Source: Paraspadella gotoi
Taxonomy: Eukaryota; Animalia; Chaetognatha
Length of the DNA stretch: 64,000 bases
Assembly: GCA_051294375.1 (NCBI GenBank)
Contig: CM119266.1
Span: 16,362,087 to 16,426,086 of the forward strand
Reading direction: 5' to 3'
In this document: piece after piece, positions 1 through 64,000 of the stretch
How positions within the stretch are numbered: position 1 is the stretch's first letter
Layout of the letters: each line of letters starts with the position of its first letter
Made by a program: the position numbers and the translations under genes
The notes under the pieces: model-generated
What the model saw: only the letters and a program-made list of their open reading frames with translations
The model's database searches: none
Told to the model about the DNA's origin: nothing

Positions 1-2
1 TC

Positions 3-2084
3 GATACTGAAGGTCGTCAAATCAAATTGCATCTGTCTGCCGAAGAGAAGTCACGCCTGATCTGTCAACAGGCCTTGGAGAGAGCTATGGGAGGATCTGG
101 TGGGATTATTCCGGGAGCCACAGTATCAGCTGAAGGAAAATTCAAGCCACTTGTTCCGGCTTCAAAAGCCAGACGGACAACTGAAGTGAATGTGTCTAAA
201 AGCAAAGAAAAATCTGAGGCTCCACTTCTCAACAGAAATGAAGCAAATCATATGGAAGTTAAAAACGTTTCTAACGACACACTTGTAGCTAAAGCAGAAG
301 AACCCGCGGTGACAAAACCAAAACTAGCAGACGTAGGACACAAAGTGGATCAAGAAAAAGTTTCACTCTCTCCAACTAAAATGGATACAGATGCGATAAC
401 AGAGAATCAGAATGAAAAACTCGCCGTTTCTCACGAGACTGGCTCTGAAGAGTATATGTTTACTTCTTCCGAGGAACATAAACAAAAGTTTTTGAAAACT
501 TTAGAACTTGGACAAAAGAGAAAAGTTGAAACACCGGAAAAAATTATTGAGTGCAAAAAACCAAAATTAGATACAAAAGAAATAGAAACAGATGACAAAA
601 CTCCTAGTGGCAACGCTTCTACTATTTACGAAGACAAACGAACGGTGAAAGACAGGTTGATGGGTCGTGTAACAAGGAGATCCGGTGGCCTCAAAGAAGC
701 CATCGCATTTACTACTCGAGAGTTGGTAAAACTTGCATCGCAAGGTCCGGTAGAAATACGAAATCTGGTGTCTGATGGAGCAGAATCAGAGACCAACCTT
801 ATACACGGAATATTAAAAGAGCATGGAATAAGTTCCGATCTCATGACGCCCAAGAAAACACTAAGCAAAGAAGGGCAAAAAATTATGAAAGAGCGCGTCT
901 TAGCTGCCGAAGAAAATGCATGTGTTGATACAAATAATGAAAATATAGCGACAGACGAGACTTTTGACGAGGAAGATATTGAAGAGAAAGAAGAAGAAAT
1001 GCCGCAAGTCCCTAATTTCAACCCTGAGGATACCCAATGCCATCTCTGTAACAGGAAATTTAGCACGGCATGGCATGCCAAGCGGCATTTTCTATTTACT
1101 CACAAATTTAAATCCGAAGAAGATGATCAACTCGAGGACGATAAAAATGATAAAACAGATAATGAAAAATCGGTGTCAACAGTAACTGTAGTTCACGGCG
1201 AAGAGCAATGTAGACTTTGTAGTAGAACGTTTAGTTCTTTCTGGAATGCCAAAAGACATTATACACTCGTACATAAGGTGAATTTGAAAGTTGTGAGGGA
1301 TGAGATTAAATCTGAACAAAATTCTTCAGTTATGGAAACTGATGAGCCATCTTGCTCTGAAGAATCTGTCAAAACAGATTATTGTGAAACATCATTCATT
1401 GAAGAAAAGCCAAGACAGCAACCAGTGAAAACAAAGAAGATTGAGCTCTTTAATAAGTTGGAGAAAGCTCAGGAAAAACATTTAGAAAACGTTTTTAAGG
1501 ATTCTCCTGAAGAATCTGAACCCCAAGGATCAAGTGAGGAAAATTGTGAAATAGTTGAAACAAACCCTCCGACCCGTGGAAGAAGTAGATTCTCGCAATT
1601 AAAAATTGACGCGAAGCAGACACGGTCGTCATCCAGAGATTCGAGCGGATCGATAACATCTAAAATAGCTAAACCATTGAAGGGCCCTGCTACAAAACAA
1701 AAATCGGGAAAAATTGGAAGACCTAAAATGCTGTCAACTTCAAAGTGTGATACCAAAAATGAAATCACAAAGGCTGTTAGAGTAGCCAAGATAAAGAAAT
1801 CCTTAGTAACTGAAAAAGCTGTTAGGGCAGCTAAAGCAGTGCTCCAAAAAAATCTCAAAAAACCTGATAAAACCATCAAGGGCAAAAAAGCAAGCGCGAA
1901 GAAAGTGATTGTCAAGAAAAAGGCGATTAAAGCTGTGTTAAAATCGAAACACTCGCAAAAAACAATAGCGAAAAAAGGTAAAGGCAAAGAGGTCGTGATC
2001 GCCAAGCCTCGGGGTAGGCCTCCAGGAAAGAAAAATACCCCCAAGTCCAAAACTAAGGTTATGAGAGGAAGACCTAAAAAATAG
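3..2084 (+). CDS. 3' portion (large terminal exon) of a C2H2 zinc-finger / AT-hook nuclear protein; the gene starts upstream of the window
   Basis: Frame is open from position 3 to TAG at 2082-2084. Two C2H2 fingers (CHLCNRKFSTAWHAKRHFLFTH; CRLCSRTFSSFWNAKRHYTLVH) and a Lys-rich tail with AT-hook motifs (KPRGRPPGK, RGRPKK). Confidence 0.8.
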   Translation, partial: DTEGRQIKLHLSAEEKSRLICQQALERAMGGSGGIIPGATVSAEGKFKPLVPASKARRTTEVNVSKSKEKSEAPLLNRNEANHMEVKNVSNDTLVAKAEEPAVTKPKLADVGHKVDQEKVSLSPTKMDTDAITENQNEKLAVSHETGSEEYMFTSSEEHKQKFLKTLELGQKRKVETPEKIIECKKPKLDTKEIETDDKTPSGNASTIYEDKRTVKDRLMGRVTRRSGGLKEAIAFTTRELVKLASQGPVEIRNLVSDGAESETNLIHGILKEHGISSDLMTPKKTLSKEGQKIMKERVLAAEENACVDTNNENIATDETFDEEDIEEKEEEMPQVPNFNPEDTQCHLCNRKFSTAWHAKRHFLFTHKFKSEEDDQLEDDKNDKTDNEKSVSTVTVVHGEEQCRLCSRTFSSFWNAKRHYTLVHKVNLKVVRDEIKSEQNSSVMETDEPSCSEESVKTDYCETSFIEEKPRQQPVKTKKIELFNKLEKAQEKHLENVFKDSPEESEPQGSSEENCEIVETNPPTRGRSRFSQLKIDAKQTRSSSRDSSGSITSKIAKPLKGPATKQKSGKIGRPKMLSTSKCDTKNEITKAVRVAKIKKSLVTEKAVRAAKAVLQKNLKKPDKTIKGKKASAKKVIVKKKAIKAVLKSKHSQKTIAKKGKGKEVVIAKPRGRPPGKKNTPKSKTKVMRGRPKK

Positions 2085-3796
2085 TTTTCTACTCGTTATC
2101 GGTCGCTGTAGTATACTTTCCTCGTTTTGATGTAAAATATTTCTTAATTTTTATTTACTCTGAGAAAATGCGCAGTTTTATTTTAAAAGGAAAAGAAAAA
2201 AAATCGTATATATTTTAACTAAGGTATCTTTAATTGTTAAACGAGTTCAAATGTAGTTCATATTCAACGTGATAAATTTAATTGGCGGCAATTTTGTTAT
2301 TGTTGTAGTTGTTTCTTGTTGCCGATTTCAAAATGGCCTTTTAACATAATACGCTCACTAAATGGATTTAATAATTTTACGATGCACATGTGACTTTAAT
2401 GATTCGAATGTAAACTTGAACATAAGTTATTTAATTAAGTGAATTATTTTTACAATCACACATTGCACCTTATTTCATTGCTTTATACGATGAATTTTTC
2501 ATCATGCCTGGCAGAAAGAAAATAAAAAGAAATTTACTTAAATATTTGTACCATAATGTAATGTTACTCTAATGTACGTACGTATATCAATTTGTAATTG
2601 CATGTTTATATTGATTAAAACTTTTTACTATTATCTCGGCTTCTCATTTACTTAATTTAAAGACTTGCTTTTACGATTAGTGAAGCACATTCCTTTTAGG
2701 ACGTCGCAGTAGAGCTTGTAAATGTAATCATGTACGTATTGTGAGAGACTGAGAAAATCATCGGATTAGATTTTCTTCATTATGTCGCATCTGATTTTCT
2801 AATTCTAAGAGTAATATTGGTCTTTCAATACCATTATGACTAAATATTTAAATTCGATCGAAATAAATAATTTGTTTTTGATATTAAATGAAACCATGAA
2901 TGGGACTCCCATTAAATTCGAAATATAACAGAACCTAAACCTGATATATCTAAAGCAATTCCAAAACAAACGTGGATATAGGCGATATAGCCGAGGCTAT
3001 GATAACCTTTTGTTTTTCATCAGTAATCCCTTCTGATCTCAAAACACTCTATTGGGAAAATGGAGAAATCACCATTGAAGATGGACATAAGATAAGTAAA
3101 TAAGGATGCATATTTTAAAAAGTCCTTTAACATTTTTTATTATGGACATAGAACTTGTAAATAAGCTCATTGGATCGACCGACTCAAACAAACAAATTAT
3201 CGGTTTTACCAAAAAAAATTTCGTAAATAGAAAAAATAAAATATAGGATTAATACTATTGATTAATTAAATTTGAAATTTATTATTTCTAATGAATTTTA
3301 ATTTAAATCTTATTTTAAATGACAAAGTTAGTATAAAATATTTGTCATAGTAATCAGCGAGACAAAAATATTATTTCGATTATTATTATTTTTTCTTTTA
3401 GTTTTTGTTTTCAATAATTCTGCCTCAACGAAATAAAAACTTAGAATCACATGTGAAACGAAAGAAAAGGTTAAGGGTGAGGGGGTAATTATCCAATGAA
3501 GAGTTCGCTCCTCCACATCCGTTCAGTTTAATGATGATCGAGAGCGTTCGGTTTGAACGAAGGAGCCAATGAAAATCTTTCTTTCGTTTTGTTTCGTTTC
3601 GAGTCGAGGATTCTCATTCCCCCCGCCCAGTCTTCTCGTCTCGAAAAACGAACGAACCGTTACAAGAATTGAAAATTTTATTTATTTTTTTACATTTCCC
3701 CGAGAAACTAATTTTATTCCACTGTCATTCGTAGATCGAAAAAAGAAAAAAACGGTCACAGAATCGACAACGCCAAAAAAAACAAAAAAACCGGCC

Positions 3797-6538
3797 ATGT
3801 CCAACCAAGAGTTGAGTCGTGCGTGGGACGCGCAGTACGCGGTTGCTGACGACGCGTCTTGCGTCAACAGGAGGTCTTTGGACGCGACGCAGGTCCAGGA
3901 GACCGAGAGCGGGGAGGCAGCTGTGACGGAAGTGAGTCGTCATCACAACGTCCCAAGAATATCGTTGATCGTCCTCACGTTGATCGTCTATGTCGTCAGC
4001 GAGGGAGTTTTTCAGCCTAAGGAGGGTAACAAAATTGAAGATCATTGTCGAATTCTTTGAATCCACCGTACTCATTTTGATTATCGATATTAGCCCCGTC
4101 ATGGCGGAAGAGCTGCTTGAGATGATGTTTGCGTCAAAGTTTAGTGACCTTGCTAAGCTCCATTTATTCAATTGAGCAGCTACGATCTCTATTAAAGACC
4201 TTAAGTTAAAGAAATGATGACCCATCCCTTGTACTACAGGTTCCCGACTGTTTCGCCTAACTGAGGCTAAACTGTCGTCCCGGTTCGAGTCTCCGCTCGA
4301 CGCCTCATCTACTCTGGACGACATAGTGTGGCCTGTGGTCTACGTCTTTCAAGCGGCCTGGCTCCTTCTCGCTATCTACGCTGTCTTCAGGAAAACCGAG
4401 GCGGTCCAGATAAGATCGGTGAGGTTTGTAGTTGTCTTCATAAAAATTTTAAAAAAATGCTTAGAACGACACTCTTGATTTGGCTCAAGAGAGATGTTCG
4501 ATTCTGTGTATATATATTCGCGAAAACAAAGAAACATATTTTTCTGTGCCGCTGAATCATATCCTTCTTTGAAAGCAAGATTTGTCACTTTTTTTATTAG
4601 GACGGATCTCGAGTTACCATGCGAAGCTACCTCTACCTTTATCCGGACATTTTCAAGACGCACACATTTTATCTTTTTATAGTGACGCAGGTGAAGCATC
4701 AATCGGATAAGTGCTTAAGGCTAATTTTTTACGCAAAAAAGTTATTCTTTTTTTGTTTGTTTTTCGTTGCTACCTTTTCTTTTTTAAACATGCTATTTTA
4801 AGTTGGTGACAAATGCTACTTTTGAAGAGACTGTGATAATTGTCATTTGTTAGTAACAGAACCGTTCAATATAAGCAGTCCCTGAGCTTCGGATCAGGCT
4901 GTAACACCGAGTTATAGGCGGGTTAAGCGCCCCGTAACTCTTAAATGCAAGGCGACCACCGGGCTAGAACCCCGGACCTTTGGGTTGGGAGGCGAATGAC
5001 TTGCCTCCGGCACCAATGGCTGCTGATGAACGGTTGGTGGATTTTAGTCCAGCATACTTTTTAAATTTAAAAAAATTAACAAGACATTCCTTCTTCTGAA
5101 CTATTTGTTTGTAATATTTTTTTTCCAGCTGTTGATTGTCGCCTGTCGGTTCATTTACGACAACGAAATTCTCGTAGCCAAAATCGTCGCTCAAATTCTT
5201 ATTCATCTGCTACTTTTAAGTAATTTTCGCTATTTGGTCGAGATTTATTATGCTGAAATTTACTGTACATAAACAAAGTCTTTAAATGATAATTCTTAGA
5301 CCTAACTACCTACACTAGGGTCAATTATGAAGTATTATCAGATTATCATTTTAAAAAATAAAAAAGGATGTATAATACGAATAATTGAAAATTTTAAATA
5401 AAGCGATATCTTGGAGTTATGAGGTATTTTTAACGCGATATTTTCGGTATTGTTCAGTTTCTCAAAATATCTTGCAGCTGCTTCCGTCTTCGTCTGCAAA
5501 GGAGTCAAACTTTTCGTCGACGAAGGAAACGATTCTGGCGTCAGATTCGCGCCTATTCTTAAAGTAAGCCGTTCCCTCTGTAGCATCGTTAACAACAACA
5601 AATTAAAGGGAAAAAATTTGTAAAAAGTCTAGTGGTAGAAAAACCCGAATTTCATGTTTAATATTTGATTAAAAGGTATATATTTTATGGGTAAATGCCT
5701 GTCATGTTACGAAATTACCTCCTCATTAGGGGACGCGGAAATATTACGAGCTTTTCGCCCTTCGTCTGTTCTTCCTGAACGGAGTCTGCCTTTACGCCAG
5801 CTGGGCCCTCTTTCGCTCGATGATCGGTGAGTAACTGAGTATGTATGTAGAAGAAACGTGAGCGATATGATTTTCTCATTCACCCATTTACGTCTCACCC
5901 TATGAAAAACTTCAACGCCCCGCAGGTTTGTGTTCGTTCATGATTCACATCGAGTTCCTGACCGTCCAAAAAGACATCGCCTCCATTTTGTGCGTCAACT
6001 TCCTCCTGATGCATTTCGTTATCTTTGCCGTTTTAGGTAAAAAAAGGGTAGTTGGGTCGGAAATCTGGTGTAACCAAATTTCACTTCGCATTGTGCGAGT
6101 CAAAGAAAAGTAAATTGTGGACACTTAGTCGCTGTTGTACAGAAGATTTTATCATTGATGTTTGCCTTAAGTTTACAAGAAATCATTATTTATTGGTTAC
6201 GAATTATGATTCTATTTTTTATCCCTCTGGAATGTTCTTCAGACAATTTCTACTTCGATGAATACACGCGGTATATTTTCTCTCCATACATCGTTGGCAT
6301 CGTTTCCGTTGCTGGTAGGAAAGAACTGAAGAATCGGATTTTATTACGAATTGTTGTCTTTGTTAACTTGGCATTACTTTTGTTATTACGACATAAATTT
6401 TGCTTTTGCTAAGGCTCGGTCAGCAATGCCTTCAACGCCAGGGACGCGATCAAGATGGAGACAGTGATGGCGCTGGTCTTTTTCGTTGGATTCACAATGA
6501 ACAAAGTTTTCAACTTGGTCCGAAGATCCATGCGATGA
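3797..6538 (+). CDS. Multi-pass membrane protein of an uncharacterised invertebrate TspO/MBR-like family (9 exons)
   Basis: Phase-consistent GT-AG exons: 3797-4025, 4240-4418, 4601-4690, 5129-5219, 5478-5563, 5730-5826, 5926-6036, 6243-6314, 6414-6538. The spliced protein has motifs HNVPRISLIVLTLIVYVV, IVWPVVYVFQAAWLLLAI, RLFFLNGVCLYASW and DNFYFDEYTRYIFSPYIV. Family assignment is from motif recall. Confidence 0.8.
4848..5054 (-). mobile_element. Diverged solo-LTR-like (or SINE-like) element, 'family D': tRNA-like head followed by a twister-like motif, in intron 3 of the membrane-protein gene
   Basis: Sense termini TGCTGG...CTAACA. A 72-nt tRNA-Gly-like segment (4952-5023: TTCGCCTCCCAA, GGGTTCTAGCCC). 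An internal AACCGTTCA/TGAACGGTT inverted pair brackets the tRNA and ribozyme-like parts. No clear TSD. Confidence 0.5.
4875..4948 (-). ncRNA. Degenerate P5-type twister ribozyme-like motif
   Basis: Sense reads GAGT TA CGGG GCGC T TAA CCC GCC TATAAC-TCGGT-GTTACA G CCTG ATCCGAAGCT CAGG. The TCCG/CGGG pseudoknot is intact, but the catalytic G position reads T and P2 is imperfect, so it is probably inactive. Confidence 0.5.
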
Positions 6539-6661
6539 ATCGCGCGCCCATCTTTTTTACTTTTGTTACATTTTTGTCTGTACATCAAATAAAATTGCTC
6601 AATAATTTTAATTTTTATTACATCTCCCTCACTCTTCCGCTCTCTCTCCACCTACCTCCGT

Positions 6662-6794
<133 letters not shown>

Positions 6795-7760
6795 ATCTAC
6801 AATGTCTCAATGACAATGAGTCGCGGTATGTAATTGGTTCGTATTCCTGAGTGAAAGAAATGAAGACTTGAAGAGTGCGGGGTGAGAGAGAGAGAGAAAA
6901 AGAAAAAGAGAAGAGCGAGAGAGAGAGAGAAAATGAGAGTGGCGACAAGGAAAAACAATGCCTGGAATCTTTTGGGGGTCTTGAAGGAATAGATTTGAGA
7001 TCGGGAGTAAAACATCCTCAAATAAGTTAATCTCCGGCTCTGACGTCAATTGGGCCGCTGCCCGCTTCGATCGAGGAAGACCGCGCGGAAAGTCGCTTCC
7101 ATTTAATTTCGTCCAGGAAGATACAAAAACCAGTGACTTTGTAACTGTTTGTTGGTGACAATTGTGAATTATGAATCTTGATTAATTAATCATTAATGGC
7201 TCGATGGCAGCCGAGAAAAGAGTCGGCGAGAACAAGCAAGCAAGCTGTGAATTATTTCTCGAATTAAATATGTAGAAAACTTAATGAAAAAGAGCCGATA
7301 GCAAAAAGCTAGACGAAATGTAACGACGACGACGAATTCGAAAAAGCAAATTGAACTTAGGATGCGAACTCTTTTCTGGGTCCGGAAACGAAAAGATATT
7401 TTTTAAATGTTTTTAAAAGATTATAAAAAGCAAACGCTTACATTTTACAATTTTTAAATTCAGGTATAAAAATATTCCAAAAATATGTCCTGCTTGTAAT
7501 TTTACTGTCAATATGGTTTTATCTTGAGTGGCTTTGAGAACTGACAGTGATAAGATATTTTTTTTTCCTTATTTATTCGCTGTAATTCTATACTTTTCAT
7601 TCCAACTACCCATGAAGCCTGTTGAAGCCATAACAATATAAAATAAAATAATACTTATAAGGATTTTATTTTTAATTTGTTGAAATTTGAAGGGATCTTC
7701 GTTATTTCCGGCGTTCTTTTTATAAAAAGTTTCGATTTGTTCACGACTTTTGACATTTGA

Positions 7761-7805
<45 letters not shown>

Positions 7806-8673
7806 TCTCCTCGCCTCCTCTTTCTCTGTGTTTCTCTTTCTTTCTCTCACTCTAACTCTTTCTTTCGCTCTCTGTTGTCTGCCTTTATCACATCTTTATC
7901 TCATCTTTTCTACAAATGACGATTTATTATTAAGTAATGTAATAATTATAATAATAAAATTAGGTAAGATTAGCCATCCGACTGAGTATAAAGGTTCATC
8001 GTTTAATCTGTATTGAAAAGAAGAAAATATATTTTTTCGGTTGCCTACTATGCACGCAGTTCGATCCTTCAAATGCTAAGTTAATTTCTTTCACAGCCGT
8101 GCCAATAGCGCTTTACCATAATCGAAGCGATGTCACAGCCGTACTTAAAAGCCGAGGAAGGATGACGAGAGGAATCGATCCTCGATGACTTCGACGATGA
8201 TGATGATGATGATGTCGCCGGCCTTCCACAGGGTTTTCCCTCTCGTGTCCTCAACCGCCTGGTACACTTTTTCTTCGCGAGGAGGAGGAGGGAAAAGAAG
8301 AGGAGGAGAATCTCGGAAGGGGGAGTTGAGTTGAATCAGGAGTAAGCAATAAAAAGGCCAAATCTACCTACGAAAAAAAGTCGCTTCCAAGTTCCTAGAT
8401 CTTGATTGGTTTAGAGGATCATTCCCTTCCATTTCATTGGTCCTTAAAAGTTTTTTTTTTGGGGTCTTCGTCAAAGTTACAATTTACACTTTTTTGATAA
8501 GAACCGCCGAAGGGCGAAAGTGAGGAGAGGAAAAGTCGTTTTCCCTCATATTGCCGAAAATTGACAAAAAATCAAATTGGAGGGGGGGGGGAGGGAAAAT
8601 ATTTCCATTTTCTAACCATCTTCTGTTTTTATCTTTGTCTCTTTCTTTCTTAAGTTCCTTTATTTTTTTCTAG

Positions 8674-8761
<88 letters not shown>

Positions 8762-8762
8762 T
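8674..8762. repeat. (CTTT)n microsatellite
   Basis: Perfect TCTT tetranucleotide run. Confidence 0.95.
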
Positions 8763-10171
8763 TTTGTTAGTTATTTTCTTTCTTTCTTTTATTGACGTTC
8801 GGTTTTTTTAGTCTCATTCATTTCAAAAACCTCGCCCTCTTCGCGCTTCATCACCATTGCGATTTTCCCCTATCCTTTCGCCTCACATTTTTACCACCCA
8901 TCCCTCTTTCCCTTTACCATTAATGCCCCGTCTCCCCTCGTTCCAAAGCCACTTTTGGCCCCCGAATGACTCTCGTCCCAATCGGAACATCCTCTCGAAT
9001 TCGTCCCAGGATCTCGTCTAGACGTTAGCGCTCACTCTCATTCTCTCTTTCCCTTTCGCTTTCCTTCTCCCTCTCTACTTTTTCTACTGCTCTCACTTCC
9101 ATTTTTAATATCCTTCTCCCTCGGTCCCGCGTGTAGTTCTCAATCAACGATATTGTTTTCTCATTCGATGCCGAACAATCAACATCCCTTTTTCCCAAGC
9201 AAGGAGTCTTTACTGCCTGTCTCACGTTCCCACTTTGTAAAGGTCTCGCCGGAATGATCCTATGAAAACATGACCTTTAAGAATTACTGGAAAAAACTGC
9301 GAAAATACATATATTACATACATATATAATTGACTACATACCTACGGACAATCTTTTAAATTTACTTGATGTATATAAAATGACGCTTCAATCCAGCCTA
9401 TTGATACAAAAATTGCCCTCATAAAAAAATAATAAAATTTGTGGTAAAATAGGCAGATATTGAAAGTTGTAACACTAATAGTTAAAAAATTCAATGCGCT
9501 AAGTTTTAAGTAAAATCTTGGTTTTAAATTGATTTAGCTTACAAACCAAATGTGGCTTATTTTCATAAAACGCCTCATTTCATCTTAAATTCTGAATTAA
9601 GTTAGTTATTAAGTTTAAATTTAGGTTTAAGGTTAGGATTAGGGATTAGGTTAGGGATTTTATTATGGTTCATTATTAGGTTAGGGATTAGGTTAGTCAT
9701 CAATAAAAAGTAGTAAAAGTTTTAGATTTCACGTAAATCAAAACCTTATAAATTAATAATAAAATATATTGTTAATTAATATTTTTAACATAAACATAAA
9801 CATCAAAAAAATATAAAACATAAACATTTTTAAAACGAAAATTGTATTTTTATATTTGCTATTTTTTATTTCTTTTAGAATATTTTGATTTGTCAAGAAA
9901 AGTTGATAAATAAAATATATATATATATATTTCAAAATTCTTTTATTAAACAGATCATAAATGAACAAAATTAATATTTTATATTTAAAATAATATTTTA
10001 TATTATAAAATATAAAATTCTAAACTATAAAATATTAAAAATAATCAACCAATGATAAGAAATTCATATCTGTCATCAAAACTGAAAAAAAAAAAAAATT
10101 TACAATTTTATGAGGATAGTATTTAAACAAAGTTTGGAAATATTTTCGTCAACTTTTTCATTTAATAATAT

Positions 10172-10213
10172 ACGGACATGTTTCGACTCTTCATTTCGAG
10201 TCTTCATCAGCGT
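10172..10213 (-). ncRNA. Minimal hammerhead ribozyme (Penelope pLTR type)
   Basis: Sense: ACG CTGATGA A GACTC-GAAATGAA-GAGTC GAAAC AT GTC CGT. Intact core, 3-bp stem I and palindromic ACATGT stem III. Confidence 0.8.
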
Positions 10214-11539
10214 TAGTATTATATAACAATAAACCTCATATAAAAATTTAGTAAGATAAAATTAATACTTTTTTGATTTATTATTTACTGGTAGGAGGTT
10301 ATTAAAGATTGACTTATAAAATTATTATATGCAAATTTTACTATTCTGATTAAGGATTATGGTTAAGAACTACTGTTTAAAGTTAGGAGTAAGGGCTAGA
10401 GATTATTCATTAGGGTTCAGGCTCAAAGATTAAGTTAGAGATTAGAATTAGGGACAAGGTCATGGGTTTGGTAAGTGATTAAGATTAAATATTAAGTTTA
10501 ACCCTCAAAATGAAGTTCAGGGATTATGGAACCGAAATTGGGCACTTTTTGCAAAGGGAGCCTATTCGTCTTTTCGATGCTTGTCAAATCACTCATTTTC
10601 TCTCTGCCTCTCTCTAATGCCGTGGATTTACTTTGAGTCCTCAGTAAAAAAGTTTAGAGTCGAATTCCTTTTAATCCTTCTTCTACTTTTTTGTTTTGCT
10701 ATTTTTTATTTAACTTTAAAATTTTGGTTAACGGAAGTCGTAGGCATTTTTTAGATATATATGATACGTTTTCAAAATAATCATCTTTATACAAAAACTT
10801 CTTAACATCTTCTAAAATTTGTCCCTCCTTTTAGCCTGACTCTTTTTACCAATCTATCTCCCTATTTTGATTTTTAATTTTGCTTCTCATATACTACATT
10901 AGTCCCCATTATTTGTGTTTTCTATCTGCATCTTTAAATACGCATATGTTTATAATTTTATTAATAGGTTTCATTTTCTTCTTTTCTACATGTTATTTGC
11001 CATCCGTGATTAGTATTAAGCTAGCTTCCATCATTTAAGCCGCCAATATCCGGTAAATACTTGCGCCATCGCTCTTTTATTGACGCGAGGCAGCTTATTG
11101 ACGGATTTCCCAACTACTTGCTTAGTTTATATTAAACTCGTCTGATTAGATGATTGCAATTCATAGCTGAATGATTCCACAACGATATTAATTTAAACAT
11201 TTTTTTTTAAATTACAAGAGGAAAACCTTCTCAAAAAAAAAATGTCAAATTTTCTCAAACTTTTCTGCTCGAGGATTCATTCCGCCGAATTCGATTCATA
11301 ATCCCCCGGACTTTTTATTTTTAGTGATCCAAAATTTAACTTCTTTTTTCCTTTCCGTTGTCGTCATCCTCATCCTCGTTTCTTCTGTTCTTTCTATCGT
11401 CACATCCACAGTGACTGACACAAAAAAATAACGTTATTCCGGCACTCTTTTTCCAGAGCGTCCCATTACTACTCGTTTAGTCCAGAATTTAATTTTAACT
11501 TTATTATTTAACCTATGCATGTTTTTAAACTTATAAACC

Positions 11540-11720
11540 AAACCCTTACCCTAATCCTTAACCCTGAACCATAACCCTAAACCGTTATCCTTAATTTATA
11601 ACCTTAACCATTAACACTAAATGCTAGTCCTTAACCCTAATCCATAACCCTAATCAAAAACCAAGTTCCTAACCATTAACATTATCCCTAACCTAATCCC
11701 TAACCCTAACTTTTAACCTA
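11540..11720 (-). repeat. Degenerate interstitial TTAGGG-like repeat tract
   Basis: CCCTAA/CCTTAA/CCATAA variants. Similar tracts lie at about 9620-9695, 10380-10470, 19955-20045 and 42586-42690. Confidence 0.7.
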
Positions 11721-12845
11721 ATCGTTAAGTAAAAAAATTTAACTAATTCCGAATTTTCGATACAATAGTGGATTCTGGAAAAATAAGGCCAAAAAGGCAA
11801 ATTGTTCGTATTTTATAGTAACATAACATATCAGAACATATCAAAACATACAATTCTACTTCGTAGTCTTATCCCTATTAGTTTTTAAAAAAAATCATAT
11901 ATAACTTTGGTCCCCCATCAAAAAATTATCCATTCCCACCCCTTTCTGTTCAGCCTATTAGATATTATGATTTTTCATTAATGACTTTCTAACAGGAATG
12001 ATGTGTGATATCTATTAGAAAACTAGGACAGATTGTAATCTAACCTTGTGTTGTGTAGATGCTCCCTCTATATCCAGAAGACAACACTGACTTCCCATTC
12101 CCAAAATGAGTTATTAGATATAATGATAAGTAAAAAATTTTTAAGAAAGCAATATATATATATTTAAAAAATATAGATTAAAAGGTAAATCTTTCATAAA
12201 ATATAAAAATAAAAAATAGTGAAACAAGTAATTTGAAAATTTTCATAAAGTTTTTAACTTCCCGGTTTTGACCCTAATCGGCCGGAAAAAAGACAGATTG
12301 CCGAGGATGTTCTGTCATTACCCTCTTCGGGGAAAAGTCGTTTTCGATTCTTTCGTCCATAAACTTATATTTTTTTTTTTTTAATATTTTCTGCATTAAT
12401 GAGGGTCGAAAAATGGAACAAAGAGAAAGGTAAAAGGAAGGGTAATATTACTTATATTTACAAATTTAGAGCAACTTGTACTACTTAGCCTAATTGGAAC
12501 AATTTTAACCTTCTAACCTTCTAACCTTCTAACCTAGTCCTTGTAATAATGGTGGTAATGGTGGTAATATTCTTGAGAAGTATACAAAATTGGAAGAAGA
12601 AAAAAGGTTAGCAGGTTTTTTATAATATTTTTAACAGTTTTGTAATGTCCTTACAAGGATTACAGAACCCGCAGTAGTTTCTTTGGTGGCATTCTTTTTG
12701 GATGTCCCGGTATCTTCCCATCTTTCTCTCTTCTTCTCCCTCTCGTCTTCTTCAAAATGACTCATCTTTGAAACTCTTTTTTCACTCTAGTCTTTGTCCT
12801 TCGCCTAAACGACGATAGCTTCTTGTTTCTTCATATCACTGATTT

Positions 12846-12900
<55 letters not shown>

Positions 12901-13293
12901 CTCTCGCGGTCGTTCGTTTTCTTTCTGTACCTCTCTCTGTCTTTCGTTCTCGCTCTTTTTTTTCTCGTTTTCTCTCTCTGACCAAAAAAATATTAGTAGG
13001 AAATATATTTACATAAAAGAACAAATATATAAAAAAAATATTTTATCCCGGACTCGGTCGTCATAGTATCCAGTGGAGAAAAGTAAAACCACTTCATCAG
13101 GTAACTTATAAAATTGGGTTATTTAAATTGGAAATTTCCAACTTTTAGTCAGAAAATTAAGACCAAAATTTTCGACTGATATCGCGAAATACCTCGGCGA
13201 CATCGGGACAGTTAAATTGCTCCCGTTCCAAATGGCGGAAGGGCAGAGAGGGAGAGGGAAAGACCTAAAGGAAAGGAAAAGGAAAAGGAAGAA

Positions 13294-13357
<64 letters not shown>

Positions 13358-13989
13358 TGAGAGAGAGAGAGAAAGTGAAAAAGAGAGAGATCGGGGAAAC
13401 AGCGCTGCTTAGGGCTTACCTCATCTAATCTTCATCGTGAAACCTTCAATTTTATATCTAAATGTATACGGATATTAGATTTTTACGATATAACATTAAA
13501 TTATTTTTTTTCTTCAAAAGAATGCTCTTTTCTATTCCATTCCATGCACTCAACGGAGCCAAATACTTGACACCTCCGCTTTCCTTGGTAAAATAACCTA
13601 AAATAAGAAAGGAAACAGAACTTGACCAAGATTCATTCTCTCTCTCTCTCTCCTCTCTTTCCTCACTCTTTCCATCTCTCGCCGACAGCTAATTTTCTAA
13701 TCAGCACAACTTTCTCGCTCTTCGATATCCTTCGTCCTCTTTTTCGCTCGACTTTTTTCTTTCGTAGTCGAATTTAAAAATCTCGAAATGTTTTTAATGC
13801 TTCTTTCGTCTCGTCGTCATCTTCGTGATTATCCCCTGGTCGAGGTCCTCGTCGCCAATGTCTTTTCTTTTTCTTCTTTAGCCGTTGGCAAGCCGTTTTC
13901 GATTCTTCGTCCAAGAACTGAAGAAGAAACTCTATCTTCATTCTTTGTCTTGTTTGTTTTGGTGAGTTATGTTGCTTTGTAAATTCAAT

Positions 13990-14028
<39 letters not shown>

Positions 14029-14033
14029 AGAGA

Positions 14034-14065
<32 letters not shown>

Positions 14066-14705
14066 TAACGCGAACGTCGCCAAATTACTACGAGTATGAA
14101 AGAATGTACTGTTTTTTTCACGGAGGACACCAGGTGAAGGTGTGGACGCGCCCTTTTTTCGTAATATTTAGTTTTGTTTCATAAAAACCATTATTGAAAC
14201 GGAAACTGCGAAGGTGTCACTAAAGATTTTATTTTCGAATCCTCAAACGTTTAAAAATCGTCACAATCTTGACCCTGAGTTACTTGTCAATTCACATTAT
14301 CTTTTCTTCGGCTATGATGCAGAAAAAAACATATTATGACCTGCATCCTACCCTTGACCCCCAAATTTTATTTTCAGAACCAAAAAAAGAGATTACGTTG
14401 AAGCGAATCTAGGATTGCCAAGATTGCCTGGAAGAAAGGGGATTTTCTCTCTTCTTCATGCGAAGAAGATAAGGGGAGCCAGGTATGTGTCTTCGCGAGA
14501 CAAGAAGATTTCGCGGAAAAACTCGGCTTAAGCCAATTTTTTTTTCTTATTTTTTTTTTCGTTTCGCCGGGACAACGAACATTGCGACCGTCGCCGGTGA
14601 TTTACAAATCATGCAGGCCATAGAGCAACCGTTTTTTTTTAAATATTAAAATTAATTTTTGTTATTTCCTGACCTACAGAAAAATAATCAAAATATCCGG
14701 TCGCC

Positions 14706-16586
14706 ATGGAAATCGGCGACGATTTTGACTGCGAAGGCGACTCTCCCACTCCCATCGCGGCGCCCAAAGACAGCCGCCTCTCAGAAGACGTCGGCCTTCC
14801 CAGCGGTTCTACGAGTCTTCCTTCGAGAGGATGCTTGTGTTGCAAAAATACTTCCCGTCCTTCCTCGCGCTGGAGACGCGGTTATACGGAGAGGCCACAG
14901 CATGTTTATCGCTTCTTCGCAGTTTCCGGTCGACATCGATTGCGGAGAAACAAAGGGGTGAGGCCGCCGTCCCGATTCCATCAACCGGGTCGCGGCCTCA
15001 TCGAACGTTGGCTTGTGTTGGCTCCGCCGCCGTTCTCGAATAGGACATATTTCGCTCAAATCCTTCTTTGTCTCGCGGCGCTGGCGCAGTTTTTTCTCCT
15101 CGCTCATTCAGCGACAATCTTAGGTCAAAAAGTGGGAAACACGGTGCTACCGACGGAATATCTGGACGAGAACTGCGACGGCATCATTGGCGTCGGGGAA
15201 GTCGGAAAGGGCCGTCTCGAGCTTACCCGTAAATGGCCCTACAACGAGGACGTCGAGTGCAGCCTAGTGCTGATGGCACCGCCCCGGCAACGACTGCTCA
15301 TGCGATGGACTAAAATGGACTTGTTTGACAAGGAAGAGACGATCGATTGCGACGATCGAATCTTCATCTACGACGGAAAGCAGGAGAACGCTCATCTCCT
15401 CACGCCACCGACTGGCTTGTGCGGCCACGAACCTCCCGAGGAAGTAAGACAACCTGTGAAAAGCTTTGAATCTTTGATTTAGCTCAAAGAATAATTTTCT
15501 GCATTTTTGATTTGAACAGGTCCTTCGGTCCTCGGGCCGATTCGTTAGAGTCGTCTTCCAAAGCTACAACCGTCTTCACATTCAAGGCAACACCGCAGAT
15601 GGTTTCTCCTTTGTCTACTCAGCGTTTCACACTGACGAATGCGATGCGGATTCATTTCGTTGCCGCAATGGTCACTGCATCAGAAAGTCGCTGTTGTGTG
15701 ATGGATGGGACAATTGCGAGGACAGTAGGTGATGAAAAAAAAAATGATTCGGGGACTTTCCTGATCATTAGATTCTAATAGCAAACAACATAACAAAATT
15801 AAGTTTTTATTTTTTAGCGACGAAGATGCCTCTAACGGACCTTGCGCCACGTTTTGGAGCGCCCTGTTCTCAAAGGGTTACTGGGCTTTCGGAGGAATAG
15901 TTGCCGCCTCGGTAATCGCCGTCACAGGAATCATTGCTTGCCTCGTTTATTGCTTGTGTCGCAACAGAAAGTCGTCTATCTGCGGGGACGCACCCACTGA
16001 AGCCGAGAAGATTCCGCCTGTAAAAGGAAAAGGAAAAATTACGGTCGATTATACAGCTCTTTACGACAAGAAGCATCGCGGGCAAGGAGTTCGTCCCGGA
16101 GAACAACCAAAAGTAAAAGACTCTAAGGACGACCCAGTTAAGGCTGCGGCCAAGAAGAGCGGATGGTACGACTCGGTCATGTGGTACACTATGAAGAAAA
16201 ACCACCGGAAACCGCCCATTGACGTCCTTTATAATGAAGAGATGAGTCAAACCTCCTCTTCGCATCAAAGTTCATCCACTGCTACGTCGACGTCGACTTC
16301 TAAGACGGATGAAGATGAAGTCGGAGGCAAGACGTTGAGCGGCGCCCCTCGTACTGGAACCAGGGCTTCAAAAGCAGCACCAAAAACACTCCAGACTCTT
16401 CTAGTTGGCAAGAAAAGCCCGGGCAGCGAGGCTAGTTTCAGCACAGTGGAGAGCGACGTCGCGCCGAAGAGAAAGAAGCACGTTAGTCGAGGCCCCTGGG
16501 GAGACGTCGTCGAACCGAAAAAACATTGCGATCCCAAGAAACTTAAGGGCGCAAACAAAAAAGTAAAAAAGATTGAAAAATATTAG
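14706..16586 (+). CDS. Single-pass CUB + LDL-receptor class A domain membrane protein (Neto/LEV-10/LRP12-like architecture)
   Basis: Exons 14706-15443, 15520-15728 and 15818-16586. CUB domain (YNEDVECSLVLMAP...DCDDRIFIYDG...LCG...GRFVRVVF...GFSFVY), LDLa ([32 protein letters not shown]), TM helix (GGIVAASVIAVTGIIACLVYCLC) and a basic tail. The true start is uncertain and upstream exons are possible. Confidence 0.8.
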
Positions 16587-17741
16587 CATAATTTTTTGTT
16601 CATATTTAGTCAGTTAGTAATATTACTCAATTGCGGGTAAATAGGAGCGTCATTTTCGGTTATTTGATTATTCCAACAGTTTATTCTGATCTTTCAGATC
16701 ACTAAAGAAAAATTATAAAATGTAGAGGTAAAAAAATATTTATATTTATCTCCAGTCAAATGTGTCATTTTGGCTTTTCAGTACTTTACGACTTTAACGC
16801 TTTATTATCGTTTATTACAAAACCACTTTCTATATTCAAAATCTATTTATTCTAAAGGGGTTTCTCCTTTCAAGTAAATAAAATATCATTCCTCCGTTGT
16901 GTCCGTAGTTGCGATTTTATTTATCTTGTACAATTAAAAATGTACAAATTATTTTAATGCGGTCAACTACCATAATTAGTATACAATTTACGATGTAAAA
17001 TAAAAACCCAACGCGTAACCTGACGCACATTGTGAATCGCTTGCAATAAATTTCTTTACCTGAGCCTTATTACTAAATTCGCATGTTACTTTTTTATCTT
17101 CTTTAATGGAAATCTGTTCGTTACATAATTTAAACTGCATTGCATAGCCACAATACATAGATGATAGAATGAAAAAGTGAGTTGTATAAATTTGAGAATT
17201 AGTCGATGATCTTTTGTTGCTTTGTTAGTCTTCTCTATTTGCTCGCCAGAGACCGAGTAGCCATCCCCCTCTTTAGCCAGATAATTTAATGGAGACGCAA
17301 ATTAATGGTCGTCGATTGCGTCGCGACTTCGTTTCAAGTAAGACCTTGAAAATTAAACGCAACGTTACGCTCACCTTCCGCTTCTGCTGTACTGAGCCGA
17401 CCGCCCAACGAACAAATCTTCAGTCTAACCTAAGGGCCTTGAAGGCCTTGAAGGCCCTGGTTTTGAAGTCAAAGCGGAGCTTTATCTCGGTATTGAAAAG
17501 CCCTTAAATTTACCAAGTTGCTCTTTAGTAATTTATTGACTACAAAGCTTCCGGCGCCACCGCCTGTGTATTAACTTTTGAAATTTTGTTCTGTGGCTAT
17601 CAATAACTGGTGCATTTCAATAACATTTAAATGAGCAACCTTTGTAAAAAACTTACGAATTTTTTTAAACTGACTCTTTGTCTTAAGCTCTGATTGCTAA
17701 GAAACTTATCTGAAACTCCTGATTGTCGCTCAAACTGGGGC

Positions 17742-18920
17742 ATGGATCCGAAACTTGCGAAAAAGCTGTCTGACTACGGGGCAACATTCGTGTTCATGGA
17801 TTTTCCCACTGGCAGTGAATTTGGCGTGGATTGTTGCATGTGGACGGTCGGTCCAAAATTCAAAGGCGTAAAGATGATTCCTCCCGGTGTGCATTTCGTA
17901 TACTTCAGCGCGGTGAGCAGTTCCGAAGGCTTGGATGTTGGGCCACGAAACGGTTTCTTTCACGATTTCAAACCAGGCGAAATGATGGTACGGTTTTGGG
18001 ACCATCAACGCGAAACATTGAGCGATCGTCGTGCTTCTCAAGAAGATCTTAGTCGAATGAAGGCAGATAAAAATGGGCTGGATCCTTTTCTAGCTCCTTA
18101 CTCTTACGATCATCACAAAAAGTGGATTTCGTTGACGAATTATGCCACGGCAGAGCTGACGCAGAGATTAAGTCCAGTATCAGGCGTCGTTTCGAGCTTT
18201 TGTGAACTAGTAGCACTTGAAAAATTCGAGCAAAAAAACACTCACCGAAAAAATAAGATGCAGACTGACGCTGAGCAGATTTCGAAATCTTCTTCCAACG
18301 AAAAAGTAGTTGAACGCCCCCAACGAAACGACGAAGACACTTTACCAAAAATGTCGGCAGAATCGCAAATGCGTTTCCACGAAATCCCTAAAAACTTAAT
18401 TCCGCCGGGGGCATCCGCCTCTGAGGTAACGCGCTTTAGCCTAGATAAGACTCTTCTGCTCGATATCTTGCTGAAAAGCGATTTCGCTGAGCGGGAGTCA
18501 GATTTATTAGGAGAGCTGCAGCTGGCCTTCGTCGTTTTTATTTACGGCCGTGTTTACGATGGATTTGAACAGTGGAAGCGCCTCGTCCACTTGCTTTGCT
18601 GCGCCGCCAGTAGCGCCACCTCCCGCCTTCAACTTTTTAACGATTTTATCACCGTCCTATATTTTCAAATACAAGAAATTCCGGATGATTTTTTCGTTGA
18701 CATTATCACTTGCAGTAACTTCTTGACGTCGACGCTCTGCTCATTTTTCCAAAATCTTCTGTCTGAGGAATGCGATTCAGATCTGAAATTGAAGGCGGAA
18801 AAATTTCGAGCGTATTTGACGAAGCGGTTTAAATGGAACTTTGATGAGGACGACGTGGAAGACGAAAGACCAGTCGTAGTGGAGTTATCAGAAAAACAAA
18901 AGAAACTAATGGATTTGTAA
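17742..18920 (+). CDS. AAR2: AAR2 splicing factor (U5 snRNP assembly factor), intronless
   Basis: MDPKLAKKLSDYGATFVFMDFPTGSEFGVDCCMWTVGPKFKGVKMIPPGVHFVYFS...LLGELQLAFVVF...FEQWKRLVHLLC...EIPDDFFVDII...KFRAYLTKRFKWNF closely matches metazoan AAR2. Confidence 0.93.
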   Translation: MDPKLAKKLSDYGATFVFMDFPTGSEFGVDCCMWTVGPKFKGVKMIPPGVHFVYFSAVSSSEGLDVGPRNGFFHDFKPGEMMVRFWDHQRETLSDRRASQEDLSRMKADKNGLDPFLAPYSYDHHKKWISLTNYATAELTQRLSPVSGVVSSFCELVALEKFEQKNTHRKNKMQTDAEQISKSSSNEKVVERPQRNDEDTLPKMSAESQMRFHEIPKNLIPPGASASEVTRFSLDKTLLLDILLKSDFAERESDLLGELQLAFVVFIYGRVYDGFEQWKRLVHLLCCAASSATSRLQLFNDFITVLYFQIQEIPDDFFVDIITCSNFLTSTLCSFFQNLLSEECDSDLKLKAEKFRAYLTKRFKWNFDEDDVEDERPVVVELSEKQKKLMDL

Positions 18921-19114
18921 AGATTTAAGCCTGAAAATGAAGATGAAATGTTTTTTACGTACTCCACCTATTTGACGCGCGTTCTGTGCTTCGGCTATAC
19001 GTATATGTACAAATAATCTTCGTATTTTTGTTGATAAATTTTCCTACATTTTTATTTCCCGCAGTTTTTAACTCCTCTCTTAACTTCCCTCCCCCCCGCC
19101 TCCCGCCCTTAACG

Positions 19115-21852
19115 ATGCTGAGCGATGATTTTGAAAAAGGCCGAAATGGTGCCACCCCCAATGGCAACTTTGTTACCCCCGGAGTGGGAGGTGTTACTTC
19201 TGGCGGTGGCGGCTATGGATGCGTCACGACTAACAACGCGGGCGACGGACCCCCATCGTTTCACCGATGTCGACGAGGCGAGGGAGCACGCACGGAGTTG
19301 CGGGTGCTCATAAACACCAAAAACGCCGGGGCAATCATTGGGAAAGGAGGCACGAATATAAAAAGACTCAGAGAATCTTACAAATCCGGCGTCACCGTTC
19401 CAGGTCGTTTGCTTTAACAGATGATAACCATAAAATAGCTCGACTTATATTGTTCTTTTACATCAAGATTGCAGCGGACCAGAACGTATATTGACGATAA
19501 CCGCAGAATTGGGAACGGCTTTGGAGGTCCTGCTTGATATCATTCCCAGACTTGACGATTACAAAGACCGCGTTGACAACGACTTCGACGCCGAAGTCCG
19601 CATTTTGGTTCACCAGTCTCAAGTCGGACCCGTAATAGGACGAGCGGGTGGAAAAATCAAAGAGCTTCGAGACGTTACGGGTACTAATATCCGTGTCTAT
19701 TCCCAATGCTGTCCGATGTCAACGGACAGAGTTATTCAAATCACAGGTATGTATTCATTCCTAAACCTAAAAGTTATTCGGGCACGAAAAGTAGGATTAT
19801 TTTTACAATCGCCGACTAGGGTTAGAGTGGCTATGTTCAAGGGTGGCGAGGTTTGGGGGGGGAAGGGTTAAGGGTAGTTTGGTAAAAACTTTTATAATTT
19901 TTTTTAATATTAACATTTTTATAATAATAAATAATAATTTTGTTTTCACCGACTAGGGTAAAGGGGTGTTTAGGGTTAAGGGTAGTTTAAGGTTAAATTA
20001 AAGTTAATGGTAATTAGGGTTAAGGAGGGTTAAGGTAATTAGGTAATATTTTTTATTATTTTTTAATAACATTTTTTGTAATATTCAAAAAAGCTATAAT
20101 CCTAATCGGCGAAAGTAAAGTTGTACTTTTTATACCCTGTTACTAGTATACTCATAAGCGAACATCCGTGTCAGTGAATGTAATATTCTACATTTTCTGT
20201 AGTCTGTATTTTGATAATTAAAACGTAAAAATAAAAATTGTCACAGGTAAACCGGATCTGGTATGCGACACGATTCAGCAAGTCATCGAGATTGCCACCT
20301 CAGCTGGTATCAAAGGCGGAATACAACCCTATGACCCTTACAACTTTGACGATTTCAATGCCCCGGATTATGGCGGATTCGGCGACCCCCAGAACCCCAG
20401 TGTACGAGGCGGTGGCGGGCACATATCTGTTCCTCGCGGATTTGGAAGCAGACACGGTGGCAGTGGTGGCGCTCCCCCACCCTTTGGAGGTAGCGGGGGT
20501 CCCGGGGGGACGCGCGCCGGATCTCGCAGTGGTAGTGGCGTTGGAAACAACGACTGGAGTGCCCATCTCGATCCGACTTTCGCTGGCCAACCAAATACCT
20601 CAAGAAGCGAAGGAGAAAGAACAACTCAACAGGTACGAGGTATCCTCATCTCTTAGTTTCGTCAATAAAAACCTATTTTCTCTTAATCAAAGATTTGCAA
20701 AACATTTGTAAAAGAATTTTAAAATAAACGAAAGTTTTCGTGGAACAACAAGGAATTTTTATTTAAAAAAAAATCGGACATGTTTCGACTCGATTTGGAG
20801 TCTTCATCAGCGTTTGAAATCATAAATATTACGTCGGAGAAAGAGAGAGAAAAAAGAAAAGGAGAGTTTCAACAAAGAATTGAGTAAAGGATAGTGGTCA
20901 CTGGTCAGATGTGAGGACAGGTAAAGATGAGGACAGGGAAGGAGAGAGAGTGAGTGAATTTGAAACTGGTGAAAAAGAGGGGGAGAGAGAGAGAGAGAGA
21001 ACAAGAGAGAAATTAATACATTTGGTAATGTACAACAATGATAAATAAGAAAAACTTAATGAACAAAGATTAATAATTTAAAACATCTAATAATTTAAAA
21101 CAAAAAACAAAAAGAAAGGCTAAACACAATGTCTAAAAATTTTTAAGTTGATATAAAAAAGACCCATTTACTGCTATGAAAAAATAAACCATTAGGTAAT
21201 TGGTAAAATCAATATAATAGTTATCCCTTCATGCAATACTAGGCTACTACTAAACTACGTATTTTTTCTCGGAATCCTAACAAATGGTTTTTAATCTGTT
21301 TTCTATAGTGGTTAAAGCATAAAAGTCGATTAAGGTCAGGGGTAAGTTTTTAGGTCAGGTTTTTCTGTTATAACATTTTTTCATCAGTTATTCTTTAATT
21401 GATTGAACGATGAAATTGTTAAGTGTTACCAGTTCGACGATAGAGAATTTGTCTTCCATTTGATTGTACGATTGTACAACTCGCTTGCAATGAAACTTAC
21501 TATGAAATTACGAAGTTTTTGACGCGCAGTATTCGTTGAGAAACTTTGTTTTTTTGTTTTATAACAACAGGTATCGATCCCAAAAGATCTAGCAGGATCA
21601 ATCATTGGAACTCAAGGTCATCGCATCCGTGCCATACGCGCTCAATCGGGAGCGCAGATTATCATCGCCAGTGAAGTACAGCCCGGAAGCAACGACAGAA
21701 TTATTACCATCACAGGAACACAAGAACAAGTAAGATGTTTTACTAGTTATTTTTAAAAAAAAAGTTTCAACCTTTTCTTTGTTTTACAGATACAAAACGC
21801 TCAGTATCTCTTACAAATGAGTGTCCGTCAGCATTCTGGAAAATACAATTAG
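19115..21852 (+). CDS. HNRNPK: Heterogeneous nuclear ribonucleoprotein K (3 KH domains + RGG region)
   Basis: Exons 19115-19403, 19468-19746, 20247-20632, 21571-21729 and 21790-21852. Motifs [84 protein letters not shown] and [14 protein letters not shown]. Confidence 0.93.
20700..21060 (-). mobile_element. Solo Penelope pseudo-LTR in an hnRNP K intron
   Basis: Shares blocks (ATAGTGGTCA...GTGAGGACAGGT...ATGAGGACA; AATACATTT...ATGTACAACAA) and the hammerhead with the pLTR at 54973-55461. Boundaries are approximate. Confidence 0.6.
20775..20812 (-). ncRNA. Minimal hammerhead ribozyme (Penelope pLTR type)
   Basis: Sense: CG CTGATGA A GACTC-CAAATC-GAGTC GAAAC AT GTC CG. Confidence 0.78.
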
Positions 21853-24800
21853 TCATCTATATTATATCCGGCAAGATCCTACTTTAATCCTCCCTAACCT
21901 TGTTACGTGGCCCTTGACCAAAGCAACTAAGTTATTTAAACACTTTTCCTTTTTTCCCCTCCAACTTTCCACCCTTTTTAAATCTGGTCTCAAATTCCAA
22001 CCTATCCCTTTTTTGAGATTGTAATTTATGGGCATAATTAAAAAAAATCTGGATTTTTTCTCTTGTTATTTAGCAGCGATCTCTGTTTTATTGTCATCAT
22101 ATAAGGGGGTATTATCAACTTTTTTTTTTTTGAGAAATGGCTTAACCACGTTGATGGGTAGATTTTACTCCGATTATTTACAGTAAATTTTCAATTACTG
22201 TTATGACATTGGTTAATTGTATCAATTGTTATTTAGATTATTTAAGAATCCAAACTTTTTTACAAAAAACATCTCATCTTTGACTAGACTTAGTATAATA
22301 TTTACTGTTATATTATTTTTATTTCCATGAACTCATATATTACACCCTCCGTTTTTAGTCGACACTGTTTTCCATTTAACGTTACTTTTATATTGAACGT
22401 TTTTGATAGCGAGGTCTTGTTATTACTAATAGCCCCATTAGGGCGCTCGATTACAACTCGACTCTCTGTCTTAGCTCCGTTTCCATTTTTTCAGCGCGCG
22501 GCCCATTACCTTCTTACTTTTGTACCACTCAATTCCGCCCACCTTTCTCCAAATTCTCGTCGTTGCCACTCCCCTGATGTTACTCTTCGGCAATGTTGCC
22601 GTTTTTCTTCGCGCACCGTCTCTTATTCATTATTTACTCAAAATGTTCCAAACTGTAGTAAGACGTGTAAGACTTTTTTCAATGTTATTGGCGCGAGATC
22701 AAACTTTTCCCACCGCTTTCCCTCTTTTTCCTCCCCGACAAATGAAGAAACTACGCAGCCCGCTGTGAATTCACGTGAAATCATCATATTAGAACCTACC
22801 CCACATCTGCCCACCTTTTTAGTCCCATACCCGTAAAAATAGATCTTCGTAAAATAATCCAATATTTTTCTGTACGTCGAATGCTGTTTATGAAAAATTC
22901 CTCCCCCATTTTTCTCAGTCGCATTTACGTTCAATTATTGACGTTTGATGCCTATATATTGTTCGTAACCAATCTCATCGGTGCACGTTTATGACAACTT
23001 TAAAAGCTTAATATTTTACGTAACCTATGTTAGGCTTAGAATAATAAATTTAAAAGAATTACATTTTAATCAAGGAATATTTTTTTAAAGTTTAAAAGGA
23101 CTCTTCAATTCTACAAATTATTTTTTATGCATCTATTTTGGTCTTAAAGGCGAGTTCTGTTGTCCCCCAATTACTTATAACGATCATAATTACAATGATG
23201 TAAAGCTTTTAGAGGCTATAATAAAGGATTTTTTTAATAATCTTATAATTTATTTACCAAATATTAAAGAAACAAATGTTTTCAATTTATTTTTAATCTT
23301 AATTAGTAAGTTCCAGATTAAAAATACTTAATTTTTAAGGCAACCCTAAGTAGCCATAGCCGATGAAATTTAAACACTAATGTATACAGCGTTAAAATAA
23401 TCTATCATGAGCATAGATTATAGTATTAAAAAATGCTTTCTTCTGAGGGTACTCGCCTAATTAAAATTATTATATTACTATATAAAGAAAAAAAATTTTT
23501 GGATAGATTCTGATAGAGCATAAATAAGCATAAGTTAAACAAGAAATATTATTATAGCTTTTAAAAATTCTTACATTTTTAGACAACTTTTAATGAGCTA
23601 TCTGAATCTGGTCTTAAAATTTAAAATTTTTACAAAAAATTTCGGCCTTTCCTATTTATAAATAAATATTAAAAAACTAATTATTATGGTATAAAGCTAT
23701 ATAAGAAATTTTTTGTCCATTGTAAGTATACTTAAAAATGTATAAATTTTTTTTTGAGCATGTACTCGCTCTAAATTTTTGACTAGTCCCATTGAGTGCG
23801 GCTACCCTTACCTTAAGTAGTTCGATCTGAAAAATTTAGTATTTTTTTAACATATTTTAAATGTATCAAACTATTTATATAAATTTTATGTTTAAGCCGT
23901 TAAAACCAGCAATAACTGTTCTTTCATAAATATTCGGACTAATCGTTTTCATTAATTTATTCAATAGACTTTTAATAAATTTTGTTGATTAAAAAAATAT
24001 TTTAAGGATGGATGTTTTAATTTGACCGCCATTTTTTTAAATATAGTGATATTGATAACATAAATTCATAAAATGTATGAAATATAGGTAAACAATTTAA
24101 ACATTTTTGAAATCGACAACAGTTTTCATTTTTTGATCCCAGCCTCATTTTGTTCTATTTCCAGGTTGTTTTCTATTTAATCCTTTAAAAAAAAATTGTC
24201 ATTCTATTAAAGTAACTTAACCGAATAAAAATGAAAATAGTGAAAGTCGGCTTGACTTACCTGGAGCCACATGCCTACATCTGGATCATATACTGATAAA
24301 ACAATATCAGTGATATAGACAAAGACTGAGAGGTATGAAACAGAAGAAAATCTAGCAGGATTCATATTAGAAAATGATACATCATTTTTTCGAGCTTAGA
24401 ATCGGTTCTGGAATAACTACTGGACCCAATAGGTTAAAATTTTGATTTTATCCTTAAGAGAATATTAATAAAACTATCGAGGCGAATTTCAATATTTGAC
24501 TACTAAGCCGAGATATGGGTCCCAATAGGGGTCACGCACAAGGGCGAAAAAAGGTCAATTTTTTTTTTAATTTTCATAAACGTCAGCGGTTTATGCCAGA
24601 TTTGGAAAAATGAAAAAAATTGAAGTAAAATGATAAACCATGCATCTTCAATCAAGTTATCGTTTATTTAACAAAAATATAATTCACTTTGTCGGTCCGT
24701 CGGTCCGCCCCCTCAATATTGTCGGGCACACACTTATATCATGTCAGAACATCGAATTATGATAAATTATTTAAAAAAAAACGATGTCCGTCCGTCCGTC

Positions 24801-25369
24801 CGTCCGTCCGTCCCACCTTAGCAAAAAACTCCAATTACTCGTGATTGGATGGATGGATTGGTATGAAATTTTGTGTGTGGGTAGGAAACTGTGTGATTGA
24901 GATGGATATGAAGTTTCGAGGGAATCGTGCGAGTGGAAATTGGTTTAAATGGAAAAAACAAAAAAAATATATTTCACTATTTGATCGCCAATTGCTCATG
25001 AGTGGATAGGGCAATTGACTTGAAATTTTGTATGATGTAGGAAAGTGTGTGATTGAGCTGGATATAAAGTTTCGATGGAATCGTGCGAGTGGAAATGAGT
25101 TAAAATGGAAAAAACAAAAGTCATATTTACTTGAAGTATTTTTACTTATATTTACTCATAATTATTATGTCTATTAAAAATTGGATAGATAAATCGAAAT
25201 TGAATTTTGTGGTGTGGGTAGGAAAGTATGTGATAAAGCTGGATATAAATTTTTAGATGGAATCGTAAGAGTGGAAAAGAGTTCAAATTAGAAAACCAAA
25301 AGACACATTTATTTGAATTTTTTAAAGTTTCTCTCTCTCTCTATCTCTCTCTGATTGATTGATTGATTG

Positions 25370-25648
25370 ATTGACCAAATTATGCAAATTGACAAAAATA
25401 TGCCAGTTGACCAAATTCTTAAAGTTGACCAAATTATGCCAATTGACAAAATTCTGCAAGTTGACCAAATTATGCCTGTTGACCAAATTATGCCTGTTGA
25501 CCAAATTATGCCAGTTGACCTAATTAGGCAGTTGAAAAAATTATGCCAGTTGACCAAATTATCTTAATTGATCAAATTATGTCAGTTGACCAAATTATGT
25601 CAGTTAACCAAATTATGCAAGTTGATTAAATTATGCAAGTTGACCAAG
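25370..25648. repeat. 18-bp minisatellite (GTTGACCAAATTATGCCA)n inside the HINE
   Basis: About 15 tandem imperfect copies, which generate the spurious VDQIMP-repeat ORFs. Confidence 0.9.
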
Positions 25649-26484
25649 TTAGCTTATTACCACTTAATTATCGATTGACCTAGAATTTTGTATGTGAGTA
25701 GAAAAGTGTGTGATTGAACAGGAAACCAAGTTTCGATGGAATCTTTTGAGTGGAAATGAGTTTAAGTGGAAAAAACAAAAGTCGAATTTACTAAAATATT
25801 TATTTATTTTATTTTAACCAATAAGTACTCTAATTAATCATAATTGGATGGATAGATTGAGTTCAAATTGTTTGTGTTGGTAGAAAAATGTGTAACGATG
25901 CTTGATATAAAGTTTCGGTGGAAACGTACGAGTGGAAATGAGTTTAAATTAAAAAAATATGAGTCACATTTACTTGAATCTTTTTACTTATTTTAACCCA
26001 TAATAGATTGAGATGAAATTTTGTGAGCGGGTAGAGAGTGAGTTAGAGAGAGAGAGAGCAGAAAAATGAGCATTAAGGATCGACTCGCCAATTGCAAAGA
26101 GATGAGAGAGAAGAGAGCAGAAAAAGGAGCATAATGATCGTCGCAATTGCAAAGAGAGAGAGAGAGCAGAAAAATGAGCATAAGGATCGTTGCAATTGCA
26201 GAGAGAGAGAGAAAGAGAGAGAGTCCGAGATTAAAATTAGCAAATAAAAAAGTTATTTTACTCACTGAATAAAAATACTTAAAATACTTACAAAATACAT
26301 AAAATTGATAAAATTATTATTCCGATAACATTGTTTAATCACATGCAATATATCTAGTAAGGCGGGCCAAAATTGAACATTTTTTATAACTTCTAGTTCT
26401 CTTTAAAAATTTTTTTTTCCTTTACTACTAAATCAATTTTCAATGTAACTTTTTGAATTAGTTCAATCCCCGGGTATCCCGGTT

Positions 26485-26562
26485 CTGGCTTAATGTGACG
26501 GTGCCGTATAAACATGCCAGTGACAGGAGAGAGTCACTGAGGGTCCGCAGCCCCTACGCCAG
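26485..26562 (+). ncRNA. P5-type twister ribozyme, family A (predicted cleavage 26509/26510)
   Basis: CTGGC TTA ATGT GA CGGT GCCGT A T^AA ACAT GCC AGTGAC-loop-GTCACT G AGG GTCCGCAGCC CCT AC GCCAG. P5, P2, P3, P4 and both pseudoknots (CCG/CGG; GC/GC) are present. Confidence 0.8.
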
Positions 26563-26617
26563 TTGGTGAGATACCCCCGCGCCCGGGTATCACAGGCTAT
26601 CCTCCCGTTGCCATAAG

Positions 26618-26650
26618 TGGTGAGCCCTACTATCGAACACGCAACCTTCT
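26618..26650 (+). promoter_or_regulatory. Extended primer-binding site complementary to the 3' half of a tRNA-Trp-like tRNA
   Basis: The reverse complement is AGAAGGTTGCGTGTTCGATAGTAGGGCTCACCA, versus eukaryotic tRNA-Trp ...AGAAGGTTGCGTGTTCRAATCACGTCGGGGTCACCA (recalled). It starts 2 nt after the LTR end. Also present at 27559-27587 (-) and 39984-40016 (-). Confidence 0.75.
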
Positions 26651-26899
26651 CAGGGTACGCTACGACAAACGCCTATGCCCTGCCACTTCGGGTACGCTCG
26701 ACAAACGCCTATGCCCCTGGGTACGCTATGACAAACGCCTATGCCCCACGACTCGCGCTCTCTCTCTCTCTCTCCCACTATGGTAACAGTCTTGTCAGAC
26801 ACCTCTCAGGCTTGAGGAACCTGAGTGATGTCTTGGCCGGGGATCCTGTGGCGGTATATTCACACCGCCTCACGTCCACCATCCTTCAGCCAAATCCAT

Positions 26900-26942
26900 T
26901 GGCTCAGAGGGAACACACCATCCCAAGTGTAGTGTTCCATCC
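26900..26942 (+). promoter_or_regulatory. Pol III-like A box / variant B box in the family-B LTR
   Basis: TGGCTCAGAGG (26900-26910) and GTTCCATCC (26934-26942) lie directly upstream of the twister. The B box is non-canonical and the spacing is short. Confidence 0.45.
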
Positions 26943-26966
26943 ACAGTCCTAACGACTTCCCTCTGC

Positions 26967-27046
26967 GTTGGCAAAGCGAGACCGTCCTAGGGTAACCGCG
27001 CCAGTACTGGAGGCGTCACTGAGGGTCGGAAGCCCCCAAAGCCAAC
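26967..27046 (+). ncRNA. P5-type twister ribozyme, family B (predicted cleavage 26993/26994)
   Basis: GTTGGC AAA GCGA GA CCGT CCTAGG G T^AA CCGC GCC AGT(G)AC-TGGAGGC-GTCACT G AGG GTCGGAAGCC CCC AAA GCCAAC. The CGG/CCG pseudoknot is compensatory relative to family A. Confidence 0.82.
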
Positions 27047-27161
27047 TGAGATGCCCCATCCCAATGGGCATCACAGGCAACCCGGCTGTTGCCATAAGCC
27101 ATAAGCCACTTATGGCAACGGGAGGATAGCCTGTGTACCCGGGCGCGGGGTATCTCACCAA

Positions 27162-27240
27162 CTGGCGTAGGGCTGCGGACCCTCAGTGACCGCCTCCTGT
27201 CACTGGCATGTTTATACCGGCACCGTCACATTTAAGCCAG
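27162..27240 (-). ncRNA. P5-type twister ribozyme, family A, in the 3' LTR of E2 (cleavage 27214/27213)
   Basis: Sense: CTGGC TTAA ATGT GA CGGT GCCGGT A T^AA ACAT GCC AGTGAC..GTCACT GAGGGTCCGCAGCCCT AC GCCAG. One C short in the P4 C-run. Confidence 0.78.
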
Positions 27241-27642
27241 AACCGGGATACCCGGGGATTGAACCCGGGACGCACGGATGGAATGATATGATTTAGCCTG
27301 CTCAGCAATTGAGACGAGGCTGAGGACGGACAGCAGTGAGGCAGCTTTAAGTCTTGCTGCCACAGGATCCCCCCACCAGACTTCTCCCACAGGGGCCTCA
27401 ATCCTGAGGAGATGTCTGAGAGAAGGTTTTGATCTCATTGCCATATGTGAGAGCGACAGGCGGCCAGCGAGCGAGCGAGTCTGGAGCGTTACCAAGAAGT
27501 AGGGCATAAGCGTGATATGCATACCCTAAGCGACGTAAGCGTGGGGCACGGTGCGCACGGTTGCGTGTTCGAGAGTAGGGCTCACCACTTATGGCAACGG
27601 GAGGATAGCCTGTGATACCCGGGGCGCGGGGTATCTCACCAA

Positions 27643-27719
27643 CTGGCGTAGGGCTGCGGAACCTCAGTGACCGCCTCTGTCACTGGCATGTTATACCGGC
27701 ACCGTCACGTTTAAGCCAG
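27643..27719 (-). ncRNA. P5-type twister ribozyme, family A, in the 5' LTR of E2 (a few lesions)
   Basis: Same motif 479 nt upstream of the previous copy, with a one-A deletion and substitutions in P2 and L4. Confidence 0.68.
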
Positions 27720-27734
27720 AACCGGGATACCCGG

Positions 27735-27787
27735 GGATTGAACCCGGGACGCACGGATGGAATGAGATGATTTAGCCTGCTCAGCAA
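27735..27787 (-). promoter_or_regulatory. Pol III-like A box and B box in the family-A LTR
   Basis: Sense TTGCTGAGCAGG (27787-27776) and GGTTCAATCC (27744-27735), the latter within a T-arm-like hairpin CCGGG-TTCAATC-CCCGG. The boxes are 31 nt apart, just upstream of the twister. Confidence 0.6.
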
Positions 27788-28503
27788 TTGAGACGAGGCT
27801 GAGGACGGACAGCAGTGAGGCAGCTTTAAGTCTTGCTGCCACAATATAATAAATTATATAAAGTTTTGACAGAATTGTGCCAGTGGAAATGAGTTTAGAT
27901 GGAAAAAACATAAGTACATTTACTTGAATCTTTAATATTAATGATTACTAATAAATGTTTTAATTAATTAATTAATTAATTAATGTGAAAAAATGATGCA
28001 AGTTAAAAGAATCTTAAAAGCATAAAGATCGTCGCAATTGCATAAAAAGAGAGAGAGAGAGAGAGTGAGAGAGAGAGAGAAGGAGAAATAAAAAAAATAG
28101 AGGATATTGTTTGTTTTGATAAAATGTAAACAAAACATATTTAATAACTGTCCTAACCCAATTTTTAGGACATCGATGATGATAAGTTGAATATAAATTT
28201 AAAAAATTAATATACATATTAAAATTAATTCATTAATTAATCGATTAATTAATTAATTAATTATCGTAGGCAGATCCGACATTGTTTGCTCAAACTTGTT
28301 TTATTACATAAATGTTTATTAATATAATGTTGTTCGTTCCTCACTTTTAGAATTTTAATTAAAGTTAAATTTAGAAATTTTACTACGCCTTAGTAAAGAT
28401 ACCTTAAAAGTTTTTATCGTTTTTAGTTTCACGAGTGAAAAACTAAAGAAGTGGATCAAAATCTGAAAAAAATGAATCAAATTTGGGATTCTGCTTCGTA
28501 ATC

Positions 28504-29038
28504 ATGAGTTCCGGAGGAGCCAGGAGGTAAGAAATAAAATCGTAATTACGTAGTTACCGTGATTAGCTACCTAATTTTCGTGTTATTACCAGTACCATGA
28601 GCGCGACCGTGAGAGCTGTAAAGAAGATATCCCGTCCCCTTCCCCCACGCGTCCCCCTCGTCTTGACACCCGCAGCAGTGGGTCGTGTTCGTCATCTTCT
28701 CGAGGCAAACCCTAACGCTTCTGCTCTCAAGGTCGGAGTGAAGACTAGAGGTTGTAACGGTCTTTCTTATACGCTCGATTTTGCCCAAGGTAACATCCGC
28801 CATTGATTTATTTTAAATATTTTTGTATTTAAGTTGCTTTTATCTAATTTTAGAAAAAGGGAAATTCGACGAAGAAGTAGAACAGGATGGCGTTCGAGTG
28901 CTGATCGATCGGAAAGCCCAGCTGTCACTTCTCGGAACTGAGATGGACTACATGGAATCGAAACTTGAGACAGGGTTTGTCTTTAACAACCCTAACATCA
29001 AGGGAACATGCGGCTGCGGCGAGAGTTTCAACATTTGA
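28504..29038 (+). CDS. ISCA1: Iron-sulfur cluster assembly 1 homolog, mitochondrial
   Basis: Exons 28504-28526, 28593-28789 and 28854-29038. LVLTPAAV...[19 protein letters not shown]...[32 protein letters not shown]...[20 protein letters not shown]. Confidence 0.95.
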
Positions 29039-29468
29039 CCTTTTCGTCGAAGTATGAAATTAGATTTATTTTATGATATTATATTATCGCTTTATCCTTC
29101 GCTAGTCAACTACATTTCGGAAAAAAAAGATAAGCTTTTTCTCTGTCGTTCAATTTTCTTGTCCAGCGCTATAATTCACGTTTCGGCCGGTCCGTCTGTT
29201 GGTTGGTCTGTCCCACTTACGTATTATATGCTAATAATTTGGGTAATACTTCATCAATTTAGACCGACGGCATGTCTGTCCGTCATATGAAATTTATACA
29301 ACCAATATAAGCTATCTTGCCTCCATCTCTCTTACAAGATAATGACATAGCAGGTCCCTTCAAGCTTTCCATCAAGCTCTCTCACAGTCTCGTTCATTCA
29401 CTCCCAGAGTACCTGGCTTCCTAATCAACTTTAGTAATACTTTATCAGTTTATAAGTTTATGTACCCT

Positions 29469-29695
29469 AATAGCAATAGCCGTGTTGCCTGTGATTCCCA
29501 TTGGGATGGGGCATCTCATTGTTGGCTTCGGGGGCTTCCGACACTCAGTGACGCATCCATTCACTTGCGCGGTTACCCTAGGACGGTCTCGCTTTGCCAA
29601 CGCCGAGGGATGTCGTTAGGACTGTGGATGGAACGAAACTCCTGGGATGGTGCGTTCCCCCTCTGGACGTGAGGCAGTGTGAATATACCGCCACA
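29469..29695 (-). mobile_element. Solo LTR of the family-B twister retrozyme-like element (E3)
   Basis: Starts at the same TGTGGCGG terminus (29695) and ends at a degenerate GCTATT. An internal deletion removes part of the A-box region. Contains a mutated twister at 29521-29601. Confidence 0.75.
29521..29601 (-). ncRNA. Degenerate family-B twister ribozyme
   Basis: GTTGGC AAA GCGA GA CCGT CCTAGG G TAA CCGC GCA ... GAGTGTCGGAAGCCCC..GCCAAC, with two core substitutions. Confidence 0.6.
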
Positions 29696-30567
29696 ATATG
29701 CATTAAACAATTATATAATCCGAATTTTTAATCTGCATAATTTATGAAATACTGAATCATTTTAGTTTATACTTATCAGACTGCTTCTTGTGCATATGTT
29801 TTATATTCGTTTCATGTGATACAGCATATATTGGTTGTTTTGCTTGAAACTTTACGTAATGAACCTGGGATATTCTTTCTTTTTCGTTATGTATGAGATG
29901 AGGAGGGGAGTTGTGAATAATGTAAAAAAATGGTAAAGGCTTGTATTAAAGCCGAAACATGTCCTTTTTTAAAAATAAAATTCTACGTTTGTAAACAATA
30001 AAAAACCTCTCTCTCCGAAGTAATAAACTATAAGTTGCGTATATTTTAAAATTGGGTCGTCACGTGATCATTAGGAAATACGCGACTTGCCGGTTCTTGT
30101 TATATATAAAATTAATTATATTTAAATGTCTTTTATTAAAAGTTTGATTATTATAAAGCTTATGTTTATTATAACTACTAGCGATAACAGACTGTTAATT
30201 AAAAAAAAAGCTGAAAATGTTTATGGTATTAACATTTTTCAAACGTTTGTTTCAAATCGAGGTAACCCAGATAGGTGAGAAAATATATACAGAAAATATA
30301 TGGACGTACTTAAGGGAGTGGTCCTTTATACAATTGGCAGATTCTTTGAAATATTTTACCACTTAATAGGAAACCCAGGCACTATGGAAGTGAATAAACT
30401 AGACTGTGTGAGTCTTGATTGAAAACTTGCAAGGTCCTGCTATGTTATTTTATTGTAAGAGGGATGGAAGACTTTACACCCCATAGCATGTCCAAGGTTA
30501 GTGACAAGATTGCTCATTTATTAAATGGATGGATAATTTATATATTGGTTGCATCAATTTCAAATAA

Positions 30568-30809
30568 TGTTATCGGGCATTGCCTAAGTTCACCCCGCCT
30601 ATAAGCATGTGACCCGGTGGCTCATGGAATAAAGCCATCAGCTCATGACCACTAGGTACCGGGTTCAATCCCAACCCGGTATATACCCTGCGGGAAGCGT
30701 GAGGACGGCCGTAAACCACCTTTGGGGCGTGTAAAACCCACTCGCCTGGTTCCAAGCCCAGGACCCGTTCAATGGCTGCTAGAGGGGGTTAAAGAAATTG
30801 CGGATAGCA
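30568..30809 (+). mobile_element. Solo-LTR-like element 'family C' (242 bp): 5' hairpin, tRNA-like A/B boxes, twister-like motif
   Basis: Termini TGTTATC...GATAGCA. The tRNA-like segment 30611-30680 contains TGGCTCATGG and GGTTCAATCC. Homologous to the 33261-33502 copy, including sequence upstream of the tRNA head. No TSD seen. Confidence 0.55.
30690..30768 (+). ncRNA. Degenerate P5-type twister ribozyme-like motif
   Basis: GCGGG AA GCGT GA GGAC GGCC G T^AA ACC ACC ..TGGG-loop-CCCA.. G CCTG GTTCCAAGCC CAGG A CCCGT. Canonical L4 and a TCC/GGA pseudoknot; the conserved GCC reads ACC. Confidence 0.55.
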
Positions 30810-31362
30810 CTCTTCACAAAAATATTATGCCCATTAGCACCCTAGACCATACAGATACATTCATATTTTTTGAGTGTAAAGTTGAAGAAAAAATGTTTAA
30901 TTTTTGTTCCGCAGTATCTTACCCTGTCGTCTTCCAAGAAAAAAACTTCCGGCGGCGATTTGCCTCGGGAATTATTTGGTGATTCATCGTTATATATCGT
31001 TATCTTATATGATATTTGATGCGTGATACTAATACGTAATCAATGCGACGTTTTCGACTTTCGATGTTATTTAATTGTATTGAAGTTGATCTCATGTTAT
31101 GTGATGTTATTGTTTTCTGACAGTTAATATTTTTCATGAAAACACGAGTTGCAGACTCATCCCAGAAATGCAATTACTAAACTAAGTACACTTTCGTTTT
31201 CTTTTCTCTGGTACAATTTTTTTTTTACTTTTCGGTAAATTTTATTTGACTAAGCGGAAGCGGTACTTATGACTCTAATTTACCGAAAGTTAACGACAAC
31301 TCTTTGATTGAAACTTAGATGCGGCGAAACTGACGAGGCTTGGAATTTTTAGTTTAACCAAA

Positions 31363-34300
31363 ATGTATTTGGGGCCCGGTCACAACGATCTGCCCCCCGG
31401 TTACTCCTCCCGTTATTCTCCGCCACCACTCGAACTACGGGCTCCTCCCCCGCCCGGTCCGCCTCCTTGCGCTCAAGAAGGGGCTCCCCTTGTTTATGAT
31501 TACAGCCACGGCGGGGAGGGACATCGTAACTCGCACGGTCGAATCCCTCGGCCCTCTAGTCCTCACTCGAGAGGGTCCTTCTCAGAATATTCAGACCGCC
31601 ACCAGGTTCATGATAGTTTCGATCGACGACTCGACCGGGCCGCTCTTCCTCCGCGACGGCCTAGATCCCCTGCGTACGAATACGCCCCTTCACCGTCTCG
31701 ACCACCACACGACGATTTTCCTTCTAGAGTAGCCAATATTAACGTTCAACATCGAAATCGCGGGCCTCCTCTCGCAACGCATGACGATCGTCGGGGTCAA
31801 CTTTCTCCTCGACGACGAATTCCTTCGCCTTCTGAATTGTATGGACCCCCGGAAACGCCTGGTCGCTACTATACGCCCTCCACAAAGGGCACACATTATG
31901 CTCATGTAAGACGAGGCTCTCCGTCTGCTCGAAGAGCGTCGCCTCCGAGGCATCGAGATTATCTCCCACTCCGCGACACCATTGACCATTTGGATGCTCG
32001 ACCGTCGACGCGACTACCGCCGCCTCCAAGTTACGAGCCGGACCGATCCCCTGCGCCAAGGCGGATCTCTCCGGCCCCGCCACGTGATTACTGTACGCCA
32101 AGACCGAAGGAGGGCAATTCTCTTTCAAAACACGAGTCTCCTTTGCCTCCTTACCGTAGAGTCAGCCCATCTTCCCCGTTTCAAGAGCCACCAGTTCGTA
32201 GAGCGTCCCCGCCACAGGCCTACAAGGATCCTGGCCCCCACTCTCCACCCCCTTCTCGACCGGGTCGTCGACTCACGCCGTCCCCATACCGATCACCGTC
32301 GCCGGAAAGAGAAGCCTTTGTTGGCCACGTCCTCGCCGAAGGCCGACGATCTAGGTCACGCGATCGTAATCTGACACAGTTTCGCGATGGCTACCGAGAT
32401 TCCAACGAGAGAATTCCGGAACAATTTCGGGATGACTACCGCGCTGCAGCGACGTCCAAGATGCCAACCCCACCTCGGTCCATGAAACACAGTAAGGCTC
32501 CTCGTAGTCCGAGCGGCAGCCCCTTTGAGGATACGTTGCGCAATTACCGAACCGAAAGAAAGGTCGCAGCTCCTATGCCAATGAAACGACCTCGTTCTCT
32601 CTCGCGAGAGCACAGCGTCGACAATTTCGCCGATTATCCTAAAGGAATTTGCAAGGAGTGGTTCGATACTGGAATCTGCCGCAAGCCCATTGGTGGCTGT
32701 TTTTTAGCCCACTCACTGCCGGAAAGTCCGCGTTCTAAACATAGAAGGAAAAAGCAGGTTTCGCGCGAGAGAGAGGGTGGAGTTGGATCGGCCGAAGGCG
32801 CAAGGCGGGGGGATAAAAAGACGGCCATTTACAATTATGACAATGAAGAGACTCCACGTGAGGAGGAACATGATGTCATGCACAGAGATCGACGGCGAGC
32901 TGACGTCGAAAAAAGGGAAGTCGATAAAAAGCTCTGTCGGGAGTGGGCCGTCGGAGCTTGTGATAACCCTGATAAAAAGTGCAAACGAAGGTAAGCGATC
33001 TCTCGTTCTTTTAACTAAGTTTTTCCTTTTTCCTAACACTGATTACTTTCTAGGCTTTGGAAAAAGTCAATTTATTTTTTTTTTTTTTTTTTGATTGTTT
33101 AAAAGTAAAAATAAATGAAACTTCAAAGAGAACACAGTTGGGTAATTAAACTATTTTCTTTGACCAAGCACGAACAAAAGGATTTTTCTTCCGATTACTA
33201 TAAATTACTTTGGTCCACGTTCGTAAATATTAACGGAAAATAATTTTTTCCAGAAACGGATGCAACTGCCGCAGCTGCGCCTCGCAAACGCTCTGATTTC
33301 GTTTGGGGTTGCTGCTTTTTTTCCAGTTCAGATTTTCTTCACTTTTGTTCCGATCGGACTCAGGCTTCCCTTAGGGGATGTACCGGGTTAAGATTAAACG
33401 CGGGATCTTGTGATCATAAGCTGATGGCTTTACTCGACTAGCCACTGGTTCTGAAATTGCAAGGTCTATTGGTGGGGTGAATCTGAGCAATGACCTCGTA
33501 CAATTCATTTTTCACGTTCCTTTCCATTTTTATTTCGTTTGACCTTGATCGTCCTTCCTTTCCTTCTCACTTTCCTCCATTCTCACTTTTTTGTTTTTAT
33601 TAGTTGGGACCTAAGTAGCAACTCGAAGCAACTCTATAATCTATATTATACTTCAGTGTCTATCGGGGTTTTTGCCTGTTTGTCAGTCTGTCCTATATGG
33701 GTATAATTTAATTTATATAGACGGAGTTATTTGGATTAATACTTAACTCTGATAGGGGCTGTACGATAAGACCCTTCTTGTACAATTTACATGTTTCATA
33801 ATTGAATAATCTCACGAATCAACAATTCATGAGTCGGGCCGCGAATGTTTTATTTTTTGCCTGTCACGTTTCTTTTTCTCTACAGCAGGCTTCATTTTAT
33901 AAAATGAGGTACCCCTTTTTTGTGACCAGAACACGTTCCGAGAAAACTACTGAATAAATTTTAATGAAAATTGTTATGAACGATCCCTATGTGAATACAA
34001 ATAGAACTATCGAGGCGAATTCCTATATTTGACCCCTAGGGGCCGATAGGGGAAAAAAATGTTAAATTTTTTTTCTTTTGAACAGTTGCACAGTCGTTTA
34101 CTTTTCCACAAAAACTTATTTATTACCACAAAAATATTAATTTACCAAGTTTCATCTTTATGAACATCATCGGTTCAAGTCAGAGTTGGAATAATTCGGG
34201 AAAATTGGGAGAAAAACGAACCATTCATCTTCAAACAAACGCAGCAAAAAATTTTTCAATTTTAGTTTTAAAAAAGATTTTTACATGTTTTAGACGTCGA

Positions 34301-37300
34301 TGTACCTGATGCTACTAAAAAATTATAAATTTTTTTTAAAAAATTAGCCTTTTTTGGCCCCCCAGGGCTCCAGCCCCAGGGCCCTGCATCTCTTGTCATG
34401 GGTTGAATATCAAAATTCGCTTCGATAGTTCCATTTATATTGTCATTAGAACTCTAAATGTAAAATTTCATGAAATTCGATCGGGTAGTTTGGTGGGAAC
34501 AGATTCTGGTCACAAAAAATGTGTACCTAATTTTATAGTATGAAGCCTTTTGTATTTGTTACAATCTCTATTTTCAGTTGCGCTTCGAGTGCTCGCGCAG
34601 AAACTCTTAAATCACTTTGCTGTCTTTCGGATGGTTGGTATGCTGGTCTGTCCCATTTACGTTTTAAAAGCTTATAACTCGGGTGATACTGCATTAATTC
34701 ACTTAATACTTGGTAGAAAGGTGAGATGTATGAAGTGTTTCATGTGGAAAAAGAGAAAGAGAGAGTGCTGACATTCAAAATTAAGCCTTTGGATTATATA
34801 TTGTATTATATTTTTTTTTTCTCTCTCTCTCTTCTTTTCATCTCTCTCTCTCTTCTTTCATCTCTCTCTCTCTTCTTTCATCTCTCTCTTCTTTCATCTC
34901 TCTCTCTCTCTTTTCTTTCATCTCTCTCTCTCTCTTCTTTTTTCATCTTTCTCTTCTTTATTTTCTCTCTTTATTTTCTTTCTTTTTTTTTCTCTTTTTT
35001 TTCTCTTTTTTTTTCTCTCTTTTTTCTCTTTCTCTTTTCTTTCTTTTCTCTTTTTCTTTTCTTTCTCTTCTCTTCTCTTTTTTTCTTTTCTCTCTTTTTT
35101 CTTTTTTCTTTTTCCTTTTTTTCTTTTTTTTTTTCTTTTCTCTTTTTTTTCTCTTTTTTTTCTTTTCTCTTTTTTTTTTCTTTTCTCTTTTTTTCTTTTC
35201 TCTCTTTTTCTTTTCTCTCTTTTTTTTTTCTTTTCTTCTTCTTTTCTTTTCTCTCTTTTTTCTTTTCTCTCTTTTTTTTCTTTTCTCTCTTTTTTCTTTT
35301 CTCTCTTTTTTCTTTCTCTCTTTTTCTTTTCTCTCTTTTTTCTTTTTCTCTCTTTTTTCTTTTCTCTCTTTTTTTTCTTTTCTCTCTTTTTTCTTTCTCT
35401 CTTTTTCTTTTCTCTTTTTTTCTTTTCTCTCTTTTTCTTTCTCTCTTTTTTCTTTTCTCTCTTTTTCTTTTTCTCTCTTTTTTCTTTTTCTCTCTTTTTT
35501 CTTTTCTCTCTTTTTTCTTTTCTCTCTTTTTTCTTTTCTTTCTTTTTTTTTTTTCTTTTCTCTCTTTTTTTCTTTCTCTCTTTCTTTTCTCTCTTTCTTT
35601 TCTCTCTTTTTCTTTTCTCTCTTTTTTCTTTTCTCTCTTTTTTTCTTCTCTTCTTCTTTCTCTTTTTTCTTTTCTTCTCTTTTTTTTTTCTTTTCTCTCT
35701 TTTTTTCTTTCTCTCTTTTTCTTTTCTCTCTTTTTTCTTTTTCTCTCTTTTTTCTTTTTCTCTCTTTTTCTTTTCTCTCTTTTTTCTTTTCTCTCTTTTT
35801 TTTTTCTCTCTTTTTCTTTTCTCTCTTTTTTTTTTTTTTTCTTTCTCTCTTTTTTCTTTTTCTCTCTTTTTTCTTTTCTCTCTTTTTTCTTTCTCTTTTT
35901 TTCTTTTCTCTTTTTTCTTTTCTCTCTTCTTTTTCTTTTCTCTCTTTTTTCTTTTCTCTCTTTCTTTCTTTTTTTTCTCTCTTTTTTTTTTTCTCTCTTT
36001 TTTCTTTTCTCTCTTTTTTTTTTTCTTTTTTTCTTTTCTCTCTTTTTTCTTTTCTTTCTTTTCTCTTTTTTCTTTTCTCTTTTTTTCTTTCTCTCTTTTT
36101 TCTTTTCTTCTCTCTTTTTCTTTCTCTCTTTTTCTTTTCTCTCTTTTTTCTTTTCTCTCTTTTTTTTTTCTTTTCTCTCTTTTTCTTTTTTTTTCTTTTC
36201 TTCTCTTTTTTCTTTTTCTCTCTTTTTTTTTCTCTTTTTTTCTTTTTTTCTTTTCTCTCTTTTTTTTCTTTTCTCTCTTTTTTCTTTTCTCTCTTTCTTT
36301 TTCTTTTCTCTTTTTTTTTCTCTCTTCTTTCTTTTCTCTCTTCTTTCTTTTCTCTCTTCTTTCTTTTCTCTCTTTTCTTTCTCTCTTTTTTCTTTTCTCT
36401 CTTCTTTCTTTTCTCTCTCCCTCTTATTTCATCTCTCTCTCTCCTGTCTCTTTCTCTCACACTCTCTCCTTCATTTATTTTATTTTAATGTTTTCTATGG
36501 TCAGTCTCTGATAAATCCCGGTCATGAACATATATATAATATATATAGATTGATTACTTGATCGATTGCTTGATTGATCGGTTGGTAGATTCATTCATAA
36601 TCTATTGATAATTTTTTCATAGTTTAATTATTTAACAAATCTGTTTCGATTACATATTGATGGATATTTTTCTTTCTTTACGAAGTGAAGGTTTTTTGTT
36701 TGTTTTTTTTTATCTCGCCAGACGGGCAAATGTTCGACTTGGGCGGGTTGTTAATTCGTTTTTCGCTTCTTTTGACCGTAGTCGTTGTCTTCGTCGTCGT
36801 CGTCACGCTGTTTTAACATTAAAAATAGCTCGAGTGTGTAACCATAGGAAGCTAAAAATTTAGATATAGCTTCTAATCAGTAATATCTTTTAGATTCACA
36901 TTCCCCCACTCGTTTGTTTGTTTTATTTACGAAACAATTTTTATATTTATAAACAGTTCAGCTGTCCAGCTCTTTATCTTTCTCGCATCAATCATTTGGT
37001 TATCATCGTATTAATCATTTGGTTATCATCGTATAAATCATTTGGTTCTCATCGCATCAATAATCAATTATTATTACATCAATCAATTAATTACTATTAT
37101 ATCAATAAATCAATTACTATTAGATCAATCAACAATTACTATTACATCAATCAACAATTACTATTATATCAATCAATTATTATTACATTAATAATTAATT
37201 ATCGCATCAATCATTCATGTTATTTTTTTCAGATTTTTTCATTAATTTTTTTTGATAGTAACATTTGTCGAGATCACTATACTTTAAGATTATTTTTTTG

Positions 37301-40300
37301 TCATTTTTTTGGCAGTTATGAAGGTTTTGTTTGTAATGGTTATTATGGTTTTTGTAATTGTGGTTGTTGTGATCGTTCTAAAGTTCTAATTAGGTGTAAA
37401 AAAAAAAATTAAAATTTGGTAAAAATGCTTAAAATTAAATGTTAACCGGTCATATACATTTTGTACAATTAGGCTTTGTGACTGTGTGTCCCTTTGCCAT
37501 TTTCAAGTTTAAAAAATTAATTATCTTTTTCTTTTCTTTTCTTTTCTTTATACTTTCTTACAAGTTAATTCAGAACTGTTTTAAAGGTCATTTTTTGTGG
37601 TGGTGTTACCGATCTCAGCCGTTTCCAAATCCAAAGAACCATACAAATTTTAAATTAAATTCAGATTTAAATAAAAGAAAGGAGGTGAAGGAAGGCAACC
37701 GAATTAGGGGAGAAAAATTCTAAAAATAACAGGAGGAAATTTATCGTACTTGAATTCATGAATTTAGAGATTCAAAAATAAAAAATATCAATTTTCATAT
37801 CCGTTAATTTTAAAAAATTAATATTAAAATTAATTAATTAGTATTACTTATTAATTAATATTAATTATCAATATTATCAATCAATTCGAGATTATCCTTT
37901 CGTTTCAGTGTGTGAAATCAGTCAATTAGAATTATTTTTCATCGATGATTAACCGTTAACTTTTAAGCGGTTAAAAGGCCTACTTCTAATGGTTGTGGTC
38001 ATTATCGTGGTTGTTTGTCTGTTGTCTCAGTTATTTCAGTTATGGTCGTTCTGGTGGTTTTGGTGATTGTCGTTTTTAATATAATGGTTTTGATTATTAT
38101 TGTTATGATAGTTGTTGTGGTTCGTGGTTATGAGTATTGTTGTTTTGATTATAAATGTTAGTATGGTTTTAATTTGTGGTTGTTATCGTTGTTATGGCTT
38201 AATAGTAATTGTTATTTATTTGTTTGTGGATGTAGTTCTGGTTGTTGATGATTTAGTATTTATTGTTGTTGCAGCGTTTTTTATACATTTTATATGAAAC
38301 AGGATAAAATGAAAAATTTCATTTTAAAAAATATCTCGTGTTTTTCCTTTTAAAATCACTTCCACTTGCCCGATTCCGTCAAAATTTTATTTCGAATTAC
38401 TAGAAATATGGTAACAAATCCTTTTTTTTTTTTTGGCTACACCCGTAGATGGTTTCTGCTTTAGTTGTAACTTTTATTTTTACTATAAACAATGCGTATT
38501 TTCCGTATTTTTCCCCGCGTTTTTTTTTTTTTCGATCTAATTTTCTGCGAGTTGAACGATTCTTTTTTTAAACGAAATTTTCGATTATTTTCGTCGTAAT
38601 TTGGGAATTCTTAAACAAAAAAAACTCATATCACTTGATCGTTTTGATTCTATTTATGGTTATGCCTTATTGATATTAAGCTTTTTTTAATTGTTAAATC
38701 AGTAATTACTAGTTCGTTCTTTTCTTCTATGATCATTTTTATCAATCTCCTCGTCTGAGTGGGTAACATTATTTTCCAGTTTTTTAAATGGTGTAGTAAT
38801 TTTCCTATGACATTCTCGATGGTCCTTGACTTAATCCCCAAGTTACTATTTGTTTATTCCTCACGGATTCTTAAGGTGCATTAGAGGAGCATTATGTTTG
38901 AATCATTCCAGCCATAAACGCTAGGAAAAAGTTTTCGTTAAGGCAAGGGTGCTGGCAATTTATAATAATCGGATCTTTTTAACCCTTTTCCTTTGCTGTA
39001 GGTTTTCAGTCGTTGTTTTTATTACAAAATTCAATTCGTCCTCTTCATTCACTATCAATTTTGTTTTAGCTGACTTTTTCTTTCTATTCACTTTACTATA
39101 TCTCCATATTTATAATCAACTACTAAAATATTTTACTCTATCGGGCAACTGAGTCATTTTAGATAATACTTAGCCGGAATCATTAAATGATCATTGTGCT
39201 CATGTTTCATACTAAACTCATGTAGTCATGTGACAACATAGAAATGCGATCATGTAAAGAGAAAACCAATGCTACTTATTTTATGTAACGGTTGGTTATT
39301 TTAGTTAATATTAGTAATATTATAATATTGTATTATTTTTTCTCTCTTTTCGTTGCTAAGTGAATATTAGGAAATGTTTATTAATGTGCCAATACAACGA
39401 TTTTATTATTAATAGTACATGTTTCGACTCTGCTGGTTCGAGTCCTCATCAGCAGAGTCAAAACATGTACTATTAATAATAAAATCGTTGTATTGGAACA
39501 TCAATAAACATTTCCTAATATAATATATTATAATATAATAATATTATAATTATGGCACAACAGCCGGTGCTTGGCCCATGTGGGATATGCTACTGTTGGC
39601 TTTGGGGCTTCGGACCTCAGTGACGCCTCCAGTCACTGGCGCGTTACCCTAGGACGGTCTCGCTTTGCCAACGCAGAAGGAAGTCGTTAGGACTAGGATG
39701 GACACTACGCCTGGGATGGTGTGTTCCCCCTCTGAGCCAATGGATTTGGCTGACGGATGGTGGACGTGAGGCGGTGTAAATATACCGCCACAGGATCCCC
39801 GGGCCAAGACATCACTCAGGTTCCTCAAGCCTGAGAGGTGTCTGACAAGACTTACCATAGTGGGAGAGAGAGAGAGCGCGAGTTGTGGGGCATAGGCGTT
39901 TGTCGTAGCCTACCCCAGGGCATAGGCGTTTGTCGTAGCGTACCCGAAGTCGGCAGGGCATAGCGTTTGTCGAGCGTACCCTGAGAAGGTTGCGTGTTCG
40001 ATAGTAGGGCTCACCACTATGGCAACAGCCGGGTTGCCTGTGATGCCCATTGGGATGGGGCATCTCACTGTTGGTTTGGGGGGTTCCGACCCTCAGTGAC
40101 GCCTCCAGTCACTGGCGCGGTTACCCTAGAGGACGGTCTCGGTTTGCCAACGCAGAAGGAGTCTTAGACTATGGATGGAACACTACGCCTGGGATGGTGT
40201 GTTCCCCTAGGGTGTGCCAAAAATTTCAAAATCATAATAGCTCAATTTACATCCGGCACAATATGTGGGGGCATAAAGAAGTATGTTTGCCCAAATCTCA

Positions 40301-43300
40301 TCGAATTTGCTTCAACACCCTTAGCACTACCCTCGCTTAAAGGATTTTTGGCACACCTTTGACTAAAAAATTAATTGTTTAAAAAATATGACTTGTTTAT
40401 CCGTCCACTCAACTTTATTAGCTGAGGAAATCATCAAAGATTATTTCACATCAATTTGAAGTGCTCTTCTCATCCACAGCCTTCACAACTGGCTCCACAG
40501 CATGCTGGAGGATGTGGAGTTGATAACATCATTGCTTATAATTCCTAACCATTCAGGGTAGAATCTTTTACTTTGACATAGTTTCACAACTAATATGTTC
40601 CTTTATATAAATCAACAACATTTGATTTTATTTAGTGGTGTGGTTACATCCTGGAGGATACTTTCTGTACCTTTTTTTATTTTTCATAAAATTGCTATTT
40701 TAAATTACATTTTTAGATTATTTATATTACAGGCTGATGTAAGATGATAAATGGGTCAGATCTAAAAAAATTGCATGAATTAAGCCTAGGTTTCAAGAGA
40801 GCCTCTCTTGAAGGATTGGGAGCACACTCAACACCCCCTTTAATGAGTAAAGATACCTTATTTTTTTAAAATATTAAATGCTTGTTTGGTTAAAATTTTA
40901 TGACCAAAATTTATACTTCAAGTTTTGATACACCTAATACCATTAAAAACTAGAGAAGATTTTAAATACTGCATTATGCAAAATGGATTTTGGTATCTTA
41001 TTTGCTTCACTAGAGAATCGTTGGAGAACAATAACAAAAGGGGGACAAATGTACGAATGTATTTGAAAAAATCTTATTTAAATTAACCGGAAGATCTTAT
41101 AACTCCGACAATGACGACAACAACGACAACAGAGGATTTACTGAATTTTGGTGAAAGGAATCTTTGTGACTAAGGTCATGTAAATGACTGAGGTCAATTC
41201 AAGTCATCTGAGTAAAATAATTATTAAACGCATAACTTATCAAAGAATAATTTTAATTTAAGACATTTTTAGCACAATATATATATAAATATTTATAATA
41301 ACATTAAATGAATTAATATGATTAGTTCAAATAAAATTCACAAAGGAAAATAGCAACAGCAACCACAGAGACAATTAATAATTGAACATCTACAAAGTAT
41401 ACAAATTATTGGATATAGTCAAGTAAATAAGAATAAGGCAAAAAAATGGAAAAAGAGGACAACAATAGCAATAATAAAAAAAATATATAACAATACAACA
41501 ATTTGTATTAAATTATTAGAATTTAAAGTTGTTAAGTTTCAAGGGAAATAATATTGTGTGAAACTGTGAATGCTTTCTTTCTTTGAGTTGTTAATTAGTT
41601 TGAGAGAAGACATTTTGTTTTGTGTTAAAAAACAACGATTTTTAAAATAGAAACAAATAATGTACATGTTGAGACTTATTCAGCGCGAATTAAATGATTT
41701 TCAAAATTTGTTTTTAATGTGGAAAAGAGAGGGAAGGAGAGAGAGAGGGGGGGGGTTTCTAACAAAGAATTTGAAAAACGACAGTGATTGTTATTATAGT
41801 TTTGTCATGTTTGTTTCTGTTTGTTACTAAAAATTATTTATAATGTTTTTTCATGAAAGTATTGAAGATGCTGAATACAGTCCGACTTTTCGTCTTCTCC
41901 TTCCGGATCTGCTTACAGCAGATTTCGGCTCTATAATTCAGTTTGTCGGTCCGTCGGTCCGCCCCCCCAATCTTGTCGGGCATTCACTTATATCATGTCA
42001 GAACATCGAATTATGATAAATTATGAGTAGCCATTGTATTATTCCTTTCTTTTCGTTGAGTTTAGAGATTTAGAAAAAAAGTTTGAAATTTTTGTTTCAT
42101 CAATTAAATTCGTTGATGAAACAAAAATTTCAAACTTTTTTTTCTAGATAAATTATGAAAAAAAATTAATGTCCGTCCGTCTGTCTGTCCATCTGTCTGT
42201 CCGTCTGTCCATCCATCCCACCTTAGCAACAAAAAAAAACCAATTCCTCGTGATTTGATGGATGGAGTGGATTGAAATTTTGTGTGTGGGTAGGAAAGTG
42301 TGTGATTAAGCTGGAAATCAGGTTTCGATGGAATCGTCCAAGTGGAAATGAGTTAAAATGGAAAAAACGAAAAAATATATTTCACTATTTGAACGCCAAT
42401 TACTCAAGAGTGAATGTGGTGATTGACTTCAAATTTTGGGCGAAATGCTCTTCGATGCCCCCTTGCCGTATGACGGAGCAGCGAATCTCTCTCGCTCGCT
42501 CTCTCTCTCTTTGGCTGATTGACTCAGAGTCAGGATCTGGATCAACAAAAACGACAACGAAAATTTGAACGATGGATTAATTGTTTAGGGTTTCGGTTAG
42601 GGATAAGGTTAGTTTAGGTGATAGATATTAGGGATTAGGATTGGGATTAGGGTTAGGGATTAGGGTTGGGATTAGGGTTAGGGATTAGGGTAGTTTTTTC
42701 CTACGCTACTTTTGCAACAATAAAATTCTGGCTTGCTGGGTGAAAGAAAGAGAGAAAGAATTAAGCCTCCGTCAGGATCGGGATAGACAGAAACAACGAA
42801 GATAATTTGAACGATGGAGGAAGCAGTTGCGACGGTGAGAGTGACGACTAAAGGAGTGACGCATAAAACAACGATGGAAGTAGCAAAAGATCTGATTTTT
42901 GTGCGTGTGTCCGAGTCCGCTGCTTCAGGCGTACCAAATTTGGTCACAAGTTATGTGGGTAGGAAAGTGTGTGTTTGAGCAGGAAATAAAGTTTCGATGG
43001 AATCGTCCAAGTAAAAATGGAAAAAAAAATCAATCTATTTCACTATTTGATTATGCTTTTTTTATATTGAATTTAAATTAAAGCTGCATTTAATAAGTGA
43101 GTAATAAATAAATAAGTAATTAATTAATTATTAATTATTTGTAATTATTAATTAATTAATTTTGTGATCGAGATTGTTGTTTTGTGATTGAGAGGCGAGA
43201 CAAAGTGAAAAACGATTTTGACACGAATTAAAAAAAATATTATTAATTATCTAATGAATGTGGGCATTGTTTGCTCAAACTTATTTCTAATAATTGAGCT

Positions 43301-43800
43301 GGCTCTAATATTATCATTTACAATAGATTTTACATCGGAGCTCCGTGATCTCACTCCTGTTTTTGTCTTTTCTCCCCTTTTTTCTCTCTGTCTTCTTTTC
43401 ATTCTATCTGTCTGTCTTCTTTTTCTTCTTTCTGTCTGTCTTGTTTTCCTTCTTTTTGTCTATCTTGCTTTCCTTCTTTCTGTCTGTCTTGTTTTTCTTC
43501 TTTCGTTTTTTCTCTTTTTCTCTTTTTTTCATTTTATTTTTCTCTCTTTCTCGTTTTCTTTTTCTCTCTTTCTTTCTCGTTTTCTTTTTCTCTCTTTCTT
43601 TCTCGTTTTCTTTTTCTCTCTTTCTTTCTCGTTTTCTTTTTCTCTCTTTCTTTCTCGTTTTCTTTTTCTCTCTTTCTTTCTCGTTTTCTTTTTCTCTCTT
43701 TCTTTTCCGTTTTCTTTTTTTTTCTTTTTTACTCGTTTTCTTTTTCTCTCTTTTTTACTCATTTTCTTTTTCTTTCTTTTTTTCTCATTTTCTTTTTCTC

Positions 43801-43843
<43 letters not shown>

Positions 43844-46800
43844 GTCAGTCATTCTCCCTTTATAAAAGCTTATATCATTCTTTCTTACATTTACTTAGCA
43901 CTGTTAATTTAGCACTGGTTAATTAAATAAGATTTCTTCAAATACATTCGTACATTTGTCCCCCTTTTGTTATTGTTCTCCAACGATTCTCTAGTGAAGC
44001 AAATGAGATACCAAAATCCATTTTGCATAATGCAGTATTCAAAATCTTCTCTAGTTTTTGATGGTATTAAGTGTATTAAAACTTGAAGCATAATTTTTGG
44101 TCATAACATTTTAACCAAACAAGCATTTTATATTTAAAAAAATAAGGTATCTTTACTCAGTTAAAGGGGGTGTTGAGTGTGCTCCCAGATCCTTCAAGAG
44201 AGGCTCTCTTGAAACCTAGGCTTAAATCATGCAATTTTTTTAGATCTGACCAATTTTTGTATCATCTTACATCAGCCTGTAATGTAAATTATCCAAAAAT
44301 GTAATTTAAAATAGCAATTTTAGGAAAAATAAAAAAAATAACAGAAAGTATCCTCCAGGATGTGACCACACCACTAAATAAAATCAAATGTTGTTGAGTT
44401 ATATAAAGGAACATATTAGTTGTAAAACTATGTCAAAGTAAAAGATTCTACCCTGAATGGTTAGGAATTATAAGCAATGATGTTATCAACTCCACATCCT
44501 CCAGCATGCTGAGGAGACAGTTGTGAAGGCTGTGGATGAGAAGAGCACTTCAAATTGATGTGAAATAATCTTTGATGATTGCCTCAGCTAATAAAGTTGA
44601 GTGGACGGATAAACAAGTTATATTTTTCAAACAATTAATTTTTTAGTCAAAGGTGTGCCAAAAATCCTTTAAGCGAGGGTAGTGCTAAGGGTGTTGAAGC
44701 AAATTCGATGACATTTGGGCAAACATACTTTTTTATACCCCCACATATTGTGCTGGATGTAAATTGAGCTACTATGATTTTGAAATTTTTGGCACACCCT
44801 AGTGTTCCCCCTCTGAGCCAATGGATTTGGCTGACGGATGGTGGACGTGAGGCGGTGTGAATATACCGCCACATAATATTATATATTATATTATGATATT
44901 AATTTTAGTTAATATTTTAGTTTTAAAAAAATTAATACTTTACAGATAAGTGATGAATCATAAGATGCTTGTGCATGTTTCATACATGTGTAGTGTGTAT
45001 TCAGTCATTATCGAAAATGCGTCCACCAAGTCACCGCAACACCTCACACCGTCAGTCACCTTGAATATGCCAGTTCGTCGTTTTTATTTCTTCCTTATCA
45101 GTCAAAATATTTTCAAATTAATGCATTTTTTTTCCTATTGTTGCATGTTTTATTCAGCCAAAAAAATCCTTTTTCTCGAAGGAATTTTTAATATTTCCTG
45201 GTTCGTTTTTTCGTTGTTAGCCTAAGGCTTTGTCAGGTTTTACAATCGAGTTTCTTTCTGAGTCTGGTTTATAGGCAAGCTGTCTCCTTTATTAATATAC
45301 CTATACGTTTTCGGTGTAACTAAAATTACGATTCTCATTAAGAAGCAGTTTATTTGGAAAAGTAATATTTACTAATGTCGGCTTATTTTCCGAGAATATA
45401 AATTCTCTGTAGTTGATGGGGTTTTCTGCTCGTATTTTTCTATTTCTCTAGAGAAAATTATTTCAAGTTGTTTAAATGAATGTTTACATACGTCGTTACT
45501 TTCCGATATCAATCATTAAATCTTTTATCGACTTTAAAATTTCGTAAACGCCATACTACTACTTCATGAGGTCGACGACCACTCGCTATTTAATTTTCGT
45601 TGGAATGATTAAAAATAGAAAAGATTACTGTCAATCTTCGAATTACGAATGTAAACGTAACCGAACAAAAATACTGATTATGAAAGCTCCTTTCGTTAAT
45701 ATTTTTTCGCTTTTTTTGACCGATCAGGCATTTCTTTATCAACGATGAAGCCGATTACTACAATGACATCAACGCCAGTCAGACATTGCCATCGGAGATT
45801 GTGCAAAAAGAACATGAAGGCGAACTGGATTATGATTGGCAGAATTGGTTACATGAGCAAACAAATAACTGGATTTTCCAGAAGCGCCTCAATGAAAAGC
45901 GCGCTGAAGAAGATGCGCGGATGGGTCAAACAAACGCCGCGGCGGCAATCATGCGCCGACAGATGGAAGAGTACCAGGAACAGATGCAAACCTGGATGGT
46001 GGATATGAATGAGTGGATGAAAACTCAACGGCTATCACCAGAAAAATTGAGAGAAATGAAAGATATGATAAAGCAGCAGATGGAACAAGTAAAACAAGTG
46101 GCTCAGTCAGCTGATTTCATGGCTTCCCATGGACCTGGCGTCCTTCCAATTGAGAAACCTCCGAGAACTACCTCAAATATCAGCAGTGAATATTCTGTTC
46201 AACAATATGCAGCATCTGCATCATCCACCGGTCAAGCTGGGCCTCTCAAACAAAGACCTTTATCTGTCACAGCTTCTGTTGCTCCCGAAGTTCCTCCAGG
46301 ACCTCTTCCATCGGGCTCTCCCAGAGGATTTCCTGCGGGAGTAATGCCTCCATTTGATCCCAAACGTCCGCCTCCGAGCTACCATGCAGGTCACACACCA
46401 CCTATCCACGTACTGCCTCCAGGTTTTCAAACCAATACTCCCCCACCGGGTTATGCTGCCCCCTTAAGCTCTATCAACTCTCCCGCTCCTTCACAAGGCG
46501 TAAACATGCACAGAAGACCGTCTGCAAGATCTGTGGAAGCTCCAGTAGATGGGGTTGGAATCCCACAAAAGTACAAACCTTGCTTTAATTTTCGACGAGG
46601 CAAATGCCATTTGACCGAGGAAGAGTGTCCTTACAGCCACAGCATTGAAAGACGGGATAAACCTTGTATTGCTTTCAATCAAGCAAGTTGCCGGTTTGAC
46701 GCTGATTGCTGTACTTACCAGCATGTTTGTAAGTTATGTGGCGGACCGGAACCACTCCGCAGCTGTGGGTGCCAGGATAGACGCTCGCCCGATAGATTAT

Positions 46801-49800
46801 CAGATGTTCTGGTGGAAAGATTAAAAAAGCGATTATACTGGAAAGAGATGGAAAAAATTGCCAAGTCTCGCGGCGAAAAAACTGGACTTTGGAAAGCTAA
46901 CCGGAGCCCTTCACCAGAAATTTGCAGCAAATGGAATGATAAAGGGCTTAATCATTGCAGCAGTCGAAATAGTTGCAGGTGAGAACTTAACTTTTTCCTG
47001 ATTTTCTTAATACTACATTAATAAAATTTTATTTACATATTTAATTAATACAAAGCAAAATTGTATTTCTTATAAAAAATAATAAGAAATAACAAAAAAG
47101 TATTTAGGCATTGTTTGCCCCAACTAGTTACCCCCTCTTCCACAGGGCCCCATAAACCCATATCTCGATTCGGGGGTCGAATTTTAAAATTCGCCTGGAG
47201 AATTTTATTTGTATGGTCATAGGGACCTGTATTTACTTTTCACTTAATTATAAAAAGGTTACAAAAAGGTCACTTACTATCGGTGTAATTTAGTATGATT
47301 GAATCATTTACAATCTTGTCATATATAACAAAAAAGATATTGGTAAGATTTATAATTTTATTATGCCTTATTTGATTAGCTAAAAGATGGTACTGGTATT
47401 TTTTGGGGGTTTGCTGTTGTGGCTGTTTGGTTGGCGGGGAACAAACGACGGCGTAAGTCCGCAATTTTAAACACATGATCGCGCAAATTGCTATGGCGGC
47501 TTTTGAATCGACGTAAACGTAAACGTAAACCTCTGGTCTGAGGGTGACAATCTTGGGCGCAAAGGCGCCGTCGCGCGAAATCGTTTTGTCGGTTCCTGAA
47601 TGGATAGCCGATGGCTACGGGAGCGACACCGATAAGGTATGGCCGCATTGATAACGTCAATCGCGAGGCTCATAGTATCCGCAATATTTCCATCTCTTTG
47701 AACGCGAGTTTGTGTAAAGACATGGACCGTTTTGGCGGTGAAAGTTTTAGCAGCCCAAAAAAGTTCTACGTTATGGGTGTGTGCGGGTGGGTAGTGTCGG
47801 GTTGTTGTAGCGGTAGCGAGTATTGTGCGAATGTCGCCATGCATCCGTCGTGGAGACAATGCTGGTAGAAATTGAAGCGTTCGCGCAAACCGTAATATAT
47901 GTTCGTGAAGGCGAGTTCTTGTAACCAATGAAGCCAGCCAAGAAAACAACGCTTATGGTCAGAAAAATGAAGGTGGCCGTGATATCCAAGGAGGCGATAT
48001 TTCGATCCTCTGAAGTTGCGAATTGCCGCGATGAAAATGCCTATGGTCGTTGTTCGTCAAATACCTCATCGACAGCCAAGGCATTAGGCATTCGCAACGT
48101 ATCTTGTCGTCATATTTTTGCGTGGCAGCGTCAGCAACTTTTTCATCGTCTATGGCGACTGAGAAAATGATGTTATTAGTGATCGGTCGGGGAAATTTTT
48201 TTCAAAAAGCACAATAAATATGGACACTAAATTGGTTAGGACAGACCGTATTTAAAGACAATTGTTTGATTTTAATCTTATTTGTCTAGGTTGTTACACC
48301 GATGCAAAAGCTGTTGGGGACCCAATCCGTACATAAACTGCAGTGTTTGTAATATTGAAGCGAGACCGGGCGGTTCTAAGGATTGCGACGAGTTTGAAAC
48401 TGCTGCCGGATGTGCACGAGGTCTTGCTTGTAATATGATTCATCGCTGCTCTAAGTGTAAGTTAACCTTTTTGGAATTTCGTATGGACTGCCGGTGCTAT
48501 GCGCCCGAGCTTCCTGTGGATTCTGACAGCGTTCGTGGATGCCCAATGATGAAGCACGAGAGTGGGAATGATATCAAGTACGTCAAAGATGAGTCTCAAG
48601 ACAAGCCCGATAAAAACGCCGCGTTTCCCAAAGATATTTGCCGCATGTTCAACCTGGGTATATGTCGCAATGAAAATTGCAATCAGAAGCATCGGTGCTC
48701 AAAATGCTTGAAGATCAATACAGGGTTGATGACTTGCACTTGCTTGGGAGCGCGTGAATTTCGCAATACCATATCATCGGGCGTAAAGGAATCCAAAAAG
48801 CCCGACCTTCCACTTGGTGGATGCATCAAATTTAATCTAAGCTACTGCTCAGAAGGTTGCGAAGTCGGACACCACTGCGCCATCTGCTTGGGGAAAAACC
48901 CTGCCAAAATTTGCGCTTGTCAAGGGGCGAAGGATTTGCGCAAATCGATGGCAATGCTCGAACAGTACGAGACACGGAAAAAGAAGAAAAACCAGGAAAG
49001 ACGCGACCGACTGGGATGGCCAGAAGATATTTGTCGAGAGTTCAATATTAAAGAATGCACGACTAAGGTAAGTAATTTGTTTCGACTTTTTCTTAATTAA
49101 AGAATAAGAGATGTAAAATGTAGTCTTTTCTCCATTATTTTAAAATTAGATTTGTAAAAAACTTCATTCTTGTGTAAAATGTGGATCTTCGTCGGCTATT
49201 ACTTCCTGCGTCTGTGAAGCAGCTGCCATTTTTCGCGCCGATGTCGACGGGGAAATAAAGAAAATGGACCAGGTGACCGAGATGTTGAGCAAAGAAGTAG
49301 CCGAAAAATCAACGGACCTAAACTATATTCGTGGAGGATGGCCAAGAGGTGAAAAAAACTTTTTTTTTTCTGGCTAACATTTTGATGAATTTATTTTAAG
49401 CATAAATAAAACGTTTAATAAACTACATTATAACTGATCAATTAATTTTAATGAGTAAAAAAACATAGCATGTGAAGAACATTTCGATAAACCTTTTTTG
49501 TGATTCTTTCTTTCGTTGCGTTTGAAATTAGTAAAGTATGTTTATTATTGTTTACAACAACAACAACAAAATTGGACATGTTTCGGCTATAATATGTTAG
49601 CCTTCATCAGAGCATGAATCGAATGTGAAATGAGACAATTTTTTGAGAGATAGAGAGTGAAAGAGATGAGCAGAGGTAATAGTGAGGGAGTTTGAAAAGA
49701 ATTGTAAGGTCACTTAGGTTTAGTGGTTATTAAGTCGGGCCAAAAATTAACATTTTTTACAATATGAAAAGTCTGCAATAAAAATCTTTTGTCCTTGTAC

Positions 49801-52800
49801 AATCAAATTGACTTATGATGTTAGATTTTGATTAAATTAATTTTCCTCATGAATGAAAGCGTTTTAATATTTAACAATATGTAAGAAAGAAAAAAATTTT
49901 AAGAAATTTAAATTTTTATAAATGGATTCTGATAAAGATTAAAGAATTAGATAAAAGTTAGTACTATAAATTTCAAAAAATTTTATGATAAATGGGCTAA
50001 AATTTGAAAAAACCTTAAAAAAATCATCATCATCATTCATTAAATTTTTTAGTTTTGTTAATTTTTAAAAATCATTAAAATTTCAAAAAGTTTTAATAAT
50101 AACCATCATCCAACTTTTCAAGCTTTATCAGAATCCATTAAAATCCATATTAAAACAAGTTTGAGCAAACAATGCCGGATCTGCCCACGATCATTAGCGG
50201 TAAGCAGCTGATCAGATAATTAATTTTTATTTATTTATTATTTATTCGAGTCAAAATCGTTTTCTATTTTGTCTCGCCTCTCAATCACAAAACAATCTCG
50301 ATCACAAAATTAATTACTTATTTATTATTAATTAATTAATGCAGCTTAAATTTACATTTAATATAAAAATAAAAAAGCATAATCAAATAGTAAAATATAT
50401 TGTTTGTTTTTTCCATTTTAACTCATTTCCACTTGGACGATTCCATCGAAACTTTATTTCCTGCTCAATTTCCTCCCTACATACAAAATTTGAGGTCATT
50501 CACCCCATTCACTCGTAAGTAATTGGCGTTCAAATGGTGAAATATATTTTTTTGTTTTTTTCCATTTTAACTCATTTGCAGTCGAACGATTCCAGCGAAA
50601 CTCGATTTCCAGCTCAATCACACACTTTCTTACCCACACAAAAAAATTTCATTCCAATCCATCCGTCAAATCACGAGTAATTGGTGTTTTTTGCTAAGGT
50701 GGGATGGACGGACATTTCTTTTGCATCATTTACAGACAAAGTGAATTATAGAACCGGAATCTGCTGAAAGCAGATCCGGCTAAAAATGTTTTGACATTAT
50801 ATAGTATTTGGATGATATAAAATAGCTTCCACGAGTTTAACTATAAGAGAAATCTTAATTTGTTTTTTATTTTCACGATCCTTAATAATCACATTAACAA
50901 TACAGAGTTTGGACTTTAATCTTACCCCCTTAATTGATCTTTCCCCATGCACGATTGTTTTACAAAATTGTTTGATTTTTATAGAAGAAGAATCGTTAAG
51001 GATTTTTCTATCTTTTGTAAATCTTCAGTAAATTGAATTACCATACAATTACTGGGATTAGGTCCCTGACTTATAAACCATCGATCTATATTATTTATAC
51101 AGCATAATATACTATGTTACTAGTATAAAGTAAGAATTTTTTTAATATAATTTCTCCGAATTTTGGCTAAAGGGCATTATGCCCTATATAATACAGTATC
51201 TAAAATCATATGGATATTGCAGTATGGGGCGAATTAAATGTAACACTAAACAGTACTTGTAACCGGAATTATATCAAACTCGACCCATTATTGAATACAC
51301 AGTGGTATCAAGAATATAAAGACTTTTTCATATCGTCTACTCATTTTTGGAAGGGTCCTAAGGAAGGTATACTTCATAAATGAGTATCTGACATAAGCTA
51401 AACATGAAGTAAAATAACTAATCAAAAAATTGAAAAAATAAATTTTTCAGATATATCATTAAGTACAAATTATCGAGGGAATTAGTAATTTTTCCTATGG
51501 GAAGTAAGTTTTAAGTCCGAACCCTGTATTTATACAGGACTTCTTAGTTTGTACACTGCGGCGCAAAAAAAAGAAGACGCTTCTTTTACACCAAAAAAAA
51601 CTATATTGGATGGATGAATTTCACTGAGATATAGAAACATAAAACAAAGCTTATTGAAAGATAAAGCGATTGGTCCAGGTCCCATTAAAATCGATTAAAG
51701 CATCAGAAAGTGATAGGATGTCAAAATCGATTGGTACAAAACATCTGATAAGAATTAATTAATTTTAATAAAAAAGTTTCTGATTTTTCCTTATTATAAT
51801 ATATTTATAATATGAAATTAGCTGAACAAATTCTATCTGTAGGGATAGGTGTCAACCATTTTCAACCCAAATAAAATTAAAATAAGTAAGGAAACTATAT
51901 TGAAAAAAATTTTTTTAAAAATTATAAAAAAACAGTTGAGTAATAACTTACCCAAAGTTAATTTCAAAGCTTTTTCACATCAAAGTTTTTTCCTTATGGC
52001 ATCTCGTGTTAAAGCAGACTAATATAAACTCTTACAATTATATTAAAATAATTTTTTTTTTATTATAAAATTATATTTTTATTTTGAGATAATTTTCAAA
52101 AAAATTGTTTTTAATTTTTATTAATAAAATGCTATATATAGGATCCTTTCTTTCGTTGCGTTTGTTAATAGAGGCAAAGCTTTTATTTCATTCAACAACA
52201 AGATTTTGAAAATTAAATGGCAGTAATTAAAAAAATGTTTTTATAAAAAAGTTTGTCATTTGGGTCGCTACCATACAAATTTATTTCCAACCCTTTTATA
52301 TGTTTAATTCCATTATGATTTTGTTAATTCTATATTGTAAACATCAGTCAGAAAAAGAAGTGTGAGGAATACTAATCTTTGGAAATCACTTTTTCTCAAT
52401 TCCATTTTGGGACTCTGACTTTAAAGTCTTGCTGTATTCTACTTCCTGAACCAATTCAAATTTTTCTTGCACCAATCGATAGCTCTTTAAAAAAGCTATA
52501 CTTTTCATATATATTTTCTCAAAATGAAAAAAGAAATAGTGGTGTATTTAAAGCTACTTAGTGTCTTCTTTTTTTTTTGCGCCGCAGTGTAACCTGTTCC
52601 GCCTTAGTGGTTATCAATTATGCTACAGTTGGAAAGTAGTATAAGTAAAGGGAGATTAAAACAAAATAGTAATAAAGTGAAATAAAATAAAAAGCTCAAA
52701 ATAAAGCTGGCCCCCTCCCGGAAAAAGGCGAGGCAGTGCCGATGAGTCTGGAACATTGGCGTATCATAGGCGTTGGGATTGTTGAGTGGATATTAGACCT

Positions 52801-55105
52801 TGCCATATATGAAAAGTTTTGAAATCAAAAAACGAGTATTGTGTAAAATTTTATAATGGAATTATGACTTTTAAATAAGGTAGTTTTTTTAATTTTTTTT
52901 CTATATAAAAGAAAAAGAAAAATTGACAAAAGCGATTAAATGATTAAAAATTGATAAAATGAGACAAAAAGAGTAAAATTAATGAAAGTTAAGCAACTGA
53001 GAGAAGTTGCTTGCTGCTTACCGATCGAGAAGAAAAAAATCATCATCTAGAGTGCCAAAGAAAGAAAACTAGTTATTCTATTTTTTTCATAAATTACCTT
53101 TGTCAAGCTAGTTCTCCAGAACTGAGTTGAATTATAATTTGTGTTAAATATATTGCTTAATCAAAGGTTGTAAAAGACTTGGAAAAATATATTAAGCTTG
53201 CTTGATTAATTTAAGAATAGATCCGACTTGTTAGTAAATTCATCAACTATAAAAGATATGAAATGAATAAAAATCAAAGATGAATTAAAAATTATATTTA
53301 TTTCAAAACTAAATCGACTATTTACAATAGACTTAATTATTAACTATAAATCATGAATAGATAACAAAAAAATAGAATAACTAGTTTTTTTTCTTTGGCA
53401 CTATACCTTTTTTTTCTCGACCGGCAAGCAGCAAGCAACTCTTTTCTCAGTTATTTAACTTTCATTAATTTTACTCTTTTTGTCTCATTTTATCAATTTT
53501 TAATCATTTAATCGCTTTTGTCAATTTTTCTTTATATTTTATAGAGAAAAAAAATTAAAAAAACTACCTTATTTAAAAGTCATAATTCCATTATAAAATG
53601 ATAAAAATTGAAAAAAACTTTAATGACCTGGTGAGACAAAATATTAAAGTTACCCATTGTCAAATCAGAATTTACTATTTTTTTATTTAATCTGAGAAAA
53701 GTGCATTCCCTTTTTCCCTTTAGCCTAGTTCAAACCTATTAAATAAAAATAATTATTAAGGAAAGTGATTTTTTTTAAATTTAAAAAAATTATAACTTTT
53801 TAACCGATAATCCTTTTTTAAAAATTCTTTCAGCAAAACAAAGGCAATTTATTTATTCAATTCGCCATAATTTTTTTTACAAAATATTTCATGAACTTTG
53901 TTAAAAATATCATTTTTAAAATTTTTTATCAAAAATTGCCCAAAACAATAGGTTTTAAAAAAATTTTACTTAGTATAAAATTCACTTAATTTATAATGCA
54001 AGGTATGTAACAGTCAATTTTTTCCGCTCTACAAGATAGTTTGGGTTTCGTCTCTCTAGCAATAAAGCTTTTAAAGATATTTAGCAAAAAGTCCATTTTT
54101 TACCATTTTTTTCATTTTTTTCAAAGTTGGCAGCATTTACTGTAAATTTATTTTTGAAAAAAATGTTCAAAAAATTCATATGATGTATGGGCACCTTTTA
54201 CACAATACTCGTTTTTTGATTTCAAAACTTTTCATATATGGCAAGGTCTAGTGGACATTGTGAAAATTCATTGGGCCTCTCTAATATCCATTTGGCCGAT
54301 ACTCCTGCCGATTGCCCTCTTCTCACTAAAGGGTAAGGTGGGCTGGCACTAGTTCTTACTGCCTTGGCAGCAGGACTAGGGCCTTCCCCTCTTCTAACTG
54401 AAGGCGTCTTTTGGGTTGACACCCTGCCCAAAAGGGTCGGGTTGAATTGCTGCAGTGTCAGAGGTTGCCCATCGTCATTTGAGAGGTCTCCGCCTGTCAC
54501 GTTGAGTAGTGGCAGGAGACATTTTGGTTCCGGGCCCTCCATGTTTTGATAAGCGAATTGTAGCTTGGAGAGAGTTGGAATTGTCCTCCATCCAAGTTCA
54601 AAGAGTGTTTCAGTTATTGTCATAGGCCACCCAGAGACATTCTGTTTCTCTAAACAGATAGCCGGTTTCTGGCTAACATAGCCGAAACCTGTCCAAAATT
54701 TAATAAAGTAGTTGTGTTAAACAATAAAAAACTTATTTTACATTTTCTCGTTTTACTTTTCTATTCTATTAGGCGTGTGCAAAAATTTTAACGTTGGAAC
54801 TTGTCCTTTCCCGGTAAGTCGCGTTATAATTTTCTGTTCAGAAAGTTCTTTTGACTGAAATATATCTATATAAACTAAATGTTCTCGAGTGCGAATATTA
54901 GCTGAAATTATTGTATGAAAATTTCAAAATTACTTGTTTTACTCTTTTAAGTCTTAGATTTTATAATATTCATGAGGCAAAATGGTTTTTGTTTTACAAC
55001 GAATTTTTTTATTTTTCATAGAAAAAACGGACATGTTTTCGGCTTTTAGTTGCTTCAGGTCAAACAATTTGTGAATTTTGGACAGTTTTTTTGTGTGAAA
55101 GAAGG

Positions 55106-55136
<31 letters not shown>

Positions 55137-57259
55137 CAAAGTTTCCAACACAGAGTTGAGAAAAGATAGTGGTCAAGTGGTGAGGACAGGTTAAGAATGA
55201 GGACAAATAGAGATTTTAGTTGTGAATAGGAAATGAAATGGTCAGAGTGAGAGAGATTGAGAGAGAGAGAGGGAGACAGGGAGAGAGAAAATAATACATT
55301 TCAAATGTACAACAAATAAAGTTTTAAACTAAATAAACAGTTATTACAATTAAATAAATAATAAGTTTGAGTGGAGGTGAAAATGAAATGTGAAAGTGAG
55401 AAAATACATTTAGTGTTAATAAAGTTAGAAATTAAGAGTTAAGATAGAGCTCAAAGTGAGCTGGCCCCCTTGGTTTGGACAAATGAGAGGCTCGGGCGAT
55501 GGGCTGGGTCATTGGTGTGTCATTGGTTGAGAGGACAATTGAACCGAACATGTTATTGTCGGGCTAGGGAGGCTTCCTTGCGGAAAGATTCCAAGCGCTA
55601 CTCGAATGTCTCTTTGGCCTGATACGCCTGCCAGCTGCCCTCTTCTCGCCTGCTGACGAGGTGGGCGGTTGTCAGTTCTTGCCGCTTTTGCGACAGGAGT
55701 GCTGGACTCCCCCCCTCCTCCTGGAGCCGTCGTTTGGTCGACGCTCGCTCCCCAGAGAGAGGGATTGAGTTGCTACAGTTGAGGGAGAGGCATCGCCTGC
55801 CCATTGCCTGCGTAAGGGTCTCCGCCTGTCGCGTTGAGTAGCAACAGGGGAATCATTGTGCGGACGTGGTGGAGGCGGGGCTTCCACCACGCTTTTTATA
55901 AGCGAATCATAGCTTGGAGGGAGGTCGAATCGTCCTCCATCACGGTTCAAAGAGGGTTCAAGAGCTTTGATATAAATTGCCTCTCTAATACCTCTTGAGA
56001 ACCAGTTCGGGTCATGGGACAGCACGAGACAGTCTGACTCTCTAAATGAGTGGCCAGTGTTTGCTGTGTGCTCAGCAACAGCGGACAGGAAGTGCCCGCG
56101 AGCGTTACGGTAATGTTTTGTATGTTGCTGGAACCGATCCGTCAGAGACTTTCCTGTCTCGCCCATGTATGCTGCTGTGCAGGGTTGGTTGCCCGCTCCT
56201 GCACAGGCCGCCCAATAGACAGCTCCTGATGTTTTCGGTCTGGGGATTTTATCTTTCGGTTACACCAATTGCTCACGGAGAGAACCGCGGGTCGTCACTG
56301 AGCTGGAGATCCCCTGCTTTGCTAGCACCCGCACCAATGACTCAGTGATCCCCTGGTGGTAGGGGAGGGACAAGTGAACCACGTTCTTAGGTCGCTTCTG
56401 CTTATCATCCGGGTGCGCTGTGGTGGGCGCGGTCGGCTCTTCAGCAGCAAGCTCCCTTCCAACCTCCTGGGGGGTAGAGGTGGAGTCAGCGTTCGCGGCT
56501 ACTTGGGCAGCCCCTGGTTGGCCACTGCCCTCAGCCAGGCACGGCCGGTACCTAGCTTTCTCGAAGGCCCACACTGGGTAACCGTTGATCACTAAGGCTC
56601 TTTTGACGTGCTCAAGCTCGGCGGCCTGAAGCTCGGGGGTCGACGGAATCAGCTTGGCTCTCCTGGTAAGGGATCTGACCGTGGCGAGCTTGTGAGACAA
56701 GGGCGCATGGGAGTCGAAGGGAATGTACTGATCTGTGTGGGTCGGTTTGCGATATACTGAAAACTCCAATGAGCCGCCCTCTCTGCGCTGAATCAGCACA
56801 TCGAGCATTGGAATTTTCCCATTCACCTCCTTCTCACATGTCCACTTGATGCTCGCATGGATGCTGTTCAAATGGTTCAGGAGGTCCTCAACGAGGTCCC
56901 TCCTCACGGCCAGGATGGTATCGTCTGCTTTCTTTGCTCACTTTGAGCTCTATCTTAACTCTTAATTTCTAACTTTATTAACACTAAATGTATTTTCTCA
57001 CTTTCACATTTCATTTTCACCTCCACTCAAACTTATCTATTTATTTAATTGTTAATAACTGTTTATTTAGTTTAAAACTTTATTTGTTGTACATTTGAAA
57101 TGTATTATTTTCTCTCTCCCTGTCTCCCTCTCTCTCAATCTCTCTCACTCTGACCATTTCATTTCCTATTCACAACTAAAATCTCTATTTGTCCTCATTC
57201 TTAACCTGTCCTCACCACTTGACCACTATTCTTTTCTCAACTCTGTGTTGGAAACTTTG

Positions 57260-57304
<45 letters not shown>

Positions 57305-59286
57305 TCTCCCTTCTTTCACACAAAAAACTGTCCAAAATTCACAAATTGTTTGACGCTGAAGAAGGCTTGCAACTAAAGCCGAAACATGTCCGTTTTTTCT
57401 ATGAAAAATAAAAAAATTCGTTGTAAAACAAAAACCATTTTGCCTCAATACACAGAACAACGAAAGGAAAGGTTATTACCAATATGTCTATAATATTCAT
57501 TAAAATTATATATTACAGGGATCATCTATGCAACACAAGGTTATATTACTTCCTGCCCCAGTTTTCTAAATAGATATTATTACACATCATTTCTCTCAGA
57601 AAATCATTAATGAGAACTTCATAATATCTAAAAGGCTGATCAGAATTGTTAATTTTATTTTTAATTGTTGAAATGTTTAATGTTAATTTTAGAAAGTAGT
57701 TCTTAGGATGAAGCCAAACATCGCTCTTTTTAATAATGAAAAAAAGTAAGGGAGAAAAATCCGAGCGATCCATTTATTATTTCCTAAGTAAAATCATTCA
57801 TATTATATGTTTTGTGAGTTTACATCTCTGTTCAGTTTTAGGGTTATAAATTACAATACCATAGAAATAAATTGTATGAAATATTAAAATGTAGAAGACA
57901 GGATATGAAATATTTCCGCTACAAAGATATATTTTTGTAATGGCAAAAAAATGCTATATTTTTTTTAGTCGGATCTGCTTTCACTTTGTCGGTCCGTCGG
58001 TCCGCCCCCAATCTTGTCGGGCATTCACTTACATCATGTCAGAACATCGAATTATGATAAATTATGCAAAAAAAATGTCTGTTCGTCTGTCCGTCCCACC
58101 TTAGCAAAAAGCTACAATAACTCGTTATTGGGTGGTTGGATTGGAATGTGAATTTTGTGTGTAGGTAGAAAAGTGTGTGATGAAGCTGGATATAAAGTTT
58201 CGATGGAATCGTGAGAGTGAAATGAGTTTAAATGGAAAAAACATAAGTCGCATTTACTAAAATCTTTTTACTTATTTTAACCAATAATTACTCTAATTAA
58301 TCATAATTAGATGGATAGATTGAGTTGAAATTTTGTGTGCGAGTAGGAAAGTGTGTGAAGAAGCTAGATATAAAGTTTTGACGGAATTTTGCCAGTGGAA
58401 ATGAGTTTAAATGGAAAAAACATAAGTCACATTTACTTGAATCTTTATTATTTATGATTACTAATAACTGTTTTAATTAATTAATGTGAAAAAATGATGT
58501 ATTTTAACAAAATTATGCAAGTTGAAAAAATGATGTGAGTTGAAAAAATTATGCTAGTTCAAAAAAATTTTAAAAAAGATTGTGATTATCATCTGATTAG
58601 CTGATTACCGCTTAATTATCATAGGCAGATCCGACATTGTTTGCTCAAACCTGTCAAATATTTCGACTTAGTTACTTAAGTCGTCATAAAAAGAAGGAAA
58701 TGTAAGTGACTTAGATTGAAAGAGACATAACCATTAATTAATTATTATCATTAAATTTTGACCCGGTTTTTGCATAGGCCCACAATCCTCGGTTTGTCAT
58801 TTGATTTCTAGAAATTTTCGGATTTTGGTTTTATTCATAAGTTTTGTTTTTTGACGATGGTCCCCATAAATGGCGTCGGTTGTCCGCCTTCCAAATTATA
58901 AATTAATTTCATAACCAATTTGATAAAAGTCAGCTCTTTGTATTTTGATGCTGGGCGGAGTACATTATAGTATTCCCCGATCTAATACTTAAGGGAGTGG
59001 TCTTTTCATACAATTGAAACATTCTTTGAAATATTATACCACTTCATCCAGGAACTCTGGGAGTGAATAAACGAGACTGTGTGAGAGTCTTGATTGACTG
59101 CTTGCTATGTCATTATCTTGTAAGAGTGAAGGAATGGAATGGATAATTTTTTATATTGGTTGTACCAATTTCATTGAGCTGAAAAGTTAGATATATACTC
59201 TCATCTTCAATGTCCTTTAAAAATGATGAGGTTATTTTTACAATTCTCTCACTCTCTCTCTCTCTTTTTCTTTCTCTCTTTTTCTT

Positions 59287-59337
<51 letters not shown>

Positions 59338-62300
59338 TTTTCTTTCTCTCTCTTTTTCTTTCTCTCTCTTATTCACTTTCTATCCTTTTTCTATCTCTCT
59401 CTGTCTTTTTATCTTTCTCTTTTTCTCTCTCTTTCTCTCGCTTTTTCTCTTTCTCGCCCTTCGCTTTTCTCTTCTCTCGCCTTTTCTCTCTCTCCCTCCT
59501 CTTTTTCTCTCTCCCTCTTTTTCTCTCTCCCTCTTTTTCTCTCTCCCTCTTTTTCTCTCTCCTCTTTTTCTCTCTCCCTCTTTTTCTCTCTCCCTCTTTT
59601 TTCTCTCTCCCTCTTTTTCTCCTCTCCTCTTTTTTTCTTTCTCACTCTTTTTCTTTTCACTCTTTTCTCTCTATTCTGTTCTTTTTTCTCTACCCCTCTT
59701 TTTCTCTACCCCTCTTTTTCTCTATCCCTCTTTTTCTCTTTTTCTCTCTATTCTCTCCCTATCTTTCTCTCTCCTATCTTTCTCTCTCCCTATCTTTCTC
59801 TCTCCCTATCTTTCTCTCTCCCTATCTCTTTTCTCTCTCCCTATCTTTCTCTCTCGCTATCCTTTCCTCTCTCCCTATCTTTCCCTCTCCCTATCTTTCC
59901 CTCTCCCAATTTTTCCCTCTCTACGTCTCTTTTTCTCTCTACCTCCTCTCTCTCTCCCCCCTCTCTCTCTCCCCTTCTCTCTCTCTCCCCTTCCCTCTCA
60001 CTCCCCTTTCTCATTCTTTCCCTCTCTCATACTTTCTCTTGCTTTCTCTCTCTCTCTTCTCTCTTCTTTTACATTGTTTTGGCCACCGTAACGCTCATAA
60101 AATCCGGTATTGTGAGGGCAGTCTTCGTAATGCTATAAGATGTCTGAATGGTGGTTTTTAAATTTTCCGGAATCGAATCAACGTCACGAATGCACTTTCT
60201 TCTATAATTAAAATATAACTAAATTAAAAATTATTTTTTAAAAGAAACTAATTTGTATCTTAATATATGTTTTTTTTTTTTAAATATTCTGCAGACTTGC
60301 AAATATTTTCACAAATGTGGCAAGTGCTTGGGTCCCGATCCAATGCAATCTTGCCCATGCTTTGGTGGCGAGGATTATCGTGACAGTCCCACTCTGGAGC
60401 GAGAACTCATGGATGGGCTCACTGTTTATGACGTCAATATCTCTACACTTTTAAGCTATGCACAGAAGTCCAAGGTTTGTTATTTATTGTTTCGTATACC
60501 TACTAAGGTGGGGCAGATTTTAACATTTTTAGTCGGATCTGCTTATCAGAAGAAAATTTACTATAACGACCTGGAATAAATACAAAAAGTCTATATTGGT
60601 TTACAAGCCATTTTTAAACATTAATATTCATGAGTACATGGTGACAATTTTACAAGCGCTGGTAGAAATACGCTGTCATTTGCAAACCAGTGGTTATTTC
60701 ATTGATTTTAAAAATTAGTTGAGTAGAACATATTAAAGTTATTTATGTGTTCAAATTTTATATTGATCAGTTAAGATATGCCTTGGCAATGAGTGGAGAA
60801 AGTTGGCTTGTAAAATCGGGTTTCATTTTCTAACTCACTTTTTTAGATTCAATTTTTTTTTCTTACTTTCAGCAAATTTTCTGAAGAAATTTTAAATAAA
60901 ATAATATTAATATTATTATCTTCTGAAAGCCCTTTCAAATCTAAAGAGAATGACATACTTGCAAATACTGTAGTATAAAATTTAACCGGCCCAGCTTTAA
61001 TTAGGATACTCAAAAACAAGACATATTTCCAAAAATCAATAGCTGGAGGGTAAATTTAAGATTTTTATCAAATTGTGATTGGCTATCCTAAATCTCTTAA
61101 ATTCAGGCTCTTTCATGATACTTATATAAATAATAATATTTTATGTTATAATAATTTAATCAAGTCATATATTTTAAAAAAAGATTTGAAATTTTAGATA
61201 ATTAACTTTTGACTCTCTTAATTGAACCAAGGCTGGGCAGCTTAATTTTTATGTTAGAGCTTTCATAAGTATATCATTCTCTTCCTTTTTTTAAGGGCTT
61301 TCTGAGGATATTAATATTGTTAATATCTTAATAAATACTTTGTTTAAAAAAAAGCTAGAAGTTGAAAAAAAATTGAATTTAAAAACAGTGAGTTGGAAAA
61401 TGAAACCCGATTTTACAAGCCAACTTTCTCCACTCATTGCCAAAGCTTATCTTAACTGATTAATATAAAATTTGAACACATAAATGACTTTAATATGTTC
61501 TACTTAACTAATTTTTAAAATCAATGAAATAACCACTAGTTTGCAAATGACAGCGTATTTCTACCGGCGCTTGTAAAATTGTCACCATGTACAATATCTG
61601 TCTAGTATTTAAAACAAAAAGACCGAATGTTTGTTTTCCTAATCTATTCCTTGATTCTTTTAGTCGGATCTGCTTATTAGCAGATCCCAACTCTATAATT
61701 CACTTTGTCGGTCCGCCCCCACAATTTCGTCATGTCAGAACATCGAATTATGATAAATTATGCAAAAAAAATTATGTCCGTCCATCTGTCTGTCCGACCT
61801 TAGCGAAAAACACCATTACTCGTTATTGGACGGATGGATTTGAATGAAATTTTGTGTGTGGGTTGGGAAGTGTGTGATTGAGCTGGATATAAAGTTTCGA
61901 TTGAATCGTCCTAGTGTAAATAAGTTTAAATGGAAAAAAATATATATATATTTCACTATTTGAACACCATTTTATATTTTATATGGGTAGGTAAGTGTGT
62001 GATTAAGCTGGAAATTAAGTTTCGATGGAAATGAGTTTAAATGGAAAAAAACAAAAAACCTGTTTCACTAATTGATTATGCTTCTTTTTCTTTTTATATT
62101 AAATGTAAATGCAAGATGTATTAATTAATCAAATATTTAACTAGTTAATTAATAAATAATTAATCGGTCAATTAATCAAAAACATTTTGGTTCAAATTAA
62201 TTAATTAATTAATTAGCGATAATGATCGTGGGCAGATCCGACATTGTTTGCTCAAACTTGTTTACAATATGAAACAGTCTGCAATAAAAGTCTTTTGTCC

Positions 62301-63304
62301 TTTTACAACCAAATTGACTTATTTTGATTAAATTCATTTTCCTCATGCATGGAAGCATTTTAAAATATATTTTTTAAAAAATTTCGGAAATTTAATTTTT
62401 AAAAATGGATTTTGATAGAGATTAAAAAGTTATATAAAGGTTAATATTAAAATTTTAATGTTAAAAGGAATAAAATTTAAAAAATCAATATCATCGGTAT
62501 CATAATCATTCAATAAATTTGATAATTTTTGTTAATCTTTATAAACTCATCATTAAAATTTAACAAAGTTCTAATAACTTTCATTTAACTTCTCAGGCTT
62601 TATCAGAATCCGATAAAAGTCACTTTTTGGTTGGTTTGTCGGTCGGTATGTCTGTCTGTTGATCTGTCCCACTTAAATTAAAAATGCACATAATTTGCTT
62701 ATAGTTGGTTGCTCATTTGTTAAAACAGAAAAGAACCTTAAATCTAAGGGACTGCTAGCACCGCCTGTAGGAAATCCTAAAACTATTCCATGCAGTGCGT
62801 GTCATAAATACACAGGCTAAGAAAGTTATTGTAGTCATGTCATGTCACGAGAAATTCATTAAGATATATTCACTGCGGCGCAACACATTGGATGAGCAGA
62901 TCTTGGTTAATAAAAAATGAGGTATTAACTTATATAAAAATTAAACTTAGTTATTTAATGTTTTTTTTATTTAAGCCTCCCCAGATGCTAAAACACCGAA
63001 ATAAATTTTGTTTCTGTATTTTTCTTATTTTATAGAATGAAAAGCATGAAAAGGAAATCGATGAAGAGAAATTCAACTTAAAGGAAGACGGATGGACGTT
63101 CATTCAAGAAATTTGTATAGAGTTTAATAAGGGCTCGTGCCCGTCGGGAGTTTCATGCAAAAAACGTCACGTGTGTTCAGATTGTCAAGGACCGTACCCC
63201 GTTAACAAATGCGCCCGATGCATAGGAAAAGTTAAGAACAAGTTCGTTTGCAACAATTACCAGACCGAACAATGTCATAAGTTCGACTGCCCATTTCCGC
63301 ACAG
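31363..63304 (+). CDS. Large multi-CCCH zinc-finger protein with a Pro/Arg/Ser-rich N-terminus and tandem CCCH-CxxC..CxC modules; continues beyond the window
   Basis: Phase-consistent exons 31363-32990, 45728-46978, 48290-49067, 60295-60474 and 63036-63304. Three splice junctions reconstitute split zinc fingers (e.g. CDNPDKKCKR|RH; CTTK|TCKYFH). Confidence 0.82.
33261..33502 (-). mobile_element. Diverged relative of the family-C LTR-like element
   Basis: Sense TGTAC...GTTGCA, 242 bp. Shares TTCACCCC, GTGGCT...TAAAGCCATCAGCT.ATGA and AACCCGGTA...GGGAAGC.TGAG with 30568-30809, then diverges. Confidence 0.45.
33887..34548. mobile_element. Non-autonomous TIR element (MITE)
   Basis: Imperfect long TIRs AGGCTTCATTTTATAAAATGAGGTAC...TGTGACCAGAA and TTCTGGTCACA...GTACCTAATTTTATAGTATGAAGCCT. 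Confidence 0.7.
34810..36470. repeat. 1.6-kb polypyrimidine (T/C) low-complexity tract
   Basis: Almost exclusively T and C, giving spurious F/S/L and K/R/E ORFs. Similar tracts lie at about 43370-43845 and 59245-60070. Confidence 0.95.
39364..39521. repeat. Near-perfect 158-bp palindrome centred on a hammerhead ribozyme
   Basis: Arms 39364-39435 and 39450-39521 with a 14-nt spacer. Confidence 0.85.
39415..39453 (-). ncRNA. Minimal hammerhead ribozyme (GUA site)
   Basis: Sense: G CTGATGA G GACTC-GAACCAGCA-GAGTC GAAAC AT GTA C. Stem I is disrupted by the fold-back. Confidence 0.65.
39595..39672 (-). ncRNA. Family-B twister ribozyme in the 3' LTR of E4 (some lesions)
   Basis: GTTGGC AAA GCGA GA CCGT CCTAGG G TAA CGC GCC AGTGAC-TGGAGGC-GTCACT GAGGTCCGAAGCCCC AAA GCCAAC. 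Confidence 0.68.
40070..40151 (-). ncRNA. Family-B twister ribozyme in the 5' LTR of E4 (some lesions)
   Basis: Same motif 477 nt upstream of the 39595 copy; TAA CCGC GCC, P3 and GAGGGTCGGAA are retained. Confidence 0.65.
40208..44801. mobile_element. Foldback-type DNA transposon with about 880-bp TIRs and a 9-bp TSD (Mutator/Foldback-like; hAT not excluded)
   Basis: Arms 40208-41088 and 43917-44801 are reverse complements (TAGGGTGTGCC...GGCACACCCTA). GTGTTCCCC is duplicated at 40199-40207 and 44802-44810. No transposase ORF. Confidence 0.85.
41903..43285 (+). mobile_element. HINE/DINE-1-like element nested in the foldback
   Basis: CCGGATCTGC-TTACA-GCAGAT 5' inverted repeat, (GTCY)n microsatellite, family core, and a 3' GTTTGCTCAAAC hairpin. 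Confidence 0.65.
47340..48160 (-). pseudogene. Decayed coding-like fragment (possible TM segment and kringle-like motif), antisense within an intron
   Basis: GC-balanced island with multiple stops and frameshifts. Fragments TATFIFLTISVVFLAGFIGYK and HTHN...NFHRQNGPCLYTNSRSKRWKYCG resemble a TM helix and a kringle C-terminal half. Confidence 0.3.
49575..49610 (-). ncRNA. Minimal hammerhead ribozyme (Penelope pLTR type)
   Basis: Sense: CTGATGA A GGCTA-ACATATTA-TAGCC GAAAC AT GTC. Stem I is poorly preserved. Confidence 0.65.
50154..50785 (-). mobile_element. HINE/DINE-1-like element
   Basis: Reverse-orientation copy with both subterminal GCCGGATCTGC/GCAGATCCGGC repeats and the GTTTGAGCAAAC hairpin. 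Confidence 0.7.
51554..52589. mobile_element. Tc1/mariner-type non-autonomous element
   Basis: TIRs CACTGCGGCGCAAAAAAAA-GAAGAC and GTCTTC-TTTTTTTTGCGCCGCAGTG, flanked by TA on both sides. Confidence 0.85.
52705..54630 (-). mobile_element. Older Penelope-like 3' fragment interrupted by an hAT-like insertion
   Basis: About 54545-54605 translates to SLNLDGGQFQLSPSYNSLIK, versus SLNRDGGRFDLPPSYDSLIK in the younger copy. 52705-52790 resembles 55460-55540. Confidence 0.65.
52794..54250. mobile_element. hAT-like non-autonomous element containing a nested inverted repeat
   Basis: TIRs of about 55 bp (TAGACCTTGCCATATATG.../...CATATATGGCAAGGTCTA) and an 8-bp TSD GTGGATAT/GTGGACAT. An internal inverted pair lies at about 52850-53085 and 53370-53597. 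Confidence 0.75.
55672..56925 (-). pseudogene. Penelope RT (from the DD motif onward) plus GIY-YIG endonuclease, with a stop and a frameshift
   Basis: DDTI...LNSIHASIKWTCEKE..IPMLDVLI...VYRKPTHTDQY..FDSHAP..HK...NGYP...LPY; then YMGETGKSLTDRFQQH...SAVAEH...GH...REAIYI...SLNRDGG. Stop at about 56260 and a frameshift before the nuclease. Confidence 0.9.
57353..57393 (+). ncRNA. Minimal hammerhead ribozyme in the inverted pLTR
   Basis: ACG CTGAAGA A GGCTT-GCAACTA-AAGCC GAAAC AT GTC CGT. The counterpart at about 55026-55060 (-) is partly deleted. Confidence 0.82.
57963..58654 (+). mobile_element. HINE/DINE-1-like element
   Basis: TTTTAGTCGGATCTGC ... GCAGATCCGAC ATT GTTTGCTCAAAC with the family core. 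Confidence 0.72.
60637..61589. mobile_element. Palindromic MITE with TA TSD (Tc1/mariner superfamily-like)
   Basis: TA-CATGGTGACAATTTTACAAGCGC... / ...GCGCTTGTAAAATTGTCACCATG-TA. The arms pair over more than 200 bp and more loosely further inward. Confidence 0.85.
61658..62262 (+). mobile_element. HINE/DINE-1-like element (complete structure)
   Basis: 5' subTIR GTCGGATCTGC with an adjacent GCAGATCC inverted repeat, (GTCY)n, 3' subTIR GCAGATCCGAC, GTTTGCTCAAAC hairpin and T-rich ends. Another partial copy starts at about 63810. Confidence 0.78.
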
Positions 63305-63406
63305 GTTCGAGAAAAACATGATTTGTATGTTTTATATTCGTAGCACATAAGTCTTATACATTGTTAGTTAGATTTAAGAAAGGCTGAATTACCCATTATG
63401 GGGTTT

Positions 63407-63538
63407 AGGCGACCCTGGCGGTCACTCCTGTCAGGTCAAATCGGTCCGAGAGTTGATGTCCGCTCACTTCGCTTCTCCTAGTATTAAGTTAATTAACCCT
63501 CGGATCGACTCCGACGTTGGTGTACGCAGGGGTCGCCT
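63407..63538. other. GC-rich imperfect long hairpin in an intron
   Basis: AGGCGACCCTG...CAGGGGTCGCCT outer stem, with GGTCCGAG/CTCGGATC and GTTGAT/ATTAAC inner stems. Confidence 0.5.
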
Positions 63539-64000
63539 CACTGCTGTGTAATTGTGTAGTGATGAAAATGTATAGATACTATATAAAAATATTATTTTTT
63601 GAAAAATTTTCAAAATGGGAAATACTGTGCGAGAAGCAAAAAAAAAATTTCCAGATATTTGGACATATATTTGTCTTCATCAGTAGCAAAGAAATAACCG
63701 AGAAAAATTGTTTTGATAAATCACAATTCACAATTTGAGTGGTGAAGTAGTGTGTGAGAGAGGAGACCATTATGAGGTCAAATTTAACAGAGAGAAGAAC
63801 CCGGCTATGTAATTCACTTTGTTGGTCCGTCGGTCCGCCGCATAAATCTTGTCGGTAAGTCACTTAGATCATGTCAGAATATCAAATTATGATAAATTAT
63901 GCCAACTACCAACTACCGTGGGTGCTTACCACAACTACCATAACCCCCACAAAAACCAAAACTACCATAACCTGCATTATTACCTAAAATAAAACTACTA

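Follow-up and report, generated by a model that had tools for sequence, protein, structure and literature searches.

The closest described counterparts of the elements reported here are the LTR retrozymes of plants (Cervera, Urbina, de la Pena 2016; PMC4918200). According to the available text of that source, they are non-coding, contain a ribozyme in both LTRs along with a PBS and a PPT, and are flanked by a 4-bp TSD; a Ty3/Gypsy helper was proposed for them, and the R repeat is removed by a double cut. Their ribozyme is a type III hammerhead, their PBS corresponds to tRNA-Met and circles of 600-1000 nt were shown. Animal non-LTR retrozymes and dimeric minimal hammerheads are small non-coding units as well, but the excerpted text of PMC7229834 describes the retrozymes as tandem repeats with a hammerhead and without LTR, PBS or PPT. 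A twister tied to an animal retroelement is known from the T-variants of Perere-3, which, according to PMC8501958, are of type P1, sit at the 5' terminus of an RTE element without LTRs and perform a single cut. Helenus TRIMs and TRIMp3 (Kojima 2024; PMC10886601) are smaller than 1 kb, and their LTRs contain boxes A and B of tRNA origin; their animal members have a 4-bp TSD and Gypsy-like PBSs, including Trp, and the available part of the article reports no ribozyme. CsRn1-like elements, finally, are characterized by TGT..ATA ends, the PBS TGGTGA(G/C)CCC for tRNA-Trp and a 4-bp TSD; members of this Ty3/Gypsy clade such as PwRn1 and AgCR are autonomous, 4-6 kb long and encode gag-pol, with no ribozyme reported in the accessible text of PMC2582038.

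The window analysed, a stretch of 64,000 nt from contig CM119266.1 of the chaetognath Paraspadella gotoi, contains elements that appear to be a variation on the TRIM/LTR retrozyme, with a predicted twister fold in each LTR (Table 1). The initial annotation had described E2 and E4 as an LTR, a PBS, a non-coding middle, a G-rich tract and a second LTR, had reported a further solo LTR and had placed the predicted cut sites of successive LTRs 484, 479 and 477 nt apart; the coordinates and the layout hold, the recomputed spacings are exact, and the solo LTR is real; it has lost 33 nt by a deletion, is degenerate at its right end and lacks a TSD. E2 comprises 733 nt with two LTRs of 254 nt each (97.3% identical; termini TGTGGC..GCCATA) and a middle of 225 nt that starts with the PBS and ends with GGTGGGGGGATCC. 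The longest ATG ORF of E2 has 96 aa, and with values of 74-96 aa coding capacity is absent from the elements. The PPT candidate consists of a mere 5-7 purines followed by TCC, and the LTR segment that follows the twister is a further pairing partner of the G-rich tract of E2. The 5' LTR of E4 is interrupted by an inverted-repeat element of 4,594 bp (40208-44801) with a 9-bp duplication. The 4-bp TSD claimed for E4 is present as ATTA/ATTA (TAAT on the plus strand), but it is the sole TSD and lies in AT-rich DNA, which makes it weak evidence. The LTR families A and B are 64% identical and meet in the hybrid E1, which is joined tail-to-tail with E2. The switch from A to B in E1 falls inside the PBS common to both families, and at the E1/E2 joint both 3' LTRs extend into the first PBS letters; the switch and this run-on are counted as support for traces of reverse transcription.

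Table 1. Positions of the elements and of their predicted parts in the window.
Feature	Coordinates	Strand	Description
Family C, solo LTR-like unit (TG..CA)	4848..5054	-	boxes A (5015) and B (4971); type-P5 twister, decayed, at about 4875-4948
E1, A/B hybrid	26461..27096	+	LTR-A, 5'-truncated (26461-26615) / middle-B (26616-26846) / LTR-B (26847-27096)
Twister fold, family A, E1	26485..26562	+	every helix paired; predicted cut 26509/26510
Twister fold, family B, E1	26967..27046	+	predicted cut 26993/26994; P1 palindrome 26985-26992
E2, full family-A element	27111..27843	-	LTR (27590-27843) / middle (27365-27589) / LTR (27111-27364)
Type-P5 twister fold, family A, E2 3' LTR	27162..27240	-	predicted cut 27214/27213; P1 palindrome 27222-27215
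Pol III boxes, E2 3' LTR	27255..27308	-	box A at 27308-27297; box B at 27265-27255, inside a T-arm hairpin; spacing 43 nt
G-rich tract, E2	27365..27377	-	short, PPT-like, before 3' LTR
PBS, E2	27559..27587	-	complements tRNA-Trp 3' end, continues into T arm
Twister fold, E2 5' LTR	27643..27719	-	imperfect copy; predicted cut 27693/27692
Pol III boxes, E2 5' LTR	27787/27744	-	same arrangement as 3' LTR
Solo LTR-B	29469..29695	-	decayed; twister fold 29521-29601
Family D, solo LTR-like unit (TG..CA)	30568..30809	+	box A 30618, box B 30662, decayed type-P5 twister 30691-30767
E4, family-B element	39551..44873	-	same LTR/PBS/middle/G-tract/LTR layout as E2
Twister folds, E4	39595-39672 and 40070-40151	-	both imperfect

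The available definition of a retrozyme (PMC4918200) requires a hammerhead in the LTRs and a circular RNA of unit length that accumulates; no hammerhead core was found inside the elements, and a twister fold was found instead. This fold follows the order P2'-GA-T1'-P1-UAA-P2-GC-P4-L4 of the type-P5 twister (Rfam RF02684; PMC5408937, in its accessible part), with both pseudoknots and the catalytic G and A. It was recovered in all seven LTR copies, as the initial annotation had proposed, with 91% of 180 helix cells of the A/B copies being paired as opposed to 26-39% in slid controls, and RNAalifold unaided retrieved P5, T1 and P3. Compensatory changes between the families, previously noted in P5, P2 and the L4 pseudoknot, were found in P5, P2, T1 and also P1. 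In five pairs, A and B differ in both partner bases; the covariation cells are not independent, since only two related families are compared. Pseudoknot T1 is paired in 20 of 21 cells, including a both-sided change, and has three different sequences across families A-D, while T2 is paired in 12 of 13 cells. The stems P2, P4 and P5 are present in the P5 permutation (P2 and P4 of family B contain a single mismatch apiece), as are the conserved L1/L4 bases (U^AA, the catalytic G, and G-C and U.A closing L4); the catalytic G and A+1 are kept in 7/7 A/B copies. Family A has a C at the A.A pair position; natural twisters are reported to tolerate this A-to-C change as well as the other deviations seen here, namely a short P1, C.A in P2 and A.C in P4 (PMC11662667). 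A strict twister descriptor matched three of the seven copies and nothing in 4.1 Mb of shuffled sequence, and no element within the window combines two intact twisters of the same family; some of the flaws sit in homopolymers at which most contigs read otherwise.

The fold departs from the type-P5 twister in its P1, a palindrome of 6-8 nt without room for a loop, in a 7-bp P3 in families A and B, and in scores far under the gathering cut-off. The lack of a covariance-model hit, named by the initial annotation as part of what would refute its reading, applies in part: RF02684 and RF03160 gave no match at gathering level in the window and Twister-P5 none on families A and B, though this model lacks a P3 and expects a long P1, and twister-P1 gave a sub-threshold match on E1 (17.1 bits, E 0.18). 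A type-P1 reading of E1 with a downstream P1 strand was rejected, as it leaves T1 unpaired. Within the 3' LTR of E2, Rfam detected neither a twister nor a tRNA, and only the T-arm hairpin was matched, to EBER1 (E 3.1).

Two additional families, C and D, had not been noted before in the window. Both have the box-A/box-B/twister layout in common with family A, and both are decayed and without TSD and middle. Family C has a P1 palindrome at 4931-4926, has lost the catalytic G and gave no tRNA or twister match in Rfam, whereas family D has a terminal inverted repeat, a P1 palindrome at 30706-30711 and a sub-threshold match to Rfam Twister-P5 of the same topology (19.7 bits, E 0.037). The relaxed descriptor that picked up D yields about one false match per shuffled window, and the assignment of C and D therefore rests on a joint box-A/box-B/L4 test that none of 20 shuffles matched. 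Families C and D could be SINE-like.

A further new observation concerns the P1 segment, which is a different palindrome of 6-8 nt in each of the four families. Within one molecule at most 2 bp could form and no hairpin is predicted, complete pairing being available in trans only, with self-duplex energies of -8.3 to -11 kcal/mol; the Rfam alignment gives P1 of family D a zero-nucleotide loop. Assuming independence, the probability of such palindromes by chance is 0.004 when only the central pair is counted and 2e-5 when the central four are. Since the palindromes are too short for a hairpin, their presence in all four families suggests a dimeric 'double twister'. A precedent is provided by minimal hammerheads with a weak helix and a palindromic loop, which work as a dimer (PMC7229834, excerpted text). 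On the other hand, P1 is dispensable for twister cleavage according to PMC5408937 and PMC11662667, and a dimer may hence not be needed.

Upstream of the twister lie tRNA-type Pol III boxes, likewise a new observation, which links the elements to the Helenus TRIMs. Boxes A and B occur in families A, C and D at a distance of 43-44 nt, family B having box A at 26900 and no clean box B, and box A precedes the catalytic G by 79-83 nt in all four families. The second letter of box A (position 27307) is G in 99% of the contig depth of DNA run X1 and in 95% of that of run X9. Runs of TTT on the sense strand of the A and B units number 0 versus 7.8 expected (P 5e-5 by mononucleotide and 0.015 by dinucleotide shuffling), and none of 34 control windows lacks TTT. 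These features, of which the depletion of T-runs is an indirect indication, make transcription by RNA polymerase III likely. In the available Helenus sequences, by contrast, a T-run directly follows the tRNA-like portion of most LTRs, as judged by eye, and the ends are TG..CA rather than the TGT..ATA of the A and B elements. The wasp elements Helenus-2_SyJa and Helenus-2_SyUm contain an apparent hammerhead, recognized by eye in the accessible file, at the position of the twister here; no twister was recognized in the available Helenus consensus sequences, which were inspected in part by eye and by a motif search of the whole file.

The PBS stretch common to families A and B comprises 29 nt, adjoins the 5' LTR in all three middles and was assigned to tRNA-Trp via a tRNA-Trp antisense oligo and the CsRn1 PBS. 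Together with the TGT..ATA ends and the 4-bp TSD of one copy it matches the CsRn1-clade Gypsy elements, which are marked by TGT..ATA/AAA termini; the tRNA-Trp identity and the CsRn1 signature go beyond the earlier description. On this sequence evidence, copying and insertion by a CsRn1-clade Gypsy element are likely. In viral and metagenome contigs, the extended-PBS pattern had 0 viral and 9 metagenome loci, all of the latter being chance matches without LTR or tRNA, 16-18-mers derived from the PBS had 17 viral loci, none of them a tRNA, and the P3/L4 motif had no matches.

The copies were surveyed on contigs of sequencing runs. A 1.5-kb stretch of the elements is matched by 10,343 contigs of run X1, and 110 contigs depart at the LTR-B start (26847) into unlike flanks; the family is high-copy with a fixed left end; a right end was not seen among the contigs listed. 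Of the fixed ends and TSDs that the initial annotation expected of genomic copies, the fixed left end and the TSD of one copy were observed. The family is also present in run X9, which was taken as RNA because it is spliced and whose contigs cannot reveal RNA ends or circles. No RNA enrichment was detected in X9, the depth ratio to X1 being about 0.004-0.07, as for introns (0.012-0.024) and other repeats. A joint in X9 that goes back 482 nt was rejected as a circle, as it equals the LTR-LTR identity, and the runs X10 and X13, labelled as organisms B and C, were rejected as independent support, containing near-identical pieces at low depth, X10 without single-copy genes. Circular units fold only moderately, with 58-63% of the bases paired and z values of -1.5 to -2.9. 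A search with AAR2 had animals as its best named matches, at 43-46%, and Pfam yielded no family for the Penelope-like fragments.

We assign a probability of about 0.6 to the explanation that the elements are non-coding TRIMs with Pol III boxes that are cut by their twisters to a unit of about 480 nt and are served by a CsRn1-clade Gypsy helper. RNA polymerase III would initiate close to the box A in the 5' LTR and, meeting no T-run, would read through the 3' LTR, so that the transcript would hold both twisters. Their cutting would release the unit of about 480 nt; such unit-length cutting is likely, possibly only when two folds pair. The P1 palindromes of the two twisters may pair into a common helix, both ends of which would bear an active site, on the model of dimeric minimal hammerheads; two-LTR transcripts would then be cut preferentially, and the released unit would tend to escape cutting. 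Because the first strand transfer would find no terminal repeat in this unit, the unit would need to be closed into a circle, perhaps by a host ligase by analogy with plant retrozymes, and be primed by tRNA-Trp, which is the least certain step. Compared with plant LTR retrozymes, the elements differ in the twister-P5 fold, tRNA-Trp, a predicted unit of 477-484 nt, the animal host and the Pol III boxes. The earlier interpretation as 'twister-based LTR retrozymes' is partly supported, with respect to a non-coding animal LTR element, a type-P5 twister fold per LTR and a likely Gypsy helper; cleavage, the release of a 480-nt monomer and its circularization are putative steps, and the RNA run shows no enrichment over introns. 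A broader proposal, namely an animal superfamily of LTR retrozymes with Pol III promoters, an obligate 'double twister', a circularized RNA of 480 nt, at least four families and the wasp Helenus with hammerheads as a parallel, must be regarded as tentative and rather doubtful as a whole.

It is unlikely, though worth serious weight, that the elements are ordinary Helenus-type TRIMs in which an active monomeric twister only trims ends, the RNA being linear or derived from tandem or read-through transcripts, with neither a circle nor an obligate dimer. This would agree with the dispensable P1, the lack of RNA enrichment in X9 and the extension of the 3' LTR of E2 into PBS letters, and also with the Perere-3 twisters, which trim a 5' end without circles (PMC8501958, excerpt), and the tandem arrays known for one Helenus family (PMC10886601, available part). 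It would leave four different palindromes whose central pair is impossible within one molecule, and with a twister in the 3' LTR as well, cutting there would eliminate the terminal repeat. We consider it improbable that the twister is a passenger, i.e. a tRNA-headed twister SINE or Penelope-type piece inserted in an ancestral LTR and kept for its promoter, the ribozyme being irrelevant to the TRIM. The accessible text of PMC10886601 proposes that Helenus arose by insertion of a SINE, C and D resemble free head-plus-twister units with catalytic damage, and four of the seven A/B copies fail the strict descriptor. Yet A and B, despite their divergence, have kept all helices, both pseudoknots and catalytic bases by compensatory changes, and few core variants occur among thousands of contigs, as far as the top entries tell. 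Palindromic dimer signals exist in retroelements, and P1 might serve for packaging or dimerization of the two RNAs per Gypsy particle, outside the catalytic fold. Pairing in trans would be needed equally in the double-twister model, and E1 suggests that two RNAs were co-packaged; in each of the four families, however, the position of the palindrome coincides precisely with P1, and E1 combines families whose palindromes barely pair with each other (-2.0 kcal/mol), which renders this reading very improbable. An assembly artefact or chance fold, to which many homopolymer indels and an inverted E1/E2 joint without a bridging contig among those listed (a potential amplification chimera) might point, is refuted for the elements themselves by seven copies, two families found in independent runs and the empty descriptor search of shuffled sequence, and only the E1/E2 joint is left under it.

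Literature searches found no published description of an LTR element with twisters, in line with what the initial annotation had supposed. LTR retrozymes described so far are from plants and contain hammerheads, whereas the animal retrozymes described lack LTR, PBS and PPT. If the proposed explanation is true, the LTR retrozyme design would extend to a second kingdom and a second class of ribozyme, twisters would gain a second biological role besides the 5' trimming of RTE elements, and a candidate helper clade would be named. If the broader proposal held too, LTR retrozymes would not be plant-specific, the ribozyme class would be interchangeable and twisters could act as natural strand-swapped dimers. 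A natural dimer-dependent twister would represent new ribozyme biochemistry and might offer circles that do not re-cut, with a use in circular-RNA expression.

Self-BLAST and alignment of the window grouped the LTRs into two families, A and B, related at 64% identity, and bore out the LTR-element layout and the solo LTR described in the initial annotation, whose spacings of 484, 479 and 477 nt between predicted cut sites were reproduced exactly. The elements contain no ORF longer than 96 aa. E4 is bordered by ATTA on the left and right within AT-rich DNA, and E1 and E2 adjoin tail-to-tail. On the 1.5-kb stretch holding E1 and E2 fall 10,343 contigs of the DNA sequencing run X1; 110 X1 contigs leave it precisely where LTR-B begins and continue into differing flanks, the majority of which end with ATAT. 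The summed X1 depth on this stretch, about a thousandfold or more over single-copy genes, shows many copies and is not a copy count.

Elements and neighbouring features of the window
Feature	Position	Strand	Description
Family C	4874-4949 (twister match)		unit of 207 nt, TG..CA
Hammerhead cores	10210, 20810, 39452, 49610	-	minimal; palindromic helix III ACATGT
Hammerhead core	57356	+	as preceding
AAR2, hnRNP K genes	17694-23406		AAR2 intronless; hnRNP K spliced, close behind
GTCC repeats	24660-26010, 41900-43100, 57950-58590, 61760-62030		dispersed family with GTCC microsatellites; presumably Helentron/DINE-like
E1	26461-27096	+	3' part of LTR-A, B middle, LTR-B
E1/E2 joint	27085-27115		7-nt duplication; PBS-start letters after each LTR end
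E2	27111-27843	-	complete family-A element, 733 nt; LTRs 97.3% identical
Solo LTR-B	29469-29695		decayed
Family D	near 30746 (twister match)		unit of 242 nt, TG..CA
Pro-rich ORFs	31312-32994, 45720-46982, 48276-49100		long; Cys/His-rich repeats, zinc-finger-like by eye
Second family-D head	33349-33451	-	truncated; 78% identical
E4	39551-44873	-	family-B element; 5' LTR interrupted by 4,594-bp inverted-repeat transposon
Insertion in E4	40208-44801		DNA transposon-like; 9-bp duplication; terminal inverted repeats >500 nt, beginning TAGGG; nested repeats
Penelope-like element	55161-57234		inside long inverted repeats

The twister postulated for each LTR was supported by its helices: in the alignment of all seven LTR copies the named structure was paired in 91% of 180 cells, compared with 26-39% in slid controls, and both-sided pair changes were found in P5, P2 (two pairs), P1 and the pseudoknot T1. 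Since only the two lineages A and B supply these cells, they are worth about five events. The catalytic G and A+1 are present in all copies, but the strict descriptor, which yielded no match in 4.1 Mb of shuffled sequence, recognised only three of the seven. The covariance-model check proposed earlier gave no twister match at gathering level, the best Rfam score among A and B being a sub-threshold twister-P1 hit (17.1 bits, E 0.18), and no twister match on the E2 3' LTR. Between them, families A and B deviate by a short P1, single mismatches in P2 and P4 and a C at the A.A pair, kinds of deviation that were tolerated in a large test of natural twisters, all of type P1 (PMC11662667, excerpt). 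Several copy flaws lie in homopolymers that many run contigs read differently, so that the flaws may stem from decay or from assembly error. We put the probability that the modelled twister is active in young copies at roughly 0.85.

A model derived from families A and B gave an eighth, weak match (family C) and a relaxed descriptor a ninth (family D), both located behind boxes A and B spaced 44 nt; the joint box/twister test found no match in 20 shuffled windows. Family D scored 19.7 bits (E 0.037) with Rfam Twister-P5, the cut-off being 37.6. Family C is devoid of the catalytic G, family D has a broken P2 and a broken pseudoknot T2, and neither a middle nor a TSD was found at these loci, which may represent solo LTRs or SINE-like units. 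The second family-D head carries CGATCG, also palindromic, at the P1 position immediately before its break, which may be a breakpoint effect.

The segment lying between T1' and U-1 is self-complementary in all four families (UGCCGGUA, UCCUAGGG, GGCGCU and CGGCCG). None of these palindromes folds into a hairpin; paired with another copy of itself, each was computed to give a duplex of 6-8 bp (-8.3 to -11 kcal/mol). The central pair of this duplex cannot form inside a single strand, and both of its bases differ between families A and B. Assuming independent families, an assumption that holds only in part for A and B, four palindromes would arise by chance with a probability of 0.004 to 2e-5. No P1 condition was set in the detection of D, and C was detected via a model scoring a 2-bp P1. 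Dimeric hammerheads with palindromic loops offer a parallel (PMC7229834, excerpt), and a literature search covering few subscription papers found no natural dimeric twister. The dimer reading is weakened because twisters withstand the removal of P1 with no loss (PMC5408937, excerpt) and because one of three family-A copies misses one palindrome base; on balance, a dimeric twister is slightly more likely than not.

With respect to mobilisation, the middle opens with TGGTGAGCCC, followed by a 3-nt gap and 12 (A) or 16 (B) letters antisense to tRNA-Trp, as compared by eye with the human tRNA-Trp antisense printed in 10.1101/400127 (excerpt). CsRn1-like Gypsy elements have the same Trp PBS, ends TGT..ATA or TGT..AAA and 4-bp TSDs (PMC2582038, excerpt), and the A and B elements agree in all three respects, the TSD in one copy. 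These signatures suggest that a Gypsy element very probably serves as helper, and membership of the helper in the CsRn1 clade appears fairly probable.

Upstream of the twister, LTR-A contains a box A and, 43 nt apart, a perfect box B within a T-arm hairpin; in 95-99% of contig depth the single box A mismatch of E2 does not occur. In LTR-B, box A is perfect and equally far from the twister, but a clean box B is missing. In the A and B units the sense strands contain no TTT run, where 7.8 would be expected (P 5e-5; P 0.015 with dinucleotide shuffles), and none of 34 control windows is free of TTT. Transcription by Pol III is considered likely. Such tRNA-type boxes are the mark of Helenus TRIMs, short non-coding LTR retrotransposons for which PMC10886601 (excerpt) reports no ribozyme. 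In two wasp consensus sequences with a Trp PBS from its supplement (excerpt), Helenus-2_SyJa-LTR and Helenus-2_SyUm-LTR, box B is followed, as judged by eye, by the core of a type III hammerhead with complementary loops and by no T-run; the excerpt makes no mention of this core, and both families are possibly unrecognised animal LTR retrozymes.

The run X9, recognised as RNA from the hnRNP K gene, where it shows four GT..AG joints, contains families A and B. Its contigs, which give neither ends nor strand, show no sign of abundant family RNA, because depth relative to X1 resembles that of introns and other repeats; from a poly(A) library, cut or circular RNA would be missing. When modelled as circles, the A and B units reach 58-63% pairing (z -1.5 to -2.9, 60 shuffles) and share two long-range helices of differing sequence, which do not separate circular from linear forms. 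The odds for a circular RNA unit would be even.

In E1 the change from A to B falls within the PBS common to both families, the trace expected from inter-molecular second strand transfer; ectopic recombination fits too. At the E1/E2 joint both 3' LTRs run on into the first PBS letters, as would result from unprocessed cDNA ends or multimers, and the joint may also be an assembly chimera.

Among the other features, one of the five hammerhead cores, which Rfam did not detect at gathering level, adjoins the Penelope-like element, the ORF fragments of which resemble by eye Penelope reverse transcriptase and GIY-YIG endonuclease. Pfam gave no match for these fragments or for the three Pro-rich ORFs. 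The best named relatives of AAR2 are animal (43-46%) and, judged by sequence, the window is animal DNA.

A literature search, which covered few subscription papers and neither Roth et al. 2014 nor Repbase, found no twister-bearing LTR element; PMC7761336 (excerpt) cites unpublished results on twisters of RTE elements and on type III hammerheads in insect elements. Beyond the anatomy, fold, signatures and copy abundance of the elements, which are observed, confidence declines from the active twister through Gypsy helper, Pol III and dimer to the circle. The feature is real and, by analogy, would function like an LTR retrozyme; it is not a retrozyme under the hammerhead-based definition and is best filed as a Helenus-type TRIM carrying a twister.

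Follow-up and report, generated by a model that had tools for sequence, protein, structure and literature searches.

Does a twister ribozyme whose P1 stem has shrunk to a short palindrome cleave as a dimer? The question is raised by a 64,000-nt stretch of Paraspadella gotoi DNA (the window). The stretch is of animal type: its genes contain introns, and microsatellites and repeats are abundant. An initial annotation had described four twister families in which P1 is only a self-complementary stub, and had proposed that the twisters in the 5′ and 3′ LTR of one transcript pair through these stubs, so that cleavage occurs only on full-length RNA. The parallel lies in the dimer-type type I hammerheads, in which helix III is palindromic, a feature thought to spare monomeric circles (PMC4209133, PMC7229834 and PMC6765202, in the available text). 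As described there, the examples from Penelope-like elements and from amphibian retrozymes (PMC4209133, PMC7229834) share with the folds reported here a core-adjacent stem of 1–2 bp, a palindromic loop, tandem repeats and, in our prediction, a strand-swapped double ribozyme. They differ in that they belong to an unrelated class whose activity depends on helix III; twisters can dispense with P1. Moreover, dimer cleavage has been shown for the hammerheads, whereas the twisters of the window are known here from sequence alone.

According to the available text of the twister literature, a P1-less twister cleaves at a near wild-type rate (review PMC5408937; PMC6154101), P1 length, stability and flaws had no effect on cleavage in CHiTA, which covered ≈1,900 natural twisters (PMC11662667), and Schistosoma twister variants with a poor P1 were active (PMC8501958). 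The caveat that accompanied the annotation, that some twisters cleave without a formed P1, agrees with this (PMC5408937). The Schistosoma Perere-3 twisters resemble those of the window in their weak P1 and in residing in animal retroelements, but they are of type P1, the insertion site supplies P1, and the words palindrome and dimer have no occurrences in the available text (PMC8501958). Likewise, no dimeric twister appears in the text available to us of PMC10085705, 10.1101/2022.07.19.500677 and 10.64898/2026.07.22.740005. A search mostly confined to literature outside subscription found no publication on a dimeric or palindromic-P1 twister.

Type-P5 Twister Folds in Four Families

A descriptor scan of the 64-kb window, combined with inspection by eye, gave nine type-P5 twister folds in four families: three in family A, four in B, one in C and one in D. 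Rfam returned zero twister matches in the window, both at the gathering score and at E values up to 5. The family B fold in a 3′ terminal repeat (26967–27046, + strand), found from the sequence and the descriptor scan and without an Rfam match, consists of P5 (26967–72/27041–46), P2′ (26976–78), the general-base G (26980), T1′ (CCG, 26982–84), the U|AA site (26993–95, with the predicted cut at U26993|A), T2 (GC, 27000–01), P3, P4 (27023–25/27034–36) and L4 (27026–33). The family A fold, also in a 3′ terminal repeat, lies on the opposite strand (27162–27240, −; predicted cut U27214|A). The single copy of C is at 30690–30768 (+), with T1′ (GGA) at 30703–05 and L4 at 30750–57, and D is at 4878–4945 (−; predicted cut U4925|A).

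In A and B, the U|AA site, the general-base G and the A before T1′, and the L4 form U-NNN-N-AGC in P5 order are intact, and all of these are also present in the C copy. Family A has a C at the trans A·A place, which is reported as tolerated. Both pseudoknots, T1 of 3 bp and T2 of 2 bp, are complementary in A, B and D, and T1 covaries across these families (CGG/CCG, CCG/CGG and GGA/UCC). P4 and P5 are paired in the same three families, and P2 has 4 bp in A, 3 bp and a C·A in B, and 2 bp and a mismatch or bulge in D. The single C copy, the only one through which that family is known in the window, is degenerate at P2/T2, and its 5′ strand of T2 is not GC. The window copy of D has a U at the general-base place (4936), at which 96–99.8% of the aligned depth of public sequencing runs has G; D is therefore a real twister family of which the window contains a decayed copy.

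The families follow the type-P5 order of RF02684 (P5-P2′-GA-T1′-P1-UAA-P2-GC-P4/L4-P5). In the RF02684 consensus and in 20 phage examples, P1 has 6–9 bp and an ordinary loop and there is no P3, whereas the window families have a P1 of 1–2 bp with a palindromic tetraloop, have P3, and are undetected by the model at E values up to 5. The 6–8-nt stub forms no P1 hairpin of several pairs and the RF02684 score stays below threshold; because twister P1 is dispensable, these features define a variant and do not exclude the folds from the type-P5 class. The four families carry type-P5 twister folds that are likely to be self-cutting and that Rfam has overlooked.

The family A/B pattern had no matches among the viral contigs searched. 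A looser pattern picked out 68 metagenome stretches, none of which combined a complementary T1 with a P2 of 4 bp; these were taken as chance, as were the four that had T1 and three pairs. The + strand of D offered another candidate twister, which was rejected because its loop lacks U-NNN-N-AGC.

P1 Reduced to a Palindromic Stub

Between T1′ and U|AA, every family has only a self-complementary stub, 8 nt long in A and B and 6 nt in C and D. The stubs are UGCCGGUA in A (27222–27215, centre CCGG), UCCUAGGG in B (26985–26992, centre CUAG), CGGCCG in C (30706–11, centre GGCC) and GGCGCU in D (4931–4926, centre GCGC), and their registers were set by the twister core, not chosen. They sit where the initial annotation had placed them, in somewhat wider registers, and in C, for which only the centre GGCC had been given, the stub is a perfect 6-mer. 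Four different centres agree with its observation that palindromy is kept through sequence change.

The palindrome is kept in seven of the nine window copies, the exceptions being an A copy that has lost one G (26502–08) and a B copy with two extra nucleotides (40133–24). Conservation across genomic copies, which had been suggested as a check, was followed in contigs of public runs. Ten runs contain part of 26400–30850; four of these (X1, X4, X6 and X8) were aligned to 26900–27300, with 153–7,308 contigs per run, and D was covered by three of four runs (490–7,638 contigs), run X10 having no contigs on it. These contig numbers show that A, B and D are very repetitive, although depth does not give copy number. 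The palindromic stub is the majority form in A, B and D; C rests on its one copy.

In the B stub, A26989 is the only one of the eight positions that varies at 2% or more among the variants listed, by per-position fractions. It is replaced by C (3.2% in X1 and 2.2% in X4) or U (2.5% and 1.7%), and by either at no more than 0.7% in X6 and X8, so that ≈4–6% of the B depth in the two deep runs (X1 and X4) breaks the palindrome centre. The milder A-to-G change at this position is absent among the variants listed. In the A stub, none of the variants listed affects the central CCGG, but the outer pairs vary: the outer U is replaced by A (12.8% in X1 and 4.1% in X4), the outer A by C (6.0% and 2.4%) or U (2.6% and 1.0%), and a G·U becomes A-U (2.0% and 0.4%). 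No position of the D stub varies at 2% or more in the three runs that cover it.

Chance, Energetics and Phage Controls

In a single strand, the stub can close a tetraloop with 2 bp in A and B and with 1 bp in C and D. The argument that a hairpin would need a loop of 2 nt or less was therefore too strong, as it holds only if every pair is formed. The predicted energies are unfavourable for these hairpins on their own (+2.7 to +5.6 kcal/mol) and favourable for helices between two stub strands (−8.3 to −11 kcal/mol); for B, the values are +2.7 kcal/mol for the hairpin and −10 to −11 kcal/mol for the duplex, which the A26989 variants would weaken from −11 to about −6 kcal/mol. All four tetraloops are Watson–Crick palindromes and all are different. 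Their centres differ by the changes CG/UA and GC/CG, through which complementarity is retained at two positions that are unable to pair within one strand.

The chance that all four tetramers are palindromic is 1.5 × 10⁻⁵ to 5.4 × 10⁻⁴, depending on GC content. It is 0.0026 under a shuffle of all 16 loop letters and 0.099 when letters are shuffled inside each loop, a null that retains the balanced composition; for the centre dinucleotides alone it is 0.004–0.028. All of these figures are guides, because the families partly share ancestry: A and B are related, and the four are not fully independent.

As a control, a script was run on 36 viral loci and yielded 20 distinct P5 folds (17 of the 20 loci in one batch pass Rfam RF02684). 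The P1 segment of these phage twisters is 15–30 nt long; a palindromic loop is found in 0/20 and a palindromic tetraloop in 0/11. The centre dinucleotide is self-complementary in 4 of the 11 tetraloops, which makes the centre-only test weak.

Could monomers suffice? P1 would then have shrunk to 1–2 bp with a compact tetraloop, and its palindromic look would come from an extra C-G/G-C closing pair, GC richness and shared ancestry. The B variants yield CUCG and CUUG loops, and CUYG loops are favoured tetraloops, though the energy model favours only CUCG (+1.5 versus +2.7 kcal/mol), placing CUUG at +3.6 kcal/mol. The centre-only chance of 0.004–0.028, or ≈0.017 at the control rate of 4/11, leaves further room for this explanation, as does the dispensability of P1 in published twisters, as far as the available text of PMC5408937, PMC11662667 and PMC8501958 describes it. 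However, whole-tetraloop palindromy is found in 4/4 families here against 0/11 control tetraloops, and three of the four loops consist of G and C only. The bivalve elements described below also have long even palindromes, among which there are three different centres, and a stable hairpin needs no palindromic loop. We consider the monomer explanation rather unlikely.

Elements That Carry the Ribozymes

The A and B units are non-coding and consist of two direct repeats of ≈250 nt (TG…CCATA), with TGG two bases behind the 5′ repeat. The A element (27111–27843, −) has terminal repeats of ≈253 nt (27843–27590 and 27364–27111) that start with TG and end with CCATA; TGG follows 2 nt behind the 5′ repeat and a G-rich tract precedes the 3′ repeat. 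The TGG of A and B may be a primer-binding site for tRNA-Trp, which it resembles; the G-rich tract before the 3′ repeat is imperfect as a polypurine tract. The stub of the 5′ repeat of A (27694–27701, −), 479 nt upstream of the 3′ copy, belongs to a copy with small deletions elsewhere in the core. A chimeric element (26461–27096, +) is composed of a truncated A repeat, with a 7-nt stub at 26502–08 and a predicted cut at U26509|A, a B internal region and a B repeat (26847–27096), at whose boundary (27096–97) 93 + 115 contigs of run X1 end. The chimera is joined at sequence shared behind the repeat and abuts the A element tail to tail at ≈27100.

A B element with two terminal repeats (39551–44873, −) has stubs at 40133–40124 and 39654–39647, 477 nt apart; its 5′ repeat is interrupted by a 4.6-kb element (40207–44802), and ATTA is present on both flanks, in AT-rich DNA. 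The 4.6-kb insertion has long terminal inverted repeats. A solo B repeat (29470–29695, −) retains an intact stub (29583–29576). The 4-bp ATTA duplication is found in one of four insertions with two readable flanks (the B element; not the B solo repeat, C or D).

The pair of twisters that the annotation had placed in the 5′ and 3′ LTR is present in A and B, whose DNA carries two ribozymes, one per terminal repeat, with cut sites 477–484 nt apart; for C and D, no second twister copy was found within the window. A Penelope-type reading of A and B, as pseudo-LTRs with a tail, was dropped in favour of LTR-type ends. As in the plant LTR retrozymes described in the available text of PMC4918200, the elements are non-coding, carry a ribozyme in each terminal repeat, and have a primer-site-like TGG, a purine-rich tract, solo repeats and a 4-bp duplication (in one B copy). 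They differ in their animal host, in having a twister instead of a type III hammerhead, and in their ≈250-nt repeats and ≈480-nt unit, and A and B have been seen only as DNA. For the hammerhead repeats of metazoans, that text reports neither a PBS nor a PPT (PMC4918200). Because their repeats contain a twister and no hammerhead, A and B are not retrozymes in the published sense.

Twister Folds with Palindromes in Bivalve Naiads

Naiads are described in PMC8557442 as lacking canonical hammerheads, and the word twister has no occurrences in its main text. The last 500–600 nt of 30 of the 54 Naiad consensus sequences (File S5) were inspected by eye, without a model; the names of the sequences were deduced from their order in File S1. 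A P5 twister fold was seen in five of these 3′ ends, all from bivalves (Mgal, Bpla, Mphi, Scon and Mmer), and in none of the other 25. T2 covaries in these folds, and T1′ is followed directly by an even palindrome: 10 nt in Mgal (CUAG); 8 nt in Bpla, 12 nt in Scon and 10 nt in Mmer (GCGC); and 10 nt in Mphi (UGCA). A second palindrome lies between the first one and the cut site. Six AAGC L4 motifs in the Naiad supplement gave no twister among the matches listed; the five bivalve folds use AAGU or AAGG. These 3′ UTR folds thus share the P5 twister and the even palindrome behind T1′ with A–D, but have a longer segment with two palindromes of 8–12 nt each and reside in autonomous Penelope-like elements.

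Alternatively, the palindrome might act as a dimerisation signal that pairs two RNAs when a helper element co-packages them or switches templates while reverse-transcribing them, and cleavage would be indifferent to it. LTR elements and retroviruses are known to contain palindromic dimerisation signals. The ends of A and B are LTR-like, and the predicted stub duplexes are stable (−8.3 to −11 kcal/mol). Nevertheless, the palindrome lies exactly at P1 both here and in the non-LTR Naiads, where a packaging signal need not be, and we regard this role as improbable.

Several nematode, spider and acanthocephalan Naiad 3′ ends (File S5) have hammerhead-like cores with long or knotted stems. The entries also include oyster and hemichordate Naiads, and a further structured motif, which includes a palindrome of 10 nt, is conserved in the oyster ends. 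In the window, 27113–27131 (+), ≈18 nt antisense of the A 3′ hairpin, resembles the 5′ leaders of Naiad-2_Nbra and Naiad-3_Nbra with one or two differences, a match noticed post hoc.

Predicted Folding of Single and Tandem Copies

The minimum-energy fold of the unaltered A tandem (27843–27106) pairs both stubs and swaps P2 and P5 between the copies, with a stub–stub pairing probability of ≈0.31. In the predicted folds of the B tandem and the chimera, both of which have copies with indels, stub–stub pairing was ≈0. The gain from swapping, relative to two twister-compatible monomers, is −15.1 kcal/mol for A and −13.4 kcal/mol for B, compared with a control median of −3.6 kcal/mol (n = 21 phage folds), although two phage controls reach −12.8 and −13.7 kcal/mol. 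Relative to the best free fold, pairing gains only 2 kcal/mol per ribozyme in A and nothing in B. The folding model ignores both pseudoknots, and these energies therefore lend weak support to a double twister.

As single copies, the A and B ribozymes have predicted misfolding gaps of 9.4 and 9.7 kcal/mol, respectively, with the stub paired elsewhere (control median 3.7, range 0.8–8.6 kcal/mol); with pairing, the gap becomes 7.4 kcal/mol in A and 11.0 kcal/mol in B. Such misfolding would suit a folding switch, in which the ribozyme is inactive as long as the stub has not been freed, by a protein or by an alternative fold, and palindromy is secondary. However, the gap is just 2.3 kcal/mol in the A copy with one stub base missing, which shows that the misfolding prediction is fragile, and palindromy in four families is left unexplained. 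We therefore consider the switch very improbable.

A Double Twister as the Favoured Explanation

The palindrome is real, and it is probably selected for pairing between copies. In an RNA with two copies, the stubs would pair into a 6–8-bp helix, and the GA/T1′ half of one copy would join the UAA/P2/P4 half of the other, so that each core gains a full P1. Compared with that of a single copy, cleavage by the resulting strand-swapped double twister, itself a prediction, would be faster or more complete. A precursor transcribed across both repeats would be cut twice and release a ≈480-nt monomer, which may be circularised as in retrozymes. The monomer or circle, with one ribozyme and a P1 of 1–2 bp, would re-cut more slowly, the same advantage that has been proposed for the dimer-type hammerheads. 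On balance we lean towards the view that the precursor is cleaved more readily when its two LTR copies pair, and that the monomer or circle, having a single ribozyme, is spared.

The pairing itself, as originally proposed, is favoured by the retained palindromy, its absence from the 20 phage folds, its recurrence in bivalve Naiads and the stub pairing in the A tandem fold. Cleavage only on full-length RNA is unsupported as stated, because hammerhead stem III is needed whereas twister P1 can be deleted at a near wild-type rate and its flaws are tolerated (PMC5408937, PMC11662667, in the available text). Strict dependence on the dimer is accordingly doubtful, and we expect enhancement rather than absolute dependence. 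The variants speak both ways: the A centre is more constant than its outer pair, but A26989, the only B stub position that varies at 2% or more among the variants listed, lies in the centre.

More speculatively, the elements may contain an obligate double twister of animal retroelements, in which the palindrome takes the place of P1, only the two-copy precursor is cut and the circle is safe. It would have arisen both in the LTR-type non-coding elements of the window and in bivalve Naiads, and would partly explain why Naiads lack hammerheads. Were this tentative idea true, the hammerhead dimer switch would have been re-invented in a second ribozyme class.

To judge from the literature searched, the palindromic-P1 twister is new; the dimer trick is already known from hammerheads. 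If pairing promotes cleavage, the need to cut multimers and spare monomers has shaped two unrelated ribozymes alike, the “dispensable” P1 of twisters is a natural control point, and engineers could draw on a twister that senses copy number. The folds would also represent a high-copy animal twister class overlooked by Rfam, including folds in published Naiads that were described as lacking hammerheads.

Other Features

Three phage contigs (L011, L013 and L016) have two P5 twisters ≈280–310 nt apart, both with a long ordinary P1. In the window copy of D, the core can form a rival long hairpin (4910–4941) that buries the stub and the cut site. The A, C and D twisters are immediately preceded by tRNA-like stretches with a B-box-like motif (≈27290–27256 (−), 27770–27735 (−), 30612–30680 (+) and 5015–4958 (−)), which may be Pol III promoters; ARAGORN found zero tRNAs in the window. 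Two short flanking motifs are common to C (30600–30608 and 30771–30781) and D (4871–4878 and 5015–5025), and the tRNA–twister cassette is inverted between C and D relative to them.

A pattern scan also found five minimal type I hammerheads in the window (57356–57390 (+), 49610–49575 (−), 39452–39416 (−), 20810–20777 (−) and 10210–10175 (−)). Their palindromic CAUG loop is characteristic of Penelope-like elements, and its likeness in design to the twister stubs speaks for pairing between copies. A sixth match, at 18763 (+), is within a coding exon and looks like chance. A Penelope-like fragment (54973–57447), with a reverse transcriptase end and a GIY-YIG-like frame (56937–55672, −), is flanked by inverted repeats that carry a hammerhead.

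Follow-up and report, generated by a model that had tools for sequence, protein, structure and literature searches.

Which polymerase reads an element that carries tRNA-like promoter motifs and a predicted self-cleaving ribozyme in the same repeat, and what becomes of the RNA? The question is raised by a set of short repeated elements in the chaetognath Paraspadella gotoi, which lie in a stretch of 64,000 nucleotides that was analysed whole and is called the window here. A review of retrozymes leaves the polymerase for retrozyme RNA open (PMC7761336). Retrozymes with LTRs have been described mainly from plants and with hammerhead ribozymes, and those of animals as non-LTR (PMC4918200; 10.64898/2026.07.22.740005). 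The original prediction for this locus was that a tRNA-derived Pol III promoter sits inside the LTR, ahead of a twister ribozyme, and that the RNA is free of U-runs. The account toward which we lean, if only just, is that the family A element is a TRIM with tRNA-type boxes and a twister, likely transcribed by Pol III, whose transcript would cut itself down to a 479-nt monomer and would be copied as a circle by way of a helper.

The anatomy is the firmest part of the answer. From the order of its parts the family A element (27843-27111, minus strand) is almost certainly a TRIM, a non-coding LTR mini-retrotransposon. Its 733 bp run from a 254-nt LTR over 2 nt to a PBS, an internal region, a purine tract and the second LTR (Table 1); it thus stays under 1 kb with two LTRs and no coding capacity, as TRIMs do, the longest ATG-started frame in the monomer having 96 codons. 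The two LTRs are 97% identical over 261 nt. Homologous LTRs with the same ends are found in family B, which also shares the first 26 nt of the internal region. These ends read TG..TA, against the TG..CA of the TRIM criterion; several published Helenus LTRs likewise end in TA (PMC10886601). The polypurine tract (PPT) is a G-rich run ending in GGGGATCC in families A and B, interrupted and short in the latter. The sole complete free-standing copy, which belongs to family B, has the 4-bp ATTA on either side, in an AT-rich flank where this may be due to chance; no target duplication was seen at the family A composite or at the solo LTR.

Table 1. Features of the element families in the window, with strand and basis or remarks.
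Feature	Position	Strand	Remarks
5' LTR, family A	27590..27843	-	starts TGTGG, ends CCATA
A-box-like motif TTGCTGAGCAGG	27776..27787	-	T at position 2 non-canonical in the 5' LTR copy
B-box GGTTCAATCCC	27734..27744	-	full consensus match, within a perfect T-arm-like hairpin
Type-P5 twister fold, 5' LTR of family A	27643..27719	-	predicted cut 27693/27692; from alignment and pair counts
Two-part tRNA-Trp PBS	27559..27587	-	by-eye comparison with published tRNA fragments
Internal region, family A	27365..27589	-	non-coding
Polypurine-tract-like run	27368..27377	-	from sequence; directly upstream of 3' LTR
3' LTR, family A	27111..27364	-	A-box 27308-27297, B-box 27265-27255, twister 27240-27162, predicted cut 27214/27213
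Predicted cut-to-cut monomer, family A	27214..27692	-	479 nt, free of TTT; the 3' LTR supplies its U3 and promoter motifs
Chimeric element, tail-to-tail with family A	26461..27096	+	truncated A LTR, B internal region, B LTR
Truncated A LTR of chimera	26461-26615	+	begins at B-box
B LTR of chimera	26847-27096	+	A-box 26900, weak B-box 26933, twister 26968-27045, predicted cut 26993/26994
Complete family B element	39551..44873	-	ATTA on both flanks; 5' LTR split by an insertion
Solo family B LTR	29470..29695	-	A-box region deleted, by alignment
Family C	30618..30761	+	A-box, perfect B-box (30662), twister
Family D	33359..33451	-	related to C but decayed, with broken B-box and twister

The PBS begins 1-2 nt past the end of the LTR and names its primer. 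Site 1 of family A agrees at 11 of 13 nt with the Trp PBS in Fig S2 of PMC10886601. Site 2 is an exact complement of the variable loop and 5' T-arm of tRNA-Trp, over 14 nt in family A and 18 nt in family B, the reference being nematode and wheat tRNA-Trp fragments (PMC6903752 and PMC8722339) that may differ from the tRNA of the host. Such a two-part site makes it very likely that reverse transcription of families A and B is primed by the tRNA and carried out by a helper LTR element, and it makes a SINE or Penelope route unlikely; within the 64-kb window no helper was seen. In both families, and with different letters, long-range pairings are also predicted, the 3' part of the LTR with the PPT and LTR start, and the LTR end and PBS with an internal segment (27365-27615 in A, 26825-27097 in B).

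TTGCTGAGCAGG and GGTTCAATCCC recur in the second LTR of family A at 27308 and 27265. Measured against the consensus (A-box TRGYNNARNNG, B-box GGTTCRANYCY, usual gap 30-60 nt; PMC12498455), the B-box of family A is perfect, the A-box is off at position 2 only and the gap is 32 nt. In sequencing run X1 the canonical G at this position of the A-box accounts for 9145 of 9403 units of depth in 18 contigs (97%), and at 27786 itself for 5597.8 of 5681.2; the 5' LTR copy therefore departs from a family whose A-box is proper, and the single contig of run X2 carries the canonical base as well. Family C has a perfect B-box at canonical spacing and an A-box with two mismatches. In family B it is the A-box that is perfect, while the B-box candidate TGTTCCATCCA has 3 mismatches in 11 and stands only 22 nt away (24 nt with a common 2-nt insertion), and the B-box of family D has decayed. 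A tRNA-like head with both boxes is thus present in the LTR of family A and in family C, and in family B by its A-box only. Of the boxes that had been predicted upstream of the twister in all four families, the pair holds for A and C, is doubtful for B and has decayed in D.

Counts against shuffles bear the motifs out for families A and C. The pattern GGTTCRANNCC occurs four times in the window against 0.68 expected, a number reached in none of 100 shuffles; the four sites are the two A LTRs, which are one repeat, family C and an unrelated site at 39435. A composite of both boxes, composed after the matches were known, finds the two A LTRs and family C and has no match in 100 local shuffles. 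With the pattern relaxed to admit the B-box of family B, there are four matches, and the shuffle maximum is also four. Families A and C are colinear over the boxes and the start of the twister, yet the stretch that they share by BLAST is only 17 nt, and the predicted cut lies 94, 93 and 94 nt from the A-box in families A, B and C. ARAGORN called no tRNA gene, so the boxes have been kept without a cloverleaf. The promoter-plus-twister anatomy is in this way partly supported, well for families A and C and poorly for B, and it is on these motifs that we consider the family A element to be probably transcribed by Pol III.

The ribozyme is assigned to type P5 by its fold, in part on the finer twister consensus. 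The fold starts about 15 nt past the B-box, and its parts follow in the order P2', GA with the T1 strand, a tiny P1, the U-A site, P2, the T2 strand, P3, P4 and L4, closed by P5. The features of the type in the list of PMC8501958 are present, namely P1, P2, P4, an L1 with the U-A site, the pseudoknots T1 and T2 and an open P5. A descriptor of the fold matched three of the seven A and B copies and no other site in the window. When the seven copies are aligned, 90% of 143 cells are paired, compared with 29-43% in slid controls. At four of 21 pairs both partners have changed (two of these pairs lie in P2, one in the T1 pseudoknot and one in P1), a number that does not exceed shuffles (177 of 500) and that reflects a single split, family A against family B. 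Rfam gave no match in the window at gathering score and did not call the A and B twisters, which have a long P3 stem that its P5 model lacks; family C reaches 19.7 bits in Twister-P5 (E=1.5, cut-off 37.6), and E-value scans of the window brought up this weak family C twister and chance hairpins only. A covariance model built from the seven copies retrieved those seven and missed family C, and so gives no independent support. The twister in the 5' LTR of family A has lesions in P4, which may be mutations or assembly errors; it was missed by the strict descriptor and scored lowest among the copies used for training. On this structural model, we would expect the twister to be active in good copies with high confidence. 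The idea that the B-box, by its resemblance, is itself the L4 loop was rejected, the twister core lying 15-100 nt downstream. A scan of metagenomes with the PBS pattern gave no match, and two matches to a twister-core pattern were discarded as chance matches of 21-25 nt in bacterial-looking DNA.

The original prediction had further held that the ribozyme-sense strand has no TTT in 26510-26993 or 27111-27589, while the antisense strand does contain TTTT. A count confirms the first; as to the second, TTTT occurs once on the antisense strand of the A unit (27427) and nowhere in 26510-26993. The absence of TTT from the two stretches has P=0.015 and 0.005 under base shuffling, and P=0.17 and 0.10-0.11 under dinucleotide shuffling. 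When the two stretches are taken together, as 930 non-redundant nt, TTT occurs 0 times against 7.7 expected (P 1.4e-4) and AAA 10 times against 6.3, an asymmetry with P 2e-4, and TTTT occurs 0 times against 1.66 expected (P 0.17). Among 32 composition-matched, half-overlapping windows, none lacks TTT and seven lack TTTT. The strand-specific depletion that had been anticipated therefore exists for TTT, is weaker under dinucleotide shuffling and is not significant for TTTT. TTT is found once each in the second B unit, the solo B LTR and family C and twice in family D, and TTTT in none of these; among the 19 substitutions and 12 indels displayed from the runs, inspection by eye reveals none that creates a sense TTT. 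T4 runs are found at 12-16 per kb in the window, one of them 65 nt past the complete B element. TTTT is the minimal Pol III terminator (PMC5725217), and termination is also possible at short U-tracts near hairpins (10.1101/2020.09.11.294140). It is worth stressing that the lack of TTT is real, strand-specific and compatible with Pol III; as an argument for Pol III it is only suggestive, since TTTT is not significantly depleted and a structured RNA with A-rich loops could show an imbalance of TTT and AAA of this kind as well.

Two of the four listed sequencing runs, X1 and X2, include part of the stretch, and X3 and X4 have no coverage of the element. The runs are available as contigs whose RNA nature is presumed and whose depth does not serve to rank expression. 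X1 is RNA-like, with spliced, intron-less and mismatch-free contigs of a neighbouring gene. It has 589 contigs on one copy each of four parts of the element, among them contigs that span the LTR-PBS-internal and the internal-PPT-LTR junctions. Family B is the better covered, and no majority change appears at its weak B-box. Some contigs, of 2.0 and 3.7 kb, include a B LTR with flanks, so that read-through transcripts or DNA contribute. The contigs carry no information on ends, strand or circularity, and a circle would look in them just like LTR-internal-LTR DNA.

How, then, might the element work? Pol III would start about 10 nt upstream of the A-box (near 27797), and the first twister would cut off a leader of about 105 nt. 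The polymerase would cross the T-free element and halt at a T-run in the AT-rich flank, and the second twister would trim the 3' end. An RtcB-type ligase could then join the 5'-OH and cyclic-phosphate ends into a circle, as it does for animal retrozymes in vitro (PMC7229834). Primed by tRNA-Trp, a Gypsy-type reverse transcriptase would go round the circle and rebuild both LTRs together with the promoter. That the promoter is retained in the excised monomer through the 3' LTR was part of the original prediction, and its motifs do lie in the cut-to-cut unit. Lacking a terminal repeat, the monomer could not be copied by ordinary strand transfer unless it is circularised; for plant retrozymes, circles were argued from the same absence after double cutting (PMC4918200). 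We thus regard a circle as the reasonably likely template for copying. In the fold model, which leaves out pseudoknots, the circular monomer of family A is moderately well folded (z=-2.65, 40 shuffles), with its twister disrupted; the circles of family B are unremarkable, with z about -1.3.

A rival that keeps Pol III and the twister does without the circle. One of the two twisters would often stay uncut, so that the tRNA-like head or else the part of the LTR past the cut would be left as a terminal repeat for ordinary strand transfer, and the twister would mainly substitute for the T-run found downstream of the B-box in the majority of Helenus LTRs. The twister does occupy the place of a T4 or longer run: by eye, such a run follows the B-box in about 39 of 56 animal Helenus LTRs (supplement parts 6-7 of PMC10886601), and the fish families of part 5 are without it. 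Cassandra relies on a linear Pol III RNA that carries a short terminal repeat (PMC10886601). The folding model cuts both ways here: attaching U3, as in the 3' LTR, lowers the predicted pairing of the family A P3 from 0.87 to 0.40 (pseudoknots being outside the model), but in the circle P3 is silenced wholly, as is expected of a stable circle. The ribozyme is, besides, the same in the two LTR copies, and plant LTR retrozymes are cleaved doubly (PMC4918200). We consider a linear template rather unlikely.

The second rival questions the polymerase itself. The boxes would be the relic head of a captured SINE, the RNA would be made by Pol II from an LTR promoter or by read-through from the host, the twisters would excise the monomer from it, and the lack of TTT would follow from a GC-rich, structured RNA. 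The weak B-box of family B, the loss of the A-box from the solo B LTR, the long X1 contigs with flanks and the non-significant depletion of TTTT would all fit, as would the T4 runs in the internal regions of two wasp Helenus-2 elements, which also call for caution against over-reading the U-run argument; Helenus promoters are, according to Kojima, unvalidated (PMC10886601). Against it stand the perfect B-boxes of families A and C, at exact spacing amid sequence that has diverged between and around them, the canonical A-box in most of the X1 depth, and the matched windows, none of which lacks TTT. Like the linear template, though a shade more so, this reading is unlikely.

Very improbable, finally, is a non-LTR origin as a SINE-like or Penelope-mobilised tandem repeat with a tRNA head and a ribozyme, as in Schistosoma Sm-alpha, whose "LTRs" would be a partial tandem duplication: it could appeal to the Pol III head and ribozyme described for Schistosoma repeats (PMC6765202), the link of animal retrozymes to Penelope-like elements (10.64898/2026.07.22.740005), the Penelope-like frame in the window, the inverted junction at 27096-27111 and the lack of demonstrated LTR ends in family C, but it is opposed by the sharp ends common to A and B, the tRNA-Trp PBS right after the LTR and the purine tract ahead of the 3' LTR, a solo LTR and a candidate 4-bp duplication, the absence of PBS and PPT from metazoan non-LTR retrozymes (PMC4918200) and the lack of any similarity between the element and the Penelope-like copy of the window.

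The preferred reading, a Pol III-transcribed TRIM that is copied from a circle, has its relatives on several sides. The original prediction had drawn its comparison with Cassandra, which is like the gotoi element in having a Pol III promoter in its LTR, established there and predicted here; Cassandra differs in its 5S-derived promoter, its plant hosts, its linear RNA with a short terminal repeat and its want of a ribozyme (PMC10886601), and no segment of the window matched the Rfam 5S model, the boxes being of tRNA type. Closer is Helenus, of the tRNA-derived TRIMp3 group, in which a tRNA promoter within the LTR of a TRIM has already been published (Kojima 2024, PMC10886601). Both are short, non-coding LTR elements with A- and B-boxes in the LTR, a PBS and PPT and a non-functional tRNA, and the 4-bp duplication of animal Helenus has a candidate counterpart in the ATTA of the complete B copy. 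The gotoi element differs in combining a twister after the B-box, no T-run, a more degenerate head and a second tRNA-complementary site in the PBS, whereas most Helenus LTRs end soon past the B-box, often with a T-run; Helenus is defined by its layout and probably has multiple origins (PMC10886601). The PBS string of families A and B is absent from the Helenus supplement in the parts available, and six twister-loop strings occur there 10 times, with no twister among the four occurrences viewed by eye.

Two gall-wasp elements in the same data (PMC10886601 Data S1), Helenus-2_SyJa and Helenus-2_SyUm, have the same layout: a putative ribozyme past the tRNA-like head, a B-box that no T-run follows, and a tRNA-Trp PBS. 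In their LTRs a type III hammerhead can be made out by eye, complete and with loops I and II complementary to each other, and they are unlike the gotoi element in this ribozyme and in the T4 runs of their internal regions. The word ribozyme is found in the main text of PMC10886601 in the title of a reference only, with no remark there on these hammerheads.

On the other side stand the LTR retrozymes of plants (PMC4918200), with one ribozyme per LTR, a PBS and PPT, a monomer without terminal repeat and a predicted circle, all as here, and with a 4-bp duplication, for which there is a candidate here, but with a type III hammerhead and a tRNA-Met primer. Promoter activity of a retrozyme LTR was shown in N. 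benthamiana, in a report whose available text does not mention Pol III (PMC9695139). With a twister fold in place of the hammerhead, the family A element would work like a retrozyme, on our model, and yet stand outside the strict plant definition. Schistosoma repeats and the Perere-3 twisters (PMC6765202, PMC8501958) are similar in joining a Pol III head to a ribozyme and in placing a twister in an animal retroelement, but they are non-LTR and have no PBS or PPT; the Perere-3 twisters are truncated 5'-end variants of an autonomous LINE (PMC8501958).

By analogy, the closest working analogue of the family A element is the synthetic Tornado system (10.1101/2020.09.11.294140), in which a Pol III transcript with two twisters is ligated by RtcB into a stable circle, as is predicted here; Tornado differs in being engineered and immobile, with an external U6 promoter and two different twisters. 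Tentatively, and with somewhat less confidence than in the circle, one may see the gotoi element as a natural Tornado, an animal LTR retrozyme of an unrecognised class of ribozyme-bearing TRIMp3 elements that arose more than once, with a twister here and a hammerhead in the wasp Helenus-2 elements, the ribozyme taking the place of the Pol III terminator. If so, each copy would be a self-contained factory of circular RNA with an internal Pol III promoter and two twisters, which would solve the problem of how a Pol III element with LTRs reads through its own first LTR while its ends remain defined. Mainly in the open literature, Repbase being outside the search, we found no report of a twister in a TRIM LTR, a ribozyme in TRIMp3 or an animal LTR retrozyme of like layout.

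Taken as it stands, the element appears to be a real feature that joins Helenus to the LTR retrozymes, with promoter, cleavage and circle as predictions: a 480-nt unit combines a candidate promoter, a candidate ribozyme and a named primer tRNA. If this is right, LTR retrozymes extend to animals and to twisters, two groups of TRIMs described separately are joined, and a compact natural cassette for the expression of circular RNA is at hand. Ribozyme scans of TRIM libraries would then be predicted to yield more such elements, in the wasp families first.

The other copies in the window have stories of their own. In the chimera (26461-27096) an A-type LTR passes into a B-type body, the switch falling within the shared region of LTR end and PBS, which suggests template switching between families. 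At 27096-27111 it meets the family A element tail to tail. A few PBS-like bases remain there, which looks like the ligation of two cDNA ends that had escaped processing. The internal region of family B contains a hairpin unit of 28-30 nt in three copies (26653-26746 and 39888-39945). Family D is 78% identical to family C over 93 nt. The insertion in the 5' LTR of the complete B element (40207-44802) is 4.6 kb long; it carries long inverted repeats at its termini, comes with a 9-bp duplication, and is taken to be Mutator-like.

An AAR2 gene and a KH-domain gene at 17742-19871 mark the host as an animal; the best named matches of AAR2, at 38-46%, are spread over molluscs, a brachiopod, an annelid and fish, and unnamed matches reach 60%. 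Around the elements, a palindrome at 39392-39493 has hammerhead-like core boxes and contains the B-box match at 39435; a standard hammerhead was rejected there, its stems not fitting by eye. Between inverted repeats at 55161-57234 lie truncated RT/GIY-YIG reading frames that had no match in Pfam and that we presume to be Penelope-like. The host gene at 28425-29341 has two short GT-AG introns, spliced in run X1, and is presumably IscA-like; a 64-aa piece of it had no match in Pfam.
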